Position numbers and translations under genes: made by a program. A stretch of DNA of 64,000 bases from Armatimonadota bacterium (GTDB lineage Bacteria; Armatimonadota; UBA5829). This document shows positions 1-64,000 of this stretch, one piece after another (within the stretch, counting starts at the first letter, position 1; each line of letters opens with the position of its first letter). The stretch is taken from contig JBMNES010000001.1 of assembly GCA_050948905.1 (NCBI GenBank), positions 896,129-960,128 on the forward strand, in the 5' to 3' direction. The notes below the pieces were generated by a model. The model was not told the origin of the DNA. It was given only the letters and a program-made list of their open reading frames with translations, and ran no database searches.

Positions 1-189
1 ACCCAGCACCTCAGCCGAGCCCGAACTAACCGGCAGCAGCCCCTGAATCACGCGCAGCAGAGTAGTCTTACCGGAACCGTTAGGGCCGGAAATGCCGACG
101 ATGCTCCCCGGCTCAATAGATAAAGTGATATCCTGCAGGGTATTGTTTCCGCGGTATCCCGCATACACATTTTTGAAGTTAATGGGCAT
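1..189 (-). CDS. Metal ABC transporter ATP-binding protein (ZnuC-like), 5' part only; runs off the window edge
   Basis: Manual translation MPINFKNVYAGY...IVGISGPNGSGKTTLLRVI contains a Walker A motif; overlaps the stop of the binding-protein gene. Confidence 0.85.
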   Translation of the reverse strand, partial: MPINFKNVYAGYRGNNTLQDITLSIEPGSIVGISGPNGSGKTTLLRVIQGLLPVSSGSAEVLG

Positions 190-1081
190 TTCGGTTGACG
201 GTTGACGGTTTACGGTTGGTATTGGATTTAAGAGATTTGATTACACGGCGTACGTTGTCCTGCGCGCACTCTTTCCATGTGTCAGTGTCTGCGAAGCCGC
301 CAGGAAAATTGGAAATAGTGACGTGCGTCGCGCCGAGGTCCTTTGCCAGCGGCAGTCCGGCGGTCGGCCCGCTTTGCAGATTATCCACACATATCTTAAC
401 CTGGTTCTTTTGGCCGATATCCGTCATATGGTGCAGAAGAACCGGCGTGAACTGCTCCGCTCTCGGATAAATATCGACAACTTTCAGCCCCATCCACTTC
501 GCGACATCCGCCTGCTGATCAGAACACAGCGCCGGCACCCCATCCGCACCTGCCTCTTCAAGCTGGCTCTTCAGCTCCTCTTCGAGTTTTTTATACTCAT
601 CTTGAAGCCGAACCAGGGCATCTTTATATTCCTCAGAATGAGCAGAGTCCGACTCACACAGCACATCCGCGACTTTCGTGAGCGCAGAGATATAGACGCT
701 CGGAATCATCCAGTTGCCATCGACCGATATAGCAACCTCTTTCGGCCTTTGCCTGCCCGCAGATTCCAACATCCTAGGCACGAAGCCTTCATAACCGTGG
801 GTGAATAAAATCTTGCTCGCACACAGGGTCTTCATATCCTCCGGTCGAATGTCGTAATGACCGGGACAGCTTCCGGGTGCGATTAGAACCCCCACCCTGA
901 CGTGCTCCCCGCCGATCTCCTTTACAGCGCACTCCAAAAGCGAGGTCGTCGTCATAATCTGCATCGGCCCGGCGACGTGGTCATCCTCAGTTGCGGCAGG
1001 TTTGGTCGATACGTACAACCCAACTGCTGCCCCTATCAGCAAAAGAATCACAATATAAACCAGATACTTGCGTGAACGCAT
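179..1081 (-). CDS. Metal ABC transporter substrate-binding protein (ZnuA/TroA cluster A-I-like)
   Basis: N-terminal membrane anchor, IMTTTSLLECAVKEIGGEHVRV and LIAPGSCPGHYDIRPED segments typical of this fold; next to the ABC ATPase. Confidence 0.8.
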   Translation of the reverse strand: MRSRKYLVYIVILLLIGAAVGLYVSTKPAATEDDHVAGPMQIMTTTSLLECAVKEIGGEHVRVGVLIAPGSCPGHYDIRPEDMKTLCASKILFTHGYEGFVPRMLESAGRQRPKEVAISVDGNWMIPSVYISALTKVADVLCESDSAHSEEYKDALVRLQDEYKKLEEELKSQLEEAGADGVPALCSDQQADVAKWMGLKVVDIYPRAEQFTPVLLHHMTDIGQKNQVKICVDNLQSGPTAGLPLAKDLGATHVTISNFPGGFADTDTWKECAQDNVRRVIKSLKSNTNRKPSTVNRNAH

Positions 1082-1678
1082 CTACGGAGACTTCCTCCCG
1101 TCACTGAGCCTTACTATTATCCCTTTTTGATCGTAAGGATACCAGTGCTGTTTTGGTACAGGCATCATATTCTGGGCAAATTCAAGCAACCCGACACTCT
1201 TACCCGGCCCGACACTCCACACGACCCACTTGATAGGGGAATCTTTCTGGCTGCGATAAGCGACGCACTGCTGTTCGCTGACAGGATAATCCGCAGGCAC
1301 ATAGAGGGTGATTTTAGATATGGCATTATTCACATAACCCAACCCCGGCGCGATGTATTTATAGGTTCTGCCGGGGTTAAACGGATCGTAGAATTTTTTG
1401 GAGGAGATATATTTATAGAGAGGTTCCGGCAGTTCGTAGTAGTCGTCTATCTTAACCTGCTGGCACGACTCGCTGGCCAGCGGAGGTTTGCCGTTCCAGT
1501 CGTCGCAATACATCTGTACCGCGTCCGCCACCTGCCTCAGCTCGACGTGCACCCTCGACACCTGCGCCTTCAGCTTAACGCCGACAAACACAGGAAATAA
1601 AATAGCCGTGATGATCGCGATTACCGCGATCACCACGAGCAGTTCTATTAGAGTGAAGCCAGATCTTTTGGCAATCAT
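1082..1678 (-). CDS. Prepilin-type N-terminal cleavage/methylation domain protein (pilin/pseudopilin-like)
   Basis: KRSG|FTLIELLVVIAVIAII class III signal peptide; DPF and WSVGP motifs seen in GspG-like proteins. Confidence 0.85.
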   Translation of the reverse strand: MIAKRSGFTLIELLVVIAVIAIITAILFPVFVGVKLKAQVSRVHVELRQVADAVQMYCDDWNGKPPLASESCQQVKIDDYYELPEPLYKYISSKKFYDPFNPGRTYKYIAPGLGYVNNAISKITLYVPADYPVSEQQCVAYRSQKDSPIKWVVWSVGPGKSVGLLEFAQNMMPVPKQHWYPYDQKGIIVRLSDGRKSP

Positions 1679-3024
1679 TGAGCTACGGCTGCTATATCCT
1701 TTGCACTACCCAACATAAGCACCGGAGCCGACGCGTTCCCCGAAGCCACTGCGGTAATGGTGACCATCGTGCCAGTTGCAGGAACCGCGTAACCGTTGGA
1801 GTTCAGCGTGATAACGCTGTTGTCATCGGTCGTGAAGTTATAAAGCCCACCGCCCTGGCTGGCGCCGATCGTGCCGACGCATCTTACAAGCAGCCCAAAG
1901 ACGTCAAGCCCGGTCTGTCCAGCGAGAGCCTTGCCGTTTACCAGCAACGGAGCCGCACCTATTCGGCTCTTTGCCACGTATTTCGCGTTCAAAGCCTTCT
2001 GGCCGTTGGATTCGGTTACTGTGCCCATTATACTAACAACATCGCCGATAGTTACAGGCCGATCGCTGATAACCTCTACTCCACCTGCCCTGTTGGGGTC
2101 CTGAATAAAGAATCGCCCCTCATATACTCGCGAAACCACCTTTCGAGCGATAGCCACCTGATCGCCAACCGTGCAATCACGCACTTCTCTGCACGCATCC
2201 AGCGCCGTCGCAATATCCCCGGCGTTTCGCAGCAGCATTCTATATACGCTGTGATACACCACAGGGCTGCCTGATCCGCCGTCCTCCTGGTCATATATTC
2301 CGACTACACTGAACTTACCCGCGGGTTGCGATACTCCGGAAAGGTTCACCATCGGCGGGATATACAGGCTGCCAGTTCCGCTTTCGTCTGAAATAGTCAG
2401 GGTGTTATCGCTCGCCCAGGTTCCGGCCGTTATCTGAACGCCATGAAGCATAGTAAACCTGGTCTGATATCTCTCACCACCGTCGTTGCGGGTCTGGTCA
2501 AAGTAATTGCAGTTGCTCAGAGAGGGAATAAGCTCCGGATCCGGCAAACCAGGGTGTCCTATCACTTTTACAACCGGGCAGATGTCGGGATCGCTGGTGT
2601 GGCGGTCGTTTATGAACACTTTAGCATTGTGGTCTGCAAGGAAACCCGTCACGCGCACCCTGTCTCCAGCGCTAAAAGGAGCATACTGTTCAGGCATCCA
2701 ACCACCCAGAGGCCACCAGAAGCTTCCGGCCCATATCTCCATCCCGCCGCGGTCGCATGTCTCGTCCTGGATAAACAGTGCATACATAGCCGAGCCGCTC
2801 CACAGGTCGTTCAGCCCAGCAAGGGCGACTCCCTCGACAGTAACTTTATTGGCCTCAATAACATTCTCGTTATTATCATAAGCCGGCGCATTCACCAGCG
2901 GGTGCGTGCCAAGACCATAAGCATTCACCGCCTGATATTCCCAAAGAGTCGTGGCTGCCGCAGGTATTGCAACAGCGCAGCACAGCGCAAGCAGCGCAAA
3001 AATCGATGTTATCCTCTTCATCAC
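1675..3024 (-). CDS. Secreted hypothetical protein with probable tandem OB-fold-like domains
   Basis: Signal peptide ending in PAAA; repeated FIQD...GG.E...GD.V.V.G patterns; first gene of the operon. Confidence 0.6.
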   Translation of the reverse strand: MMKRITSIFALLALCCAVAIPAAATTLWEYQAVNAYGLGTHPLVNAPAYDNNENVIEANKVTVEGVALAGLNDLWSGSAMYALFIQDETCDRGGMEIWAGSFWWPLGGWMPEQYAPFSAGDRVRVTGFLADHNAKVFINDRHTSDPDICPVVKVIGHPGLPDPELIPSLSNCNYFDQTRNDGGERYQTRFTMLHGVQITAGTWASDNTLTISDESGTGSLYIPPMVNLSGVSQPAGKFSVVGIYDQEDGGSGSPVVYHSVYRMLLRNAGDIATALDACREVRDCTVGDQVAIARKVVSRVYEGRFFIQDPNRAGGVEVISDRPVTIGDVVSIMGTVTESNGQKALNAKYVAKSRIGAAPLLVNGKALAGQTGLDVFGLLVRCVGTIGASQGGGLYNFTTDDNSVITLNSNGYAVPATGTMVTITAVASGNASAPVLMLGSAKDIAAVAQ

Positions 3025-3046
3025 GTATCCTTCCCACTGCCCGGCA

Positions 3047-3073
3047 GTGTTACGATTTATGGCATAGTAACAC
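3047..3073. promoter_or_regulatory. Palindromic operator GTGTTAC-N13-GTAACAC (NikR-like)
   Basis: Perfect 7-bp inverted repeat with a 13-bp spacer, overlapping the -10 box of the metal ABC operon promoter. Confidence 0.6.
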
Positions 3074-3092
3074 GCATATTCATCTTTGTCCA
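3064..3092 (-). promoter_or_regulatory. Sigma70-type promoter of the metal ABC operon
   Basis: Minus strand TGGACA-17 bp-TACTAT with extended -10 TG, about 40 bp upstream of the GTG start. Confidence 0.55.
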
Positions 3093-3135
3093 GCCCAATT
3101 GCTAGTAACGCTCACGAATGATGAGCGGCCTGCCA

Positions 3136-3462
3136 GCAGTGTCCGATCTCTATCTCGGACGAGGGTGTAACGGAGGTCAATTACTAAACTCGGACGCCGC
3201 AGTTAAACTCGTATGCGTCAGATAAATTGTCATTCCGAGGCGAATGCCGAGATATCGTCTTGCCTGTCAAGTTTTGTGATGGGCGGCGATTCGGAAATCG
3301 CCGTAAAACGGGCTTTGAGGTGGCAATTCGGAGATTGCCACCTATCTATTTTGCACAACTCGGAGATTACCACCTGTCTACGGAAGGCTCGTCATTCCGC
3401 GCGTAGTCGCGGAATCCATAGCAATAGTCAAGGCGTGATCCTGCGACTTCGCGCAGGATGAC
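3136..3462. repeat. Cluster of REP-like palindromes from several families
   Basis: GCAGTGTCCGATCTCTATCTCGGAC (3136); GATGGGCGGCGATTCGGAAATCGCC (3278) and an inverted variant (3318-3347); inverted GTCATTCCGCG...GCAGGATGAC doublet (3391-3462). Confidence 0.8.
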
Positions 3463-3484
3463 TAAAAGTGGGTGCACAGGGTGA

Positions 3485-3650
3485 CCGTTAACCGCGAACC
3501 GACAACTGACAACCGAAAACCGACAACCGAAAAAGCAGATTTCTCACTTCGTTCGAAATGACGGGAAAGGTGTTCGAAATGACGGGGAAGGTATTCCAAA
3601 TGACGGGGAAGGCGTTCCAAATGACGACAAAGGCTTTCGAAATGACGGAG
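3485..3650 (+). repeat. Heptamer tract, GAAATGAC hairpin repeat and 21-nt tandem array
   Basis: (ACAACCG)-like units, then AAAAGCAGATTTCTCACTTCGTTCGAAATGAC; AAATGAC ends at 3562, 3583, 3604, 3625 and 3646. Confidence 0.9.
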
Positions 3651-3652
3651 AA

Positions 3653-3674
3653 GGCCGGAGCATTTGCCCCGGCC
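3653..3674 (-). terminator. Possible intrinsic terminator of eno
   Basis: GGCCGGGGC-AAAT-GCTCCGGCC hairpin about 30 bp after the eno stop; weak U-tract. Confidence 0.4.
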
Positions 3675-3702
3675 CGTTTGTTTTGCTTTGTTTGCAGCAG
3701 AT

Positions 3703-4995
<1,293 letters not shown>

Positions 4996-5065
4996 TCACA
5001 TCAGGGATGTTTATGCCCAAAACCCACACATTATAGCACGATTTAAAGGCTGTTTGTTAGGGGGC

Positions 5066-5200
5066 AAAAACGCGAACGCGCGAAAGAAGCGAAAACTAGA
5101 AATGACGATATGGGGAGTCTGAGTAGGTTTGAAGGGACTTCGAGTGACGGATGTCGGTGCATGGAAAAAGCAGATTTCTCGCTGCGCTCGAAATGACGGG
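5066..5200 (+). repeat. Composite intergenic element: CGAAA 9-mer tract plus GAAATGAC hairpin repeat
   Basis: AAAACGCGAACGCGCGAAAGAAGCGAAA...AAAAGCAGATTTCTCGCTGCGCTCGAAATGAC; same layout at 41752 and, inverted, at 60149-60290. Confidence 0.8.
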
Positions 5201-5218
5201 GAGGGATGGCCGGGTTTC

Positions 5219-6094
5219 TCACTTGGGCCAGTTTTGCAGGAATAACAGGGCGTAGTAGTACGCCGCAGGGCCGCTGAAAAGCAGGCTATCGAACCTGTCC
5301 AATACTCCGCCATGACCCGGAACTAGCGTCCCGAAGTCCTTGATCTTCAATTCGCGCTTAATCGCGGATTCGGAGAGGTCGCCGAGCTGGCTGAGCACAC
5401 CGAAGATCGCCCCCATCGCCAGGGAATGATACCACGGGAGATGTATAACCCAACCCGATATCATCGCCACAACCAGCGTCCCTAGAAGCCCCGCGATTGA
5501 GCCTTCGATAGTCTTATTCGGGCTGAGATTAGGGGCAATTTTGGTCTTGCCGAACGCCCGTCCTAAAAAATACGCGCTGGTGTCGCAGGCCCACGTGCAT
5601 AAAAAGACCATCATCACCAGACACGCGCCAATTTCAGGAGTAAACCGCCCCACCTGCACTACTTTTGGAGCACTGGTCATCCCCTCCAACCATACTCCCC
5701 GCAGCACCACCAGATGCGATATAAGCCAGCCGACGTAAATGGCTCCAAAAACCGTGCTTCCGACATTTATGATAGGGGCGCGTTCGCGACGGGTCATCTC
5801 CACGCAAAAAGATAATATAAGAAGTAGAGTCAGCGCAGTGGGGAAAATCGCGCCGATCGTGGTCAGGTCGCCATACTTGAATGTTCGAGCTGAAAATACG
5901 AAAAAGAGTACGGCAAGCACGCCCGTCCATTCCACCGGACGAGCGCCGATCTTGCGAACTCCCCTGTAAAACTCCATCACCCCCAACACGGAGATGACTC
6001 CCATTGCTATTGCGAATGGCAGGCCATGCGGCACGAATATGAGAAGCACAGCAAGAGGAATGCCCACCACCCCGGTCAGAATCCGCACCAGCAT
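5219..6094 (-). CDS. cdsA: Phosphatidate cytidylyltransferase
   Basis: SPNKTIEG and IKDFGTLVPGHGGVLDRFDS signature; multi-pass membrane protein. Confidence 0.95.
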   Translation of the reverse strand: MLVRILTGVVGIPLAVLLIFVPHGLPFAIAMGVISVLGVMEFYRGVRKIGARPVEWTGVLAVLFFVFSARTFKYGDLTTIGAIFPTALTLLLILSFCVEMTRRERAPIINVGSTVFGAIYVGWLISHLVVLRGVWLEGMTSAPKVVQVGRFTPEIGACLVMMVFLCTWACDTSAYFLGRAFGKTKIAPNLSPNKTIEGSIAGLLGTLVVAMISGWVIHLPWYHSLAMGAIFGVLSQLGDLSESAIKRELKIKDFGTLVPGHGGVLDRFDSLLFSGPAAYYYALLFLQNWPK

Positions 6095-6212
6095 TATTTC
6101 ACGCTACTCCCTGACAAACCTCAGCCAATTCTCTCTTAGCAAAGGCATTATATCATTCGGTTATGCTCGCGGCAAATCTGATTTTGAGCAGGGCGGTGGG
6201 AAGGGAATGGAT

Positions 6213-6464
6213 AAAACGCGAAAGTGCGAAAGGGGCGAAAGGCGTCGGGGTGGCGATTCGGAGATCGCCACCCATCGAGATATCACCTGCTCGAAGGGCG
6301 AACATCTTACCTCGGACATCGAAAATGTAGTGGCCGTGTCTCTGTCCCGGCCAGACCCCGCTTCCAGGGAGAGACTGTCCGAGACGGAGATCGGACACTA
6401 CATTATTGTTGCAGGTTTTGAAACCTGTGATATGACGGTTCGCAGATCGACACCTGTCGTGGGA
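6213..6464. repeat. Mosaic REP-like cluster
   Basis: CGAAA 9-mers; GGTGGCGATTCGGAGATCGCCACC hairpin; inverted GTAG-tagged doublet at 6327-6401; CAGGTTTTGAAACCTG hairpin. Confidence 0.75.
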
Positions 6465-6492
6465 TGACCGCGCCTCCAGGCTGGCTTTATCC

Positions 6493-7731
6493 CTACACCC
6501 TCTCCACAGTGTCCGAGAAATCCAGAGCCGGCTGAGTGTCGATGGTGCGGGTTGAGTGATCCACGTCCAGGCTCCAGCGCGGGTTTTTAGATGACATATC
6601 AATGGTGTAGGTTATCCCACACGGATCGCTGGGCTGGTGTCCGATATAGCGCATGGTGTAGTCAGAAATCCACTTCTCCAGCTTCAGAACAGTCAATTTG
6701 CGCCGCAGCCTGCCCTGCATGTCCCGGTTCAAAATGGATGGCAGGGTGTTTGTGGTTACTATCTCATCAACCGCCTGCGTTGCCAGGGTCTCGCGCACCT
6801 CTGGAGAGGAGTAGAAATGGGTCACGAAGAATACCACACGCCCTGCTCCCGCCTCTTTTAGCTGCCGGCAGCACTCCCTGATGGTGTTTCCCGTGCGCAC
6901 CATGTCATCAAAGACAATTACGTCCTTTCCCGCAATCGACTTCTCAGGGCAGGGGGATTCCGGGGATATAAAACTCGACACGCTGCGCTCATCTCTTCGC
7001 TGCTTTGCGAAATACAACAACCCGGCTGTGCTTGAGTTTAGATAATCGTGAACCTGTGTGGCAAACTCCCTGGCTCCATCGTCCGGCGCGCAGACCAGCA
7101 GACCAGCCCCGCTCGAAAGACCAGGCGCCACATCTGAGTTGCGAATATAATCCGCAAACACCTCAGCAGGGTTCAGGTTCACAAACTCACCCTTCATCAC
7201 CTCTCTAAACAGTCTTTGCACGGATTCAGAGTGATTATGGATAGTAATAACCGCATCAACCCCCGCCAGAGACAACGCCTGCGCGTAAAATCGACTCGAA
7301 AACGGCTGACCATCGAACTTCTTATAGTCCTTAGCGCCCCTGGTCCAAGTTACGTCGCCGTGCTCAGGCCTCGGCCCTCTGTCCTGCGCGCTGAAGAACA
7401 GGTCAGGCTCGACCAACACAACCTTCTCCGCCCCGTTGTCCTTAGCCGCCCGCGCCACCAGCATATTTCGCATTGCGAGTTCATTGCGTGTGAGAGTATT
7501 AGAAGCCGTGGAGACCATCACCACCGTAGCCCCACTGAGCTTATTTCCTATCTCATCCATGTCCTTTTCATCGGAAATAAAGCGGGGGCAAAACTCGGTG
7601 TTGGCGAAAGTTTTAAGAGAGATAACATCGGCAATATCGGTCATCTGGCCACAATATACGCCGATATCTATGGCGAACGGGTTATCCGATTCCGTACCGG
7701 TTATAAGCACTGTATTTCGGCCGGCAGACAT
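6493..7731 (-). CDS. prs: Ribose-phosphate pyrophosphokinase family protein (divergent)
   Basis: KTFANTEF, SAQDR, APDDGA and PRPP-binding DVIVFDDMVRTGNT motifs. Confidence 0.8.
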   Translation of the reverse strand: MSAGRNTVLITGTESDNPFAIDIGVYCGQMTDIADVISLKTFANTEFCPRFISDEKDMDEIGNKLSGATVVMVSTASNTLTRNELAMRNMLVARAAKDNGAEKVVLVEPDLFFSAQDRGPRPEHGDVTWTRGAKDYKKFDGQPFSSRFYAQALSLAGVDAVITIHNHSESVQRLFREVMKGEFVNLNPAEVFADYIRNSDVAPGLSSGAGLLVCAPDDGAREFATQVHDYLNSSTAGLLYFAKQRRDERSVSSFISPESPCPEKSIAGKDVIVFDDMVRTGNTIRECCRQLKEAGAGRVVFFVTHFYSSPEVRETLATQAVDEIVTTNTLPSILNRDMQGRLRRKLTVLKLEKWISDYTMRYIGHQPSDPCGITYTIDMSSKNPRWSLDVDHSTRTIDTQPALDFSDTVERV

Positions 7732-7750
7732 AGCAATCCCTCTTTTCTAT

Positions 7751-8557
7751 CTAAAATGACCTGTGCCGTTTGATCGAAAAATATGCCCTGCCCACCAGCT
7801 TTCGCGCCAGCCTGGGCAACAGTCGAATACGCATGCCAGGAGATGCAGTTTTCCAATAATTCCAGATCAGGGCGGTCAATAATTTATTGTCGTTAAGACG
7901 ATCGACCCCGTAGTTCACATTCGCGCCGTGCAGCCTGTATTTGGCCAACGTCTCAGGCAAATGAACCACTGGCGCGATCATCAAAATTTTTAACCACGCA
8001 TCAAAGTCATCACAGGTGGAGTAACGGCCATCAAACAGGCCGATATCGATCATCACTTGCCGCTTTGCCATCACCGCGCTGGCCGAAATCGTATAATTTC
8101 CGTGGCTGACGAACCAATAGAAATCCGGCCTCTGCGGGATGATGCTCTGGTCGAGATTCAGCCTGTTGGCGTTCGGCCCAAAAACTTCCAGATCGCAAAA
8201 TACCATCCCCGCATCGGGATTTTCCGCCATCGCCTCCACTTGCCGAGCCAGTTTATCCGGCAGCCAGATATCGTCGTGATCCAGAAAGGCGACAAACTCA
8301 CCTTTGGCTTCCCTGACACCCATGTTGCGCGACTCCGCCTGTCGCAGGTTGGTCTCGTTGCGAATAATTCGCACATTCGGCAGGTTATCAATGGACTCTA
8401 TAAGCGGCGCCGGATCAATCGGAGAACAATCGTCGATCGCCACCAGCTCATAGTCCCGAAAACTCTGCGCCGCAACCGAATCCAGCGCCTCGCGCAGGTA
8501 ATCTTCGTGCACCTGCGACGAACAATATACCGGCACGACTACTGACACCTTTGGCAT
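7751..8557 (-). CDS. Glycosyltransferase family 2
   Basis: VSVVVPVY, IDDCS, SRNMG, AFLDHDDIWLPDKL motifs. Confidence 0.9.
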   Translation of the reverse strand: MPKVSVVVPVYCSSQVHEDYLREALDSVAAQSFRDYELVAIDDCSPIDPAPLIESIDNLPNVRIIRNETNLRQAESRNMGVREAKGEFVAFLDHDDIWLPDKLARQVEAMAENPDAGMVFCDLEVFGPNANRLNLDQSIIPQRPDFYWFVSHGNYTISASAVMAKRQVMIDIGLFDGRYSTCDDFDAWLKILMIAPVVHLPETLAKYRLHGANVNYGVDRLNDNKLLTALIWNYWKTASPGMRIRLLPRLARKLVGRAYFSIKRHRSF

Positions 8558-8619
8558 TTGTCTTTATTGTAGCGCAAAAACGACTTCGATGGAACAGGGG
8601 TGAACGGCAACAAATCCGG

Positions 8620-11319
8620 TTAAGACCGGCGTGGAATGCTCTCCATCTCCGCCCAGTTCGACCCAGCTTTGACGTCGACTTTCAAAGGCACTTTGAGCGG
8701 ATGCGCGCTTTCCATAGACTGCCGCACCAGCTCAGCCACTGCGTCGAGTTCCTCAGTCGGAACCTCGAAGAGCAGTTCATCGTGTACCTGAAGCACCATT
8801 TTCGCCTTATATGGCGCAAGCGCATCGGCGATTCGGATCATAGCTATTTTAATAATATCCGCCGCCATACCCTGGATCGGCATATTCACCGCCGCACGTT
8901 CCGCGAACTGGCGGACGTTTCGGTTGGCGTTGTGAATATCCGGCACATAGCGTCGCCTGCCGAGCTGAGTCGATACATAACCCCGATCACGGGCCTGTTC
9001 GATAGTCGAGTTTGTGTATTCCCGAACGCCTGGGAAGCGTGCAAAATAGGTGTCGATGTATGTCCGCGCCTCCTCGATGGGGATATCCAGCGTGCGGCTG
9101 AGGGCAAAGTCGCTCATTCCGTAGATGACCGCGAAGTTGACTGTCTTTGCTCTGCGACGCATCTCCGGGGTGACTTCATCCTCGCTGCATCCGAATATGG
9201 TGCTGGCTGTTCTGGTGTGAATATCCAGATCGTGCTCAAACGCAGATACCAGCCCCGCATCACCCGTCACATGCGCCATTATTCGCAGCTCTATCTGAGA
9301 ATAATCCGCAGATAGCAGCACACAGCCCGGTTTGGCCACAAAAGCCTTTCGAATCTCCCGGCCAAGCTCGGTGCGGATAGGGATATTCTGTAGGTTGGGG
9401 TCGCTTGATGACAGCCGCCCAGTGGCGGTCACGGCCTGGTTTAGCGAAGTGTGAACCCGACCCGTGGCGGGATTAATGAGCTTGGGAAGTGAATCGGCAT
9501 AGGTGGACTTGAGCTTGGTAAGCTCCCGCCATCTCAATATCTGCTCTACGATAGGATGATCCCCAGCCAGCGCTTCGAGGGTCGCAGCCGACGTCGAGTA
9601 TCCGGTCTTGGTGCGTTTGCCGCCGGTCAAACCCATCTTCTCGAAGAGCACGACTCCGATCTGTTTAGGCGAACCGATGTTAAACTGCTCCCCCGCGATC
9701 TCATATATCTGCTGTTCCAGTTCGCGAATCTGCGAGTTGAGCCTGAGGGACAGAGCTTCGAGTTCATTCCGGTCGATGGTGACTCCGGTCAGTTCCATAT
9801 CGGCCAAAATGCCGGCGAGCGGGAGTTCGATATCGTGATAGAGGCCATATTCGGCGTCGGTTTGAAGGCGCTCCTCAATCAGCGGTTTGACCCGGTATAT
9901 AACCTCAGCTTCGCTGCAGAATTGCTTGACCTCGTCAACTTCCGCCTCCTTGCTGGTAACCCCTGCAAGTTCAATTGACAACTGCTCGAAGGCGATGCTG
10001 CCTATATCGTAAGAACTGCGCGATGAATCCAGCACGTAAGCGCCGAGCATCGCATCGAAGTCTATGCCCCTTAACTCGACGCCGCGCAACGCCAACGCCG
10101 CGATGTTTCGCTTGGCATCGTGGACGTATTTGGTGAGGTCTTCATTGCTGAGAATGTCGACCAGATCAGGCAGATCGGCTTTGTAGGTCTCCCCCATCGA
10201 CAGGGTCAGATTCTGCTCAGCCGCGTCTTCTATCTGGACATAAGCGGTGCCTATTGGGTCGGCGCAGAAACTTATCCCCATAAGCCGTGCGTCTATCGAC
10301 TTTTCCTGGCTGGTGTTGCACTGCATCGCAAAAGCCCCGGCCTTCCGCAGGGATTCGATCAGTGCGTTTAATTCCTGTGCCGAATTGATGCGTCGGCACT
10401 CCCCCAATCCAGGTCGCCCTTCCACGCTTGTCTTGCCAGCGGCCTGCTCGACCTCCGGCAGGCGCTTGAGCATGGTCTTAAACTCCAGTCGAACGAACAG
10501 ATCCCGTAATGCGTCGTAATCCGGCTGCTTAAAACGGTATGACTCCAAGTCGAACTCGAACGGTACTTCGGTGACGATAGTAGCTAAATGTTTCGATAGC
10601 CTGGCAAGGTCTGCGTTTTCCTGAAGGGCTTTTTTAACCTTGCCTTCAGGCAGCTCGGAGACGTGGTCGAGGACACCTTCCACAGTCCCATATTTGGAGA
10701 GCAGGCTTTGCGCGGTTTTGTCGCCGATGCCGGGCACGCCGGGAATATTATCCGATGAATCCCCCTTCAGGCCTTTTAAATCTGCGATTTGATCGGGTTT
10801 GAGGCCGAATCTATCCTCCACAGCCTGCTCATCGTAGACGACAATATCAGAGACCCCCTTCACGGTGGTCAACACCTGCACATCCTCGTTGACCAACTGA
10901 AGCGCATCGAGGTCTCCGGTCAATATCTCAGAGGCGACACCATGAGAGCGGGCCTGCGTTACCAGCGCGCCGATAATATCGTCCCCTTCATACCCCTCGA
11001 CCTCAATTGTCGGGATATTAAAGGCCTGTATCAGCTCCCTTGCTATCGGGGCCTGCTCAATAAGCGCGTCCGGAGCCGCTTTGCGATGGGCCTTATATTG
11101 GTCGTATTGATCGTGTCTGAAGGTCGGTTTGGGGGTGTCGAAGGCCACCACGATATAATCAGGGTTCTCTTCGAGGACCTTCAGCAGCATAGTAGTCAAG
11201 CCGTAGACGGCGTTGGTCGGGGTGCCTGCGGATGTGGATAGATACCTCATCGCAAAAAACGCCCGGTATAGAAGACTGTTGCCATCTACGGCTATGAGTT
11301 TCGGTTTGTTTTTATTCAT
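8620..11319 (-). CDS. polA: DNA polymerase I
   Basis: 5'-3' exonuclease N-terminus (DGNSLLYRAFFA); TGRLSSSDPNLQNIP, ADYSQIELR and QVHDEL motifs. Confidence 0.98.
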   Translation of the reverse strand: MNKNKPKLIAVDGNSLLYRAFFAMRYLSTSAGTPTNAVYGLTTMLLKVLEENPDYIVVAFDTPKPTFRHDQYDQYKAHRKAAPDALIEQAPIARELIQAFNIPTIEVEGYEGDDIIGALVTQARSHGVASEILTGDLDALQLVNEDVQVLTTVKGVSDIVVYDEQAVEDRFGLKPDQIADLKGLKGDSSDNIPGVPGIGDKTAQSLLSKYGTVEGVLDHVSELPEGKVKKALQENADLARLSKHLATIVTEVPFEFDLESYRFKQPDYDALRDLFVRLEFKTMLKRLPEVEQAAGKTSVEGRPGLGECRRINSAQELNALIESLRKAGAFAMQCNTSQEKSIDARLMGISFCADPIGTAYVQIEDAAEQNLTLSMGETYKADLPDLVDILSNEDLTKYVHDAKRNIAALALRGVELRGIDFDAMLGAYVLDSSRSSYDIGSIAFEQLSIELAGVTSKEAEVDEVKQFCSEAEVIYRVKPLIEERLQTDAEYGLYHDIELPLAGILADMELTGVTIDRNELEALSLRLNSQIRELEQQIYEIAGEQFNIGSPKQIGVVLFEKMGLTGGKRTKTGYSTSAATLEALAGDHPIVEQILRWRELTKLKSTYADSLPKLINPATGRVHTSLNQAVTATGRLSSSDPNLQNIPIRTELGREIRKAFVAKPGCVLLSADYSQIELRIMAHVTGDAGLVSAFEHDLDIHTRTASTIFGCSEDEVTPEMRRRAKTVNFAVIYGMSDFALSRTLDIPIEEARTYIDTYFARFPGVREYTNSTIEQARDRGYVSTQLGRRRYVPDIHNANRNVRQFAERAAVNMPIQGMAADIIKIAMIRIADALAPYKAKMVLQVHDELLFEVPTEELDAVAELVRQSMESAHPLKVPLKVDVKAGSNWAEMESIPRRS

Positions 11320-11340
11320 AAGACTGCTGTAATCTGGTCG

Positions 11341-12393
11341 TTATCTAAGACCTGTGCCGGCGCTATTGGTCAACTGGTCGATTAATTGCCTGCCGATTGC
11401 GCCCCGAAAAGACTCGCTCTCCGAGCTGAGTATATCGGAGAACGACAGGCGCTTTTTGTATTCTACCACCTTAGGCTCGCCCTTGATTCCTCCTGCCTTC
11501 GCCGCCGCGGCGATTGTGTCCTGAATGCCGCCGATATCGTCCACCAATTTGACATTCTTTGCCTGGCTGCCTGTAAAGACGCGTCCATCGGCGATCTTTT
11601 TGACATCGCCCACAGGAAGTTTGCGTCCTTTCGCCACCGCGTTGACGAACTGTTCGTATGTGTCCATTACTATACCCTGTAACAGGGCGCGTTCTTCAGG
11701 CGTAAGGGGTCGATTTGGCGATCCGATATCCTTGAACTTGCCGGACTTAACGACCTGCGGGCTGTATCCGATTTTTTTGAACAGCCCGCTCATATCGGCC
11801 ACATCCCAGATCACTCCAATACTTCCGGTGAGGGTCGAATCGTCGGCGTAGATTTTGTCCGAAGCCGCTGCGATATAATAACCGCCGGAGGCCGCCACGT
11901 CGGCCATGGATGTGTAGATCGGTTTTTTGGCCGCACGGATACGCATAAGCTCCTTGTATACTTCTTCAGAGGCCGCCGGGCTTCCACCGGGGCTGTTTAT
12001 GCGCAGGACTATAGCCTTGACGCTCTTGCTTTTGCGCGCCTTCTCTAGTTGATCTATCAGATCATCAGAGCCGGTGGTCGAATCGCTGAACATACTGGTG
12101 ACGCTGCGTCCGGATGTAATTACTCCGGTGATTCGAATTAGCGCGATATGATCGCCTCGTTCTGTGACAGGCCCGCCGAAGCTGGACATTCCCGCGCAGG
12201 CCGCAACTATAACGACAATCGCTATAATCAGCCACGGCAAGCAGCCGACGACCAGCGAGACCGGGATCACCCACAGCCAATTATTGCGTCGGGGGGGCTG
12301 AGGGGGCTGAGGAGGAATGTTGTTACTGATGACTGGAGGCGGGGTCGGCTCCTGGCCACCGGGCTGCGAGTTCTGAGAAGCATCTTCGTTCAT
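11341..12393 (-). CDS. sppA: Signal peptide peptidase SppA (36K type, S49)
   Basis: RINSPGGS, AASGGYYIA, TGSIGV and KSGKFKD motifs. Confidence 0.93.
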   Translation of the reverse strand: MNEDASQNSQPGGQEPTPPPVISNNIPPQPPQPPRRNNWLWVIPVSLVVGCLPWLIIAIVVIVAACAGMSSFGGPVTERGDHIALIRITGVITSGRSVTSMFSDSTTGSDDLIDQLEKARKSKSVKAIVLRINSPGGSPAASEEVYKELMRIRAAKKPIYTSMADVAASGGYYIAAASDKIYADDSTLTGSIGVIWDVADMSGLFKKIGYSPQVVKSGKFKDIGSPNRPLTPEERALLQGIVMDTYEQFVNAVAKGRKLPVGDVKKIADGRVFTGSQAKNVKLVDDIGGIQDTIAAAAKAGGIKGEPKVVEYKKRLSFSDILSSESESFRGAIGRQLIDQLTNSAGTGLR

Positions 12394-12444
12394 TTAATCG
12401 CTCCTTTGGAACGTATTTACGCGAAGTATGATTCTCTGCTTGCA

Positions 12445-12473
12445 TTGACACTTCCTGCTTTACGCGTTATAAT
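12445..12473 (+). promoter_or_regulatory. Consensus sigma70 promoter of tRNA-Leu
   Basis: TTGACA-17 bp-TATAAT ending 8 bp upstream of the tRNA. Confidence 0.85.
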
Positions 12474-12481
12474 TTTCCCAC

Positions 12482-12567
12482 GCCGGAGTGGCGGAATGGC
12501 AGACGCAGTGGTCTCAAAAACCACCGAGGGCAACCTCATGTCGGTTCGACTCCGACCTCCGGCACCA
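12482..12567 (+). tRNA. tRNA-Leu (anticodon CAA)
   Basis: GCCGGAG/CTCCGGC acceptor stem, GTGGT-CTCAAAA-ACCAC anticodon arm, long variable arm, GGTTCGACTCC T-arm, encoded CCA. Confidence 0.96.
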
Positions 12568-12613
12568 ACCCACCAACCTCGCTGTTTCCAGCAACTGCCA
12601 GCGTGAATCAATG

Positions 12614-13870
12614 TTAACTGCTCTGCGTGGCTGGCTTTCTGCGCAGCCACATCGACACCAAAGTGTTTGCAGCCAATACAAACAAAAATGGATACGTCCA
12701 GTAGGCATATCTCGGCTCTGCGCTTGACATTACCGCCGCTATAAAAGTTACATACAAAACAAACAGGAGCGTGTAACCACGAAACAGCAGATCAATATTG
12801 CGATTCCAGAACCCGGGCACAGCAAGGGCTAAAAGCAAAATATTTACCGCGGCGAAAAGCAACGTCGATCTAGATGGCGGCTGGCTCCAGAAGAGGTTTG
12901 TCCATTGGCGGGCAATTTTTATGAAGCAGGATTCAACAAACTCACCCGGATGTGATTTGATTTGCCTGATTGCAATTTTCTTGAAGATCTTGTCTCTTTC
13001 ATAGCCGGTCTTGTCTCCTACTTTTGATTTAACATCTTCAGGAAGCGAGCCAAGATCCGACGACACCATATTAATTGCGCTCCAATTGCAATAAAGCACC
13101 CTGCCTCCCTGAGATGGCATCGGAGTAAAAACGCCGAACAAACGCTGGTTTCTTACGGCCCACGGCATAAGCACCAAACCCGCGACCACCGTCAATATAG
13201 CCACCCCCAGTACAGCTTTTGTTAATGGCCACCTGCGCCATAATGCAAGAACCAGGAAGATTAGAGGAAAAGCAATCGCTGTCGGGCGTATATACAGAGC
13301 TAATCCCAACATAAGCCCCCCGATCGCCCAGGGCCAAATTTTTCTGGACGAGATAGCCCACCCTGTTAGCACGATGAGAAAGAACACTAGAAACCCAAAT
13401 GGCGAATCGTTGAACATTTCAGAATCAGCGAGCGCAAGAGGGGGGTACAGCGCCATAAAAAGCCCGGCCAACAAGGCGACTCCTTTTCTGCGTGTCACGG
13501 CATAACCCAATACCGCCGTCGCCCCGCATACGATAGCGGACAGTATACTTTGAATGAGATAGACAGAAATAAAGCTGTGGCCGAACACCGTATATATAGC
13601 GGCCAAAAAAGCAGAATAGCCCGGTGCCTTGTCTGATAGAGGAAGGTTCTTAAAAACGAAACCGAGTCCGTTTACAATGGATACGGCCACCTGATCATAA
13701 AGTCTCGCGTCACCGAGAAGCGGCAAATTGGCTCTATACACGGCAAAGCCGGCACGTGCGAAAAAACCTAATATCATGCAAATAACAATGATGCGTCCAC
13801 ATTGTTGTAATATTTCGTGCAAAGACGCCGCAGAAGATGTTTTACCGTCCACCCGCTTTTTCATATTCAT
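12614..13870 (-). CDS. GT-C fold membrane glycosyltransferase (ArnT/GT39-like)
   Basis: GDARLYD, PGYSAFLA, IRPT, PWAVRN and EPRY motifs; many TM segments. Confidence 0.75.
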   Translation of the reverse strand: MNMKKRVDGKTSSAASLHEILQQCGRIIVICMILGFFARAGFAVYRANLPLLGDARLYDQVAVSIVNGLGFVFKNLPLSDKAPGYSAFLAAIYTVFGHSFISVYLIQSILSAIVCGATAVLGYAVTRRKGVALLAGLFMALYPPLALADSEMFNDSPFGFLVFFLIVLTGWAISSRKIWPWAIGGLMLGLALYIRPTAIAFPLIFLVLALWRRWPLTKAVLGVAILTVVAGLVLMPWAVRNQRLFGVFTPMPSQGGRVLYCNWSAINMVSSDLGSLPEDVKSKVGDKTGYERDKIFKKIAIRQIKSHPGEFVESCFIKIARQWTNLFWSQPPSRSTLLFAAVNILLLALAVPGFWNRNIDLLFRGYTLLFVLYVTFIAAVMSSAEPRYAYWTYPFLFVLAANTLVSMWLRRKPATQSS

Positions 13871-13985
13871 GGAAGAATTCCTTATTAATTCGAGCAGCTC
13901 TGTTAATACAGTTAGCCTTAACGATTAGCAGTCCTTCATTCTTGCGCCTGGCAAGGACAAGTGATAAGCTGGTGATTAGAAGGAT

Positions 13986-14927
13986 ATGAGGTCTTTTTCA
14001 ATAAATTTTAAGCGAATCCTGCTGTCGATTGCCAAGTTTCTGGTAGCGATTATTGTATTATATCTGGCAATACGACAGATAACCGGCGCCGTAAAGGGCC
14101 TTGATCTGTCGACAGTCAGATTGTCTCCTTTTTACCTTTTATTGTCGGGCCTTCTCTACCTGACTGGTATGGCTTTCTTCGGATCTTTCTGGAGAATTGC
14201 TGCTGCGGATATGGGCGGCAAAATGGGGCATAAGGAAGCTCTTAGGGCATATCTGATTAGTCAGCTCGGCAAATACGTTCCGGGTAAAGCCTGGGTTCCG
14301 ATGATGAGATGTGCACTTGTCGACCGAAACCGATCGGGAGTCGCTGTTACTGCCATTTCGTCCATTTATGAAACACTAATCATGATGGCCGTCGGCGCCT
14401 TAATATCCGTTATTACATTGTTGTTCGGAGGCATACGTCAGACCTCTGTTTTAGCTGCTGCCGGGGCCATTGCAATTTGTTTTGGAGTATTCGTACAACC
14501 TTTTGTTTTCCAGCTCCTGATCAAGATGATCCAGGTCTTTCGAAAAGGCAGCAACGAATTTGTAAGCCCCGTTCGCTATAGCACCATGGTTCGGGGCATT
14601 TATATAGAATCCGCAGGATGGCTTTTGCTGGGTTTAAGCCTTGCAGCAGTGGCAGCGGCCGTCGGGATACCGATGTGGAGCTTTAAAGGCCTGATGCTTA
14701 TGACGGGCAATTCGGCTTTAGCTATCGCTGGGGGATTTGTGGCGGTTGTCGTCCCTGCGGGGCTCGGGGTACGAACGTCAATTATGATATTTACGTTGTC
14801 GCCTCTAATCGGAGCGGGCCCGGCAGCGATGATCGGTTTAGTTATGAGAATCGTTCAGATCGTAAGCGAACTGATCGTGAGTGGTGTTTTCTATTTTTTC
14901 GGTAGCAGGAGCGGATCAAATGATTAG
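13986..14927 (+). CDS. Lysylphosphatidylglycerol synthase TM-region (flippase-like) protein
   Basis: SQLGKYVPG and PAGLGVR motifs; hydrophobic. Confidence 0.75.
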   Translation: MRSFSINFKRILLSIAKFLVAIIVLYLAIRQITGAVKGLDLSTVRLSPFYLLLSGLLYLTGMAFFGSFWRIAAADMGGKMGHKEALRAYLISQLGKYVPGKAWVPMMRCALVDRNRSGVAVTAISSIYETLIMMAVGALISVITLLFGGIRQTSVLAAAGAIAICFGVFVQPFVFQLLIKMIQVFRKGSNEFVSPVRYSTMVRGIYIESAGWLLLGLSLAAVAAAVGIPMWSFKGLMLMTGNSALAIAGGFVAVVVPAGLGVRTSIMIFTLSPLIGAGPAAMIGLVMRIVQIVSELIVSGVFYFFGSRSGSND

Positions 14928-15852
14928 CATCATAATCCCTACTTATAATGAAGAGGAAAATGTTACCCAACTGGTTGCCGAGATCGACGGCGTCCTGGCC
15001 AAGGAAAACCTTGATGCCGAGATGATTTTTGTCGACGATGGTTCCACTGATGCCACATGGCAAAAAATCGTGGATTTGTCAGGGGCTAATAAGAATATAA
15101 GGGGAGTCCGCTTCCGGCGCAATTTCGGAAAAGCCGCAGCGCTCTCTGCAGGGGTCGCAAAGGCACGTGGCGACATAATCATCACTATGGATGCTGATCT
15201 GCAGGACAACCCGGAGGAAATACCGCATCTTCTTGCCAAGATAGAAGAGGGCTATGATGTGGTCAGTGGTTGGAAGAAACGACGGTTTGACCCGTGGCAT
15301 AAGGTGATGCCGAGCCGTGTATTTAACTGGTTTATCGGAAAAATTTGTGGGCCGCCGCTGCACGATCACAACTGCGGCCTCAAATGCTACAAGACGGAAG
15401 TGCTTCACGAAGTTACCCTGTATGGAGAACTTCATAGATTTATCACTGTGCTTGCTTATGCGCGAGGCTTTCGTGTGACGGAAATACCAGTAGAGCACCG
15501 ACGGCGCATCCACGGAACGTCCAAATATGGCGTTAAACGTTTCTTAAAAGGCTTTTTAGATCTCATCACCGTGAGGTTTCTGACCGGCTACGGCCAGCGC
15601 CCACAACACTTTCTCGGCGCATTCGGGACACTGGCATTCGCGCTTGGATCTGCGGGGTTAATCTATCTTGCTATTTTATGGCTCGAAGGAGTCAGGCCGA
15701 TTGGCACCCGGCCTGTTCTTATATACTCGGTGGCGGCGTTATTGCTTGGGGCTCAGTTGGTTTCGGTGGGTATTCTTGCTGAGTTGCTGACGTCTCACAA
15801 CATAAGCACGAGAGTAGATAAACTCTACAGCGTCTCCGAGGAAATAGGATAA
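14920..15852 (+). CDS. Polyprenol-phosphate glycosyltransferase, GT2 (ArnC/GtrB-like)
   Basis: MISIIIPTYNEEEN, DDGSTD, RNFGKAAA and MDADLQD motifs; two C-terminal TM helices; ATG 14920 overlaps the upstream gene end. Confidence 0.88.
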   Translation: MISIIIPTYNEEENVTQLVAEIDGVLAKENLDAEMIFVDDGSTDATWQKIVDLSGANKNIRGVRFRRNFGKAAALSAGVAKARGDIIITMDADLQDNPEEIPHLLAKIEEGYDVVSGWKKRRFDPWHKVMPSRVFNWFIGKICGPPLHDHNCGLKCYKTEVLHEVTLYGELHRFITVLAYARGFRVTEIPVEHRRRIHGTSKYGVKRFLKGFLDLITVRFLTGYGQRPQHFLGAFGTLAFALGSAGLIYLAILWLEGVRPIGTRPVLIYSVAALLLGAQLVSVGILAELLTSHNISTRVDKLYSVSEEIG

Positions 15853-15860
15853 CAGTTAGT

Positions 15861-16238
15861 ATGGTAAAGGCAATCCTTGTTTTAGCAGGCGGGGCGTTGG
15901 GAGCTCTGACCAGGTATGGGGTCACTCATTTTAGCACGAAAACGCACCCCTCCACGTTCCCCTTCGGCACGCTATATGTAAATTTGATCGGGTGTTTGTT
16001 GATAGGATTAGTGTTCGGACTCAACGAGATGCGCGGGGTCAATTATCAATTTCGGCTCTTTTTCACCACCGGATTTTTAGGCGCGTTGACCACTTTTTCG
16101 GCCTACAGCCTGGAGACCATCAGCCACGCCAACAGCGGGGAGACTTCGCTTGCAATAGCTAATATAGCACTAAGCAATGCAGGCGGGCTGTTGTGCGTGA
16201 AATTGGGCTCAATTTTAGCTCGATTTTTCTGTGCATGA
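15861..16238 (+). CDS. crcB: Fluoride efflux channel Fluc/CrcB
   Basis: GGALGALTRY, FPFGTLYVN and TGFLGALTTFS motifs; 125 aa. Confidence 0.93.
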   Translation: MVKAILVLAGGALGALTRYGVTHFSTKTHPSTFPFGTLYVNLIGCLLIGLVFGLNEMRGVNYQFRLFFTTGFLGALTTFSAYSLETISHANSGETSLAIANIALSNAGGLLCVKLGSILARFFCA

Positions 16239-16296
16239 AATGAATATCGGCTTTCTGGGATTTGTGGGATTGTCATAGTCTTTGGACAGGTTGAGC

Positions 16297-16326
16297 TTGA
16301 CCTTGGTGGTTGGGCGATGTTATACT
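16297..16326 (+). promoter_or_regulatory. Sigma70 promoter of cdaA-cdaR
   Basis: TTGACC-18 bp-TATACT with extended -10 TG. Confidence 0.6.
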
Positions 16327-16361
16327 TATTAAAGAATATACACACAGCCATAGGGCACTAA

Positions 16362-17234
16362 ATGAGCTTCCTATCAGCCGTGCAGAGAGACCTCCAAAGC
16401 GCCGGGTGGACGACCGTGATCTCCACCATAGCAGACGTAGCCCTCGTTACCCTCGCCGTCTACTGGGTCATTATGCTTTCCAAGCGCCGGCCGGCCTGGC
16501 AGATCCTATGGGGACTGCTGGTATTTTTCGGTCTGGTCTATCTCACGGAACGCATGCAACTTCATACCATAAACTTCCTTTTGAGGTCGTTTTTATATGT
16601 GCTGCCCGTTGCGGTAGTCATACTATTTCAGCCCGAACTGCGACAGATGTTGGAAAACATGGGCAGTGTGGCAGGTTGGGGCCGCGGGCTGGCTATGGTT
16701 CCTACAGAAGAGGTCAATTCCCTTATCCACGTAGTTGCACACTCCGCTGCGACGATGTCGGAGAGAAGAATCGGGGCTTTGATCGTTATCGAACGAGAAA
16801 GCCCGCTTGATGCAATTGCCGCCACGGGAACCCGAATCAACGCGGTCCTCAGCGAGCAACTCATAGGATCAATATTCTACCCCGGCAATCCGCTTCACGA
16901 CGGGGCGGTAATTATCCGTGGCTCAAGGGTTGTGGCCGCAGGCTGTACGCTGCCACTGAGCGAGAGCGCTAACGTGGGGACGATGGTGCATACGCGGCAC
17001 AAAGCCGCGCTTGGCGTGGCGGAAGAGAGCGATGCGGCGGTGGTTGTGGTATCTGAGGAGACGGGCACTATTTCCCTTGCTCTGGAAGGCACGCTTCATC
17101 GCGGTTTAGACCTCGAAGCACTGATGCACTGGCTCAACGTGGTCTGCGGCACGCATGACGACTCCGCATCTAAAGCAAAATTTGCCCGAACAGTTGATGA
17201 TACTCTTAGAAAGGCCGGGCTGAGACGAAAATGA
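16362..17234 (+). CDS. cdaA: Diadenylate cyclase CdaA/DacA
   Basis: Three N-terminal TM helices; FQPELR, LHDGAV, TRHKAA (RHR variant) and VSEETG motifs. Confidence 0.93.
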   Translation: MSFLSAVQRDLQSAGWTTVISTIADVALVTLAVYWVIMLSKRRPAWQILWGLLVFFGLVYLTERMQLHTINFLLRSFLYVLPVAVVILFQPELRQMLENMGSVAGWGRGLAMVPTEEVNSLIHVVAHSAATMSERRIGALIVIERESPLDAIAATGTRINAVLSEQLIGSIFYPGNPLHDGAVIIRGSRVVAAGCTLPLSESANVGTMVHTRHKAALGVAEESDAAVVVVSEETGTISLALEGTLHRGLDLEALMHWLNVVCGTHDDSASKAKFARTVDDTLRKAGLRRK

Positions 17235-18184
17235 TCCGGCATAACTGGAAATATAAATTGCTGGCGCTGATGGTCGCTCTGATTTTATGGACCTATGTCA
17301 ATGCGGAGCGCAACCCGCAGTCACGCCAAACATTCAGGATACCGGTAGAAATCATTGAGGTCAGCACGGGGCATGTGGCTCAACTTGGCACCAGCAAAAT
17401 ATCGGTGACAGTGGCTGGGCTGAAAACAGCGGTGGACTCGGTGGCGAAGGAGGATATCGAAGCCTTTGTGAACCTGCGATCTATGCCGCTTGGCAAGAAT
17501 GTGGCAGAGGCGCAGCTTCCTGTGCAGGTGAGATTGCCGAGGGCGATAGCGGCAGATTTAGATGTGACCGCCACTCCACGTACGATTCACGTCCGAATGG
17601 AAGCTTTGGGGGAGAAGCGAATCCCGGTTAAGGTCGGCTTTGTGGCGGACCCGCCGCCTGGGTTCTCATACGGCACTCCTATCGTGACTCCAGGCGCGAT
17701 TGTGGCTTCCGGGCGCGTGACCCAGCTTGCTAAGATCAACTCCGCGTCGATTACGCTCTCAAGCGACCTGGCAAGCTCTCCTAACGGAGATTACTGCGAT
17801 GTTTCTGCATTGGACAAGCAAGGCAACGTCGTCAGCGAGGTCAGCGTGCGACCTGAAAGGGTGAGGGTTAAGCTCGATATGGTGGAGATGCCCGCGACAA
17901 AGACGGTCATCATCAGCCCGGTCTTTAGCGGCGTTCCCAAATTCCCTTCAAGGGTTCAAAAATACACCGTGACCCCATCGTCGGTGACATTAGAAGGCAA
18001 ACCGAGCAGGCTGGCAAACATAAGCGCGATTACCACGGATACAATCTCTTTAGAAGGGGCGGAGTCGACGATCGTCCGAGATATCTCACTGGATATCCCG
18101 TCTGGCACAAAGCCGATCGGCTCAAGGACAGTTCGAGTCACGGTCTATATAGTGACACCGCACCAGCCGGCCAATAACGATTAA
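17231..18184 (+). CDS. cdaR: CdaR/YbbR-domain regulator
   Basis: NWKYKLLALMVALILW anchor followed by repeated YbbR-like beta domains; overlaps the cdaA stop. Confidence 0.85.
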   Translation: MIRHNWKYKLLALMVALILWTYVNAERNPQSRQTFRIPVEIIEVSTGHVAQLGTSKISVTVAGLKTAVDSVAKEDIEAFVNLRSMPLGKNVAEAQLPVQVRLPRAIAADLDVTATPRTIHVRMEALGEKRIPVKVGFVADPPPGFSYGTPIVTPGAIVASGRVTQLAKINSASITLSSDLASSPNGDYCDVSALDKQGNVVSEVSVRPERVRVKLDMVEMPATKTVIISPVFSGVPKFPSRVQKYTVTPSSVTLEGKPSRLANISAITTDTISLEGAESTIVRDISLDIPSGTKPIGSRTVRVTVYIVTPHQPANND

Positions 18185-18720
18185 GGCTCGTGGATATATG
18201 CGCTGAGCCTTGGCAGAAGCAGAGGCACTTTGGCGCGATATTTAAGGTAGTCCTCTCCGAATCGCAAAGCCAGCCCTGCTTCTTCGGATTCAGCCACAAA
18301 CAGCCACAGAAGACCGATCACCGGCACAAGCACAAACCCGGTCAGAGAGCCGCGTAAAAAGGCTATGCCAAGCAAAATGGCAAGCAGGCCGAGCATCATA
18401 GGGTTGCGTGTGTAGGCATAAGGTCCTGTGGTGACCAGGGTCTGTGTCGGTTGGATCGCCCGACCGAAGAGCTCCAAAGGCAGCCCCCGGCCCACGAACA
18501 GCAAATACGACCACGACCACAACACCCAGAACGCACCGACCAGTATCCCCGCAGCACCAACTATCGAAGACCACGGTACACCTAAAAGCCGCGACAGGTT
18601 GAATGCGCGATCAAGGAAGATCGTCACCACCCAGAAGGCAGCGGGCGCCACCAATCCTATAAGAATGACGCTTATCGCCGCACCGATTACCCGCCTGTGA
18701 ATGCTGACATTGTTTTCCAT
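18181..18720 (-). CDS. Isoprenylcysteine carboxylmethyltransferase/PEMT family membrane protein
   Basis: LVTTGPYAYTRNPM and EE..L..RFGEDY..Y...VP motifs. Confidence 0.8.
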   Translation of the reverse strand: MENNVSIHRRVIGAAISVILIGLVAPAAFWVVTIFLDRAFNLSRLLGVPWSSIVGAAGILVGAFWVLWSWSYLLFVGRGLPLELFGRAIQPTQTLVTTGPYAYTRNPMMLGLLAILLGIAFLRGSLTGFVLVPVIGLLWLFVAESEEAGLALRFGEDYLKYRAKVPLLLPRLSAYIHEP

Positions 18721-18901
18721 TGCGCACTCCCATTGACTCATTACCCTTCGACGTTGAGCTCAAACCATGGTATGTGAGGAGGATGCGTGACAATGTATCT
18801 TCAGAGTGCTACACTATTCCTATCGCCAGGGAGTGTCATCCTGGCGTGTGTTATTTTAGTATATTCCAAAGAATGCGCTTTGGCGCCTGGGGGGTTTCCA
18901 C

Positions 18902-20731
18902 TTGTTTCCCTTAATTAGGAGACTGTTGTTTGGTCGGCCGTTGGCAAGCGCGCGTGAGTCTCAGGAGCGGCTGCCAAAATTTCTGGCTTTGCCGGTGTTC
19001 GCATCTGACGCGGTGTCATCTGTGGCGTATGGCCCGGAAGAGATGCTGTTGGCTCTGATGGTAGCGGGTGCAGTCGCTTGGACGGTGTCGCTTTATGTCG
19101 GTCTGGCGATTGCGTTTTTGATAGTTATAGTAACTATCTCCTACAGACAGACGATTTTCGCGTATCCTCAGGGCGGCGGCAGCTACTCCGTATCCAAAGA
19201 AAATCTCGGCACAAACTATGCCCTGGTCGCTGCGGCTGCTTTGTTGACTGACTATGTTTTGACCGTAGCGGTAAGTATTGCCTCTGGGGTGTTCGCATTC
19301 GTCTCTGCGTATCCGCAATGGGCACAATATAGAACTGAGATATGTGTAGTCTGCATATTCCTGGTGGCTTTAGCCAATTTACGAGGGGTGCGCGAGTCGG
19401 GGGCGTTGTTTGCGGGGCCGATGTATTTATTTACGGGCAGCCTGGCGATAATGTGCGTGGTAGGGCTATACAAAGTCTTATCCGGTGCTCCTATCAATTA
19501 TATCAATCCTCCATCCGAGCATATGCCGATTACCCACACTTTAGGAATGCTATTGATTTTGAGAGCGTTTTCTAATGGATGTTCGGCTATGACTGGTATT
19601 GAATCTGTCGCGGTCGGTGTGCCTGCGTTCAAACCGCCCGAATCAAGGAATGCGGCTACGATTATGAGTTGGATGGCGGGCATATTGATTTGCCTGGTTT
19701 TGGGGATCACTTTTCTTGCGCACGCTTACAGGGTCTTCCCGTCCGCCGAAGAGTCCGTGCTTTCTCAGATGGCCCGGAGCATTCTGGGCAGAGGCGCGTT
19801 GTATTTGATTATCCAGATATCGACGTTTCTGGTTTTAGTGTTGGCGGCGAATACGGCATTTCAAGGTTTTCCGAGGCTGGCCTCCATATTGGCACGGGAC
19901 CGCTACGCGCCCAGGCAGCTTGCCAATGTAGGTGACAGGCTTGTATTTTCAAACGGTATAGTGCTGCTGGCGGCTGTGGCGGCTGGTTTGTTGATAAAAT
20001 TCCACGGAGATGTGCACCTGTTGATCCCGCTGTATGCGGTAGGCGTATTTGTTTCGTTTACGTTGTCGCAGACGGGTATGGGCTTCCGGACGATGCGTAT
20101 GAAACACAAGGGCTGGCGGCTGCACGCTGGGATTAGCTTTACGGGAGCCACTGCCACTTTCCTGGTCGCGCTAATAATATCGATAACGAAGTTTGTGGAA
20201 GGCGCTTATATCGCCATAGCTTTGATATTGGCGCTTGTGTACATCTTTCACAAGATACACCAGCATTATATAACACTCGGCAATCAACTCCGATTGACGC
20301 CGGAGACCTTTGAGGAACCTGCCGCGGTGCGGTCAACTGCGATCGTGTTGACTTCCAGTATTCACAAGGGTATCCTTCCCGCGTTAGAATATGCGCGCAC
20401 TCTCAGCCATGACTGTCGTGCTTTGTTTATAGAGATAGACCCCATCGAAACCGCTTTGATTAGAGAACGATGGGAAAAGTATGGCCTGGGGGTGCCGCTG
20501 GTGATATTGGAATCCCCATATCGATCGGTGGTGGCGCCGATTTTGGCGTACCTTAGAGAAGTGAAAAAGGAAAGGCCGAACTATGTGGTGACGGTGGTGT
20601 TGCCGGAGTTTGTTCCGCGAAAGTGGTGGCACAAACTGCTGCACAATCAATCCGGGCTGTTTTTGAAAATCGCCCTGATGCTGCAGCGCGACATCGTCTT
20701 TACCAACGTTCGTTACTATGTAGAGAGATAG
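18902..20731 (+). CDS. kimA: KimA/YdaO-type APC-superfamily potassium transporter
   Basis: SDAVSSVAYGPEE, YPQGGGSY, LIPLYAVGVF, ESPYR and LLHNQS motifs; 609 aa. Confidence 0.85.
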   Translation: MFPLIRRLLFGRPLASARESQERLPKFLALPVFASDAVSSVAYGPEEMLLALMVAGAVAWTVSLYVGLAIAFLIVIVTISYRQTIFAYPQGGGSYSVSKENLGTNYALVAAAALLTDYVLTVAVSIASGVFAFVSAYPQWAQYRTEICVVCIFLVALANLRGVRESGALFAGPMYLFTGSLAIMCVVGLYKVLSGAPINYINPPSEHMPITHTLGMLLILRAFSNGCSAMTGIESVAVGVPAFKPPESRNAATIMSWMAGILICLVLGITFLAHAYRVFPSAEESVLSQMARSILGRGALYLIIQISTFLVLVLAANTAFQGFPRLASILARDRYAPRQLANVGDRLVFSNGIVLLAAVAAGLLIKFHGDVHLLIPLYAVGVFVSFTLSQTGMGFRTMRMKHKGWRLHAGISFTGATATFLVALIISITKFVEGAYIAIALILALVYIFHKIHQHYITLGNQLRLTPETFEEPAAVRSTAIVLTSSIHKGILPALEYARTLSHDCRALFIEIDPIETALIRERWEKYGLGVPLVILESPYRSVVAPILAYLREVKKERPNYVVTVVLPEFVPRKWWHKLLHNQSGLFLKIALMLQRDIVFTNVRYYVER

Positions 20732-20732
20732 A

Positions 20733-21926
20733 ATGATAATCGAGGCTCGCGACGATACAATAACTTTGCGCGGGGAGGTGAAATCCAACATCTGGCCCGC
20801 GATTCAAGCTGCTGCAGCACTGCTGCTGGAAAATCACCCGACTGGGATAATAATAGATGGATCGCCGATAACCAAGATCACGGCGAAGGGCGCGGAGACG
20901 TTTTCCGACGCGTTCGCATTTATCGCATCTCAAAATGCGCGGATTATGGTTGTGGGGCTTACCGATGAGGAGATCGAGATCGGCAAGACCGTGCCGGGGG
21001 TAAGGTCGCAGTTGCCGATAGCTGCGACTATTGAGGAGGCCAGATATTCGCTGGAAATAGGCGAGGCGAAACCGCGCAGGGGAAAGGCTCAGACTGCCGG
21101 AGTTGTGCCGATGCTGGGAAACTGGAAAAGGGCGGTCTATTTTGCGGATAAACTTGCTATCGGCGAGAACTGCGAGATACATCTTGTAGACCTTATCCGT
21201 GTGCCGTGGACTTTGCCTTTAGGCAGCCCGCTTCCTGACCGTGAAGCGCAGGGCCAGAAGCGGTTGGAGGAAGGACAGGGGTTAGTTAAGCAGACGGGTC
21301 TGTCGAGCTTTGCTCACGTCCAACGGGTGCGCTCTGGCACGGAACTGGGCGAGTTTGCGGAGAAATTAGGCGCGAATTTCGCCTTGACCAGCATCGACGA
21401 CTGTGGGGATGATTGTCTGAAGATGGAGCAATCGGAGGCGTTGTCTCTTCAGGAGGCGGCCCCTTTGGAGGTTTCTTTAATAAAGGGTTCCCCTGAGAAT
21501 CCAACTCAGCCCGCACTTAATGTCGTCGTTCCTGCGACTGGTGCGTGGAGCCTGGCAGTTCAGCATGCCTGCAAACTCGTAGAGGGTGAGCCTAACGCGA
21601 AGGTTACGGTGGTCTCGATAATTGCCATACCTCGTAGTCAGGCGCTGGATACTCCGAAGCCCGACGCCGATGCGGCTGCGGCGGATTGCGCCAGAGAAGC
21701 GAATCGGATAGGAAAAAGGTATGGTGTCGCCATAAATCACGTCTCGGAGAGGGTGCGCGACTCGGTTTTGGGATTCCTTAAAATAGTAGAAGAGGGCAAA
21801 TTTGACCTGGCGGTAGTAGGGCTGCGCCGTGAATCTACCGGGGATTTCCATCTTGCGCAGTCTGTGGCTCTCACACTAATCAACAAGCTGCCTTGTGAGG
21901 TTATGTCGTTCAGGCAGGCGCGATAG
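20733..21926 (+). CDS. STAS-like domain plus two universal stress protein (USP) domains
   Basis: N-terminal ITLRGEV...IIIDGSPITKITAKG (STAS-like); two repeats of VVP...A...A.KL...I.VP..L; FDLAVVG and LPCEV. Confidence 0.65.
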   Translation: MIIEARDDTITLRGEVKSNIWPAIQAAAALLLENHPTGIIIDGSPITKITAKGAETFSDAFAFIASQNARIMVVGLTDEEIEIGKTVPGVRSQLPIAATIEEARYSLEIGEAKPRRGKAQTAGVVPMLGNWKRAVYFADKLAIGENCEIHLVDLIRVPWTLPLGSPLPDREAQGQKRLEEGQGLVKQTGLSSFAHVQRVRSGTELGEFAEKLGANFALTSIDDCGDDCLKMEQSEALSLQEAAPLEVSLIKGSPENPTQPALNVVVPATGAWSLAVQHACKLVEGEPNAKVTVVSIIAIPRSQALDTPKPDADAAAADCAREANRIGKRYGVAINHVSERVRDSVLGFLKIVEEGKFDLAVVGLRRESTGDFHLAQSVALTLINKLPCEVMSFRQAR

Positions 21927-21931
21927 GGGTT

Positions 21932-22741
21932 TTGGTGGAGGATAAAAAGATAGAAGGATCGCGAATACGAGATGAGTTCGAGGCTCTGGTCGAGACGGTG
22001 GCGAAGCTGCGGGCACCGGACGGATGCCCGTGGGACAGGGAGCAGACTCATGTGTCGCTGAAAAAATATGCGATTGAAGAGACTTACGAGGTTCTGGAGG
22101 CGATAGACAGCGGAGATCCGGTTCAAGTCGAGGATGAACTGGGGGATTTGTTGCTGCAGGTGCTTCTGCACGCAGAGATAGCTCGTGAGAATAATCAGTT
22201 CGACATAGCAGATGTGTGCGCCACTATTCGCAAAAAGCTGCAGAGAAGACACCCGCACGTGTTCGCCGATGTGCAAGTTAACGGCGTCGATGACGTCTTG
22301 ACTAATTGGGATCAGATAAAAAGCACCGAACCCGGATATGAGGATCGTAAGTCGGTTCTTGACGGGGTGCCGAAAAGCCTGCCTGCCTTGATGCGTGCTG
22401 CTAAACTCAGCAAGAAAGCAGCACGAACAGGCTTCGATTGGCCAAACGTAGCCTCAATTTTCGATAAACTGCGAGAGGAATCGGATGAGCTTGAGCAGGC
22501 TGTTGAGTCTGCGGATAAGGGTCAGATTCGATCTGAAATCGGGGATATGCTGTTTACGATCGTCAACATAGCCCGGCACGAGGGCATCGACCCCGAGGAG
22601 GCGCTTCGAGAGATGCTGGACAGGTTCTCGTTCAGGTTCGGCAAAATCGAGCAGCACGCTGACAAATCGGGTAAGAATATATCTGAGATGACCTTGGCGG
22701 AGATGGACGAAATATGGGAGGCCGCTAAGGGCGAGCAGTAA
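21932..22741 (+). CDS. mazG: Nucleoside triphosphate pyrophosphohydrolase MazG
   Basis: GCPWDREQT, EETYEV, ELGDLLLQV, RRHPHVF and GFDW motifs. Confidence 0.95.
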   Translation: MVEDKKIEGSRIRDEFEALVETVAKLRAPDGCPWDREQTHVSLKKYAIEETYEVLEAIDSGDPVQVEDELGDLLLQVLLHAEIARENNQFDIADVCATIRKKLQRRHPHVFADVQVNGVDDVLTNWDQIKSTEPGYEDRKSVLDGVPKSLPALMRAAKLSKKAARTGFDWPNVASIFDKLREESDELEQAVESADKGQIRSEIGDMLFTIVNIARHEGIDPEEALREMLDRFSFRFGKIEQHADKSGKNISEMTLAEMDEIWEAAKGEQ

Positions 22742-22760
22742 AGCGAAAGGGGTCACGGCC

Positions 22761-23516
22761 GTGCGTGCGACGATTTTTCTGATCGCTATAATCTCTCTGG
22801 CCGGAACCGGTTCTGCGCAGCAAAGCGTTATGCAGGGCCTGCGGACCGATAAACCGTCTTATGGTCTTGGCGAGACCGTCGGTTTTGAGTATGCCATCCG
22901 CAACGATACCAACCAGGTCCTCAAATATTCGTTTACTTCGGGAAAGCAGTTCGATTTGTGGGTGTTGTGCGACGGGGGTGAGTGTTATCGTCTCAGCAAG
23001 CACATGTTCTACACCCAGGCGTTGACCTCTTTGACTCTTGGCCCAGGCGATACAAAGACCTATTGCGCTCGCTGGGATCAAAAGGACAACTCTGGCAGGC
23101 AGGTTGGGCCTGGCACATTCACCGTCTACGCGCAGCTCACCCCTTCCGACAATGCTCCTCCCGCCACATCGACAAGGGTTCAAATCGGGACCAAAACCGC
23201 CGCGCTGGTGCCTGTGACGATCAAGCAGGCTATAACGACTTTTGATGCGCTTGACGGCAAAATGGTGGTGATCTCGGCGGTGTATCGTGGTTTCCAGCCG
23301 AATCCGAAAGACACCAACGTACAGGATGGGCCACCTGAGACAAACCAGGACTGGGCTGTATGCGATGATACGGGGTGTATGTATGTCGTGGGAAAAAACC
23401 CTCTTGATCCGGTCAAAGATCGCGGCGTGGCTATCACAGTTATCGGCAAACTGAAAAAATCCGCAAAGGGGCAGGTCTATATGATTCTGCAGAGCGCGAC
23501 TACAGGCAGGCGATAG
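22761..23516 (+). CDS. Secreted BsuPI-like domain protein with C-terminal OB-like domain
   Basis: Signal peptide; TDKPSY..GE.V, FTSGKQFD, MFYTQAL and WDQKDNSG.QV.PG motifs. Confidence 0.65.
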   Translation: MRATIFLIAIISLAGTGSAQQSVMQGLRTDKPSYGLGETVGFEYAIRNDTNQVLKYSFTSGKQFDLWVLCDGGECYRLSKHMFYTQALTSLTLGPGDTKTYCARWDQKDNSGRQVGPGTFTVYAQLTPSDNAPPATSTRVQIGTKTAALVPVTIKQAITTFDALDGKMVVISAVYRGFQPNPKDTNVQDGPPETNQDWAVCDDTGCMYVVGKNPLDPVKDRGVAITVIGKLKKSAKGQVYMILQSATTGRR

Positions 23517-23578
23517 TTGTGCCTGGCCGCTAGACATTCGCGGAGGTTTTTGCGAGAATGTTTACGAGGTTATCTGAT

Positions 23579-23596
23579 TTGTGCGCAATGACACAA
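23579..23596. promoter_or_regulatory. Palindromic TTGTG-N8-CACAA site (Rex-like or CRP/FNR-like)
   Basis: TTGTGCGCAATGACACAA, ending 6 bp upstream of the hdr -35 box. Confidence 0.4.
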
Positions 23597-23602
23597 TTCA
23601 GC

Positions 23603-23631
23603 TTGACTGTCGTTACGTCCGGTGTTACCAT
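23603..23631 (+). promoter_or_regulatory. Sigma70 promoter of the hdr-flx operon
   Basis: TTGACT-17 bp-TACCAT with extended -10 TG. Confidence 0.55.
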
Positions 23632-23686
23632 AAGGTTGTGTGATACCTGAGAACGCTGTGTTCGGCTTTACGCCGGGCGGTAATAT

Positions 23687-24262
23687 ATGGAGAGCACGTT
23701 GAGTCTTGATCCCAAAGTAACCACTTCCTCGCCGAGTTCGCAGCTTGATTCCAATTTTAAGCAAGAAATACAAGCGATCTGCGGCGAAAACGTATTAAGC
23801 TGTTATCAATGCGGCGAATGCACCGGAGGTTGTCCGGTCGCGTTCAGTATGGACATAGCCCCCAACCAGGTTATTCGCATGGCCCAGGCTGGAATGAAGG
23901 ACGAGGTGTTGAGCAGCACGGCAATTTGGCTGTGTGCAGGCTGCGAGACGTGCGCCACGCGATGCCCCAGGGGTGTTGCGTTGTCCAAGATAATGGACGC
24001 CTGCAGGCAGATATCCGTAGCCGAGGGCAAGGTCAATCCGGAGCAGAAGAATGTGCTTAAAATGCACGAAGAGATGCTGCGGCAGATTAAGACCTTCGGT
24101 CGGGTGCATGAGATAAGCATGATAGCGGCGTTCAAAATGCGCACAGGCCGGTTCTTCGACGACGTGATCTCCGGGATAAATATGTTCCTGAAAGGCAAAC
24201 TCGGCCTGATCCCGGGCATCATCAAAGGCCGCAGGGAAGTGAAGGGGCTGTTTAAGGAATAG
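23687..24262 (+). CDS. hdrC: Heterodisulfide reductase subunit C
   Basis: CYQCGECTGGCP and WLCAGCETCATRCP 4Fe-4S motifs. Confidence 0.9.
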   Translation: MESTLSLDPKVTTSSPSSQLDSNFKQEIQAICGENVLSCYQCGECTGGCPVAFSMDIAPNQVIRMAQAGMKDEVLSSTAIWLCAGCETCATRCPRGVALSKIMDACRQISVAEGKVNPEQKNVLKMHEEMLRQIKTFGRVHEISMIAAFKMRTGRFFDDVISGINMFLKGKLGLIPGIIKGRREVKGLFKE

Positions 24263-24276
24263 GTGCGGCCAGCTAC

Positions 24277-24520
24277 GCTGTCATTGCCAGCGAGCTAAGC
24301 TGTCATTTCGAGCGAGCTAAGCTGTCATTTCGAGCGAGCTAGGCTGTCATTTCGAGCGAAGCGAGAAATCTGCTTTTAACAGGCTATGAATAAGAGTATC
24401 AGTATCGACACTGAGCATTATCAAATGCTGCGAGGAAATTAAAGGCCAATTTTAAGAATAAAGGCGGCCGAGCCTGCTGTCATTTCGAGCGAAGCGAGAA
24501 ATCTGCTTTTAACAGGCTAT
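24277..24520 (-). repeat. 22-nt tandem array and two copies of the GTCATTTCGAGCGAAGCGAGAAATC hairpin repeat
   Basis: GTCAT starts at 24280, 24302, 24324 and 24346; identical 45-bp direct repeat at 24343-24387 and 24476-24520. Confidence 0.92.
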
Positions 24521-24534
24521 AAAGGACAATAGAG

Positions 24535-24858
24535 GTGCCGACTAAAAAGCAGTATTATGTATATCTGCTATCCAATAAATCCAGAACGCTTTATGTCGGC
24601 GTTACAAGCAATTTAGAAAAACGTCTTTATGAGCACAAAAATAAACTGTGCCCTGGCTTTACTAGCAAATACAGTATAGATAGACTTGTGTATTTTGAAG
24701 TGTGTGACCGGGCAGAGGCTGCTATTGCCAGAAAAAAGCAAATTAAAGCGTGGTCGCGAGAAAAAAAGATTGCGTTAATTGAAGAGAATAATCGTGTTTG
24801 GTCAGACCTGAGTGATTGTTGGGAGCAAAAAGCAGATTTCTCGCTGCGCTCGAAATGA
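24535..24858 (+). CDS. Small GIY-YIG nuclease (YhbQ/UPF0213, Ssn-like)
   Basis: YYVYLL...LYVGVTSNLEKRLYEHK, GFTSKY and LVYFE motifs; AIARKKQIK in place of AIAREKQ.K; AT-rich. Confidence 0.9.
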   Translation: MPTKKQYYVYLLSNKSRTLYVGVTSNLEKRLYEHKNKLCPGFTSKYSIDRLVYFEVCDRAEAAIARKKQIKAWSREKKIALIEENNRVWSDLSDCWEQKADFSLRSK

Positions 24859-24859
24859 C
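24828..24859 (+). repeat. Hairpin repeat copy, inverted relative to the upstream copies; supplies the GIY-YIG stop codon
   Basis: AAAAGCAGATTTCTCGCTGCGCTCGAAATGAC with TGA at 24856-24858. Confidence 0.92.
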
Positions 24860-24971
24860 GTTGTTGCTCCAATCGAAATCACATCAGATGCGTTGGAAAC
24901 AACATCGTAGCTGCGCTGGATGCAAAATAAAAGGGCAGGCAAGATTTCGAAGAGGCAAGGAGGAGCAAGTG

Positions 24972-25190
24972 ATGCGGTTTACTGTTGTGGTCGAGCGCGA
25001 TCCTGCGGGCAAATATTCGCTTACGGTTCCGGCCCTGCCGGGATATGTCGCTTGTGGGGACACTGAAGAAGAAGTGATTGCTCTTGCCCGTGAAGGGATA
25101 CCATTTCACCTTGCGTGTCTTGCCGAAGAAGGTCTGCCCTCTACTGTGGATGGAGACGCAAAGGTATTGAGCCTGGAGATCGCGGCTTAA
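24972..25190 (+). CDS. HicB-family antitoxin-like protein (short, orphan)
   Basis: MRFTVVVERD..GKY..TVPALPG....GDTEEE......EGI..HL..L pattern; AGGAG RBS. Confidence 0.8.
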   Translation: MRFTVVVERDPAGKYSLTVPALPGYVACGDTEEEVIALAREGIPFHLACLAEEGLPSTVDGDAKVLSLEIAA

Positions 25191-25243
25191 CGTTATTGCA
25201 GCTTTCAATAATTATATAAAAACTCAAAACTAAGGATTTTCGC

Positions 25244-26131
25244 ATGAACTATGCATATTTCCCGGGCTGCAGCCTGGAATCGACGGCAAAGGAGTTTCAT
25301 AGCTCCACGACTCTGGTCGCGGAGGCGTTGGGAATCGGGCTTCAAGAGATTCCGGATTGGAACTGCTGCGGGGCGACCTCGGCGCACAATCTTGACCATG
25401 ATCTGAGCATTTCTCTGCCCGCGCGCAACCTTGGTATCGCAGAGCGTATGAAGATGGACGTTGTCGCGCCGTGTGCGGCTTGTTATAACCGGATGCGCTC
25501 TGCTGAAGTCGAGTTAAAATCTAATCAGACCCTGCGTGATGACATCAACTCGAAGCTGGAAAAGAAGTTTACCGGTGAGATTTCGGTGTATTCGGCTCTG
25601 GAGGTGTTTACCCAGCCGGAAGTGCTGCAAAGGGTGTCTGAGAATCTGCGAAAGCCGCTGACCGGGCTGAAACCTGCCTGTTATTACGGCTGCCTGCTTG
25701 TTCGACCGCCTAAGGTGATGGGCTTCGACGATGCCGAAGAACCGGTTAGTATGGATGAAGCGATGAAGACTGTCGGCGCGGAGCCGATTGAGTGGTTCTT
25801 CAAAAACGAATGCTGCGGGGCGAGTTTTGGGATATCCAGAAGCAGCATAGTCGCTGAGTTGACCGGCAAGATTATCTCTAACGCGAAGCAGCACGGGGCC
25901 AATTGTATCGTAACCGCGTGTCCGCTGTGTATGACTAACCTTGAGATGAGGCAGGCGGCTGCCGGCAAAATGCGCGGAGAGGACCTGGCGATGCCGATTT
26001 TCTTCTTCACCGAACTGCTCGGCCTCGCTATGGAGGTACCTGGCATTAAGAAATGCTTCGCGTCTCACCTCGTCGACGTAAACCCTGCGCTGGATCTCAT
26101 TGGCAAGGAGCCTGTCGAAGTAGAGAGCTGA
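25244..26131 (+). CDS. hdrB: Heterodisulfide reductase subunit B
   Basis: YFPGCSL, WNCCGA, YYGCLLVRP, ECCGA and ACPLC (CCG domains). Confidence 0.93.
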   Translation: MNYAYFPGCSLESTAKEFHSSTTLVAEALGIGLQEIPDWNCCGATSAHNLDHDLSISLPARNLGIAERMKMDVVAPCAACYNRMRSAEVELKSNQTLRDDINSKLEKKFTGEISVYSALEVFTQPEVLQRVSENLRKPLTGLKPACYYGCLLVRPPKVMGFDDAEEPVSMDEAMKTVGAEPIEWFFKNECCGASFGISRSSIVAELTGKIISNAKQHGANCIVTACPLCMTNLEMRQAAAGKMRGEDLAMPIFFFTELLGLAMEVPGIKKCFASHLVDVNPALDLIGKEPVEVES

Positions 26132-26139
26132 AGGTCGAA

Positions 26140-26322
26140 ATGAAGACTGAGTTCACGCTTGAATATTGGACGGACGAAGGCTGGTGCGTAGGCCGGCTCA
26201 AGGAAGTGCCGGGAGTATTCAGCCAGGGCGAGAATTTGGAAGAGTTGATCGCTAACATACAGGAAGTCTATCGGCTAATGAAAGAAGATATGCCGCGGCA
26301 TGACATACACAGTGGTACTTGA
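26140..26322 (+). CDS. HicB-family protein (short, orphan)
   Basis: FTLEYWTDEGWCVGRLKEVPGVFSQGENLEELIANIQE. Confidence 0.75.
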   Translation: MKTEFTLEYWTDEGWCVGRLKEVPGVFSQGENLEELIANIQEVYRLMKEDMPRHDIHSGT

Positions 26323-26515
26323 GCGTGAAGACGATGGTGGTTACAATGCTTTCGCCCCGGCCTTGCAGGGCTGCAATAGCCAAGGTGATACTCTGGATGA
26401 GGTGAAAGTAAATATTCGAGAGGCGATTGAGCTATATTTAGAGAGCCTTAAAGCTGCTGGGGAGCCTTTTCCTGATGACGACGTTCAAATATTGCCGATT
26501 GAGGTAGCTGTTTAG
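26300..26515 (+). CDS. HicB-family protein (short, orphan)
   Basis: MTYTVVLEREDDGGY.A.APALQGC.SQGDTLDE...NIREAIELYLE. Confidence 0.85.
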   Translation: MTYTVVLEREDDGGYNAFAPALQGCNSQGDTLDEVKVNIREAIELYLESLKAAGEPFPDDDVQILPIEVAV

Positions 26516-26589
26516 GTAATAACCCAGGCACTCTGCGCAATGGTGGCCGGGTGCTGCAAAACTGATAACTAAGAAACAGAGAACTAACT

Positions 26590-28596
26590 ATGCGAATTGG
26601 TGTTTTTGTTTGCTGGTGCGGGTCGAATATCGCTAAGACGGTCGATGTGGTGGCTGTGGCTGAGGCCGCGAAGAGCTTCCCTGGGGTCGTCTACTCGACG
26701 GATTATAAATATATGTGTTCTGAGCCGGGCCAGAATATGGTCGCGGAAGCTATTAAGGAGCACAACCTCGACCGCGTCGTGATCGCTTCGTGTTCGCCAC
26801 GGCTGCACGAGCCGACCTTCCAGCGCTGCATAGCGGCGGCGGGGCTGAACCCGTATATGGTGGAGATGGCCAACATACGCGAGCAGTGCTCGTGGGTACA
26901 CGAGCGAACCCCGGAGACCACCGAAAAAGCCATCGAACTGACTCGAATGGCTGTTGCCAAGGTCGCTAAGAACGTGCCGCTGTTCAGAAATGATATCGGC
27001 ATCACCAAGCGCGCCCTTGTTATCGGCGGAGGGGTTGCGGGTATACAGGCCGCTCTCGATATCGCGGATGCGGGTCATCCGGTGGTGCTGGTCGAGCGAA
27101 CCCCGTCGATCGGTGGGAGAATGGCTCAATACGATAAGACTTTCCCCACACTCGACTGCGCTGCGTGTATTCTTACCCCGAAGATGGTCGACTGCGCCAG
27201 CCACCCGCTCATCGATATATGGGCATATTCCGAGGTCGAGGAAGTCAACGGATTCGTCGGCAACTTCGATGTTAAGATTCGCAAAAAGGCCACTTGTGTT
27301 GACCCCAAACTCTGCACTGGATGCGGGTTGTGTCTGGAGAAGTGCATAGTAAAGAACGTGCCCAGTGAGTTCGACGAGGGTATGGGGCTGCGCAGGGCGA
27401 TATATCGGCCATTCCCGCAGGCAGTTCCGAACAAGCCTGTCATCGACCGCGAACACTGCCGGATATTTAATGGCGGAAAATGCGGTGTCTGCCAGAAAGT
27501 ATGCCCAACCGGGGCGATCAGTTACGATACCGTAGACGAAGTGGTCGAGGAGAAGTTCGGCGCGATAGTCGTCGCTACGGGCTTCGAGCTTTGGGATCAT
27601 TCAGCGCTTGGCAATTACGGCTATGGCAAGTACCCTGATGTGATCTCGGCTATTCAATTTGAGCGCCTTATGAACGCATCCGGACCGACCGAGGGCCATA
27701 TCGTCCGCCCGTCGGATGGCAAAACGCCGAAGTCCATAGCGTTTATCTCCTGCGTGGGCAGTCGCGACGATGAGCACGGCCATGCATATTGCTCCAAGGT
27801 CTGCTGTATGTATAACGCAAAGCAGGCACTGCTGGTTAAAGACAAGCTGCACGATGTGGAGACGCACGTCTTTTATATGGACATCCGCGCCAACGGCAAG
27901 GGTTATGAGGAGTTCGTGAAGCGCACCATTGAGGAATACGGCGCGAACTATATCCGCGGCAGGGTCAGCAAGATTTATCCGGATGGGGATCAACTCGTGG
28001 TAAAGGGCGCTGACACGCTTTTGGGCAAGCAGGTTGAGGTGCGCGTCGATCTGGTCGTGCTCGCTACTGCTATGCAGCCGCAGCACGACGCAAAGGACCT
28101 TGCCAGGAAACTCGGCATTTCCACCGACGCATATAACTGGTTCAGCGAGGCGCACCCCAAGCTCAAGCCTGTCGAGGTGCTGACGGACGGAATCTATCTC
28201 GCCGGGGCGTGCCAGTATCCCAAGGATATCCCCGACACAGTCGCCCAGGCGTCCGGGGCCGCTTCCAAGGCAATTGGATTGTTCAGCAAGGATCATATCA
28301 AGAGCGAGCCGATGATCGCTACCATATTCGAAGACACCTGCATCGGATGTGGATTGTGCGCTGATGTCTGCCCGTTTACGGCGATCGAACTCGTCGAGGT
28401 CGTCGACAAGGAGCGCTCTACTCGTGACAATCAGGTAATGAAGACTGTAGCGCGGGTTAATGAGGGCGTATGCAAGGGCTGTGGGACATGCTCTGCGGCG
28501 TGCAGATCGCTTTCGGCGAGGTTGCGCGGATTCGAAGGCGCTGGGATTCTCGCTCAGATCGACGCATTGGCGGATATGGTGAAGGCGAAGAAGTAG
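26590..28596 (+). CDS. hdrA: Heterodisulfide reductase subunit A (FAD, Fe-S)
   Basis: MRIGVFVCWCG, ANIREQCSWVH, IGGGVAG, KTFPTLDC and CSKVCCMY motifs; ferredoxin inserts. Confidence 0.96.
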   Translation: MRIGVFVCWCGSNIAKTVDVVAVAEAAKSFPGVVYSTDYKYMCSEPGQNMVAEAIKEHNLDRVVIASCSPRLHEPTFQRCIAAAGLNPYMVEMANIREQCSWVHERTPETTEKAIELTRMAVAKVAKNVPLFRNDIGITKRALVIGGGVAGIQAALDIADAGHPVVLVERTPSIGGRMAQYDKTFPTLDCAACILTPKMVDCASHPLIDIWAYSEVEEVNGFVGNFDVKIRKKATCVDPKLCTGCGLCLEKCIVKNVPSEFDEGMGLRRAIYRPFPQAVPNKPVIDREHCRIFNGGKCGVCQKVCPTGAISYDTVDEVVEEKFGAIVVATGFELWDHSALGNYGYGKYPDVISAIQFERLMNASGPTEGHIVRPSDGKTPKSIAFISCVGSRDDEHGHAYCSKVCCMYNAKQALLVKDKLHDVETHVFYMDIRANGKGYEEFVKRTIEEYGANYIRGRVSKIYPDGDQLVVKGADTLLGKQVEVRVDLVVLATAMQPQHDAKDLARKLGISTDAYNWFSEAHPKLKPVEVLTDGIYLAGACQYPKDIPDTVAQASGAASKAIGLFSKDHIKSEPMIATIFEDTCIGCGLCADVCPFTAIELVEVVDKERSTRDNQVMKTVARVNEGVCKGCGTCSAACRSLSARLRGFEGAGILAQIDALADMVKAKK

Positions 28597-28626
28597 TATA
28601 GTTTGCACCGAACGCCATAAGGCCTA

Positions 28627-29442
28627 TTGGAGATTATATTGACCCATAAAACGCAAATATTGGTGCTGAGTCTCGTGCTGGTCGTGTTGACCCTGCCTGC
28701 GTTAGCGGCGAGCGAGATGATTCCCGTGGCCGAGGGCAACAAGTGGACATACGATTGTTATCGGTCGATTGTCGGCGCGATTATGTTTCAAGGTCGGGTT
28801 ATGTCCTCGCTGAACGATCTCAGCTTCGGTTCGTCGGTTTATGAAATCCTATCTGTGGACAATAAGGCCAATCCGCCTGTATTCGAATATCGCGAATCAG
28901 TGGACACGGCCTCGGCGACCGGAGGATCTGGCAGCCACTCTCAGATTGATATCAAATTTGTCCAAACTGAGCGCGGCCAGGAGATAGCCTCCACCAACCG
29001 ATCGGCGACAGTTTCCGACGAAGGCGAGAAGCAGGACTACAGCCCCGCACTGCTATACTATATGCGCGATGCGGCGCCGGGCAAGCAATGGGACGTCGGC
29101 GGTATGCGCGACGCCAAAACCGAAATTCCGATGAAGGCGAAGGCGGTCGGCAAAGAGACCGTTACCGTGCCTGCCGGAACGTTTAAGGATTGCCTGAAAG
29201 TAGTCTATTACAGCGACACGATGACGGGCAGCGCGGATATATGGGGCAAGGAGTTCAACGTAACCTCCGGCCGTACGCGCGGCGTTTACTGGATCGCCGA
29301 CGGCGTCGGGGTTGTGAAGGAACTGGAGATAGCGGAGTCGGAGGCCGAGACCATCGGGCCAGACGGCAAGACTCCTTTGAGGATAGAATCATACTCCTGC
29401 GACGTGCGGGAGCTTAAACCGGGATTTGTAGTAAAGAAGTGA
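28627..29442 (+). CDS. Secreted hypothetical protein (DUF3108/TapB-like beta protein)
   Basis: Signal peptide; ETVTVPAGTFKDCLKV and YWIADGVGVVKE motifs; start codon uncertain. Confidence 0.6.
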   Translation: MEIILTHKTQILVLSLVLVVLTLPALAASEMIPVAEGNKWTYDCYRSIVGAIMFQGRVMSSLNDLSFGSSVYEILSVDNKANPPVFEYRESVDTASATGGSGSHSQIDIKFVQTERGQEIASTNRSATVSDEGEKQDYSPALLYYMRDAAPGKQWDVGGMRDAKTEIPMKAKAVGKETVTVPAGTFKDCLKVVYYSDTMTGSADIWGKEFNVTSGRTRGVYWIADGVGVVKELEIAESEAETIGPDGKTPLRIESYSCDVRELKPGFVVKK

Positions 29443-29480
29443 TCGGTAGATAAACCGGCCACAGTCGACTGAGGAACTAT

Positions 29481-29948
29481 ATGTCAGAGAAGACTAACGT
29501 TGTAGAAGAACAGACCGAGCAATCGGCACAGCCGCGAGAGTGGCAGCCGTCGATACTTGCTATTTTGTGTAACTGGTGCAGCTATGCTGGTGCGGATTTG
29601 GCCGGCAGCACGCGTCTGCAATACCCAGAAACGGTGCGCATAGTGCGGGTCCCGTGCTCAGGCAGAACGGATCCTATGTTTGTGCTTAAAGGTTTTCAGA
29701 GGGGTTTTGATGGCGTAATGGTGCTGGGCTGTCACCCTGGAGACTGCCACTACGCCAAGGGCAACTACTACGCACGCCGCAGAATCGCCCTCACCCAGGA
29801 TTTGCTTAAATCCCTGGGCATTGAGCCGGAGCGGTTCCATTTCGAGTGGGTATCGGCCTCCGAAGGCAACAGATTCGCGGAACTGATTCGAGATTTCAGC
29901 GGACAAATAAAGCAGCTCGGCCCGTTTGACGGTGTGGCGCGAAGATAG
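29481..29948 (+). CDS. flxD: MvhD/FlxD 2Fe-2S subunit
   Basis: CNWCSYAGAD, RVPCSGR, GCHPGDCHY and WVSASEG motifs. Confidence 0.88.
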   Translation: MSEKTNVVEEQTEQSAQPREWQPSILAILCNWCSYAGADLAGSTRLQYPETVRIVRVPCSGRTDPMFVLKGFQRGFDGVMVLGCHPGDCHYAKGNYYARRRIALTQDLLKSLGIEPERFHFEWVSASEGNRFAELIRDFSGQIKQLGPFDGVARR

Positions 29949-29996
29949 AGACTATAAATCGTCGATTTCAATTTACAGATAATCGCGGGAAATTAT

Positions 29997-30944
29997 ATGA
30001 CTGAGATACAAGACAAGATTCGTGAAGAGGCAAAAAAGGCGCTGGAGAGCGGCGAGGTTGGGGTGGTAATCGGCTGGGGCGCGGGCACCGTTCCGTTTAA
30101 AACAACTCCTGTGTTCATCGACAAAGCCGAGGATGTCGAAAAGCTGGTCTGGAACCCCGCCTGCACTAACAACCTCGCGGTCTATTTGACCAAGTGGGCT
30201 AGAAACGGCAAGGTGGGAATTGTGGCCAAGCCATGCGACGTTCGCAGCATCGTAACCCTGATACGCGAGAAGCAGGTCAAGCGCGAGAACGTTTTCATTA
30301 TAGGACTCGGATGCGGCGGGGTCGTCGACGCGAGCTTAATTGAAAGCGGCGATGTGCGGATGCAGGAAGTCACCTCCCTTGAGTGGGACGACGACGATCT
30401 TATGGTAACCACGCAAACCACTAAGGTCAAAGTTCCAGCCGCTGAGGCGTTGCGGCAGCAGTGCAAAGTCTGTGAGGATCGCACCCCGTCGCTGAGCGAT
30501 GTTACCATCGGCGAGGCTGTTGCTCCATCCGAAGGCCTCAAACTGGATCTGCCGGGGCTTTCTGAGGATCGGCAGAAGTATTGGCAGGAGCAATTCTCGC
30601 GGTGTATCCGATGTTATGCATGCAGGCAGGTCTGCCCGGCGTGCTATTGCGATACCTGTTTCTGCGACAGAATAGAGCCGAAGTGGACTGCAAAAAAAGC
30701 GACTACCGACGAGGCCTGGATGTTCCACGCGACCCGCGCGATGCATTTGGTCGGTCGATGTATTGGTTGCGGCGAGTGTGAGCGAGTCTGCCCGGTGGGG
30801 ATTCCGGCGGTGGAACTGGCCAGGGAGCTTAATGCGGTCGCCAAGGAGCGCTACGACTTCGACCCGGGCGACCCGCAGGCCGAAAAGCCGCTGCTTGGCA
30901 CATACAAAGATAACGATGTCGATCCGGCGCATCACTCGGAGTAG
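29997..30944 (+). CDS. flxC: FlxC-like 4Fe-4S protein
   Basis: KPCD, CIRCYACRQVCP and CIGCGECERVCP motifs; position in hdr-flx. Confidence 0.75.
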   Translation: MTEIQDKIREEAKKALESGEVGVVIGWGAGTVPFKTTPVFIDKAEDVEKLVWNPACTNNLAVYLTKWARNGKVGIVAKPCDVRSIVTLIREKQVKRENVFIIGLGCGGVVDASLIESGDVRMQEVTSLEWDDDDLMVTTQTTKVKVPAAEALRQQCKVCEDRTPSLSDVTIGEAVAPSEGLKLDLPGLSEDRQKYWQEQFSRCIRCYACRQVCPACYCDTCFCDRIEPKWTAKKATTDEAWMFHATRAMHLVGRCIGCGECERVCPVGIPAVELARELNAVAKERYDFDPGDPQAEKPLLGTYKDNDVDPAHHSE

Positions 30945-30980
30945 AAATCGTAGTCTCGCACCGATACCGAAAGGTCTGGC

Positions 30981-32021
30981 ATGAAAGATAGAGTATTATT
31001 AAAAGATAAAGTAAACGACTTCCTCGGTTTTTTGGCTGAGAAGTATGAAGTAGTGGCTCCTGTCGAGCGTGGAGATGCCCCGGCTGAGTTCAAGGTGCTT
31101 GGCGAAGGAGACGTGCCGGTACTCGACGGCAGCAAACAGATGATGACCCCGAAGGATTATCTGCTGCCGCGGCATGAAGTCCTCGTTAAGATCGATATGT
31201 CCGATGGGGAGACTAAGGTCGAGACGCCTTTGCCGGAGGACAAGCCCAGGGTAATGTTAGGGGCGTGGCTGCCGGATGCACAGGCTATTCAGGTCCTTGA
31301 TCGAGTATTTTTGGACAGAAAGTTCGTAGACCCTTACTATTCCCGCAGGCGGGAGAACCTGATTCTGTTCGCGGTGATTCCTGCTGAGATGCGATGGAGT
31401 TGGTTCTGCGGGTCCGTCGATAATGTCGATACGTGGAAATCCAGCGTCGATGCTCTGATGTATGACCTTGGAGACAGATATTATATCGAGGCGACTTCGG
31501 ATAAGGGCGCTGCGCTGATCGAAAGTGCGTCTCTGAATGAGATTTCAGATGCGGACACCTCGGCTAAGGACAAGCTATGGGAGACGTTCAAGACCACGGG
31601 AGTGCTGCCGTTTGCGGGCAAGGCTCTTTATGAGAACCTGGCCTGGGACGACCCTGTTTGGGAGGAAATAGCCCAGAAGTGCATAGCGTGCGGCACGTGC
31701 AGCTTCATGTGTCCGAGCTGTAGTTGTTTCGACATTCAGGACGAGACCTGCGGACACTGCGTCGAGCGCTACAGATGCCGCGACACCTGCCAGTTCGAGG
31801 ACTTCACTTTAATGGGCCACGGCCATAACCCGCGTTCCACCCAGCTTCCGCGATCCCGTCAGAGGCTGCTTCACAAGTTCAGATATCAACACGAGCAGTT
31901 CGGGGTGGTCGGCTGCACGGGCTGCGGCAGGTGCGTTGAGCTGTGTCCAGTGAATATCGACATCAGAGAAGTATTGACCAGAACGTGCGCCGAACCGATG
32001 GAGCAAAAAACCGAGGCATAA
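30981..32021 (+). CDS. flxB: FlxB/AsrA-like 4Fe-4S protein
   Basis: CIACGTCSFMCPSCSCF and GCTGCGRCVELCP motifs. Confidence 0.78.
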   Translation: MKDRVLLKDKVNDFLGFLAEKYEVVAPVERGDAPAEFKVLGEGDVPVLDGSKQMMTPKDYLLPRHEVLVKIDMSDGETKVETPLPEDKPRVMLGAWLPDAQAIQVLDRVFLDRKFVDPYYSRRRENLILFAVIPAEMRWSWFCGSVDNVDTWKSSVDALMYDLGDRYYIEATSDKGAALIESASLNEISDADTSAKDKLWETFKTTGVLPFAGKALYENLAWDDPVWEEIAQKCIACGTCSFMCPSCSCFDIQDETCGHCVERYRCRDTCQFEDFTLMGHGHNPRSTQLPRSRQRLLHKFRYQHEQFGVVGCTGCGRCVELCPVNIDIREVLTRTCAEPMEQKTEA

Positions 32022-32057
32022 AGTCGCCCAACAGATCAAAACAGGTAGAGAGATAGA

Positions 32058-32909
32058 ATGATAGATACACAGACAAACAATCCGATAACAACTCTTCCAT
32101 ACACGCCGGTTCCGGCGACTTTGACCAAAGTCATAACAGAATCGTGGGACACCAAGACCTTCAGGGCTGAGTTCAAAGACGAGGCTCTGCGGGAGAACTT
32201 CACCTATGAGCCGGGTCAGTTCCAGCAGGTTTCGGTGTTTGGTGTCGGTGAGTGTACTTTCTGCCTGACTTCTTCGCCGACTCGCAAGGGCTATATAGAG
32301 TTTTCGGTCAAAAAAGTCGGCTCTGTCACCTCTGCGCTGCACGATATGAGCGAAGGCGATACGGTAGGAATCAGGGCCCCGCTTGGCAATTTCTTCCCGT
32401 ATCCCGATTGGAAGGGCAAGAACCTGCTATTTGCTGGTGGCGGTATCGGTATGGCTCCGATGCGGTCTCTTCTCAACTTCTGCCTCGATAATCGCGACGA
32501 CTACGGCGACATTACCACTATCTACGGTGCGCGAACGCCGGGGGATTTGTGCTTCGCTTACGAGTTTGAGGAATGGAATACCAAAGGAAAGCTGCATCTC
32601 ACCGTTGACGTCGGGGAGGACGATTGGAAGGGCCACGTCGGGCACGTTCCTGGCTATCTTAAGGAACTTGCGCCGAGCGCCGAGAACACAATCGCCATCA
32701 CCTGCGGCCCTCCTATTATGATCAAATTTATACTGCCGGAGTTCGCTAATCTCGGCTTCAAACCGGATCAGATATACACAACATTGGAGATGAAGATGAA
32801 GTGCGGGGTCGGAAAATGCGGCCGCTGCAACATCGGCTCCAAGCTGGTATGTCTCGACGGGCCGGTGTTCTCATTGGCCGAGATCGACGAACTGCCGCCT
32901 GAGTTTTAA
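32058..32909 (+). CDS. flxA: FlxA/AsrB-like FAD/NAD(P)-binding oxidoreductase
   Basis: PGQF, GGGIGMAP, CGPPIM and MKCGVGKCGRC...CLDGPVF motifs. Confidence 0.85.
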   Translation: MIDTQTNNPITTLPYTPVPATLTKVITESWDTKTFRAEFKDEALRENFTYEPGQFQQVSVFGVGECTFCLTSSPTRKGYIEFSVKKVGSVTSALHDMSEGDTVGIRAPLGNFFPYPDWKGKNLLFAGGGIGMAPMRSLLNFCLDNRDDYGDITTIYGARTPGDLCFAYEFEEWNTKGKLHLTVDVGEDDWKGHVGHVPGYLKELAPSAENTIAITCGPPIMIKFILPEFANLGFKPDQIYTTLEMKMKCGVGKCGRCNIGSKLVCLDGPVFSLAEIDELPPEF

Positions 32910-33029
32910 CCTCCGCCGGCTGGGCTAGTCGACTGAAGCCCGGCAATAGTGGCAGGAATTCAGCGACTTATTTTATAATGTAGAACAGGAACACAGGACG
33001 GCCCGCTGCGGCTGCTCTTGTCGTAGGAG

Positions 33030-34322
33030 ATGATTATGACGGATAGTGGAATCGACCGCCGCGATTTTCTCAAGGGAGCAGCGGCGACTGTAGCTCTCCT
33101 TATGGCTGCGGATGGGCTTGGAGTATCCCAGGTTCTCGCAGCGGATAGCGATGCTAAACCTATTCCAGGACCGGAGGTCAAAATCGGCGTTATCGGACTG
33201 GGTCAGTGGGGCAAGGATATCGTTACCGCGCTTTCCAAAATGCCCAGCGCCAAGGTAACGGCCCTTTGCGACACTTACGAAGCATTCGTGAAGCGCGCCG
33301 CCAAAAACGCCCCAGAAGCCAAGACTTTCTCCGATTATAAACAGCTTCTAGCTTCTCCGGATGTCGAAGCTGTCGTGATTGCGACCCCCACCCATCAGCA
33401 CAAAGAGATCGCGCTGGCTGCCATCGCCGCAGGCAAGCACGTCTACTGCGAGGCGCCGTTAGCTGGTAGCATAGAAGATGCTAAGGCAATTGCAGTTGCG
33501 GCGAATGGGTCAAAGAAAGTCTTCCAGACAGGTCTGCAGGGCCGCACGAACCCGTTGTATACACACGTCGCTTCTTTCGTGAAGTCGGGGTGTATGGGCG
33601 TGCCGACCGAGGCTCGGTCGCAGGCTTATAGAAGGCAGAGCTGGAAGAGGATGGCGCCGTCTGCGGAGCGGGAAAAGGAGCAGAACTGGCGGCTTTCCAA
33701 GGCGACCTCGACCGGGCTTGTTGGAGAGATCGGAATACATGGCATCGATCTTATTAACCAGTATCTCAATGCGATGCCGGTTGCGGTAACGGGGTTCGGC
33801 AGCCTTATGGCGTGGAAAGACGGCCGGGACGTGCCGGATACGGTGCAGTGTGTGCTGGAATACCCCAAAGATATTCGAGTGACATTTTCTTCGTCGATAG
33901 TCAGTTCATTTGGCGGCGAGTATACCCTCCTTCAAGGCACGGAGAGCAGCCTGCTAATGAGAGAGGACCGCGGCTGGATGATCAAAGAGGCCGACTCGCC
34001 GTTGATCGGATGGGAGCCTTATGCCCGCAAGGAGCCGATTTTCGAAGAGACCGGAATCTGCATGCTGGCCGACGCAAGCAAGATATTGGCAGCCGGCGGG
34101 GAACCGGATAAGGATTCCCCTAAGGAACAGACGAAGGACGTAACTTCTGAGCCGCTTTATGTTGCTTTAGAGAGCTTCACGCGCAACATCAGAGAGGATT
34201 CCAAGCCTGCGGCCGGAGCGCTTGAAGGACTTCAGGCAGCGGTTACCGTAATTAAAGCAAATGAGGCTATTATGTCTGGCAGCAAAGTGGCCTTTACTCC
34301 AGATATGTTCGAATTGAAGTAG
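33030..34322 (+). CDS. Gfo/Idh/MocA oxidoreductase with Tat signal
   Basis: DRRDFLK Tat motif; GVIGLGQWG, IATPTHQH and GKHVYCEAP motifs. Confidence 0.88.
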   Translation: MIMTDSGIDRRDFLKGAAATVALLMAADGLGVSQVLAADSDAKPIPGPEVKIGVIGLGQWGKDIVTALSKMPSAKVTALCDTYEAFVKRAAKNAPEAKTFSDYKQLLASPDVEAVVIATPTHQHKEIALAAIAAGKHVYCEAPLAGSIEDAKAIAVAANGSKKVFQTGLQGRTNPLYTHVASFVKSGCMGVPTEARSQAYRRQSWKRMAPSAEREKEQNWRLSKATSTGLVGEIGIHGIDLINQYLNAMPVAVTGFGSLMAWKDGRDVPDTVQCVLEYPKDIRVTFSSSIVSSFGGEYTLLQGTESSLLMREDRGWMIKEADSPLIGWEPYARKEPIFEETGICMLADASKILAAGGEPDKDSPKEQTKDVTSEPLYVALESFTRNIREDSKPAAGALEGLQAAVTVIKANEAIMSGSKVAFTPDMFELK

Positions 34323-34349
34323 TCAATCTATAAAGGAGCGCAAACCAAA

Positions 34350-35708
34350 GTGGACAAAAAACAGGAAAAGACAGGGCTGAGTCGGCGCGAATTCATTAAA
34401 GCCGCCGGCTTGACAGCGGCCGGGGTTATGGCAAGCTCGCTGGTCGGCAGCTCAGCGATAGCCGCCCCTGCTACAAAGACAACTATGGCGCATCCGAGAG
34501 TGATCGGTGCGAACGATCGAATCAACTACGCTCATATCGGCGTCGGCGGAATGGGCGGAGGCCACGTCAACACCATTAAGGGTCTGGCTGGGGATATGAA
34601 CCTGCAGCAGGTCGCGGTGTGCGACGTCTGGGCCAAAAAGAGAGACTGGGCACAGAAAACCACAGGCTGTGACTCGGCTCAAGTTTATACCGACTATCGC
34701 AAGCTGCTTGAAAACAAAGATATTGATGTGGTCGTAATAGCCACTCCGGACCACTGGCACGCACCGATCGCCATTGCTGCGATGCAGGCGGGCAAGCATG
34801 TGTATTGCGAAAAGCCGATGACTCACAAACTTGATGAGGCGTTTGCGATGCACAAGACTGCCAAGGAGACCGGTTGTCTGGTGCAGGTCGGAAGCCAGGG
34901 CTGCACGGATACCAAGTGGCATGTGGCTGGCAAGGCCGTCAAGGATGGAAAGATCGGCACGGCTCTTTGGGCGCAGGGTGGCTACTGCCGCAACAATCCA
35001 CATGGTGAGTGGAACTATACCATCGACCCCGAAATGACCCCGGACACCTGCGACTGGAAGATGTGGCTTGGCAGCGCTCCGAACATTCCGTTCAGCCCAG
35101 AGCGCTTCTTCCGCTGGAGAAAATATTGGGACTACGGCAATGGCATCATCGGCGACCTTTGGCCGCACAGGCTGCACCCGTTGATGATCGCTATGAATAT
35201 GGGCCCGGACCCGGCCTCAGTTCAGTTCCCGAGAAGAGTTGTCTGTTTGGGAGCCAATATACTCGATACTGACAGCAACCCTGACGATCCGCAGCATCCG
35301 TATGGCGCAAAGCGTGACGTCGCTGACACCACCCAGATGATTGCTGAGTTCCCTGGTGGGACTATGATCTATCTGGCGGGCGCGACCACCAACGAGCGTG
35401 GAGTCGAGGATATGATCCGCGGCAACAAGGCGACTCTGTATTTCGGCGGCGGCAAGGTTACTGTGGAACCGCAGCGACCGTATGTTGACGAAGTCGAGCA
35501 GGAAGACCTTGAAGTCGTTGGGCCGGGCGAAAGCACGGTCGAGCATCACAAGAACCTGATCAAGTGCATCCGCGAAGGCGGCGTGCCGAATGCGAACATC
35601 GATCTGGGCCTTGCTGTTCAGACCATCGTCTCGATGGCGGAACTCTCCTACAGACAGAACAAGATGGCACTGTTTGATCCGGACAAGAAGGTGCTCCTCA
35701 AGAGCTAA
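34350..35708 (+). CDS. Gfo/Idh/MocA oxidoreductase with Tat signal
   Basis: SRREFIK Tat motif; IGVGGMG, ATPDHWH and GKHVYCEKP motifs. Confidence 0.9.
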   Translation: MDKKQEKTGLSRREFIKAAGLTAAGVMASSLVGSSAIAAPATKTTMAHPRVIGANDRINYAHIGVGGMGGGHVNTIKGLAGDMNLQQVAVCDVWAKKRDWAQKTTGCDSAQVYTDYRKLLENKDIDVVVIATPDHWHAPIAIAAMQAGKHVYCEKPMTHKLDEAFAMHKTAKETGCLVQVGSQGCTDTKWHVAGKAVKDGKIGTALWAQGGYCRNNPHGEWNYTIDPEMTPDTCDWKMWLGSAPNIPFSPERFFRWRKYWDYGNGIIGDLWPHRLHPLMIAMNMGPDPASVQFPRRVVCLGANILDTDSNPDDPQHPYGAKRDVADTTQMIAEFPGGTMIYLAGATTNERGVEDMIRGNKATLYFGGGKVTVEPQRPYVDEVEQEDLEVVGPGESTVEHHKNLIKCIREGGVPNANIDLGLAVQTIVSMAELSYRQNKMALFDPDKKVLLKS

Positions 35709-35742
35709 GTAGAATCTAGTAACACTGAATGGTGTAAAAAAC

Positions 35743-35817
35743 AGATGGGCGGCGATCTCCGAATCGCCGCCCTTTAGTTATGATATGGCCGGGACAGAGG
35801 CCGGCCACTACATTTTG
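35743..35817 (+). repeat. 75-bp direct repeat, left copy (two REP-like palindromes)
   Basis: Matches 39661-39735 at 72 of 75 positions by manual alignment. Confidence 0.9.
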
Positions 35818-35828
35818 CCCTAAACTAT

Positions 35829-35854
35829 GTCATCCTGCGCGAAGTCGCAGGATC
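35829..35854 (+). repeat. GTCAT-tagged palindrome
   Basis: GTCATCCTGCGCGAAGTCGCAGGATC; same family as 3391-3462 and 55375-55450. Confidence 0.8.
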
Positions 35855-36153
35855 TATACTGCGTGTGAAATTACAGGTGTTTATGCTGAATCCGAACCAA
35901 TAAACACGACCTCGGCTGCGGCATTCTTAAGTATCTATAATTCAGACGCCCGCATTCTGTTATTATCTCATCATATATATGACTACCTATGTGCACTTAA
36001 ACCTAAAAAGCGCAAACGCCTATGTCATCCCCCGCAATCAATGAAGACAAAGAATATAGTTTTCTGGCGATGAGGAAGGATGTACACTAGGCGATAGCGT
36101 AGAAGAATGTAAGCTTGGCACGTCAAGTCCAATTAATGAAGAGAGAGGGCAAT

Positions 36154-38373
36154 ATGAACAGAATCACTTTGAGTCTTATGACTGGACTGCTGCTAGCTAC
36201 ATTAGTCCTGACAGGATGTGGCGGCGGCGGTGGTGGCGCAAATGGAATTGCAGGAGGATCAGGCGTCGAAATCACGGTGCTACCTGATACATACTACACT
36301 GGTACCTCCAGCACACCGCTTGGAATATCCAAAGCATCTGGCAGCAACTCTGAGCACCAGATTGTAGCCAAACTGGATACAGGCGCGAAAATTGAGGCTT
36401 TCGACTTCGAAACTGGGGACAAGCTCGGTGAAACAAATGTTGGAAACGATGGCAAGGGTATATTGAGGCTACCCTCCGGCAAAACGGTTTTAATAATTGT
36501 GACTGGCAAGAGAAACGGCAAGCCTTATCGTTTGTCGACGATAATTCCTTCGGTTAACAAGTCTGGAGAATGTTACGTAGGTCCAGCGGAAACATTAGCT
36601 GCGGAAGCGATCGCACAAAAGCATTACAGGCAAACCCCTATAGATGATTCCACCTGGGAGAGTGTGCTCGAGGCCGCTCAGGATTTGTTGGAGCAGGTGG
36701 AGACCCCTGATATTTCTATCGGCGGCGGATTGATTACTGACGCGGCATTCGGCACTCCAGGAAGCATTGATCAGGCCGGCGAAAGCATCATCAATGAGGT
36801 TCCCGACGAAATCGATTCTTCATTGATAAAAGCAAAAAATATTGTGCGCAGGATCAATGAGACTGCCACGCCTCTACAGGATATTCTCCACCAGGAGTAT
36901 CTGGGAATCAATGACATAGCGTTTGCAACGTACCAAGGTATTGAGGCTGCGGGCTTAGGCGATACCTTCAACAAATACCAACTGCTTGGCGACAGGCTTA
37001 GCCAGATGATGATCCCGTTGCTGGACGAAGGTTTTTACTTCAACGGCGATTATGACGTGACCCTGGACGAGCTTGAGGTAGGTAAGAAGTATAAGCTTGC
37101 TGAGGGAGAATGGTCGTATGAGGTCACGGAGATCCCAGGTGGCGTTGCTGGCAAAGTTACAGTCATCAAAGAAAACGGCCCCAACGAAGTATTGACCGTA
37201 GTCGCGAGAGAAGTTGGAAAACTTTGGGAGGTTAAGCAGACATCTTCGTCTGATTCGAATTTGAACTACACGATCACTATGTCTTTAGATAATGACGGTG
37301 ATCCGGAAAACTTTACAATATCCCTGAAAGACAAGGATATTACCACTGCTGTTACTTTTAACGGCTCAATCAATACCGTTAAGAACGGCTCGGCTGTAAC
37401 TACTACTTTTGCTGGAAGTCTTACCTCCAAGGAAGTCAATGTTACACAGGCAAAGGCCACTATTTATCAAGATAAACATAAAGTCAACAGGGTTGTAATA
37501 CAGAATCTTCAGGCAAGCTACCAGGCAGGCTCACTTAAAGCGACCATACGCGGGCAGATGGCAGCAGATATTGAGTCGAAGGAAGCTGCTTCCGGCTCGT
37601 ATACTTGGGAGGAATATCGCCCCACTTCTATTGATGTCAGCGAACTGAAAATTGAGGTCACCGCAGATGGTAAAACATCCAGCTTCAATCTCTCAGGAAA
37701 AATTGACGTCGTTAACTTCCAACGAGGGAACGAATGGTATACCTCTGTTATAAGTAGCCCGACGAACATAGAAGCGCTGTCGTTCTCGGCGTCACTTGAC
37801 AACGATAGTGTCAAAGTAGAGGGCACACTGGAAGCCTCTGCTGAGTTGAGGACAGTCGGCAGTGTGCAGAGAGTATTCCCGACTCGGTTCGTGCTGTCTA
37901 ATTGCAAATATATACGTAAAGGCAAAACGAGCCTAAACGGCACATTCACTGGCGAGTGGGAAAACCCCGGTTACGATAAGAGTTCAGGGTATCCGGAAGG
38001 CACAATCGATGTGGACGCGACATTAAAGCGAGCCGGTTATGACGATCTCGCCGTCAAGTTGAAGCTTGACGCTGATGGCTCCGGAGGTGTTGTTCTCACA
38101 GTGACTAAGCTGGGATGGTCAGATATCTACTTCGCGGGATCTGGTGCGGCTACGTGGTCTGCTGGCACCAGCGCGATCAACACAGCAACGCTCACTCTTG
38201 AGAGCAACAATGGAGTGACTATAGACTTCACAGATAAGAATATGAACGGCTCTGTCAAAGTCGGTGGTGTGGAGAAAGGCACCATCAGCAAAGACGAGTT
38301 TGGTGCCAAAGTAGATTTCCCGAACGGAACTACGACAGACACTATATACTTGATAGGGAATCCTGCTCCTTAG
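36154..38373 (+). CDS. Large beta-rich putative lipoprotein
   Basis: Lipobox LTG|C followed by polyGly; about 740 aa; AT-richer than its neighbours. Confidence 0.75.
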   Translation: MNRITLSLMTGLLLATLVLTGCGGGGGGANGIAGGSGVEITVLPDTYYTGTSSTPLGISKASGSNSEHQIVAKLDTGAKIEAFDFETGDKLGETNVGNDGKGILRLPSGKTVLIIVTGKRNGKPYRLSTIIPSVNKSGECYVGPAETLAAEAIAQKHYRQTPIDDSTWESVLEAAQDLLEQVETPDISIGGGLITDAAFGTPGSIDQAGESIINEVPDEIDSSLIKAKNIVRRINETATPLQDILHQEYLGINDIAFATYQGIEAAGLGDTFNKYQLLGDRLSQMMIPLLDEGFYFNGDYDVTLDELEVGKKYKLAEGEWSYEVTEIPGGVAGKVTVIKENGPNEVLTVVAREVGKLWEVKQTSSSDSNLNYTITMSLDNDGDPENFTISLKDKDITTAVTFNGSINTVKNGSAVTTTFAGSLTSKEVNVTQAKATIYQDKHKVNRVVIQNLQASYQAGSLKATIRGQMAADIESKEAASGSYTWEEYRPTSIDVSELKIEVTADGKTSSFNLSGKIDVVNFQRGNEWYTSVISSPTNIEALSFSASLDNDSVKVEGTLEASAELRTVGSVQRVFPTRFVLSNCKYIRKGKTSLNGTFTGEWENPGYDKSSGYPEGTIDVDATLKRAGYDDLAVKLKLDADGSGGVVLTVTKLGWSDIYFAGSGAATWSAGTSAINTATLTLESNNGVTIDFTDKNMNGSVKVGGVEKGTISKDEFGAKVDFPNGTTTDTIYLIGNPAP

Positions 38374-38396
38374 ACCAGGTATCTATCTTACTGCGC

Positions 38397-39581
38397 ATGG
38401 AACCTTCAGTGAATCTGGAGGTTCCATCTATTATCGGAAGCGATTTGAATATTGTGATTTATCGCGTAATCTGGACTTCTCTCATTTTTGCGTTTTTGGT
38501 TAATCATTGCCAGGCTGAGAAAATCCCTCTGCCTCCCACTTTTATCACACAAGACATTATCGCGGCAAGCGCAATTTCACATAATCCCTCGCGCTTCGAA
38601 ATAGATGCTGGGGGGTGCGTTGGAGGCTTCAACAACATTCGGTCTATATGGTCGTTGGCTTCAAAGGATCAATCACCCATAAGAGTTGATTCTGACAGGC
38701 CATATGCTCGGCTGAGATTCGGCCAGTGGGCGAGATTATCCAACAAGAATTGGTTTGTGGCGATAGGATCGGGATTCAGAGACGAGTACGATGGTAACCA
38801 GGACGCAGCCCAGCTATATGTCGACCTCCGCACGAGATTGCGCAGCCAGGACGATTATGCTCCGATAGCCAGTGACCTGCACGTGGCGGCAAGTTGGTAT
38901 GGTGTCGGCAAACAAATTGATTTTAAGATGGGGGCTATCGACACAAGCACCCAGGTAATGGCTCGCTATTTGCGAATGACGGATTTGCTGGCTCGGGATC
39001 TGGAGGGGTCGCTTACCACGGAGGAATTCTCGGGAAACATACGTATTCTCTCGTCTGATTACTCTGATCGAGTTTTCGGATCTGGATGGGCGCTGGATTT
39101 CAGATCAACTTTTAAGGCAAATAATACCTGGGAAGGATTGGTTGCTGTTGAAGGTCTGTTGGGCTGTGCCAAATGGGAAAACCTCGCGGATCGGAATTTG
39201 TACTTGCGGTCGGCTTATGTTTTTACAGATCCCGATGGATTCTACCGAGACGCGGGCGGATTATCCGGCACCACACAAAAACGAAATTTGACGCTTGATA
39301 TCAATCGCCATTGTCGATTTGAGCTAATGCGTAAATCAAAAACAGTGTATTTGTTGGGTGGTATGTCGTGGCAAGAGGGCTATGATTCGGTGCCGGACTT
39401 CGGGGTAGCGGTAAAGAAGTATAAGTCGATAACACCATACACCCGCGTTTATCCCACCGAAAACCGAGTCGAGCTTGGAGCCACGGGGCGAGGCTGGCAT
39501 TTGGCGTTCTCAGGCGACAGTTGGCTGTTTGCATCGCCAAAAAATGCTACGGTAGACTTGTCTGCGGCGCTGGTATGGTAG
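38397..39581 (+). CDS. Putative outer-membrane beta-barrel protein
   Basis: Signal-like N-terminus, alternating amphipathic strands, C-terminal Trp; start codon uncertain. Confidence 0.5.
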   Translation: MEPSVNLEVPSIIGSDLNIVIYRVIWTSLIFAFLVNHCQAEKIPLPPTFITQDIIAASAISHNPSRFEIDAGGCVGGFNNIRSIWSLASKDQSPIRVDSDRPYARLRFGQWARLSNKNWFVAIGSGFRDEYDGNQDAAQLYVDLRTRLRSQDDYAPIASDLHVAASWYGVGKQIDFKMGAIDTSTQVMARYLRMTDLLARDLEGSLTTEEFSGNIRILSSDYSDRVFGSGWALDFRSTFKANNTWEGLVAVEGLLGCAKWENLADRNLYLRSAYVFTDPDGFYRDAGGLSGTTQKRNLTLDINRHCRFELMRKSKTVYLLGGMSWQEGYDSVPDFGVAVKKYKSITPYTRVYPTENRVELGATGRGWHLAFSGDSWLFASPKNATVDLSAALVW

Positions 39582-39660
39582 ATGGCGAATTAACACATCC
39601 GTCAGTCAGCGACACCCGATAACCTCCTGCGAAAGTTAGCGAGTGGCAGCGTCAAAATAT

Positions 39661-39780
39661 AGATGGGCGGCGATCTCCGAATCGCCGCCCTTTATTTATG
39701 ATATGGCCGGGACAGAGACCAGCCACTACATTTTGGCCTCAGTTATGAAATGGCCGGGACAGAGGCCGGCCACCACATTT
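39661..39780 (+). repeat. 75-bp direct repeat, right copy, plus an extra GTAG-type palindrome
   Basis: 39661-39735 matches 35743-35817; TGGCCGGGACAGAGGCCGGCCAC recurs at 39751. Confidence 0.9.
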
Positions 39781-39796
39781 CCAACTACCCCGCCGT

Positions 39797-40834
39797 TTAC
39801 CTCACCTTATGCTTAGTAGTAAGATTCGTTGTAAGATCCAGCCAGACGTTATCCCACTTTATGGAAATATCATCGGGCGAACTGGAAATGGTAGTCTTCT
39901 GGTAAGGCTTCAGGTCGATTACGCTCGATCCCGCTGTTCCCGAAAGGCCGATCGGACTGAGGTTCTCAATTTCTACACCCCCCGCAGCCTTCTTCGCAAC
40001 GACGCTGGCGACCAGCAAATCGGTCAGCAAATCAGCGCGACCCCACAGCATTCCGTTAAACCACGCCGCCGTCCTCCTGGCCTTGATCGCGTTCATCACG
40101 CCCTTATTCGTTCGCTCAGTCACCAAAAGCAGCGTCACAGGAGACGTATCCGGCGCCCTGTTTCCATGCACATCGGAGTTGGCGAAGATAGCCAGGTTAT
40201 TTTTGAGAGCGAAATCGACTGCATGCGGATACCACCAGGTACCGTGGTCTTCGATCGTATTCCAGCCCTTGCCCACAACTCCGTTCTTATATTCGATCCC
40301 CTGGATAATTCCCTGTTCAACTCCCCAGAGCACACACTCGCGATATCCGACGTGCGGGTGAGGGTAGATGACCAGCCCTCCTGCGTCGGCTATTTTTTTC
40401 AGTTCATCGCGATAATACGCCTTCGCCTCGCCTGGATTCTCCGCCCAGTAGTGGGCATCACGGATCGGCAAATCCGCAGGAACATTAAGCACAACCAGAT
40501 GTTCCTTGCCTGCAACACCCGACTCATAGCCTGTGATTACGATCATCCCGAGCTGTTCGCCGACATATTTCGCTACTCGGCAGCCCCCCATTTTACCGTG
40601 ATCGGTCACCGCTATGGCGTCGTAACCCCATCGGTAGGACTCCTCAACACGCTCTCTGGTGTTGAGCTTGCCGTCGGAGTGCGTCGTATGCATGTGGAAG
40701 TCCCCTGTGATGACCTCATAAGGCCCCACCTTTGGAAAATCATGTCTAATAGGCGCGTTGGCACCACAGCACGACACACCCGCCAGCATAGTAATAAAAA
40801 GCATAATAACCACCAAACCAATTTGCTTTCTCAC
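39797..40834 (-). CDS. PHP-domain metallohydrolase, exported
   Basis: GDFHMHTTHSDG, AVTDH, HPH and NSDVH motifs; GTG start after AAGGAG. Confidence 0.85.
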   Translation of the reverse strand: MRKQIGLVVIMLFITMLAGVSCCGANAPIRHDFPKVGPYEVITGDFHMHTTHSDGKLNTRERVEESYRWGYDAIAVTDHGKMGGCRVAKYVGEQLGMIVITGYESGVAGKEHLVVLNVPADLPIRDAHYWAENPGEAKAYYRDELKKIADAGGLVIYPHPHVGYRECVLWGVEQGIIQGIEYKNGVVGKGWNTIEDHGTWWYPHAVDFALKNNLAIFANSDVHGNRAPDTSPVTLLLVTERTNKGVMNAIKARRTAAWFNGMLWGRADLLTDLLVASVVAKKAAGGVEIENLSPIGLSGTAGSSVIDLKPYQKTTISSSPDDISIKWDNVWLDLTTNLTTKHKVR

Positions 40835-40949
40835 AGCAAACCCCTCCTTAACCATTTCTTCTACGACAAAGCCAGGCCATCCTTCTGTTGAGCTATTCAG
40901 AAGGATTTTTGAGATCACTTGCGAATGTAATGCTGTAACGGAGGTAGCG

Positions 40950-41729
40950 ATGAGAGCATTTATTTTATGCGACTACGAAGGCACAACCGGGGTAGTGGCC
41001 TGGGACGAAGAAGAAGCTGCTTTAGGGGCAGAGTCTATGGCTGGGGATGTTAACGCAACCATCGAAGGGCTGCGGCAGGGAGGATTCACGGAGTTTGTCG
41101 TGCGGGATTATCACGATCACGGCAAGACCATCCATCCGGCCTCACTTGATCCTCAGGCGACGTTGATTCGGGGCAAATCGACCCCATATCCCTATGGACT
41201 TAGCTCCGATTTCGACGCGATGTGCTTTATCGGCGCGCACTCGATGGCGGGCACAGCCAACGGGGTTATGTGTCATACTATGAACGGTCAGGTCCACGCC
41301 ATCCACATCAACGGCATCAAGATCGGGGAAATCGGCGGATATGCCTATTTGACCAGTTCTTTTGGAGTGCCGCTGATTCTGGTGAGCGGGGATAAAGCTG
41401 CTTGTGACGAGGCTGTCGCGCTGATCGGCGATGTGGAAGTGGCCCCAACCAAGTTCGGTTTGACACGCAACTGCGCAGAGGTGCTGCATCCCACGGTATC
41501 CAGAAAGGGCATTACAGAGGCTGCCTACCGCGCAGCAAAACGTGTTAAGGAGTTCCCACTGATAACCACAGACCTGCCGTGCCACGTCGATGTCACATAT
41601 CACAACCCCGACACCGCCGACCGGGTCTTTGACACCGCCGGTGGGGAAAGAATAGATGGATGCACGGTGCGAATTACGGCAAACACCATTTACGATGCAT
41701 TTAAGAGATTCGAGCGCGGGTTCCAGTGA
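40950..41729 (+). CDS. M55 family D-aminopeptidase (DppA-like)
   Basis: DYEG, DYH, FIGAHSMAG, CHT, GEIG and VSGD motifs. Confidence 0.85.
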   Translation: MRAFILCDYEGTTGVVAWDEEEAALGAESMAGDVNATIEGLRQGGFTEFVVRDYHDHGKTIHPASLDPQATLIRGKSTPYPYGLSSDFDAMCFIGAHSMAGTANGVMCHTMNGQVHAIHINGIKIGEIGGYAYLTSSFGVPLILVSGDKAACDEAVALIGDVEVAPTKFGLTRNCAEVLHPTVSRKGITEAAYRAAKRVKEFPLITTDLPCHVDVTYHNPDTADRVFDTAGGERIDGCTVRITANTIYDAFKRFERGFQ

Positions 41730-41751
41730 GATAGGTTTGTGACTGCGTTCA

Positions 41752-41970
41752 GAGAAAACGCGAAAACCCGAAAGAGGCGAAAGTCAGAAAATAATGGAAA
41801 GCGCTGCGTTGATGGATCGAACTTCCAACATCTGACCTCGGACATCGAAAAAAGCAGATTTCTCACTGCGTTCGAAATGACAGGGAGGGTGTCCGAAATG
41901 ACAGGGAGGGTGTTCGAAATGACGGGGAGGAAGTTCGAAATGACAGGGAGCGTGTTTGAAATGACAGGGA
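41752..41970 (+). repeat. Composite element: CGAAA 9-mers, heptamers, hairpin repeat and 21-nt array
   Basis: AAATGAC ends at 41881, 41902, 41923, 41944 and 41965. Confidence 0.9.
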
Positions 41971-41994
41971 ATCGCATTGCGTGAGCAGGTTTGG

Positions 41995-42021
41995 GGCCCG
42001 GATCAGACGATCCGGGCCTTT
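41995..42021 (+). terminator. Intrinsic terminator-like hairpin between convergent genes
   Basis: GGCCCGGATC-AGAC-GATCCGGGCC-TTT. Confidence 0.6.
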
Positions 42022-42029
42022 GAATTGCT

Positions 42030-42707
42030 CTATTCGTGCTTGCACCAGCCCTTTATGGCTGCTTTTATTATGTTCACCGCATCTTCATTTGTAAAGTTGT
42101 CCATCCATAAAGTGAGGTCGAATTGTGCAGCATCGGCTCGTTCTCTGCCGAATAGGCTGATGAGGAACTGCCTTCTGCTGCGGTCGGAGTTGCGGAGTTT
42201 TTCGCGAGCTTGCTCTGCCGTCAGGCCCTCGAACTGTATCATGTTCTGAATCCGCAGATCGTCGGATTCATCGATTCTTATTTTTAATGCATCGGGAAGA
42301 ATCAGGTTCGCACCTCTTCCCAGTATGATGGCGTTTCCGAGGCGGGCGATCGATTTCACCGCTCGGGCCAGGTGCCTGGCATATATGAACCCGGCCATCT
42401 GCTCATCGCCGAACAGTCCCCGCGCGAAAAGTTCGATTTCCGAGACGGTATGCTCATCGAACGCCTGCACAACCTTCTGTGACACTCTCGCATGCTGCGC
42501 CATTGAGTTGACCAGTTCCTTGTCCCACAGGCTCCAGCCCAGGTCCTCGGCGAGTTTCTCGGCGATAATGCGCGCCCCACTACCCATTCTCCGGGAAATC
42601 GTCACTACAGAGTGTGTGCAAACCTCCTCAATGCTCTGCTGCCTCTCCCTGGCAAGCTGCGACCTACGCACCTGCTCGTTGACAATCTGCTCAATGTGTC
42701 TTGCCAT
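42030..42707 (-). CDS. Cytidylate kinase-like family protein
   Basis: VTISRRMGSGA, IILGRGAN and FDL motifs. Confidence 0.8.
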   Translation of the reverse strand: MARHIEQIVNEQVRRSQLARERQQSIEEVCTHSVVTISRRMGSGARIIAEKLAEDLGWSLWDKELVNSMAQHARVSQKVVQAFDEHTVSEIELFARGLFGDEQMAGFIYARHLARAVKSIARLGNAIILGRGANLILPDALKIRIDESDDLRIQNMIQFEGLTAEQAREKLRNSDRSRRQFLISLFGRERADAAQFDLTLWMDNFTNEDAVNIIKAAIKGWCKHE

Positions 42708-42846
42708 CTCGCCTTGACCTCCCTTTCATCAGTCCCTTGCCAGCATTATACAACATTAAGGCAGTCGCGTAAGCCGCGTGCGTAACACAATACGTTATGC
42801 GTCTAATATCCTACCCGTAAAATGGAATTAGAATGCTTTTTATCCG

Positions 42847-44184
42847 TCAAGCAGCTTTTTTGAGGCCTGGCGCATCCTCCATCAGCTCATCAACGCTCAC
42901 CCCCATATCGCAGCAGGCCATCTGTATTAGGTCCTGATAATGGGCAGCATCTGTCGGGTATTTTGCTATGCCTATCCGAGCCGTGGCGCCGATTTTTACG
43001 GTTTTTCTGCCGGATTCTATCTCTATACCGCTTACAATATCACGCATCCGGTCTGCAACAACCTGCGCCTGCGCGTGAGTATGAGGCAAAATCAGCGCAA
43101 AGCTGGTCTGTCCAAATCGAGCCACTATATCCATCCTGCGAACCGAGGACCGTATAGTCTGTGCAGCAGCATACAGCACGTCATCGAGCCTGAGCATTCG
43201 CAGATACTTCTCCGTGTCCTCAGGCAGACATATATCCACCAGCACCAACGCGAGCTTACATCGCGATCTGTAGGCTCGGTTGACCTCTTCATCGAGCCTT
43301 TGCTCTAAATAATAGCGATTGTAAAGGCCAGTGGTGTTGTCTATTACGCTAATTTCGTCTTTCGGCTGAGTGACCGGGCGCGCCGAGACCAGGGTTCGTT
43401 GAATCTGTGCGTCGCGGATTTCCTCCGTGGCAAGTATCTTTTTTAACTTTTTGGTGCCATTACGGAGTATATGGGAGACATAATTGCAGCTTATCCCCAT
43501 CTTCTTTGCGATCTCGGTCTGATTGTGGCCTTTATAGTAGTGCTCTGCTATCACTTTCTGCTCGATATCCTTCAGGCGCTCCATAGCTGTTTCGAGCACT
43601 ATTTTATCTTCCAGAGGCAGTTGGAACGTGACCACCTTATCGTCTGCGATCTTCTCGGAGTCTCGCAAATTAGGCGCTTCATCGTTGTCGCCGTCCAGCG
43701 AACCCACCTTGAAAACCTCACGAGTGGTCAACAGATCCGCAACCGTGCATTCCGGCATCTCCATCACCTCACCGATTTCCTTTTCGGTGGGCTGCCGGTT
43801 TAGTTTATGGCTGAGAGATTCTATCACACGGGTCATTTTCTGGTTAAGCTCCTGCAGCCAGGCCGGTTCCTTTATGATTTTGCCCTTATCGCGCAGGTAG
43901 TGCTTGATCTGACCGATGATAAAATGCGTGGCATAAGTCGAGAACTTCACACCCTTTGACGCATCGAACTTGTCGACCGATGAGATCAGGCCGATGTAGC
44001 CTTCCTGGCACAGATCCTCAAGCGGTTCCAGCGCACCCACAAACCGGCGGGCTATGCTCTCGACCAGGTTGGTGTACTGCATGACGATCTCATCCCGAAC
44101 CTCAGGATCCGGATTCTCGGCGTAAGCCGCCAGCCTCTGTTGGATTTCTTCTTCAGTTAGCTTTTTTACGCTTCCTACAAGCAT
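42847..44184 (-). CDS. SigB/SigF-type sigma-70 factor fused to a degenerate GGDEF domain
   Basis: Region 2 EDLCQEGYIGL...KFSTYA...IKHYLRDK; region 3 RQPTEKEI; region 4 QTEIAKKMGIS; then DNTTGLYNR and RRMDIVARFGQTSF. Confidence 0.88.
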   Translation of the reverse strand: MLVGSVKKLTEEEIQQRLAAYAENPDPEVRDEIVMQYTNLVESIARRFVGALEPLEDLCQEGYIGLISSVDKFDASKGVKFSTYATHFIIGQIKHYLRDKGKIIKEPAWLQELNQKMTRVIESLSHKLNRQPTEKEIGEVMEMPECTVADLLTTREVFKVGSLDGDNDEAPNLRDSEKIADDKVVTFQLPLEDKIVLETAMERLKDIEQKVIAEHYYKGHNQTEIAKKMGISCNYVSHILRNGTKKLKKILATEEIRDAQIQRTLVSARPVTQPKDEISVIDNTTGLYNRYYLEQRLDEEVNRAYRSRCKLALVLVDICLPEDTEKYLRMLRLDDVLYAAAQTIRSSVRRMDIVARFGQTSFALILPHTHAQAQVVADRMRDIVSGIEIESGRKTVKIGATARIGIAKYPTDAAHYQDLIQMACCDMGVSVDELMEDAPGLKKAA

Positions 44185-44259
44185 GTGTTTCCTCTCCGCA
44201 TGCCGGTTAAATCGTGAACATGCCGGTAATATATTCGTTGCCTTCCCTGGCTGACGACG

Positions 44260-45471
44260 TTAGTTTATGTTGCTGATAAGTTTGAATATAGGCGCCATGA
44301 TGGACACAGCGATAAACCCGACGATGCCTCCCATGGTGACTATGAGACAAGGCTCAATAAGAGAGGTGAGCGTCTTCACTGCGGTTTCCACCTCAGAATC
44401 ATAAAAGTCCGACACCTTGGCCAACATATCCGATAACCGGCCGGTTTCCTCGCCGATGTCGATCATATGTGTGACCATCCCCGGGAACAGATTGCTCTGA
44501 GCCAGCGGAGTGCTGATTTTTTGGCCTTCTCGAATGGCAGAGCGCGCATTTTCAATAGTCTGCGAGATTACCCTGTTGCCCGAAGTCTCCCCTACGATCT
44601 CCAATGATCTCATCATAGGCACACCGCTTGCGATCAACGTCGCAAACGTGCGGGCAAACCGCGAGATCGCCATTTTCTGGACCAGCTCCCCTACTACTGG
44701 CAGCTTCAATTTCAGCAAGTCTATCTGCCGGCCGCCCGTCTCGGTCTTGCTGTACCATCTATAAAAGAAATATCCACCCAGTGCCGCGCCGAGGCCGATA
44801 TACCAGTAGTGCTGAGCAAAGTCGCTTATTCCGAACAGAAATTTCGTCGCGCCCGGCATCTCGACGTTCATAGAGTCGAATATCTCTTTGAACTTGGGCA
44901 ACACAAACAACAGCAATGCGACGACCATCAGTAACGCGAATACAAGCACCAGGATCGGATAGATCATCGCACCTTTGATCTTGGCACGAATCTCCTGTTC
45001 GTCCTCCAGAAACGTCGCCAGCCTGTCGAGAATCTTGTCGAGAATACCGCCCGTCTCCGCAGCCCGGACCATGTTCACATATAGTCTCGAAAAGACATTC
45101 GGGTGCTTGCTGAATGCATCCGTCAGGCTCAAGCCCCCTTTGACATCCTTCTTGCACGCGGCTATGACGGGTTTCAGAGCAACATCCTTGGTCTGGCCTT
45201 CGAGAATATCCAGACACCTCACAATGGCGACCCCAGCATCTATCATTGTGGCAAATTGGCGGCTGAACACGACCATAGAAGCCAGCTTTACTTTTTTACT
45301 GCTGGTGCCTTTTGTGGCGGCTTTAGCACGTGTTTTATCCTCGGTTATATTTAAGACGTGATATTGCTGGTCGTGCAGTTTGGCCAGGACCAACTGCTCA
45401 TTTTCTGCCTCTATTCTTCCCCGGACAGATTTGCCCGACGGATCGACTGCCGTATATACGAAGTTGGACAT
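44260..45471 (-). CDS. pilC: Type IV pilus platform protein PilC (T2SS F family)
   Basis: FSRQFATMIDAG, AAETGG, IYP, IGEETG and LIEP motifs. Confidence 0.93.
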   Translation of the reverse strand: MSNFVYTAVDPSGKSVRGRIEAENEQLVLAKLHDQQYHVLNITEDKTRAKAATKGTSSKKVKLASMVVFSRQFATMIDAGVAIVRCLDILEGQTKDVALKPVIAACKKDVKGGLSLTDAFSKHPNVFSRLYVNMVRAAETGGILDKILDRLATFLEDEQEIRAKIKGAMIYPILVLVFALLMVVALLLFVLPKFKEIFDSMNVEMPGATKFLFGISDFAQHYWYIGLGAALGGYFFYRWYSKTETGGRQIDLLKLKLPVVGELVQKMAISRFARTFATLIASGVPMMRSLEIVGETSGNRVISQTIENARSAIREGQKISTPLAQSNLFPGMVTHMIDIGEETGRLSDMLAKVSDFYDSEVETAVKTLTSLIEPCLIVTMGGIVGFIAVSIMAPIFKLISNIN

Positions 45472-45477
45472 AGCCTG

Positions 45478-46605
45478 TTAGCCTCCCTGGAGGAATCGCT
45501 TGTAGTTTTCCCGGTCGATAGCTCGTGACATAGCTTCTTCATTGGTAATTCTGCCGAATCTATATAGGTCTGCGAGCACTTTGTCCATTGTTTGCATGCC
45601 AAATTGTGCGCCAGTCTCCAGTGCGCTGTAGATCTGGTAGGTTTTGCCCTCTCGTATCAGGTTCCTTATGGCCGAAGTGGCTACCATGATCTCGATCGCC
45701 GCAACTCGTCCTCCGCCTGTCTGAGGGCAGAGCTGTTGTGCTATTACAGCCTCGAGGCTGTTTGATAGCTGCACCTTTATCTGATCCTGCTGATGGGGCG
45801 GAAAGACGTCGATGACGCGGTCGATGGTCTGCGGCGCGTTGCGAGTGTGCAGGGTGCCGAAGACGAGGTGACCGGTCTCAGCGAGGGTGAGAGCGGCGGC
45901 GATGGTCTCCAGGTCGCGCATCTCCCCTATGAGTATCACATCCGGATCCTCTCGCAACACAGCGCGAAGGGCATTTTCAAACGAGTCCGTATCGGTGTTC
46001 AGTTCCCGCTGGTTGATCATCGCCCGTTTGTGCCGGTGCAGATACTCGATGGGGTCCTCTATGGTCATTATATGGATCGGCTGCTCAGCGTTGATAGCAT
46101 CAATCATGCACGCGATTGTGGTCGATTTGCCGCTACCCGTCGGCCCTGTCACCAATATCAGCCCGCTGTGTTTGCGGGTCAATTCACGAAGCACCGGAGG
46201 CAGGCCGAGTTGTTCGAAGCTCGGGATCTGGTCGGGGATAGCCCGTAGAGCCGCCCCTACGCTGCCGCGCTGCCGGTAGACATTTACTCTAAACCGGCCG
46301 ACTGCGCTGACCCCATAAGAAAAGTCCAGTTCGCGGGTTTTCTCGAACCACTGAACCTGATCGGTGCTCAGGATATCATATATGAGCCGCTGGCTGTCAT
46401 TGGGCAGCAGCGGAGCGTAGTTCAGGTGCTGCAGGGAGCCGTCGACGCGCACCACCGGCGGTAATCCTACAGTCAAGTGAAGGTCCGACGAGCCTTTCTC
46501 GCACGCGTCGCGAAGCAGATCGTCGAGATGTATCTCGCTGACCGATTTTACCTCATCGTTAGTAGTGTAACCCTCACTCAGTCCCTCAAGGGGAATGCCT
46601 TGCAT
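45478..46605 (-). CDS. pilT: Type IV pilus retraction ATPase PilT
   Basis: GPTGSGKST, TIEDPIE, LREDPD and AIRNLIRE motifs. Confidence 0.95.
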   Translation of the reverse strand: MQGIPLEGLSEGYTTNDEVKSVSEIHLDDLLRDACEKGSSDLHLTVGLPPVVRVDGSLQHLNYAPLLPNDSQRLIYDILSTDQVQWFEKTRELDFSYGVSAVGRFRVNVYRQRGSVGAALRAIPDQIPSFEQLGLPPVLRELTRKHSGLILVTGPTGSGKSTTIACMIDAINAEQPIHIMTIEDPIEYLHRHKRAMINQRELNTDTDSFENALRAVLREDPDVILIGEMRDLETIAAALTLAETGHLVFGTLHTRNAPQTIDRVIDVFPPHQQDQIKVQLSNSLEAVIAQQLCPQTGGGRVAAIEIMVATSAIRNLIREGKTYQIYSALETGAQFGMQTMDKVLADLYRFGRITNEEAMSRAIDRENYKRFLQGG

Positions 46606-46654
46606 TATAAAATCCTCCGTCTGTGATCGCTCTTTGTCAGATCACAGGATTGCG

Positions 46655-46774
46655 AAAAAGCAGATTTCTCACTTCGTTCGAAATGACAAGGTTGGCGTTC
46701 GAAAGGACAAAGGTTGGTAACGTCGAAACAACTCCAGCGTCGTTCGAAATTGCAACGATGGTCATTCGAAATGA
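46655..46774 (+). repeat. Hairpin repeat with a degenerate 21-24-nt array between pilB and pilT
   Basis: AAAAGCAGATTTCTCACTTCGTTCGAAATGAC; CGAAA at 46679, 46700, 46724, 46745 and 46767. Confidence 0.85.
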
Positions 46775-46791
46775 TAGTGCTCATCATAAAA

Positions 46792-48519
46792 TTAGCCTGC
46801 ATAGATTACCCTCAGACACTCCTCGAGAGTAGTCTGGCCCAGCAGTATTTTGGCCACGGCGTCGTCTTTTAAAGTCTTCATCCCGGCATCTATCGCGGCT
46901 TCGCGCAGGACGTGCGCTGAGCACTTCTGCAGCACCAGGTCTCGCAGCTGATCGTTTACCACCATCAGCTCATAGACCCCCAGTCGGCCTTTATATCCGC
47001 TGCCGCGACACAAATCACAGCCGCGTCCACGATAGAAAGTCACCTTGGCGTCGCTTTCCAGCTCTATGCCAAGCCTGCGAACGGCGTCGCGCGGCGGAGT
47101 ATACTGCTCCTTACACTTCGGGCATACCACACGCACCAGTCTCTGCGCCAGCACACCGATGACGCTGGATGCGATAAGAAACGGCTCAATACCCATCTCC
47201 ACCAGCCTGGTCATAGCCCCAGGCGCGTCGTTGGTGTGCAGAGTCGAAAGGACGAGGTGGCCGGTCAGAGCCGCCTCAGTGGCGATAATCGCGGTCTCCG
47301 CATCACGAATCTCACCGACCATCGCGATGTCAGGGTCCTGTCGCAGCATCGTACGCAGTCCGGCAGGGAAAGTCAGGCCCGCGCGGTTGTTTATCTGAAC
47401 CTGAGTAAGGCCTTCGAGTTCATATTCCACCGGGTCCTCGATTGTCAGAATGTTTTTCTCGCCAGAGTTCAGCTTTGAAAGCACTGAATAGAGCGTAGTC
47501 GATTTCCCGCTACCGGTCGGCCCCGTCACCAGGATGATGCCGTAGGTGCGGGAGATCAGCCCCTCGAATTTCTCCATCGTCTCCGGCAGCATCCCCAGCT
47601 TGTGCAGACCCACGGATACCGAGCCCTTGTCGAGAATCCTTAAAACGATTTTTTCTCCAAAGACCGATGGCAGAGTGGAGACGCGGAAGTCATACTGCCT
47701 GCCGTCTATAACCGCCCCGATTCTGCCGTCCTGAGGCGAGCGCTTGGTGGCGATGTCCATTTCCGACATGATCTTGAACCGCGAAATTAGCGAAGCCTGC
47801 ACCTTTTTTGGCACTCTCATTACCTCAGTGAGGATGCCGTCGACTCTCAGCCTAACCCTCACGAAGTCCTTGGCAGGCTCTATATGAATATCGCTGCCAC
47901 CGTCGCTGATGCCTCGGGAAATGATCAGATTCGCCAGTTTGATGACCGGCGCTTCCTCGCTAAGCTCTCGAAGCTGCTCGATGGAGATATCTTCATCGTC
48001 CTCTTCCGAGCTCGGACCGAAGTCGATGTCGCCGGTGTCGAACTCTTTGATGACGCTGTCGACCTGCTCGGAGACGTTGATCTGGGCTCTGTAAAGCCGG
48101 GCTATGGCCGTGATGATATCTTCTTCGGATGCTATGCACGGTTCCACATCCGTACCGGTCATCAGCCGCACTTCATCAATCGCGAAGATGTCCAGTGGGT
48201 TTTTCATTGCAAGAGAGAGTTTGCCGTTTCTTCTAGCCACCGGCAGAATCTTCAACTTGCGGGCCACGCTCTCCGGAATCAGCTTTATAGCCGCAGGGTC
48301 GATTTCCAGTTCCTGCACATCGACAAACGGTACCCCCCATTGCTCACCAAGCCCTCGGATGCGATCCTTTTCGGAGATGAAACCCATACTCACGAGCACA
48401 TCCCCCAACGCTTCCTGGCGCTTCAGAAGTTTTTGCTTCTCCAGCGCCTGGTTGAGTTGGTCTCTCGTGACCATCCCCATCCTTATAAATACTTCTCCGA
48501 TTGGCTCAGTTCTTTGCAT
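46792..48519 (-). CDS. pilB: Type IV pilus assembly ATPase PilB with N-terminal MshEN-like domain
   Basis: SDIHIEP, GPTGSGKST, LRQDPD, CPKC...GCDLC motifs; two N-terminal G..L...G motifs; ATG 48519 preferred as start. Confidence 0.93.
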   Translation of the reverse strand: MQRTEPIGEVFIRMGMVTRDQLNQALEKQKLLKRQEALGDVLVSMGFISEKDRIRGLGEQWGVPFVDVQELEIDPAAIKLIPESVARKLKILPVARRNGKLSLAMKNPLDIFAIDEVRLMTGTDVEPCIASEEDIITAIARLYRAQINVSEQVDSVIKEFDTGDIDFGPSSEEDDEDISIEQLRELSEEAPVIKLANLIISRGISDGGSDIHIEPAKDFVRVRLRVDGILTEVMRVPKKVQASLISRFKIMSEMDIATKRSPQDGRIGAVIDGRQYDFRVSTLPSVFGEKIVLRILDKGSVSVGLHKLGMLPETMEKFEGLISRTYGIILVTGPTGSGKSTTLYSVLSKLNSGEKNILTIEDPVEYELEGLTQVQINNRAGLTFPAGLRTMLRQDPDIAMVGEIRDAETAIIATEAALTGHLVLSTLHTNDAPGAMTRLVEMGIEPFLIASSVIGVLAQRLVRVVCPKCKEQYTPPRDAVRRLGIELESDAKVTFYRGRGCDLCRGSGYKGRLGVYELMVVNDQLRDLVLQKCSAHVLREAAIDAGMKTLKDDAVAKILLGQTTLEECLRVIYAG

Positions 48520-48522
48520 AAT

Positions 48523-48630
48523 TGGTTGCCGGTTGTCGGTTATCGGTTTTTTTCTGCTGCCCCGCCGCATTGGCTGACGGGGCAGCACCAGGCGTTAGCG
48601 ATAGATAATCGCTCGCCCTGGGGACTACGT
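48523..48630 (-). repeat. Heptamer tract and GTAG-tagged hairpins between pilQ and pilB
   Basis: Minus strand AAAACCG-ATAACCG-ACAACCG-GCAACCA just before the pilB ATG; GTAGTCCCCAGGGCGAGCG...CGCTAACGCCTGG hairpin. Confidence 0.6.
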
Positions 48631-48651
48631 TAGATCGCAGGCAAGTTACTG

Positions 48652-51351
48652 TCAGTCTTGCACAATCGACGCTGTGATAAAGACCACAACCTCAGAGCGC
48701 TCCTTGGTCTTGTTTCTATGCCTGAAGAGATGACCGAACAGCGGTATATCCCCTAAAACAGGGATTTTACTCAGAGAATCGAGTTCGCTGTCGAGAATTA
48801 GTCCGCCAATTACTATCGTCTCCCCGTTTTTCACACGCAGAACGTGGTCGGTGAAGCGACGGGTTATAACAGGCAGCGTAATTCCCGCCTCCGAGCGCAT
48901 ACTGGTGTCGAGCTTCAGGGTGCTGACCTCCGGGTGCAAATTGAGGGTTATGTCGCCATCATCGGTGACGGCTCCCACCACAGATAACTGCACCCCGACA
49001 TTGGCGGTGTCTGTGGTAACTGTCGGCGCGCCGTTGGTAGCGACGCTGATCTGCGTGATGTATCTGATCTCGTCACCGACAAAGAACTGCCCCGGTTTGC
49101 CCTCAAGACAAATCAGGCTGGGCGACGCAAGCAAAGTCCCATCCCCACTGGCAATCAGTGCATCAAGCTTCGCTCCAAAATCAACTGGTTCCCGATGCCA
49201 GCGATTGCGTGAGACCTCTACCTTGCTAAACTCACCCCAATTCCAGCTCACTCCAAGGTTCTTCTCACCCGTCTCGGAGAGAGCGGTAAATTTGGCCTCT
49301 ATCTTGATCTGAGGGGATTTTACGTCAAGCATCTCGATTATCGACAGGGCCTTCTTAACGTCGTACTTGCGGCCCTGAAGGACCAGCAGCCTGGAAAGAC
49401 TATCCACGGCCTGGGCGTTCATCGCGCCCTGCTGCTTGACGTTGGTCTGATCCTTACCAGCTTCACGAAGGTCGTCGTCCGATTTGCCTCCGGCTCCACC
49501 GCCGGCAGGGCTTGAGCCGCCGCTGCCGGAATCCTCCGACGGATCAAGACCGGCGCTCTCCAGCACGACCCCAGGGGTTAGTTTTCTCAACGCGGCGACA
49601 ACGTTCTTTAGACCTACATATTTGAGCTTATATGTCGCCAGCTCAAAGTCTCCCGGCACATCGAACTGGGCCGCTGTGTCGAGCGCTTTTTGCACATCGT
49701 CCGCTTTGCCCACGATAATTAAGGTGTGGCTGAAGTTACCGGACTGCGTATCGAACTGCCTCACGGTATTCTCACCGCTGATCGCGCTTGCCGGGATCAG
49801 TTTATGCTTGGAGTTATCCGAACTCGGCATTCCAGCGAGCGCATCCGACGGCGCAAGAAGTACGTTTACGCCCATCACAACCGACATCAGAGTGTTGGCC
49901 AGCTCAACGGTGTTTACGTGCTTCACCGGATACAGGCTGATCTTCTTATCCTCCGACTGGTTTTTCATAGTCTCTTCGACCTGAGCTATGAACTCCTTGG
50001 CAGCATCTATGCGATCCTGTGTGCCGGAGAGGATGATCAGGTTGCTGGAAGGCGAATCGGTGGCAGATGTGCTGCTCAATATCTCCTCGGTGCTGACCGC
50101 ACCCCCTGTGTTGACGTTGGCGGTGGCGCCTGTCGCAGGCTGAATGTTAGCCTGTTCACCGAAATCCGCCTGTCCATCGGCGGCTTCGATGTTACCGCTT
50201 GACGGTGCCCCTTTGCTTTCGGATTCGCCCTTTATATTGGCATCAGATTTTACCGCAGATTTCGTGGCTATTTCGTGCTTGCGCGCTTTGCCACCCAGGA
50301 CGCTGATCTTGCTTGATCGAACATGCGGACAGCGCACTTTGAGCATGCCCAGCACATCGTCGGCGTTGGCGTAGGTTAAGGTCACTATCTCGACCTGAGA
50401 ATCTGCAAATCCACCTATCGAATTGAGGGAGCCTACGAGATATGTTTGCTGTGTCTTTACATAGGTAAAACCGCTGAGCTGGGTTATGTAGTCTAACGCC
50501 TGCTCGACGGTGACGTCCTTTAATGTGACAGTAATCTTGCCTGCCACATCGCTGCCGACGACGATATTCTCCTTGCTTTGTACGGAAATCGCCTTCAACA
50601 CGTCCTCAATGTCAGCGCCCAAAAAGTTCAGCGAGACGGTTCTGCCCGCGCCCATTGACGCAGGCACCGAGGCCGGTTTAGCGACAGGAGCCGCCGGCTG
50701 ATGATTGACAAACGCAACCTGTTGAGCAACAGGCGCTGCTGCATTAACCGCGACCGCCGGTCGCATTGCGGCTTCAATTGCCTGGATGCTCTCCACCGCC
50801 ACCGGAATAGCCATTGGCGGCTCTTTAGCCAGGACAGCTTTAGAGGGCACAGAACTGACCTCGACCGCAGGCGCGGCCGGTATATTCGGGGCGGCCGTCT
50901 CCGCCTTTGGCGTGGCGCCGAACTTCCAAACGGATATCTCTACGCGCGTCCTGTCGTCGTTCCACGATGTGGAGTAGTCCAGATTGCTGGCCGTATTGAA
51001 TACGATACGTGCCGCCGGCGGTTTTTCCTGGAATCTCGAATAGCGGACGTTATGGATTTTTCCGCTCTGAATCGAGACCATTCGGCCTTCGACGTTGAGC
51101 TGTCCGGCGAATTGAAATGCTATGAATCGGCCCGAACTCGATGAGATTACTCCCATCTTGAGCGGTGCGTCGCCCTGCACCGATACGATTGCACGATCGG
51201 GCTTGTTGGCAACGTTGACCCCGGTGATATTGACTGCGGCTGCCTGGCTGACGATCAGCAGAGCCAACATCGTGATGATGATCCCCTGCAGGGAGATCAA
51301 GGCGCCGATTCGCCGGGTTTTAGACTTTGCGGCGAACGCGTTAGCTTGCAT
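48652..51351 (-). CDS. pilQ: Secretin (PilQ/GspD family) with N-terminal AMIN-like domain
   Basis: VSLNFLGADIEDVL, QIKIEA, GETIVIGGL and KIPVLGDIPLFGHLF motifs. Confidence 0.9.
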   Translation of the reverse strand: MQANAFAAKSKTRRIGALISLQGIIITMLALLIVSQAAAVNITGVNVANKPDRAIVSVQGDAPLKMGVISSSSGRFIAFQFAGQLNVEGRMVSIQSGKIHNVRYSRFQEKPPAARIVFNTASNLDYSTSWNDDRTRVEISVWKFGATPKAETAAPNIPAAPAVEVSSVPSKAVLAKEPPMAIPVAVESIQAIEAAMRPAVAVNAAAPVAQQVAFVNHQPAAPVAKPASVPASMGAGRTVSLNFLGADIEDVLKAISVQSKENIVVGSDVAGKITVTLKDVTVEQALDYITQLSGFTYVKTQQTYLVGSLNSIGGFADSQVEIVTLTYANADDVLGMLKVRCPHVRSSKISVLGGKARKHEIATKSAVKSDANIKGESESKGAPSSGNIEAADGQADFGEQANIQPATGATANVNTGGAVSTEEILSSTSATDSPSSNLIILSGTQDRIDAAKEFIAQVEETMKNQSEDKKISLYPVKHVNTVELANTLMSVVMGVNVLLAPSDALAGMPSSDNSKHKLIPASAISGENTVRQFDTQSGNFSHTLIIVGKADDVQKALDTAAQFDVPGDFELATYKLKYVGLKNVVAALRKLTPGVVLESAGLDPSEDSGSGGSSPAGGGAGGKSDDDLREAGKDQTNVKQQGAMNAQAVDSLSRLLVLQGRKYDVKKALSIIEMLDVKSPQIKIEAKFTALSETGEKNLGVSWNWGEFSKVEVSRNRWHREPVDFGAKLDALIASGDGTLLASPSLICLEGKPGQFFVGDEIRYITQISVATNGAPTVTTDTANVGVQLSVVGAVTDDGDITLNLHPEVSTLKLDTSMRSEAGITLPVITRRFTDHVLRVKNGETIVIGGLILDSELDSLSKIPVLGDIPLFGHLFRHRNKTKERSEVVVFITASIVQD

Positions 51352-51970
51352 TTGGAACTCCTCCTAATTTAACGTGGATCCGACGATTCTCACAGGCCAA
51401 AACGACGCCATCCGTCGAGACGGAAAGCACTTTGTAGCGCCCGCCGATGAACTGGCCCTGCTTTACAATATGCCTTTGCGAACCAACTTTAATAATCGCG
51501 ACATTCTCAGTTCCGCAGATCACTCCCGTCAGTGTAATCTGCGGTTCCGGCTCAATTGCGGGTACCGCAGCAACCTCGGATACGGGTGCGCTTTGGAAAC
51601 TGCCCATAGGTATCAGCGGAGGTACCTTGCCTGTGCTCACCTGCACGACCTTCGCAGTCGGGCTGCTGACAGGCAGCTCGGGCACCTTATCCGTGACTTT
51701 AGGCTCAACTGTGCTTGCCAATTTCTGCACGGCAAACGGGTCTCTGCGCGGAATCGGAGAGTTCAAATCCGGATACGTAGCCGTGGTCGGCAGCGGCTGC
51801 GAGCGCAGTTGCATCGCTGCCGCATTGGTGTTTGGTTTGGTCACTTTGGGCACAGGTGGCGTCATCTCAGTGGCCGGGGGTTTGGTCACGGTAAATGACA
51901 CGTATCCTATGCACACAAGGACCAGCAAGCCAAGCACGATTAATTGTGGGGTTTGTTTTTTATCCTTCAT
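51341..51970 (-). CDS. PilP-like pilus assembly protein
   Basis: TM anchor, RRDPF, LTGVI...AII...VKQGQ motifs; lies between pilO and pilQ. Confidence 0.65.
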   Translation of the reverse strand: MKDKKQTPQLIVLGLLVLVCIGYVSFTVTKPPATEMTPPVPKVTKPNTNAAAMQLRSQPLPTTATYPDLNSPIPRRDPFAVQKLASTVEPKVTDKVPELPVSSPTAKVVQVSTGKVPPLIPMGSFQSAPVSEVAAVPAIEPEPQITLTGVICGTENVAIIKVGSQRHIVKQGQFIGGRYKVLSVSTDGVVLACENRRIHVKLGGVPNAS

Positions 51971-52670
51971 TTTTTCTCTCCATCGGAACCCCCGCGCAGT
52001 CGTCAGCCGGCTTTTGCTTGCTGTTTGAAGTCTCTTTAAACACAAAAGCTGTCGCGTTGATTTTTATGCTGAGTTTCGTGCTGCCAGCGTCACCCGACCC
52101 GGATTGCGGGGTCATTTCGAGGGAATTGACCGCCAGGATCTTCGGAAAACTGGTGAGCTTATAAAGAAAATCCAGGGCGTTCATATAATGGCCCTCAAGC
52201 TCCAGGTCAACTCCGAGCTCATCGTAAGGCTTCGGCGGCTCAGGTCTCTCAGCTGCTGCCGCTCCCCCAGAGCTATCTGCAGCAGCCGCGGCGGCCTGCT
52301 TTTTGGCGAGCGCGACATTAGGGTCCGGAGGCAGCGGCCGCACGCCCAAAACTTTCAAATCAACAGACCTGCCCAGGTTCTCGATCTGTTTAAGCAGCGT
52401 CGGCACATAGGCCTGGGTAGAAACCGATGACTCCAGGCAACGTATCTGGGCTCGCGTGTCCAGATATTTATTTTCGGTGCTGATCTGGGTCTGCGCGATC
52501 ATCTGGCTGTCTCTGAGCTGCGTCTCGACCTGGCGTTTCTCGGTATCCACCGATCGCACCTTGCCAATAGCGGCCAGGCAGGACAACACGCATAATACAA
52601 AGACCAGCCCAGCCATAATGCCCAGTACAGCTACACCCTTCTGGCTCGGTTTAAGACTGATTTGCGCCAC
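51960..52670 (-). CDS. pilO: Type IV pilus assembly protein PilO
   Basis: TM plus coiled coil; VPTLLKQI and EGHY...DFL..L..FP motifs; synteny. Confidence 0.75.
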   Translation of the reverse strand: MAQISLKPSQKGVAVLGIMAGLVFVLCVLSCLAAIGKVRSVDTEKRQVETQLRDSQMIAQTQISTENKYLDTRAQIRCLESSVSTQAYVPTLLKQIENLGRSVDLKVLGVRPLPPDPNVALAKKQAAAAAADSSGGAAAAERPEPPKPYDELGVDLELEGHYMNALDFLYKLTSFPKILAVNSLEMTPQSGSGDAGSTKLSIKINATAFVFKETSNSKQKPADDCAGVPMERKNEG

Positions 52671-53256
52671 TTGCCGTCCCCCCTTTCGCATCCTCCTGCT
52701 GTTTGTCTCGCAGGGTCGCGCCGATCTCGAACTCTACCACTTGAGCCGAACCCTGTGTGCCTTTTTGCGTGTAGTGCAGATCGACGCTCTTAAAATCAGG
52801 GTTGGAGTGCAACCGCAGCATGGTCTCACCGACTCGAGCCTGCTCGTCGGTCATTCCGGCGATGTTAAGGGTAAGGTCTTTGCTGCCGGCGGCGGTTGAA
52901 GATGACAGACGCGTCAGCCAGGTGGAGGCGGGCACGCTCTGCGTAAGCCTATCGAGCGTGTTATACCAGCACATGGTTCGCGTCATTGCCTGGTTCAACA
53001 GATCGACTTTGGGCTTCAGTTTTGCGGTCTTGTTATCAAGTTCCTGAATAGTCTTGATCTTCGGCGCCAGCGTCTGCAGTTGAGCATTAAGCTCAGCGAT
53101 GTTGGCGCGTGTGGTAAGGGTCTTTGTAAAAACCCACCCGCACAGAGCCACCACAAAGACGAACTCCGCCAAAATCAACATTACTAACTGCCGCATCGCA
53201 CGCTCCAGCCGTCGTTTCTCCGCGCGCCGAGGTGCGATCATATTAATCGAAGGCAT
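52651..53256 (-). CDS. pilN: Type IV pilus assembly protein PilN
   Basis: SINMI (INLLP-like), TM, coiled coil, VP..TWLT motif. Confidence 0.8.
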   Translation of the reverse strand: MPSINMIAPRRAEKRRLERAMRQLVMLILAEFVFVVALCGWVFTKTLTTRANIAELNAQLQTLAPKIKTIQELDNKTAKLKPKVDLLNQAMTRTMCWYNTLDRLTQSVPASTWLTRLSSSTAAGSKDLTLNIAGMTDEQARVGETMLRLHSNPDFKSVDLHYTQKGTQGSAQVVEFEIGATLRDKQQEDAKGGTASGANQS

Positions 53257-53284
53257 CAGCGATACTCCTTTCGTCTCGGCGCCA

Positions 53285-54409
53285 CTACGCAACCGCCTTT
53301 GACGTGGTCTCCGGGATTAGCTCCTTAAGCGCCAGCCCCGTGCTTACGGCGAGCACTGGACCGTGTTCGTCGATAAATTGTTGGGCCACCGATCCAGTCT
53401 TGATGGCGGTCTGATCGAATACACTGGCCACCTGAGCAGGAATATCCAGCCTGCCGGATATATACGAACTCAGGCCGGGCATTCGGGCTGTGCCTCCGGT
53501 CAGCACGATCTTGCTGACCTGTGCGTCGACGCTGCCTTCTGGGAACTGGGATTGGTAGAAGTGAATAGATCGCCGAATCTCCCGGATAAGCTCGTCGAGC
53601 AGCGGCTGAACCACTCGCCAGCATTTGTTTTCCGTGTCGGCGGCGTTGAGTCTGTCGATGGGAAGCTGGGCGGTCATATCCCGTTTTGCCTGCTCGGCAT
53701 CTTCGAAACTACCCCCCAGAAGAGATCGAATTGAATTGGTAAAGCTGTCCCCAGCGATGGGGATGTTTCTGGTCAGGGCAAACTCGCCCTTGCTTACGAT
53801 GTCAACATCTGTGTGGCTCGCCCCAACGTCGATCAAGGCTATAGTGCTGTTGAGGTATTCGTCCGTGGCGTTGAACTCAACAAGCGCCCGGATCACCGCG
53901 AAAGACTCGATGTCGATAACCAACGGCTCCAGACCCGCCGATTCGAGCACAGCCACCCGGCTGTCGATCATATCCTTCGGCGCCGCCACAAGCATGACGT
54001 TCATCTGAGCAGGATCCTCGGCTTCTCCGAGAATCTGGAACTCGACGATGCTGTCTTCCATTGAGGACGAGATGAACTTGCCGGCTTCGTATTTTATCGA
54101 CTTGCGCAGCAAGGCTTCTGCCATCTTGGGGAACTGAACCTGCCGGACTATTACCTGCGAGCCGGATATGGCGCATACGGCTCCGGTGGGTTTCATCCCG
54201 GCGTCGCGAAGCATGTTGCGAATCTCCTGGCTGACATCGACGATGTTGATTATGCAGCCATCTTTGATTGCTTCTTTGGGAGTCGGTGCCACCGCGGCAT
54301 TCACGAGCGTCCAGCCGTGGGGAGTCGGCTCAATTTCGACAGCTTTGATCCAACTGCTGCCGATGTCTATGCCGACCGTGACCTCTTTGCTGAAAAATGA
54401 GCTGAGCAC
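53285..54409 (-). CDS. pilM: Type IV pilus assembly protein PilM
   Basis: VGIDIGS, IDVGAS, EIRRSI.FY and LTGGTA actin-like motifs; GTG start after AGGAGG. Confidence 0.92.
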   Translation of the reverse strand: MLSSFFSKEVTVGIDIGSSWIKAVEIEPTPHGWTLVNAAVAPTPKEAIKDGCIINIVDVSQEIRNMLRDAGMKPTGAVCAISGSQVIVRQVQFPKMAEALLRKSIKYEAGKFISSSMEDSIVEFQILGEAEDPAQMNVMLVAAPKDMIDSRVAVLESAGLEPLVIDIESFAVIRALVEFNATDEYLNSTIALIDVGASHTDVDIVSKGEFALTRNIPIAGDSFTNSIRSLLGGSFEDAEQAKRDMTAQLPIDRLNAADTENKCWRVVQPLLDELIREIRRSIHFYQSQFPEGSVDAQVSKIVLTGGTARMPGLSSYISGRLDIPAQVASVFDQTAIKTGSVAQQFIDEHGPVLAVSTGLALKELIPETTSKAVA

Positions 54410-54628
54410 GTGCCTGTAACCTCCTCGCATTGGCCAGCGAATGAAGACGATTAAACTCGTCTACATAAGAGATTATCGTCATTTGGCGGCTCAACTGTAG
54501 TTCTGTTTCGTGGTTTCGCAAGATAACAGTAATGATTGCTGGGAATATGGAATAACAGCGCAAGCAGGCAGGCGGGACATCATGAAGGTTGGCGGCGCGG
54601 TTTGGGAGAATACAGATGTAACCATCTA

Positions 54629-55330
54629 ATGACTGGGGATAGTAATTTGACCTACGACGCAGTGATTTTCGACCTCTTCGGCACACTTATCGACAGCGCG
54701 AACCCGCAGCACCTTATAAGGCTGTTCCGAGACCCGGTAGCCGATCTGAATTGCGACGCCGACGCGTTTATGTCCGCATGGCTGGGGATTTATCAGGATC
54801 GGGCGACGGGGAAGTTCGGCAGTGTGGCAAATGAGGTTATTTATATATGTAAACAACTGGGAATCGAGATTTCCGAACAGCAGTTGCAACGGGTGGTCGA
54901 GGACAGGCTGCAGGGCTTCCGGGAGCACTGCACGCCGAGGGCCACAGTGCCGGCTACCCTGACCAGACTGCGGCAGGACGGGGTTAAGGTTGGCCTTGTC
55001 TCCGATTGTGGTCAGGAGATACCCGACATCTGGCAGGATACAGAGCTGGCTCCGCTCATAGACGCAACGGTCTTTTCTTGCAATGTAGGCGCGACCAAGC
55101 CGCACCCCAGCCTGTATAAATTAGCCTGTGAGCAGCTTAGTGTGCAGCCTGCGAGATGCCTGTATGTGGGAGACGGCGGCAGCCGGGAATTGACTGGAGC
55201 GGCGGCGGTGGGTATGCACCCGGTGCTGATTCGGGTAGATTATGAGGCATTCTTCGACGAACACCGAGCCGATGCGGTCGGGTGGACTGGCAGGGTGATC
55301 TCGGATATAAGTCAGGTTTTGGAACTATAG
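54629..55330 (+). CDS. HAD-superfamily hydrolase
   Basis: IFDLFGTL, VSD, KPHP and YVGDG motifs; start may be TTG 54647. Confidence 0.88.
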   Translation: MTGDSNLTYDAVIFDLFGTLIDSANPQHLIRLFRDPVADLNCDADAFMSAWLGIYQDRATGKFGSVANEVIYICKQLGIEISEQQLQRVVEDRLQGFREHCTPRATVPATLTRLRQDGVKVGLVSDCGQEIPDIWQDTELAPLIDATVFSCNVGATKPHPSLYKLACEQLSVQPARCLYVGDGGSRELTGAAAVGMHPVLIRVDYEAFFDEHRADAVGWTGRVISDISQVLEL

Positions 55331-55374
55331 CCGACTGTGCGTGTGTCTTAATATTATTCCGTGACACCACCCTC

Positions 55375-55660
55375 GTCATTCCGCGCGAAGTCGCGGAATC
55401 CACGGCTAAGAACAGACGATACGTGATCCTGCGACTGCGCGCAGGATGACAGTGTTTCATAATCGAAAACCGACAACAGGCGACCGTCAACCGAAAAAGC
55501 AGATTTCTCGCTTCGCTCGAAATGACAAGGAGTGGGCGCTCGAAATGACAAGGGGTGGGCGCCCTATATGACAAGGGGTGGGCACTCGAAATGAAAAGAT
55601 TGGGGTTCGAAGGGCCAAGCGTGAGGTTCGATATGACATAGGGATGCGCTCGAAATGACG
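55375..55660 (+). repeat. GTCAT doublet, heptamers, hairpin repeat and 21-23-nt array
   Basis: Inverted doublet at 55375-55450; hairpin at 55495-55526; ATGAC-type units at 55522, 55545, 55568, 55591, 55633 and 55655. Confidence 0.88.
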
Positions 55661-55697
55661 GTGGTGAGGACTCGGATTGGTGGGGAAAGCGGCTTTT

Positions 55698-56333
55698 TTA
55701 ACCATCAACCAGCTTCAAAAACTGATCCCAGTTATCCACCACCCCGTTGGAGCCATTTGTCATCAGCTCTTCCCGGCTTCGTGCGCCCCAGCTTACTCCC
55801 ACCATCGCCATACCGGCTCGTTGGGCCATTTGCACATCGAATATGCTGTCGCCGACGTAAAGGGATTGATCTGCGGTCACTTGCAGTAGCGTCATTGCCT
55901 TGCATACAGGCGCGGGGTCGGGTTTGTGCTGCGTCACATCGTCGGCCGTCACAACACAATCGAACAGGTGACCCATATTGCTCATTTCGATGGCTCTGTT
56001 CGTTCCCTTTGCGTTTTTCGATGTGACGATGCCTGTAGCGCATCCGCGGCTGCGCAGGGTAGTCAACATTTCTTTTGTGCCGGGAAAAGGCTTGCTTGTG
56101 TGGCCGCCCTGTTCTATGTAGGCGGTGCGATACCGGTTCATAAAATCCTGTTCCTGGCCGGGCGCGAACCATTTCGCCTGCACCGCCAATGGGACACCGA
56201 TAGCGTTGCGCATAGTAGCATCGTCGAGGTTAATTCCCAAAGACTCCAGTGTACTGCGGGTGACCGTGACGATTGTCGCGACGCTGTCGAGCAGAGTGCC
56301 GTCGAGATCGAAGATGATTGCCTTGTATTTCAT
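55698..56333 (-). CDS. HAD-superfamily phosphatase (PpaX/Gph-like)
   Basis: IFDLDGTLLDS, VTSK, KPDP and YVGDS..D motifs. Confidence 0.9.
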   Translation of the reverse strand: MKYKAIIFDLDGTLLDSVATIVTVTRSTLESLGINLDDATMRNAIGVPLAVQAKWFAPGQEQDFMNRYRTAYIEQGGHTSKPFPGTKEMLTTLRSRGCATGIVTSKNAKGTNRAIEMSNMGHLFDCVVTADDVTQHKPDPAPVCKAMTLLQVTADQSLYVGDSIFDVQMAQRAGMAMVGVSWGARSREELMTNGSNGVVDNWDQFLKLVDG

Positions 56334-56529
56334 AACCTTAATATAATACTTCCGCACGCAAGCCAGAGTTCCCTTTGAGCCGCATAGCACCAATCAGCTC
56401 ATCTGTCCGACAAAATAGCCGCAGCAATATCCTTAATGTTCACGTTTGACACCATTACAGCGGGGGAACATGATATCGCCACGCCCGGCCGATATCTTTT
56501 GTCGCTCAATTGTAAAGAGGTGGTCGTCG

Positions 56530-57486
56530 ATGTTAAAGCTGATAAGATGCCTGTTATTATGCGTCATCGTAAGCTGCTTCGCCACAAGCTCTGCGCATTC
56601 CACCCGCGTGACCGGCAAAGTCACCGAGATATCCGGGCAAAATCTGACGGCCAGCTTCTCGGTGCCTGTAAAGCCCAATGCGATTATGGTAGTCCTTTCG
56701 GGGAATGGGGAGGCTGTGGCCGGCACGGCTGTGTCCCAACGATGTTCCGGGCTGGGGCCCTACTGCGTCAGCGGCAGCATTTTGTTTGTTGGTGACTCCG
56801 TTAACCTCGTGGCTGGCAGGGAAATTTATGTCAACTCAGTAGATACACTCCCCGCGCCCAGCAAGGTCACTGCGCCGAGCCCACAACCTGCCGCCAGTCC
56901 CCCGACCAACGATTTGAAACTCTACTACTACGCCGCCGGCCAAAACGTGGGTTATGGCACGCTCGGCCTCGGTTATGAACGGACAGTGCGCGTCAGCCGT
57001 GGGCTGGGATTAGAGTTGGACGGAGGCATAACAGCTGTAGGCAACCTGAACAGCCAGGATGCTAGCGTGGTGGACACAGACCAGCTTATCAAGAGCCTCA
57101 ACGCACGCACCCGCTTCGACTTCAGCGACACCGCAGGGTTCTATGCGGCTTATCGCTGGTCTGAAGGGCGAGGAGATGATAAAAGCTGGTCACGTCTGGT
57201 CAGCAATCTGCCCGGCAAAACGTTTGTCGCGCCCTCGGAGTTCGACGATGGCACGGTAAGGCAGCAGGGGCTGGAGTATGGGCTTACCTTCCGTCCCACC
57301 GGGAAATTTGCACTATCGGTCGGCTTCATTCCACAATATCGCACCGACTACGGCATGTTCGGAGTATGCACCGCTCCGGGTTACACAGGGGAACTACGCT
57401 TCGGCACAGGCCGGGGCGCTTTGAGACTGCGCGGGGTCAAGTCCGACGATTATTGGCAGGCCGATTTAGGCATCACTATCCGATAG
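56530..57486 (+). CDS. Exported hypothetical protein with probable C-terminal beta-barrel
   Basis: Signal peptide, Pro-rich linker, amphipathic strands. Confidence 0.55.
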   Translation: MLKLIRCLLLCVIVSCFATSSAHSTRVTGKVTEISGQNLTASFSVPVKPNAIMVVLSGNGEAVAGTAVSQRCSGLGPYCVSGSILFVGDSVNLVAGREIYVNSVDTLPAPSKVTAPSPQPAASPPTNDLKLYYYAAGQNVGYGTLGLGYERTVRVSRGLGLELDGGITAVGNLNSQDASVVDTDQLIKSLNARTRFDFSDTAGFYAAYRWSEGRGDDKSWSRLVSNLPGKTFVAPSEFDDGTVRQQGLEYGLTFRPTGKFALSVGFIPQYRTDYGMFGVCTAPGYTGELRFGTGRGALRLRGVKSDDYWQADLGITIR

Positions 57487-57517
57487 AAAAAGCCCGGCCC
57501 TGGTAAAGGACCGGGCT
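57486..57517. terminator. Terminator hairpin between convergent genes
   Basis: AGCCCGG...CCGGGCT stem preceded by an A-tract (U-tract on the minus strand). Confidence 0.65.
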
Positions 57518-57527
57518 CAATTGCATC

Positions 57528-58943
57528 TTACGAGGGCACTTCGTCAAGCGCCTTTACCTCGCCCAGCGGCGAATCAAGCGGATCACGCCTGCTCGGTCGC
57601 AGCGTCCAGGTGAACGCCAATAACACCGCTGCCAGGAAAGTACATCCTAAAATCGCGCCAATAATAATGTTCCAGGCTACGTGTTTGTTATAAAGCGCAG
57701 TAAAGTGATCCTGCATCCATCCAAACGCCCAGGATTCAATCACCTTTCCCGCATACCCAACCAATCCAATGAACCCCGCCACAGTGCCGATCGCTTTTTT
57801 TGAAGTTAAATCCAGACTCTGCACCACGATTAGATTAATTACCGGATACACGAAGAATCCGACCAGCCCCAACATCGTGAAATCCAGCCAAAGCATGCCT
57901 TTAGGGGTAAGAAGAATCGCGATAAAAGCTCCTAAAATAGGGATCATACAAAGAGTCGACACCATCCCTCGTCGACCCCCCAGCCTATCTGAGACCCAAC
58001 CCAGCAGAATCGTGGAAGGCACCCCTCCGAACTCCGTTATTACAACCGCCAGGCCACCTGCTGTAATGGTTGCGCCCTTGATCTCTCGCAAATACGTCGG
58101 CCCCCAGTCCAGCATACTGTAACGGGACACATAAGCAAAGAAGTTTGCAAAGGCTAAAAGCCACACGTATTTGTTAAGCAGCACATGATCGATAAAAAGC
58201 TCCTTAAAGGAAAGCTCTCGCTCCAGTAAGTCTCCATCGTTGGTGTGAGCCGGATAATCGTTGTTGTATTCCTCAATTGGAGGCAGCCCAACAGACTGTG
58301 GAGTATCCACAAGCCTGACGAATATATACAACGCTCCCGCCAGAGCCATTATTCCAGGAACATAAAAAGCATAATGCCATCCCCCGAAATGGATGACAGC
58401 CCACGCTGCGATATATCCACAGACCCCGCCTCCCACATTGTGAGAAGTGTTCCAGATACTAAAAGTCAGCCCGCGCTCACGCTCACTGAACCAGTGACCC
58501 ATCGAACGGCCGCACGGAGGCCAGCCCATTCCCTGTACCAGTCCGTTCAGCGCCCACAACATCAAATGCAGCTTAAAGTTTCCGGCGGCGCCAAAAGCAA
58601 AATTGCACAACGCCGTCAAAAGCAAACCCAGCGACATAAACTTGCGCGCGTCGCTGCGATCCGACCAGGCGCCCATAAAGAACTTACCTATTCCATAAGT
58701 GGCAGCCGTAATCGCCATCAACAGGCCGATGTCGGATTTGGTGTAGTGCAGAGCACCCTGAACGTCCTTGGCAACTACGGAGAGGTTATTGCTTCTAAGC
58801 AGGTAATAAGTGGCGTAACCAAGGAATGTAGCTTCCATCACCCGCCAGCGATACTTCGGGTAGCGGCGCTTTACTTCTTTATCAGGCAACTGCTTGATGT
58901 GCGGGGCGGCCGCAAGGGGATTCTTGAATCTCAGAAAAGACAT
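57528..58943 (-). CDS. MFS organophosphate:Pi antiporter (GlpT/PgtP/UhpT family)
   Basis: YLLRSN, QGMGWPPC, WNTSHNVGG, DTPQSVGLPPIEEY and DWGPTYL motifs. Confidence 0.9.
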   Translation of the reverse strand: MSFLRFKNPLAAAPHIKQLPDKEVKRRYPKYRWRVMEATFLGYATYYLLRSNNLSVVAKDVQGALHYTKSDIGLLMAITAATYGIGKFFMGAWSDRSDARKFMSLGLLLTALCNFAFGAAGNFKLHLMLWALNGLVQGMGWPPCGRSMGHWFSERERGLTFSIWNTSHNVGGGVCGYIAAWAVIHFGGWHYAFYVPGIMALAGALYIFVRLVDTPQSVGLPPIEEYNNDYPAHTNDGDLLERELSFKELFIDHVLLNKYVWLLAFANFFAYVSRYSMLDWGPTYLREIKGATITAGGLAVVITEFGGVPSTILLGWVSDRLGGRRGMVSTLCMIPILGAFIAILLTPKGMLWLDFTMLGLVGFFVYPVINLIVVQSLDLTSKKAIGTVAGFIGLVGYAGKVIESWAFGWMQDHFTALYNKHVAWNIIIGAILGCTFLAAVLLAFTWTLRPSRRDPLDSPLGEVKALDEVPS

Positions 58944-59104
58944 ACTACCTCCTGTATCCGGTCCTATCGTCGATTCAAGACCTGCCGGATATGCCTATAT
59001 TAGCCACATCCCGACAAACCTCCTCCAATTTATAAAGCAGCTTTCACCCAGAATTATAGGTCGACTGGCTAATTATTCTTTTCGAGTTCCTGGCCTAAAA
59101 ATAA

Positions 59105-60058
59105 CTACTCATAAACGCCATATTTACGCCACACTTCGAGCATCAACTCATATCTCGCCAGCCGCATGCCTGTGTAGATGCAGTTGCTTGTGGAGAAAAT
59201 ATAACCGCCTCCTGGCATCCCGTGCTTCAGGCAGTAGCGCGCCGACTCGATCACTTCCTCATCAGTACCCGTGTCGAGCATCCCACAGTTGACGTTTCCA
59301 ATCAAACAGACTTTGTCCCCGTAAAGTCGCTTGACCTCAGCTATATCAACACCCGCCTGCGGGTCGATGGAGTGCAGCGCATGTGGATTTGTCTGCACAA
59401 GCTGGTCGACTATTGGCATAATATTGCCGTCTGTGTGCTTGATAGTATAAAATCCCATATCCCTGTATCCCGCGATAAGCCTGGCCAAATACGGTGTCAC
59501 AAACTCCGAGAACTGGTTCGGGCTGAGAAATGGCCCCGTGTTCAGGCAATAATCCGCACACAGCGCGAATCCGTCCAGCCCACCGTGCTTTGCTATTTCC
59601 TCGGCGTTTCTCAAAGCACCATCCACCATAGCATCCGCCTGCTTTTTGACCCCCTCCGGGTCATCGACCAGCCGGTAGCTAAAATCCACCATGTGGTTCC
59701 CGTCAGGAATCGAATAGGTGGCGTCGCCGTGGATCATCAGGAAATACTTGTCACCAGTCTTATCTCTGATGATATCAATGAGCCGGAAGAGTTCCTCGTT
59801 GCCGCCGGGGTTTGGATGAAGAAATATCGCGCTGTGCTCATAACGCTCAGCAGTATCGATAAACATATCGGCCATATCGTGTCTATGGAGCTGGCGTTCC
59901 TTTTCCTCCATCTGCTGCCACTGTCCGTAGCTGCGCTGAGAGGTATGCAACTTCCCAAACGCCTCCATAGTCAAGAAAAAGACGAGTTCGAAGTGCGGCA
60001 CCCGCCCAGTAATCGGCTGATGCGTCAATGCTGCGATAAATTTTTCTTTAGGTGTCAT
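59105..60058 (-). CDS. Uroporphyrinogen decarboxylase (UroD/MtaA-like) family protein
   Basis: MTPKEKF..AL, KHTDGNI, LIGNVN and PGGGYIFSTSN motifs. Confidence 0.82.
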   Translation of the reverse strand: MTPKEKFIAALTHQPITGRVPHFELVFFLTMEAFGKLHTSQRSYGQWQQMEEKERQLHRHDMADMFIDTAERYEHSAIFLHPNPGGNEELFRLIDIIRDKTGDKYFLMIHGDATYSIPDGNHMVDFSYRLVDDPEGVKKQADAMVDGALRNAEEIAKHGGLDGFALCADYCLNTGPFLSPNQFSEFVTPYLARLIAGYRDMGFYTIKHTDGNIMPIVDQLVQTNPHALHSIDPQAGVDIAEVKRLYGDKVCLIGNVNCGMLDTGTDEEVIESARYCLKHGMPGGGYIFSTSNCIYTGMRLARYELMLEVWRKYGVYE

Positions 60059-60070
60059 AATACCTGTTCT

Positions 60071-60385
60071 CGGTTGTCGGTTGTCGGTTGTCAAGCCCCG
60101 TCTAGATGGGCGGCGATCTCCGAATCGCCGCCCCACAACCCCTTCCCCGTCATTTCGAACGAAGTGAGAAATCTGCTTTTTCGATGTCCGATATCCGAGG
60201 TTCGAAGTCCGATCTAGCCTTCTGAAGCTCTCCATACTACCGCGCCATATCGTTATTTCTGGCTTTCGCTTCTTTCGCGCTTTCGCGTTTCCTCACCAAT
60301 ATCTGCTTTTTCCGATGTCCGAAGTCAGACCTACGAAGTCCGATTCCAATAAATCCAACTATGTATTATTTCGCGGCTTTCGTGT
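60071..60385. repeat. Mosaic repeat cluster
   Basis: (CGGTTGT)3; AGATGGGCGGCGATCTCCGAATCGCCGCC; GTCATTTCGAACGAAGTGAGAAATCTGCTTTT; TCCGA heptamers; TTTCG 9-mers. Confidence 0.85.
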
Positions 60386-60392
60386 TTATCCC

Positions 60393-61364
60393 CTACCACG
60401 CAAACGCTTCCGGCGCGGGGCCTCCGGGGCCTGGGAAGATGGCGTCGAGTTCCTGCAAAGTCTGCTCCGAAAGCTGAATCTCCAGCGCCCTCAGCGATCC
60501 GTCGAGTTGTTGCATTGTCCTCGGCCCCACAATTGGAGCGGTAACAACAGGATTAGACAACAGCCACGCCAGCGCGACGTCAGCAGGCTCCTCGCCGAGC
60601 TTTTCGCACAAAGCCTCATATTTCTCCAATTTCTCCCTGTTAAGTTCGACCTTTTCCTGCACTCCCCCTTCAGCTCGTCGTCCCTGCGAGGCTTTTTTTA
60701 ATGCTCCGCCCAGAAGACCGCTTCCGAGCGGGCTCCACGGAATGACCCCAAGACCGTAGTGCTTGCAGGCGGGCAGAATCTCCATCTCCACCGTGCGCGC
60801 CGTCAGATTATAAAGGCACTGCTCCGAAGACAACCCCATAAAATTGCGACGCTTCGCAGCCTCGTTTGCCATAGCGATATGCCAGCCCGCGAAATTACTC
60901 GACCCGACATATATCACCTTGCCCTGCGCCACCAGCGTCTCCATCGCCTGCCAAATCTCCTCCCACGGGCAGTCGCGGTCGATATGGTGCATCTGATACA
61001 CATCGATATAGTCAGTCCTCAGCCTGCGCAGGCTCGCCTCACACTGCCGGATAATGGCAAGCGCCGAGAGCTTCTCCTCGTTTGGCCACTCACCCATTTT
61101 GGAGTAGACTTTGGTGGCTATGACCGTCTTCTCCCTGCGCCCTTCGCCTTTAGCAAACCATCTTCCGACGATATTCTCGGTTATTCCTTCGCCAAGCTGC
61201 CATCCGTAGTTGTTGGCGGTATCAAAAAAGTTAATCCCGTGTTCGTGGGCGCGATCCATAATAGCGTGACTATCGTGCTCATTTGTCTGCGGCCCAAAGT
61301 TCATCGTGCCCAGGCAGAGTCGGCTGACCACCAACCCGCTGCGTCCGAGATGAGTGTAAAGCAT
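60393..61364 (-). CDS. Aldo/keto reductase
   Basis: LCLGTMNFG, FDTANNYG, IATK, TDYIDVYQMH and PWSPL motifs. Confidence 0.93.
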   Translation of the reverse strand: MLYTHLGRSGLVVSRLCLGTMNFGPQTNEHDSHAIMDRAHEHGINFFDTANNYGWQLGEGITENIVGRWFAKGEGRREKTVIATKVYSKMGEWPNEEKLSALAIIRQCEASLRRLRTDYIDVYQMHHIDRDCPWEEIWQAMETLVAQGKVIYVGSSNFAGWHIAMANEAAKRRNFMGLSSEQCLYNLTARTVEMEILPACKHYGLGVIPWSPLGSGLLGGALKKASQGRRAEGGVQEKVELNREKLEKYEALCEKLGEEPADVALAWLLSNPVVTAPIVGPRTMQQLDGSLRALEIQLSEQTLQELDAIFPGPGGPAPEAFAW

Positions 61365-61447
61365 AGCTACCTCCCGTGGATTCAAGCTGAGTTCGATAAT
61401 TATGATGCCCTGAGATATCGTCTGTCAAACCAGCTACGGCCGCTTCC

Positions 61448-61477
61448 TTGACCGTGAGATACGTCCGGGAGTATAAT
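61448..61477 (+). promoter_or_regulatory. Sigma70 promoter of gyrA
   Basis: TTGACC-18 bp-TATAAT upstream of the GAGG RBS. Confidence 0.6.
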
Positions 61478-61511
61478 TGGTAGGTCAAATGTCACGAGAG
61501 GACCCCTCAAT

Positions 61512-64000
61512 TTGAGTAACATCGCTCGGGAAGTAATTCCCATAAACATCGAGGATGAGCTGAAACGGTCGTATATGGATTATGCGATGAGCGTAATCAT
61601 ATCCCGTGCTTTGCCGGATGTAAAAGACGGCCTCAAGCCGGTTCAGCGGCGTATTTTGGCTGCTATGAACGACCTCCACCTCGGCCCATCCGCACAACAC
61701 AGAAAATCCGCCAAAATCGCCGGTGACACTTCTGGTAACTACCACCCACACGGCGAACAGGTGATATATCCGACCATGGTTAACATGGCTCAGGACTTCA
61801 AGGCCCGCTACCCGCTCATCGATGCGCAGGGTAATATGGGCTCCATCGACGGCGACCCGCCGGCGGCTATGCGATATACGGAAATGCGTATGAGCCCGTT
61901 TGCGATGGAGATGCTTGAGGACCTGGAAAAAGATACGGTCGATTGGCAGGACAACTACGACCAGACCCGTATGGAGCCGCTGAACCTGCCGGCCAAGTTT
62001 CCTAACCTGCTATGCAACGGCAGCGAGGGTATTGCGGTCGGTATGGCTACCAAAATGCCGCCGCATAACCTCACCGAGGTCTGCGATGGCCTGATCCACC
62101 TGATAGATAATCCTGACGCGAGCATCGAGGACCTTATGCAGTTTGTCAAAGGTCCGGATTTTCCGACGTCGGGGTTGATCCTCGGTGTAAAGGGGATTCG
62201 ATCAGCCTATGAGACCGGTCGCGGGCAGATTATAATGCAGGCCCAGAGCACCATTGAGCCGCTGGAAGGCGGCAAGAGCGCAATTGTGGTCACAGAGCTG
62301 CCTTATCAGGTCAACAAGCAGACACTGCAGGAGAAGATCGCGCTGCTTGCCCGCGAGCGCAGAGTCGACGGCATCACCGCGATGTACGACTACTCCGATC
62401 GACACGGAATCAGGCTGCAGATCGAGCTTAGACGTGACGCACATCCGCGCAAAGTCTTTAATTATCTGCTCAAACACACCGACCTGCGCAAGACTTTCGG
62501 CGTCATCAACCTCGCGTTGGTAAACGGACAGCCGCGGGTGCTCAATCTGCGCGAGCTGATGCAGCATTACATCGACCATCGAGTTGAGATAGTCGAGCGA
62601 CGCACCAAGTACGAACTTCAGCGCGCACTATACAGGGCGCATATTCTTGAAGGCTTGCGGGTGGCGGTCGACTTCCTTGACGAGGTCATTCGCATCATTC
62701 GCGGGTCGACCAACGCCGAGGACGCACGCACAAAATTGATGGCTCGGTTCGGGCTGTCGCAGCTTCAGGCCGATGCTATCCTCAACATGCAGCTTCGACA
62801 ACTCACCGCTCTTGAGCGCGAGAAGATCGAAGAGGACTATAAAGATTTGCTCAAGCGCATTGGCTGGCTGGAAGACCTGCTGGCTGATCCGGTAAAGATC
62901 CTTGGGGTTATCAAGGGCGAGCTTAAATATATAAAGGACAAGTACGGCGACCAGCGCAAAACCCGCATAATCCCGATGGAAGCGGATGAGATCGGTGAGG
63001 AGGATATGATCCCCGACGAGGAGACCATAATCACCATCACTCGCGACGGCTACATCAAGAGGGTTCCGCTGGACACGTATCGTTCGCAGAGGCGCGGCGG
63101 GCGCGGCAAAATCGGTGTGACGGCGAAAGAAGAGGACAAGGTCCTGCACATGTTCGCGGCCACGACGCACCATTACGTGCTGTTCTTCACCGATGGCGGC
63201 CGCGTATACAGGCTTAAGGCCTATGAAATCCCGCAGACCACGCGCACTGCGATGGGAACCGCTATCATCAACCTGATAAACATAGAGCCGGGGGACCGTA
63301 TCACCGCGACCGTGGCTATCAGGGAGATGGACAAAGAAGGCTTTATCGTGATGGCCACTGAGCAGGGACAGGTGAAGAGAAGTGCTCTCGAACTGTTCCA
63401 TAATATGCGCTCCAATGGCCTGCGTGCGCTTAATATCGCTGAGGACGACGCGCTGAAGTGGGTTGAGATATCCAGCGGCAGCGACGAAGTCATTATGGTG
63501 ACCCACAACGGCATGTCGATTCGCTTCAGCGAAAAGGACGTTCGTAGTATGGGCCGTGCGGCTGGAGGGGTTCGGGGAATCAACCTCACACCGGGCGACC
63601 GGGTTGTGGGGATGTGCCTGGCGAAACCGGACGCAGAGCTGCTGGTTGCCACTGAAAAGGGCTACGGCAAGCGGACGCCGTTGTTGGATTATCGCAAGCA
63701 GACCCGCGGCGGCAAGGGCATCAAGACGATGAACATCACCGAAAAGACCGGTAAAATCGTCGAGACGGCTGTTGTTGACGACACCGACAAGATCGCGATA
63801 GTCACCACTATGGGCATCCTTATCAAGATTCGCGTTAAGGAGATACGCTCCACTGGTCGATCGACGCAGGGGGTTCGGCTTATCAACCTCGGCGCCGGTG
63901 ACGGGGTCGGCGGATTGGCAAGGATCCCGAAAGCCGAAGCTCCGGACAATGGCGATAAACCGAAGAAGAAACTGGATCCTGTGTCACTTACTGACGATGA
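61512..64000 (+). CDS. gyrA: DNA gyrase subunit A; 3' end lies beyond the window
   Basis: Manual translation from TTG 61512: SYMDYAMSVIISRALPDVKDGLKPVQRR, YHPHG, AAMRYTE and GyrA-box QRRGGRG. Confidence 0.96.
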   Translation, partial: MSNIAREVIPINIEDELKRSYMDYAMSVIISRALPDVKDGLKPVQRRILAAMNDLHLGPSAQHRKSAKIAGDTSGNYHPHGEQVIYPTMVNMAQDFKARYPLIDAQGNMGSIDGDPPAAMRYTEMRMSPFAMEMLEDLEKDTVDWQDNYDQTRMEPLNLPAKFPNLLCNGSEGIAVGMATKMPPHNLTEVCDGLIHLIDNPDASIEDLMQFVKGPDFPTSGLILGVKGIRSAYETGRGQIIMQAQSTIEPLEGGKSAIVVTELPYQVNKQTLQEKIALLARERRVDGITAMYDYSDRHGIRLQIELRRDAHPRKVFNYLLKHTDLRKTFGVINLALVNGQPRVLNLRELMQHYIDHRVEIVERRTKYELQRALYRAHILEGLRVAVDFLDEVIRIIRGSTNAEDARTKLMARFGLSQLQADAILNMQLRQLTALEREKIEEDYKDLLKRIGWLEDLLADPVKILGVIKGELKYIKDKYGDQRKTRIIPMEADEIGEEDMIPDEETIITITRDGYIKRVPLDTYRSQRRGGRGKIGVTAKEEDKVLHMFAATTHHYVLFFTDGGRVYRLKAYEIPQTTRTAMGTAIINLINIEPGDRITATVAIREMDKEGFIVMATEQGQVKRSALELFHNMRSNGLRALNIAEDDALKWVEISSGSDEVIMVTHNGMSIRFSEKDVRSMGRAAGGVRGINLTPGDRVVGMCLAKPDAELLVATEKGYGKRTPLLDYRKQTRGGKGIKTMNITEKTGKIVETAVVDDTDKIAIVTTMGILIKIRVKEIRSTGRSTQGVRLINLGAGDGVGGLARIPKAEAPDNGDKPKKKLDPVSLTDD

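Follow-up and report, generated by a model that had tools for sequence, protein, structure and literature searches.

The locus lies between an hdrC-like and an hdrB-like gene within a 64,000-nucleotide stretch of DNA, referred to here as the window (Table 1). The spacer between the two genes contains a short gene for a predicted GIY-YIG nuclease (ssn-like), which is bracketed, as originally predicted, by copies of a 32-nucleotide hairpin repeat (GTCATTTCGAGCGAAGCGAGAAATCTGCTTTT), two in the forward orientation upstream and one inverted downstream. Each upstream copy is followed by AACAGGCTAT, and the first of them is directly preceded by a phased array of half-sites, which the original prediction does not mention. 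The inverted copy overlaps the last ten codons of the gene (KADFSLRSK) and its TGA stop codon, the TGA being the complement of the TCA in the repeat; the claim that this copy encodes both the final residues and the stop codon is therefore upheld. A signal scan gave no promoter-like site on the strand of the gene at this locus. The hdrC-like gene has orthologs with 69–97% identity in five relatives of the genus.

Table 1 Features of the locus and dispersed repeat copies, in window coordinates
Feature	Position	Strand	Evidence or remark
Dispersed SRM copy with A-T as inner stem pair, 2 mismatches	3531-3562	-	Intergenic (own gene calls)
Dispersed SRM copy	5166-5197	-	Intergenic (own gene calls)
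hdrC-like gene (4Fe-4S dicluster protein), left flank of insertion site	23687-24262	+	Pfam Fer4_8 and related families
Three tandem 22-nt units of the repeat 5' half (GTCATTTCGAGCGA) plus spacer; first unit degenerate	24277-24345	+	Sequence reading
Full SRM-type hairpin repeat, exact copy 1 (0 mismatches)	24346-24377	+	Orientation of the gene
Full SRM-type hairpin repeat, exact copy 2	24479-24510	+	Repeat search
ssn-like gene, predicted single-domain GIY-YIG nuclease, 107 aa	24535-24858	+	GTG start; Pfam GIY-YIG PF01541, E 3.4e-13
Inverted SRM copy, 1 mismatch, loop GCA	24828-24859	-	Supplies last codons and stop of ssn
3' remnant of hicA toxin gene	24935-24972	+	Alignment with G005 spacer; remainder replaced by repeat-ssn cassette
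HicB-like antitoxin gene, without hicA partner	24972-25190	+	Pfam HicB_lk_antitox, E 3.2e-8; G005 comparison
hdrB-like gene (CCG domains), right flank of insertion site	25244-26131	+	Pfam CCG, E 1.3e-21; orthologs
Dispersed SRM copy	41850-41881	-	Intergenic (own gene calls)
Dispersed SRM copy	46656-46687	-	Intergenic (own gene calls)
Dispersed SRM copy, exact	55495-55526	-	Intergenic (own gene calls)
Dispersed SRM copy	60149-60180	+	Overlaps uncertain 5' end of predicted ORF

The GIY-YIG domain recognized by Pfam spans residues 6–78 of the 107-residue protein. The conserved core ends at Trp96 and is followed by a variable tail (residues 97–107) encoded by the inverted repeat; C-terminal tails of this repeat-encoded kind are also present in 28 of 120 metagenomic homologs. 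The AlphaFold model consists of one compact GIY-YIG domain, with no additional DNA-binding domain, and has a mean pLDDT of 81, falling below 50 for the final four residues. The best matches among solved structures, by both sequence (E 0.001) and structure, are members of the UPF0213 family (BH0048, PDB 1zg2; EF2693, PDB 1ywl), which have the same size and fold, although the similarity is distant at 25% identity. In the Foldseek search, 1zg2 ranked first (E 1e-4, TM 0.54/0.61), followed by the GIY-YIG domains of Slx1 and UvrC. We know of no association of UPF0213 proteins with repeats. A total of 1730 similar-sized homologs were recovered. Residues Tyr10, Tyr20, Gly22, Arg30, His34, Glu55 and Asn86 are invariant in an alignment of 35 sequences and unchanged in 120–121 of the 121 sequences of a larger homolog set; leaving Gly22 aside, we take them to be the GIY/YIG tyrosines and the metal-site residues. 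In the Ssn study, mutation of the corresponding kinds of residue abolished cutting (PMC11893778). No other small GIY-YIG gene exists in the genome: the search for nuclease paralogues suggested alongside the original prediction returned none, and no second ssn copy or remnant was found genome-wide. One further genomic match to the protein (E 0.35) was considered as a decayed ssn and rejected, as it corresponds to a repeat-encoded tail located 3' of another gene.

Ssn systems, whose nucleases form the CDD family cd10448, are described as a single-domain GIY-YIG gene of ∼94 residues with hairpin repeats, tagged with GTCAT, on its flanks and in dispersed copies across the genome (Chenal et al. 2025, PMC11893778), with E < 1e-10 as the criterion for homology to SsnA. 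Homologs of the present protein in an Endozoicomonas chromosome (51% identity, E 7.5e-26) and an alphaproteobacterial MAG (49% identity, E 1.7e-21) adjoin arrays of the exact NTS motif, and in the latter an inverted NTS begins at the base after the stop codon. The repeat at our locus and NTS have in common the GTCAT tag on the 5' side and an ATC-YR flank on the 3' side. A crude scan of Ssn loci in relatives showed clear GTCAT hairpins of their own at nine of 19, several with tandem G·A; GTCAT-tagged hairpins also stand beside the NTS-associated homologs in two other phyla. Against a draft genome of N. lactamica the protein gave E 0.0095 to an unrelated 386-residue frame, and against one of N. 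mucosa it gave no match. By its sequence features, the locus is a probable member of the Ssn nuclease/SRM repeat system (PMC11893778). The Pfam match, the fold, the conserved residues and the homologs beside NTS bear out a gene of Ssn type, and we consider it quite probable that it encodes an Ssn-family nuclease, an enzyme type that cleaves single-stranded DNA at a specific site, with the 32-nucleotide repeat as its cognate SRM, of which the Neisseria NTS is one form. The system would thereby gain one more nuclease–repeat pair, in a phylum, the Armatimonadota, represented in PMC11893778 by two cultured genomes, both reported as lacking ssnA.

The resemblance to SsnA/NTS of Neisseria meningitidis extends to protein size (∼94–107 residues, single domain), to the GTCAT-tagged hairpin repeats on either side of the gene, to the presence of hundreds of intergenic copies and to the occurrence of lineage-specific motif variants. 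The present system differs from SsnA/NTS in the architecture of its stem and loop, in having mostly solitary copies that are polarized by chromosome arm, in the half-site arrays that precede many of the copies and in the reading of the downstream copy as a protein tail.

All nine positions originally given for the 32-mer in the window were reproduced exactly at up to three mismatches, compared with no match in 100 dinucleotide-preserving shuffles of the window. The six copies away from the locus had been described as intergenic; by our crude gene calls this holds for five, but not for the copy at 60149, which runs into the 5' end, itself uncertain, of a predicted ORF. The genome-wide count amounts to 39 exact copies, 200 with up to three mismatches and 218 with up to six, far above chance. 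Copies remote from the gene are mostly solitary. Phased arrays of 5' half-sites precede 96 of the 218 full copies (44%), with a unit spacing of 21–24 nt in 168 of 197 spacings across the genome. SRM copies also stand in composite arrays with a REP hairpin, and the modules of these directional mosaics comprise half-site arrays, runs of a TCCGA-type octamer, TTTCGC runs and REP hairpins.

The predicted hairpin is a variant with five Watson–Crick pairs, a tandem G·A/A·G mismatch, two further pairs and, closed by C-G, a GNA triloop. Of the 218 copies, 214–218 retain the GTCAT tag and 216 have the C that follows the stem. Stem pair 11–17 varies between G-C (132 copies) and A-T (85), with a single exception, and pair 7–21 is T-A in 204 and C-G in 13. 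The loop is GNA in 211 and the two mismatches are retained as G·A in 212 and A·G in 217. This covariation is carried by four abundant subfamilies, and few independent events may lie behind it. Nearest-neighbour DNA folding of four copies gave energies of -2.2 to -3.6 kcal/mol, with no advantage over shuffled sequences (z +0.2 to +1.4). Because these energies gave no support, the assignment of the structure is based on covariation, against the background of work on GNA mini-hairpins and sheared G·A pairs (PMC13037366, PMC3201870). With a loop and mismatches of these kinds, the hairpin would be stable on one strand only. The copy flanking the gene does not match the published degenerate SRM pattern, and the ten sites in the genome that do match are unrelated and chance-like. 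Within the G·A mismatch, it is the A that departs from the pattern; it is owing to the invariant tandem G·A mismatch and the GNA loop that the repeat escapes the pattern, and surveys built on it would undercount systems with such motif variants.

The genomic context within the genus indicates how the cassette came to its position. The original prediction viewed it as inserted into the hdr operon, for which a search for an empty site in relatives would be informative. Such sites are present in the same genus: short hdrC–hdrB spacers of about 54, 120 and 154 nt occur in three relatives without the cassette (G001, G004 and G006). In the nearest relative, the sister species G005, the spacer contains an intact hicA before the same hicB. 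These comparisons support the assignment of the cassette as an insertion in the hdrC–hdrB spacer. A second species, G003, carries ssn at the same site with 80% identity and the same gene–repeat geometry; its stem has changed on both sides of the pairs, so that the tail there reads EKADFSFHSK. The gene looks to have been inherited vertically since its insertion in an ancestor of the two species, and its recent mobility is not supported, since there is no paralogue and the second species has it at the same site.

At up to three mismatches, the comparison between genomes gave 201 copies in the present genome and 142 in G003, both of which have ssn, six in G002, and none in G001, G004 or G006, the last of which is 100% complete and lacks ssn. 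G005 has 210 polarized copies, yet no ssn was found in it by protein search or at the DNA level (best E 0.13). Copies can therefore persist without the gene, and this close sister species, which either lost or never had the nuclease, is one of the features that make the locus a natural experiment. Repeats also coincide with most synteny breakpoints.

The orientation of the copies depends on the chromosome arm. With two breakpoints, at 1.03 and 2.38 Mb, 197 of the 218 copies fit a single arm polarity; the polarity score is 176, compared with a maximum of 68 in 200 label shuffles, and the fit extends to 127 of 147 independent repeat clusters. The upstream neighbouring gene is co-oriented for 127 of the 218 copies and both neighbours are opposed for 46, counts by which neighbouring genes do not explain the polarity. 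The polarity ties the motif to replication rather than transcription. A unique dif-like site, with convergent genes on either side, places the terminus at 2.476 Mb, in agreement with gene-strand bias, the two rRNA operons and the L2 gene; with the origin inferred accordingly, the GTCAT strand is probably on the lagging-strand template. The GC skew runs opposite to the gene-strand bias, the rRNA orientation and the dif-like site, and the strand assignment depends on the place of the origin. An origin at 2.69 Mb, derived from GC skew alone, was set aside in view of the gene-strand bias, rRNA operons, L2 gene and dif-like site. Clusters of DnaA boxes indicated no origin, and dnaA (462 kb) lies at neither polarity switch.

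The same polarity is not general to Ssn systems, three other genomes having shown none. NTS showed none in Endozoicomonas among the 100 of 106 matches listed (58 forward and 48 reverse in total) and none in the alphaproteobacterial chromosome, where the strands are interleaved (16 forward, 12 reverse). The related SRM of G017 likewise showed none among the 100 of 265 matches listed (146 forward and 119 reverse in total), and those listed often form inverted pairs ∼40 nt apart. The terms 'lagging' and 'strand bias' are absent from the text of PMC11893778, and searches for later work on Ssn repeats yielded only this first paper and a benchmark that made use of its loci; as far as literature searches go, replication polarity of Ssn repeats is unreported so far.

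By homology to SsnA, the protein would bind the hairpin of the GTCAT...ATCTGC strand only when this is single-stranded, with cleavage a few bases to its 5' side. The repeat–gene–repeat cassette would have entered its present site in the ancestor of the two species, and been passed on there. The gene-less solitary copies, approximately 90% of which are oriented by arm, would have their structured strand most likely on the lagging-strand template, where each round of replication would expose it. We tentatively extend this to a proposal, which we regard as rather unlikely as it stands, that the motif is a strand-specific single-stranded DNA element whose nuclease-recognized strand is kept on the lagging-strand template, and that its spread, as well as rearrangements that break at it and swap arms while preserving polarity, proceeds via single strands at the fork. 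If so, Ssn–SRM would be a GIY-YIG counterpart of IS200/IS605 and REP–RAYT, with the capacity to shape chromosome architecture. The anatomy, homology, covariation, copy number, polarity and insertion are observed, whereas binding, cleavage, the strand cut and a role in recombination or DNA uptake are inferred. The motif variant, the one-strand hairpin, the polarity and the gene-less sister make it testable whether Ssn acts on fork DNA, recombination intermediates or incoming DNA. The pair may also provide a new enzyme and site for single-stranded DNA tools.

A related but stronger reading is that the cassette and the gene-less copies form a true single-strand transposon, with Ssn as the nuclease and the solitary repeats as non-autonomous elements that spread via the lagging-strand template as in IS200/IS605 and REP–RAYT. 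The repeat–gene–repeat layout resembles that of an insertion sequence, a likeness also drawn in the Discussion of PMC11893778. The cassette is an insertion, ssn is patchily distributed (24 of 61 genomes, including this one) and two composites of ∼215 nt, by either gain or loss, are present in one and absent from the other of the present genome and G005. The arm polarity is reminiscent of the orientation bias of IS200/IS605, whose hairpins are recognized as single strands and whose orientation is tied to replication direction, the lagging-strand template carrying the active strand (PMC5027513, PMC6006769); in our case the strand follows from the inferred origin. Against this, an autonomous insertion sequence would be expected to leave several gene copies or remnants at sites that vary between close relatives, whereas ssn occurs once, at the site shared with G003, and the weak second match is only a repeat-encoded tail. 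G005 maintains its polarized copies without the gene, and no arm polarity was seen for the related SRMs of G017 or for NTS in either of two further complete genomes. Target duplications were not seen. The system further differs from IS200/IS605 in having no HUH enzyme and no sign of excision or integration. To our knowledge, no strand-joining activity is known for GIY-YIG enzymes, which also counts against a transposon. We consider this reading improbable.

Much less likely is that the dispersed copies belong to the REP type and are handled by a RAYT-like Y1 transposase of this genome, with ssn merely embedded among them. The genome does contain, at positions 697,423–697,758, a Y1_Tnp gene that has the HUH and Y motifs (E 1.1e-5, above the Pfam cut-off), SRM copies share composite arrays with the REP hairpin, and the latter follows the same arm polarity in 124 of 149 copies. 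This gene, however, is the only one of its kind in the genome and is flanked by a different, GTAG-tagged REP family rather than by the GTCAT repeat. GTCAT-tagged hairpins stand beside Ssn homologs across phyla, as also reported in PMC11893778, and within the genus high copy numbers of the repeat are confined to both genomes with ssn and one close sister, the others having few or none. The likeness to REP/RAYT (REPINs) and BIMEs is one of layout, in that a nuclease gene present once lies between copies of its own hairpin repeat, which also occurs in hundreds of intergenic copies and in mosaics with other repeats. The differences are that the enzyme here is of the GIY-YIG type and not an HUH Y1 transposase, that the repeats are solitary and polarized and not inverted doublets, and that a separate RAYT-like gene with its own REPs exists in the same genome.

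That the repeats are transcription terminators or RNA elements whose closeness to the nuclease gene is incidental is hardly credible, for although a hairpin with CTGCTTTT behind it looks like an intrinsic terminator and the copies lie between genes, the signal scan gave no terminator-like site at 24200–25300, the locus has no Rfam match, the T run does not adjoin the stem and, as noted above, 46 copies have both neighbours opposed.

The embedding of an Ssn hairpin repeat among other short repeat units, with a suggested role as recombination substrate, is reminiscent of the dRS3/RS mosaics of Neisseria (PMC11893778), from which the mosaics of this genome differ in their modules and in being directional.

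The ssn gene of Armatimonadota bacterium GCA_050948905.1 (G000; a single contig of 3,053,041 bp with a G+C content of 52.9%) encodes a 107-residue GIY-YIG protein and lies in a cassette with full copies and half-sites (5′ halves) of a hairpin repeat, between hdrC-like and hdrB-like genes. The bracketing of ssn by inverted copies of a dispersed hairpin repeat, and the encoding of its last residues and stop codon by the downstream copy, hold as originally observed, at the coordinates given. The 32-mer has nine matches in the 64-kb window, G000:C1:896129-960128, versus none in 100 shuffles; a genome-wide count, one of the checks proposed originally, gives 39 exact copies and 218 with at most six mismatches. 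The layout is that of Ssn/SRM (a nuclease and its associated hairpin repeat) in the available part of PMC11893778, which supports the predicted nuclease–repeat system. The system is already known as a kind; unusual here are a motif variant that the published pattern does not detect, half-site arrays, the polarity of the repeats along the chromosome arms and their persistence in a sister species (G005) without ssn.

Features of the hdrC–hdrB region of G000 (window coordinates)
Feature	Position	Strand	Remark
hdrC-like gene	23687-24262	+	left neighbour of cassette
Three tandem 22-nt units	24277-24345		hold 5′ half of repeat
Full 32-nt repeat copy	24346-24377	+	
Unique sequence, ~100 nt			separates the two upstream full copies
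Second full repeat copy	24479-24510	+	exact
ssn ORF, 107 aa	24535-24858	+	
Inverted repeat copy	24828-24859	-	supplies final codons and stop of ssn
hicA remnant	24935-24972	+	last 38 nt only
HicB-like gene	24972-25190	+	intact, without hicA partner (comparison with G005)
hdrB-like gene	25244-26131	+	right neighbour of cassette

The ssn product matches the Pfam GIY-YIG family with an E value of 3.4e-13. In sequence, the solved structure nearest to it is that of the UPF0213 protein BH0048 (E 0.001). An AlphaFold model based on a 35-sequence alignment (mean pLDDT 81, pTM 0.69) likewise gives this protein as its top Foldseek hit (E 1e-4), with Slx1 and UvrC GIY-YIG domains next. Residues Y10, Y20, G22, R30, H34, E55 and N86 are invariant across the aligned homologs, with W96 as the last residue of the conserved core. 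The final 11 residues are variable, modeled with low confidence and missing in about half of 120 homologs; tails of the same kind (e.g. DSSLRSE) occur in 28 of the 120. In the ortholog from G003, of the same genus (80% identity), SLRSK has become SFHSK through paired changes in the stem of the repeat; the tail is thus shaped by the DNA hairpin and not by a protein constraint. The proposed paralogue count, run as a genome-wide protein and Pfam search, leaves ssn as the sole small GIY-YIG gene of G000. Only one other Pfam GIY-YIG match passes the cut-off, a 639-aa frame that is presumably uvrC, and a weak second protein match was rejected as another ssn, being a repeat-encoded tail.

Of 61 related genomes, G000 counted, 24 carry an Ssn homolog. 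The nearest relative of G000 is G005 (HdrC 97% and HdrB 99% identical; ~90% identical in DNA across blocks totalling 360 kb), against which a cassette of ~690 nt replaces all of hicA except the last 38 nt, with sharp junctions (left GGTGCGG, right GCAGGCAAG). This alignment and the short spacers of G001, G004 and G006 indicate that the cassette is an insertion into the hdr operon, as first proposed. The spacer is a hot spot for small selfish genes. That G003 has ssn at this very site argues for inheritance over repeated jumping; a true transposon role for the cassette or Ssn is a minority reading that we consider unlikely. Two further small HicB/UPF0150-like ORFs lie between hdrB and hdrA (window 26053-26322 and 26300-26515), G003 carries a HicA-like and a HicB-like ORF downstream of hdrB, and hdr operon spacers seem to collect small toxin–antitoxin genes.

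Spacers and repeat copies (28-nt core, at most three mismatches) in G000 and its same-genus relatives
Genome	hdrC–hdrB spacer	Spacer content	Repeat copies	ssn
G000			201	present
G001	~54 nt		0	
G002	~360 nt	unrelated ORF	6	
G003	~500 nt	ssn and repeats	142	present
G004	~120 nt		0	
G005	~515 nt	intact hicA and hicB	210	not found
G006	~154 nt		0	

Protein and DNA searches of G005 (98% complete, 20 contigs) found no ssn, the best E value in the DNA search being 0.13; either the repeats outlive ssn or the gene sits in the unassembled 2%.

The conserved repeat block of 33–34 nt reads [C/T]GTCATTTCGA[G/A]CG[A/C]AG[C/T]GAGAAATCTGCTTTT. Covariation among the 218 copies supports the predicted pairing from A4–T24 through C12–G16: pair 11–17 is G–C in 132, A–T in 85 and other in one, pair 7–21 is T–A in 204 and C–G in 13, and pair 5–23 is T–A in 214 and C–G in three. 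The stem contains a tandem mismatch, G·A at 9–19 (212/218) and A·G at 10–18 (217/218), and is closed by a GNA loop in 211/218. Sheared G·A pairs are stable. Ssn loci of the same bacterial family retain the tandem G·A with different surrounding pairs. A standard DNA energy model gave no support for the fold (z of +0.2 to +1.4), which counts against it, or at least not for it. The core GCG[A/C]AGC corresponds to the mini-hairpin motif that, as far as the available parts of both papers go, PMC13037366 reviews and PMC3201870 studies. Half-sites precede 96 of the 218 copies as one to five phased GTCATTTCGA[G/A]C units with a C-rich spacer of ~10 nt, at a spacing of 21–24 nt in 168 of 197; two oligonucleotides with half an NTS (the Neisseria version of SRM) each can reconstitute a cleavable site (PMC11893778, available text).

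According to the same text, SsnA is a 94-aa single-domain GIY-YIG protein (cd10448) that binds NTS (CGTCATTCCCGCGMAVGCGGGAATCYRG) only as single-stranded DNA and on one strand, cutting upstream of it; homologs number thousands, with SRM nearby in 71% and on both sides in 42% (Chenal et al., 2025, PMC11893778). The supplementary table of that paper includes two cultured Armatimonadota genomes without ssnA (12 of 14 supplementary files searched). The G000 repeat has the GTCAT tag and ATC-YR flank of NTS. The degenerate SRM pattern in the available text of PMC11893778 does not fit it because of the A in the G·A mismatch. Ssn homologs lie beside exact-NTS arrays in an Endozoicomonas chromosome (51% identical, E 7.5e-26) and in an alphaproteobacterial MAG (49%, E 1.7e-21), where an inverted NTS begins at the base immediately following the stop codon. 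By homology with SsnA, it is likely that Ssn would recognize the GTCAT strand (that reading GTCAT 5′ of the hairpin) when single-stranded and cut that strand; that this strand would be exposed at the replication fork has roughly an even chance.

The repeat lies on the minus strand from ~2.78 Mb via the contig start to ~1.0 Mb and on the plus strand from ~1.0 to 2.38 Mb. A two-breakpoint fit (1.03, 2.38 Mb) accounts for 197 of 218 copies, or 127 of 147 when clusters within 1.5 kb are counted once, and the polarity score is 176 versus 68 for the highest of 200 label shuffles. Crude gene calls (2315 ORFs) gave a co-oriented upstream gene for 127/218 copies and downstream gene for 131/218, with both opposed for 46/218, and local genes therefore do not explain the polarity. 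The gene-strand bias has the same switch points (59% and 62% of coding bases co-oriented), and two rRNA operons (1.913 Mb, +; 0.731 Mb, -) and the L2 gene (2.997 Mb, -) agree with them. A unique dif-like site (G000:C1:2,475,926-2,475,953), identified with the dif consensus, is intergenic between convergent genes; the plus-strand share of coding bases is 64% over the 150 kb on its left and 31% over the 150 kb on its right. Together these features point to a terminus at 2.48 Mb and an origin near 1.0 Mb, so that the GTCAT strand probably lies on the lagging-strand template. GC skew conflicts with this placement: in cumulative form it is lowest at 2.69 Mb and highest at 1.35 Mb, and after removal of the coding-strand effect the putative leading strand is C-rich. 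This strand is also A-rich, and both hold at third codon positions; the replication component of the skew is ~0.03 overall and 0.07 at third positions. Relative to gene-strand bias, to the orientation of rRNA and ribosomal-protein genes and to the dif-like site, the skew runs the opposite way.

The main repeat is absent from 2.38–2.78 Mb, 400 kb around the putative terminus, and from a second gap of ~200 kb (2.93 Mb via the contig start to 0.083 Mb). The chromosomal position facing the dif-like site (~0.95 Mb) falls inside the window; repeat orientation is mixed at 0.9–1.08 Mb. The origin may be located within or close to the window (region considered: about 50,000–64,000, and on to genome 1.08 Mb); DnaA-box clusters picked out no single site.

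Polarity is kept per contig in G005, among the matches listed (100 of 102): C3 14/14 minus, C4 18/18 minus, C6 13/13 plus, and C9 three minus, then eleven plus. Because most G005 copies were probably inherited, their polarity does not count as evidence independent of that in G000. Arm polarity is not general to Ssn systems; 'lagging' and 'strand bias' are absent from the available text of PMC11893778. Contig C4 (380 kb) aligns with G000 in 44 blocks from both arms, joined with the repeats in one orientation. A repeat copy lies within 300 nt of 12 of 15 non-collinear junctions (one of them a mere overlap of adjacent blocks) versus 13 of 28 collinear ones. Of 26 C4 repeat clusters, 12 are shared at collinear sites, two stand where G000 has none, 11 are at junctions with flanks mapping at least 16 kb apart and one is not placeable. 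In two presence/absence cases the difference is an entire ~215-nt composite of half-sites, full repeat and other modules. If inverted copies on opposite arms recombined, arm-swapping inversions with polarity preserved would result; such recombination may underlie these swaps, for which any dispersed repeat could serve.

The G000 hairpin repeats and adjoining modules form directional composites of ~170 nt, often with 7-nt tandem arrays (CGGTTGT and variants; e.g. 554,3xx, 557,5xx and 2,826,2xx) alongside and with TCCGA-type octamer runs and TTTCGC units on the 3′ side. G017, from the same family (C1, 8.2 Mb), carries a tandem-G·A SRM of its own (265 copies with no more than three mismatches), mostly, among the matches listed, as inverted pairs ~40 nt apart; the exact variant beside its ssn is confined to that site (seven copies). 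G000 has two more families of perfect-stemmed hairpins with a GTCAT tag (e.g. near 194,6xx, 346,0xx and 409,3xx), with 71 and 37 copies at no more than four mismatches for one Ssn gene; the former follows the arm polarity (56/71) and the latter does not. A RAYT-like Y1 transposase gene (G000:C1:697,423-698,300; a 167-aa frame with HUH and Y motifs) adjoins a tandem array of REP hairpins that carry a GTAG tag and are distinct from the Ssn motif.

Follow-up and report, generated by a model that had tools for sequence, protein, structure and literature searches.

Known routes from the messenger c-di-GMP to transcription are transcription factors dedicated to it, riboswitches and, in the case of Streptomyces, RsiG, a separate anti-sigma factor which holds the messenger and acts on sigma WhiG. 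Cyanobacterial SigF, a group-3 sigma factor that controls a pilin gene, ties sigma factors of this group to type IV pili, and published work treats SigF together with pilA1 and pili; it has no fused sensor domain. The RsiG-sigma WhiG system is a case in which the availability of an alternative sigma factor from group 3 depends on c-di-GMP (PMC13232838). Regulation in cis is represented by ECF41, ECF42, OrbS and other ECF sigma factors, which are described as being regulated by a domain that follows region 4, without a separate anti-sigma factor (PMC3426412, PMC8999054, PMC9023288). Amongst the proteins that bind the messenger, loss of the GGDEF motif combined with a kept I-site is a published criterion for c-di-GMP receptors of the PopA and PelD kind (PMC10333796, PMC12564702). 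PopA of Caulobacter and PelD of Pseudomonas have in common a GGDEF fold, a dead motif and RxxD at canonical spacing (RxxDxxxRxG), and PopA is reported to feed a ClpXP proteolysis pathway (PMC12564702, PMC10333796).

The gene described here lies in a window of 64,000 nucleotides (the whole stretch of DNA analysed; GenBank assembly GCA_050948905.1, contig JBMNES010000001.1, positions 896,129 to 960,128 of the forward strand) from an Armatimonadota bacterium, and encodes a sigma factor followed in the same polypeptide by a degenerate GGDEF domain. The fusion shares one feature or another with each of these systems and differs from all of them. PopA carries REC-REC domains and serves as an adaptor for another protein, and PelD is a membrane GAF protein controlling a polysaccharide synthase, whereas the output of the fusion is the sigma factor in its own polypeptide. 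The RsiG-sigma WhiG system uses a separate anti-sigma factor, whereas the presumed receptor in the present case is the fused GGDEF domain. The ECF sigma factors belong to group 4, lack region 3 and bear SnoaL-like, TPR or Cys-rich extensions, whereas the fusion combines region 3 with a domain that is a putative receptor for a nucleotide messenger. No published description of a sigma-GGDEF fusion was found in the texts of open-access papers and bioRxiv, which agrees with the preliminary description of this locus, whose author knew of no described example.

Architecture of the Fusion Gene

The features of the locus, listed by position in the window, are the following.

42030..42707, minus strand: cytidylate-kinase-like (CK2) gene, downstream of the fusion gene (Pfam PF13189)
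42847..44184, minus strand: sigma-GGDEF fusion gene, 445 aa (one ORF, domain matches, both folds)
42850..42870, minus strand: disordered C-terminal tail ...PGLKKAA, residues 439-445 (pLDDT <50, invariant Ala-Ala)
42916..43347, minus strand: degenerate GGDEF domain, residues 280-423 (Pfam PF00990, 83.1 bits, E 2.4e-23)
43099..43113, minus strand: dead catalytic motif GQTSF in place of GG(D/E)EF, residues 358-362 (motif position, alignment to 6zxm)
43129..43140, minus strand: RxxD I-site motif, R349-R-M-D352 (aligns with RKSD of 6zxm)
43348..43437, minus strand: conserved helix extending region 4 and ending near residue 266, with a brief disordered linker after it, residues 250-279 (AF2)
43438..43587, minus strand: sigma region 4, helix-turn-helix, residues 200-249 (Pfam PF04545 Sigma70_r4, E 6e-13)
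43723..43851, minus strand: sigma region 3, residues 112-154 (Pfam PF04539 Sigma70_r3, E 2e-7)
43879..44085, minus strand: sigma region 2, residues 34-102 (Pfam PF04542 Sigma70_r2, E 8e-20)
44185..44259, minus strand: 75-bp pilC-sigma spacer with Shine-Dalgarno and direct repeat CCGGCATG in two copies (genus-conserved)
44260..45471, minus strand: pilC (T2SSF platform protein), directly upstream of the fusion gene (Pfam PF00482, E 7e-66)
45478..46605, minus strand: pilT-type retraction ATPase (Pfam T2SSE, E 1e-46)
46792..48588, minus strand: pilB-type assembly ATPase with MshEN domain (Pfam T2SSE, E 2e-134; MshEN, E 1.6e-24)
48652..51351, minus strand: secretin (Pfam)
51341..52045, minus strand: ORF without family (Pfam)
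51960..52691, minus strand: pilO (Pfam)
52651..53292, minus strand: pilN (Pfam)
53285..54430, minus strand: pilM (Pfam)

The fusion of a sigma factor with a GGDEF domain is real. The gene starts with ATG, 7 nt downstream of a Shine-Dalgarno sequence (GGAGAGG), and ends with TGA, and the uninterrupted 445-aa frame originally described, in which a GGDEF domain comes after sigma regions 2, 3 and 4, is borne out by the ORF analysis and by Pfam, where PF04542, PF04539 and PF04545 all score above their cut-offs and the GGDEF model PF00990 matches strongly (83.1 bits against a cut-off of 23.8 bits). The presence of region 3 distinguishes the protein from the group-4 ECF architecture, which consists of regions 2 and 4 only, although its mode of action may resemble that of the ECF sigma factors with a fused regulatory domain. 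The earlier assignment to the SigB/F type stands as far as the closest model is concerned, since the top NCBIfam model is SigB/F/G TIGR02980 (172.1 bits) and the runner-up for the sigma half is the SigF subfamily model NF005644 (166.6 bits), but the TIGR02980 cut-off of 234.35 bits is not reached, and the protein is therefore SigB/F-like rather than a curated member.

The AF2 model is confident inside the domains, with pLDDT mostly 88-97 in the GGDEF blocks, and shows a helix at residues 233-266 and stretches with pLDDT <50 at 266-276 and 439-445. In Foldseek comparisons the sigma half matches holoenzyme-bound S. aureus SigB and sigma-S, and the GGDEF half matches the c-di-GMP-bound structure 3ign (target-normalised TM 0.79, rmsd 2.9). 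With a pTM of 0.45 the inter-domain geometry is unusable and there is no defined contact between the halves, so that the model provides no structural route from the I-site to sigma function. A predicted complex of the sigma half (residues 1-262), the GGDEF half (277-445) and two c-di-GMP molecules scored 0.00, which neither supports nor opposes an intramolecular lock.

Loss of the Catalytic Site and Retention of the I-site

The GGDEF domain matches cyclases in the PDB (best E 3e-14), and alignment to these structures confirms two motif assignments of the preliminary description, namely the replacement of GG(D/E)EF by GQTSF and the canonical spacing of the RxxD motif, RRMD, which stands five residues ahead of the former GGDEF motif (RRMD-IVARF-GQTSF). 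RRMD aligns to RKSD of the solved cyclase 6zxm; the related entry 6zxb has AKSA at this place. A third assignment needs correction: the FK..ND..GH segment, reported as missing, is not deleted but kept at nearly equal length with its residues substituted (DICLPEDTEKYLRMLRLDD versus IDIDKFKNINDTYGHEIGD in 6zxm). Opposite R379 stand the Arg of AERIR (6d9m) and that of DRVR (6zxm), and R379 may correspond to the third I-site arginine of PleD (the R390 position).

Both halves could be aligned in 186 fusion proteins, comprising 118 of the 120 close matches and 68 of the 149 distant representatives, with the remainder dropped. The motif GG[DE]EF occurs in none of them (0 of 118 close, 0 of 68 distant), RxxD in 177 (118 of 118 close, 59 of 68 distant) and R379 in 180 (118 of 118 close, 62 of 68 distant). 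Judged by its motifs, the fusion protein is not a cyclase, as indicated by GQTSF, the substituted FK..ND..GH segment and the complete lack of GG[DE]EF among the 186 proteins. In an alignment of 93 sequences reaching down to 29% identity, R349 and D352 are the sole invariant positions of the GGDEF half, and R356 and R379 are kept at 90% or more. The former catalytic position is the most variable in the family, reading GQTSF, GETSF, SDTCF, ENERF, QDRVF and others.

An RxxD placed five residues before the former GGDEF motif and conserved across the family is the combination that defines receptors of the PopA and PelD type, and marks the fusion protein as a putative c-di-GMP receptor. The same motif is also usual in active cyclases of the class (24 of the best 30 PF00990 loci), so that its presence in the fusion is partly a matter of ancestry. 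In addition, RxxD is absent from nine of the 68 distant representatives, and a c-di-GMP receptor mechanism therefore cannot hold for every fusion protein.

Genomic Context

The fusion gene closes a type IV pilus cluster whose secretin-to-pilM block spans 48652..54430 on the minus strand. As originally reported, pilC is co-oriented and 75 bp upstream, and the scan detected no terminator-like site between the two genes on their strand. Only the genus-level direct repeat CCGGCATG is conserved in the spacer, whose length varies from -4 to 389 bp. In tblastn searches pilC is the next gene upstream, on the same strand, in 26 of 30 close loci and likewise in 43 of 80 named loci of several orders (8 more are uninformative), so that the adjacency to pilC noted in the preliminary description proves to be a deep linkage. 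The pilC-linked loci include Fimbriimonadales, Armatimonadales, Capsulimonadaceae and Zipacnadia, with sigma identity down to ~38%; linkage is absent in 29 of the 80 named loci, mainly Chthonomonadales. The cytidylate-kinase-like gene was rejected as a partner, being downstream in just 4 of 30 loci, and this linkage, limited to the genus, indicates that the gene probably does not belong to the system. A search of the window for riboswitches and other known RNAs gave one tRNA only.

No RsbW/SpoIIAB-type anti-sigma factor or STAS antagonist adjoins the fusion gene, all HATPase_c_2 and STAS matches falling outside the window; the one sigma factor of the genome that passes TIGR02980 adjoins RsbW-like and STAS genes (contig C1, 293.8-295.4 kb). 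Inspection by eye of the regions upstream of 21 prepilin-type genes revealed no common promoter motif, and promoter consensus scans returned matches at shuffle level. The hexamer GGTAAT was dropped as a promoter element, as it occurs in 4 of the 21 prepilin upstream stretches and has no -35 partner in common there. A hint of transcription comes from two RNA libraries of a single study, whose contigs cover the fusion gene with zero differences, and one such contig spans the fusion stop codon into the CK2 gene, with DNA carry-over possible in both cases; among the contigs of the two libraries, none joins pilC to the fusion gene.

Distribution and Conservation of the Family

A match to the fusion is present in 222 of the 301 Armatimonadota genomes sampled, the listed matches being without internal stops, and 583 stretches of the family were confirmed in a species-level genome set. 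All 120 listed homologues carry the identical sigma and GGDEF Pfam set, a conservation that excludes a chance origin of the fusion. An assembly artefact or frameshift fusion is ruled out by the homologues, by the spread over 222 of 301 genomes and by the RNA contigs without differences; the architecture is neither specific to this assembly nor split in relatives. Among 10 distant representatives the one taxon label was Armatimonadota. Metagenome-assembled genomes with the labels Chthonomonas, Fimbriimonas and Capsulimonas are among those with the fusion. The sigma half is better conserved than the GGDEF half, and its invariant residues are concentrated in region 2 (D57, G65, T83, H95, R98 and D99 in 93 sequences). 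In a set of 27 sequences, ISCNYVSH of region 4 is invariant, as are L251, T253, E255 and D258 after region 4.

The genome encodes four other GGDEF proteins with an intact GG(D/E)EF, a single PilZ protein and, as HD-GYP-type frames, 7 matches to HD_5; a search for EAL domains gave none. With cyclases and HD-GYP phosphodiesterases both encoded, the organism is predicted to make and to break c-di-GMP. No PF00990 match at E <= 1e-30 was obtained in 25 of the 301 genomes. Of the 20 cyclase-less genomes listed, 18 are also without a fusion match, and the other two (G108 and G222) gave marginal fusion matches, with the GGDEF half alone matching nothing there.

The C-Terminal Ala-Ala Tail

All 27 sequences of the set keep A444 and A445, a feature that the preliminary description does not mention, and the tail that precedes them is variable and disordered. 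A terminal Ala-Ala is present in 115 of 118 close homologues, but in only 16 of 68 distant representatives. The tmRNA (ssrA) tag of the organism, ANNNYALAA, ends in LAA, and ClpX is encoded (619 bits, above cut-off). The fusion protein thus has the attributes of an ssrA-like degron, with a C-terminal Ala-Ala-COOH predicted to be accessible from the AF2 pLDDT and a ClpX gene identified by profile match. The likeness to ssrA-like ClpXP degrons lies in the disordered tail ending in Ala-Ala-COOH; the residues before Ala-Ala are LKK in the fusion versus YAL in the tag. An Ala-Ala terminus is described as the main ClpXP determinant, and native proteins with this ending are ClpXP substrates (PMC7652416). 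The terminal Ala-Ala is reported to be necessary for ClpXP recognition, not sufficient (PMC10862746), and with E. coli ClpXP Ala-Ala alone is reported to be insufficient. The fusion sigma factor is probably subject to ClpXP turnover, and the invariant Ala-Ala suggests that regulated proteolysis is part of the mechanism. The same ending is found in this genome on most of the c-di-GMP enzymes, on several proteins of motility and on several sigma proteins, which suggests a coordinated proteolytic resetting of the whole network; no description of such a resetting was found in the literature searched.

Proposed Mechanism and Alternative Explanations

The interpretation that we consider reasonably probable is that the fusion protein is a working group-3, SigB/F-like sigma factor with a C-terminal c-di-GMP receptor acting in cis (a dead GGDEF domain with a kept I-site formed by R349, D352 and probably R379), and that its partnership with the type IV pilus, marked by its position directly after pilC, is ancient and extends across the Armatimonadota. 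The computational checks among those listed in the preliminary description as able to refute the idea (the GGDEF profile match, the integrity of the fusion in relatives and the conservation of RxxD) all left it standing, and the idea is thereby supported in part. The c-di-GMP supplied by the cyclases of the cell and removed by the HD-GYP enzymes would bind the I-site, and this binding would alter the share of the sigma factor available to RNA polymerase. Two routes are possible: the messenger may cross-link or immobilise the GGDEF domain hanging from region 4, or it may change access to the disordered, ClpXP degron-like Ala-Ala tail; the two may also act together. With a weak preference for one direction, high c-di-GMP would switch the sigma factor off or destabilise it, and an off-switch of this kind would couple the messenger level to the transcription of genes for pili or surface behaviour. 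A more ambitious version, which we regard as possible though doubtful, would make this the first case of a c-di-GMP receptor and a sigma factor in one protein, set within a lineage-wide, Ala-Ala-tagged ClpXP network (cyclases, HD-GYP phosphodiesterases, alternative sigma factors and proteins of motility), where I-site binding would decide the exposure of the tail and the messenger would set pilus or surface transcription through the lifetime of the sigma factor.

It is unlikely that the dead GGDEF domain is a ligand-independent dimerisation, scaffold or localisation module, for example one docking to the pilus platform or another protein, with RxxD kept for structure or contacts. Such a module would have a precedent in CsrD, one of the degenerate GGDEF domains reported to bind nucleotide no longer (PMC10333796); docking at the pilus machine would fit the tight pilC linkage, and in the AF2 model the two halves make no defined contact. 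However, the two I-site-defining residues are precisely the invariant ones in a domain that otherwise diverges to 29% identity, and the cyclase-less genomes are without the fusion (18 of 20 listed, the other two marginal).

GGDEF domains act as dimers, and a further alternative, to which we attach a somewhat lower probability, is that an active cyclase contributes the GGDEF domain with which the degenerate one forms a pair; the sigma factor would then be a local-signalling or trigger partner of that one enzyme and would not read the global pool. The genome does contain four active-looking GGDEF proteins, the fusion and cyclases co-occur across the phylum, and local signalling by GGDEF/EAL proteins has been documented in E. 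coli (PMC5635695). However, no cyclase gene is linked in the loci examined (where the tblastn queries were pilC, pilT and the CK2 gene only), and pairing by itself leaves the invariance of the I-site, rather than of a dimer interface, unexplained.

Binding of GTP at the old active site is a property of some degenerate GGDEF domains, and certain GGDEF enzymes produce other dinucleotides, so that a different ligand (GTP, cyclic GMP-AMP or ppGpp) might be envisaged in place of c-di-GMP; this is very improbable, as the old active-site positions are the most variable of the family, the FK..ND..GH substrate-binding segment is substituted, and the residues that are conserved are those of the I-site. 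Least credible of all is a fusion that is no longer a sigma factor and acts as a DNA-binding regulator through the region 4 helix-turn-helix, or as a decoy titrating core polymerase or an anti-sigma factor, for although the score is under the curated SigB/F/G cut-off (172 versus 234 bits) and no promoter motif was found, all three sigma regions exceed their Pfam cut-offs, the sigma half is the better conserved with its invariant residues clustered in region 2, and the fold matches holoenzyme-bound SigB and sigma-S.

Significance

If the fusion protein is indeed a sigma factor with its own c-di-GMP receptor, no route from the messenger to the choice of promoter could be shorter, and the protein would extend the principle of a sigma factor with an on-board sensor from the ECF sigma factors to group 3. 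The Armatimonadota are a little-studied phylum with almost no genetics; the fusion family is large and ancient within it and locked to pilC, and is therefore probably central to surface behaviour in these bacteria.

Architecture of the sigma-GGDEF fusion

The fusion gene is an uninterrupted ORF of 445 aa with an ATG start preceded by GGAGAGG and an end reading ...PGLKKAA-TGA. That a single protein carries both sigma and GGDEF halves, as the preliminary description proposed, is borne out by the ORF and its Pfam matches, including the GGDEF match.

Fusion gene and its Pfam domains
Window 42847-44184 (-): sigma-GGDEF fusion gene
Residues 34-102: Sigma70_r2
Residues 112-154: Sigma70_r3
Residues 200-249: Sigma70_r4
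Residues 280-423: GGDEF (83.1 bits, cut-off 23.8)

Among NCBIfam models, SigB/F/G TIGR02980 scores best on the N-terminal half, its 172 bits falling short of the 234-bit cut-off; a SigF subfamily comes second, and FliA/WhiG is lower (104 bits). In an AF2 model built from an alignment of 93 sequences (mean pLDDT 81, GGDEF blocks mostly 88-97), the domains are internally confident and confidence between them is low (pTM 0.45); residues 158-189, 266-276, and the final seven are disordered. Foldseek matches of the model include S. aureus SigB, sigma-S holoenzyme structures, and, for the GGDEF domain, c-di-GMP-bound 3ign (target-normalised TM 0.79, rmsd 2.9 A).

Residue-level alignment to solved cyclases places RRMD-IVARF-GQTSF of the fusion on RKSD-IISRF-GGEEF of 6zxm (AKSA at the same four positions as RKSD in its sister entry, 6zxb). 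GQTSF thus stands in place of the catalytic GG(D/E)EF, and the I-site motif RxxD (R349-D352) lies at the canonical spacing of five residues, both as originally described. The FK..ND..GH segment, in contrast, had been reported as missing and is present but substituted; this substrate-binding segment reads DICLPEDTEKYLRMLRLDD in the fusion versus IDIDKFKNINDTYGHEIGD in 6zxm. The domain's last helix is divergent as well, since the Pfam match ends at position 147 of a 161-position profile. A GGDEF fold in this state is unable to make c-di-GMP.

Distribution across Armatimonadota

The fusion is neither unique to this assembly nor split in relatives, being matched intact in 222 of 301 sampled genomes of the phylum (E <= 1e-40; 175 of the 238 that are high-quality) and in 122 of 159 genera, and the listed matches cover both halves without internal stops. 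All 120 listed matches of a 90%-cluster search are proteins of ~445 aa with the same sigma and GGDEF Pfam set (55-93% identity); the named ones belong to Armatimonadota MAGs, where their annotation goes no further than 'sigma-70 family' or 'sigma-B' factor. HMMER run exhaustively against 1.84 billion representatives gave 205 matches at E <= 1e-30, dozens of which cover both halves in a single stretch at identities down to ~31%. A pattern scan of species-representative genomes confirmed 583 stretches from 597 candidates. Among the best 80 of these, the label places 70 in an Armatimonadota lineage (Chthonomonadales, Fimbriimonadales, Armatimonadales, Capsulimonadaceae, Ca. Zipacnadia) and says just 'bacterium' for the other 10. 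The ESM Atlas agrees on this distribution, and since one of its clusters is auto-named 'GGDEF/Sigma-70...', the combination is already on display in databases, uncharacterised.

Conservation of the I-site

In an alignment of 27 sequences (members 53-83% identical to the query), the catalytic-motif position varies freely (GQTSF, GETSF, SETCF, ENERF, QDRVF, DDQIF, DKTTL), while R349, D352, R356, and R379 are invariant. Across 93 sequences, down to 29% identity, the GGDEF half has just two invariant columns, R349 and D352.

Motif counts among fusions with both halves aligned (118 of 120 in the close set, 68 of 149 distant representatives)
GG[DE]EF: close set 0/118; distant representatives 0/68
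RxxD: close set 118/118; distant representatives 59/68
R379: close set 118/118; distant representatives 62/68

RxxD, whose conservation was a check on the proposed gating by c-di-GMP, is therefore retained in close and most distant fusions. As a control, of the class's 30 best loci for canonical GGDEF, 24 also carry the motif, and so it was common in the ancestors of the fusion. The telling point is the persistence of RxxD in a domain with no catalysis left to inhibit. One rival explanation is that the dead domain serves as a scaffold without ligand. In two reviews (PMC10333796, PMC12564702), an I-site kept together with a lost GGDEF motif is the criterion for PopA-like and PelD-like c-di-GMP receptors. 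The alignments show that the I-site is selectively conserved in the fusion. Under another rival explanation, the ligand of the domain would be a different nucleotide.

Linkage to the type IV pilus cluster

The fusion gene is the last of a 12-kb co-oriented cluster, preceded in order by pilM, pilN, pilO, an ORF of no family, a secretin gene, pilB (MshEN domain), pilT, and pilC. It lies 75 bp from pilC, and a scan found no terminator-like site on the same strand between the two. In a synteny search of the phylum scan's 30 best loci (own locus counted), 26 have a co-oriented pilC directly upstream, the exceptions being one at a contig end and three from other classes. Of 80 named loci, 43 have an adjacent pilC and 29 lack it (24 of these Chthonomonadales); in the other 8 the upstream flank is too short to judge. 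The link between fusion and pilC, noted at one locus in the preliminary description, is thus deep. The spacer, which often contains a hairpin, is -4 to 389 bp long, so that the linkage is conserved and the transcript structure is not. A downstream cytidylate-kinase-like gene is linked within the genus only (4/30 loci). The usual SigB/F regulators do not lie beside the fusion; RsbW-like and STAS genes adjoin the sole TIGR02980-passing sigma (contig 293.8-295.4 kb).

Just upstream of the fusion's Shine-Dalgarno sequence (window 44185-44259; loci L005-L007 of related genomes), two copies of the direct repeat CCGGCATG lie ~20 bp apart. Its conservation spans the four genomes of the genus and goes no further; an operator or a leader-RNA element is a possible role. 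In PilB (window 46792-48588 (-)), the N-terminal ~80 residues hold, besides Pfam MshEN, two tandem stretches, IGEVFIRMGMVTRDQLNQALEKQ and ALGDVLVSMGFISEKDRIRGLGEQ, resembling the published c-di-GMP-binding motif of MshE, RLGxx(L/V/I)(L/V/I)xxG(L/V/I)(L/V/I)xxxxLxxxLxxQ, without the leading Arg. This ATPase is thereby a candidate for another c-di-GMP receptor encoded in the pilus cluster.

c-di-GMP enzymes in the genome and phylum

Besides the fusion, the genome (3.05 Mb, single contig, 97.5% complete) encodes four GGDEF proteins whose GG(D/E)EF is intact (CBS-GGDEF; GGDEF plus HD-GYP; HD-GYP-GAF-GGDEF; GAF-GGDEF). It also contains seven HD_5 frames and a single PilZ protein, and a search for EAL found none. 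Its genes predict an active c-di-GMP economy in the fusion's own cell. Of the 301 sampled genomes of the phylum, 25 lack a PF00990 match at E <= 1e-30, a threshold that leaves out the fusion's own weak GGDEF domain. Of the 20 listed, 18 also lack a fusion match, and the other two (G108, G222) have only marginal ones, with E around 1e-41 to 1e-43; used as sole query, the GGDEF half gave no match in G108, G222, G047, G073, or G153. Since these genomes are related, the co-absence is a consistent pattern carrying no statistic. The converse fails, several families having cyclases without the fusion (e.g., family f20, cyclase in 5/5 and fusion in 0/5 genomes). A further rival explanation makes the fusion the partner of one specific cyclase.

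A conserved Ala-Ala C-terminus

The fusion has a conserved, exposed Ala-Ala end. The final two residues of its tail, LKKAA, are invariant in the 27 sequences, in which the preceding ~20 vary, and the tail is disordered in the AF2 model; the ending occurs in 115 of 118 close homologues versus 16 of 68 distant ones. In its own genome, only 27 of 1835 non-overlapping ORFs of >= 200 aa end this way, among them four of five GGDEF proteins (hypergeometric P = 1.8e-7), and a KAA end is confined to those four. Twelve other class genomes show the ending in 22 of 27 best GGDEF proteins (three opposite-strand frames without the motif left out). Some of these AA-ended proteins run roughly 215 or 280 residues past GGDEF, which makes the tag a feature of the protein end and not of the fold. 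C-terminal Ala-Ala marks c-di-GMP enzymes of this lineage; it ends four of seven HD_5 frames, and the PilZ protein lacks it. Of the other 23 AA-ended ORFs, 20 were scanned, and these include two more HD-GYP-type proteins, an HDOD protein, CheB, a PilM, MotA, FlhA, and sigma-54, as well as a sigma-70-family protein that adjoins flhA, its 'FliA-like' label coming from context only.

The loci behind these counts include contig 1223524-1224918, 1227625-1229460, and 2473442-2474737, and, in relatives, L114-L143. A second pilus-like cluster (contig 466230-478530), with at least four prepilin-type genes at 469510-470872, is accompanied by an HD-GYP-type protein (466230-467900) and a PilM-like protein (477364-478530), both AA-ended.

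According to PMC7652416, the terminal Ala-Ala-COOH of the ssrA tag is the main ClpXP determinant, and native Ala-Ala-ended proteins are ClpXP substrates; PMC10862746 describes Ala-Ala as necessary, not sufficient, helped by upstream positive charge or Leu. The genome encodes ClpX and a tmRNA with the tag ANNNYALAA.

Other features of the window

A dispersed family of 21-bp tandem repeats (consensus GTTCGAAATGACAGGGAGGGT) has window copies at 41870-41970 and 46675-46717, and its 14-base core turns up 71 times genome-wide, across 38 loci, versus 0.05 expected. In four runs, word depth is 12 to 758 in the bin holding the second copy (46569-46700) versus 0 to 9 in neighbouring bins. Runs containing window sequence are labelled as sludge and biogas-fermenter metagenomes. 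A heterodisulfide-reductase/hydrogenase-related cluster (23687-32909 (+); CCG domain, FlpD, FrhB-like, and a number of 4Fe-4S proteins) is in keeping with anaerobic life. Two small overlapping ORFs (24535-25190 (+)) encode a GIY-YIG nuclease domain and a HicB-like antitoxin domain. Of two large ORFs at 36115-39581 (+), one of 752 and one of 394 aa, neither matches a Pfam family at E <= 1e-5; the 752-aa ORF has a lipoprotein-like N-terminus (LTGCGGGGGG).

Proposed mechanism

The fusion is real and conserved. Its parts (degenerate-GGDEF receptor, sigma factor with an on-board regulatory domain, Ala-Ala degron) are known, and their arrangement is new. Searches of open-access PMC and bioRxiv brought up no account of a sigma factor-GGDEF fusion, in agreement with the preliminary description; by titles and abstract openings, none of the papers retrieved on c-di-GMP in Armatimonadota treats this topic.

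A fourth rival explanation holds that the protein is not a working sigma; its alignments point to strong constraint on all sigma regions. For its function, we infer that c-di-GMP binds the I-site and thereby alters sigma availability. A conserved helix (model residues 233-266; L251, T253, E255, and D258 invariant in the 27 sequences) prolongs the last region 4 helix and carries the GGDEF domain, so that ligand-driven dimerisation or immobilisation, as the I-site brings about in cyclases, could disturb the docking of region 4 to polymerase or to DNA. Instead of this, or on top of it, ligand binding could hide or expose the tail behind the GGDEF domain, following a logic similar to that of PopA-ClpXP. 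By analogy with product inhibition and RsiG-WhiG, we lean towards a sigma factor that would be off at high c-di-GMP.
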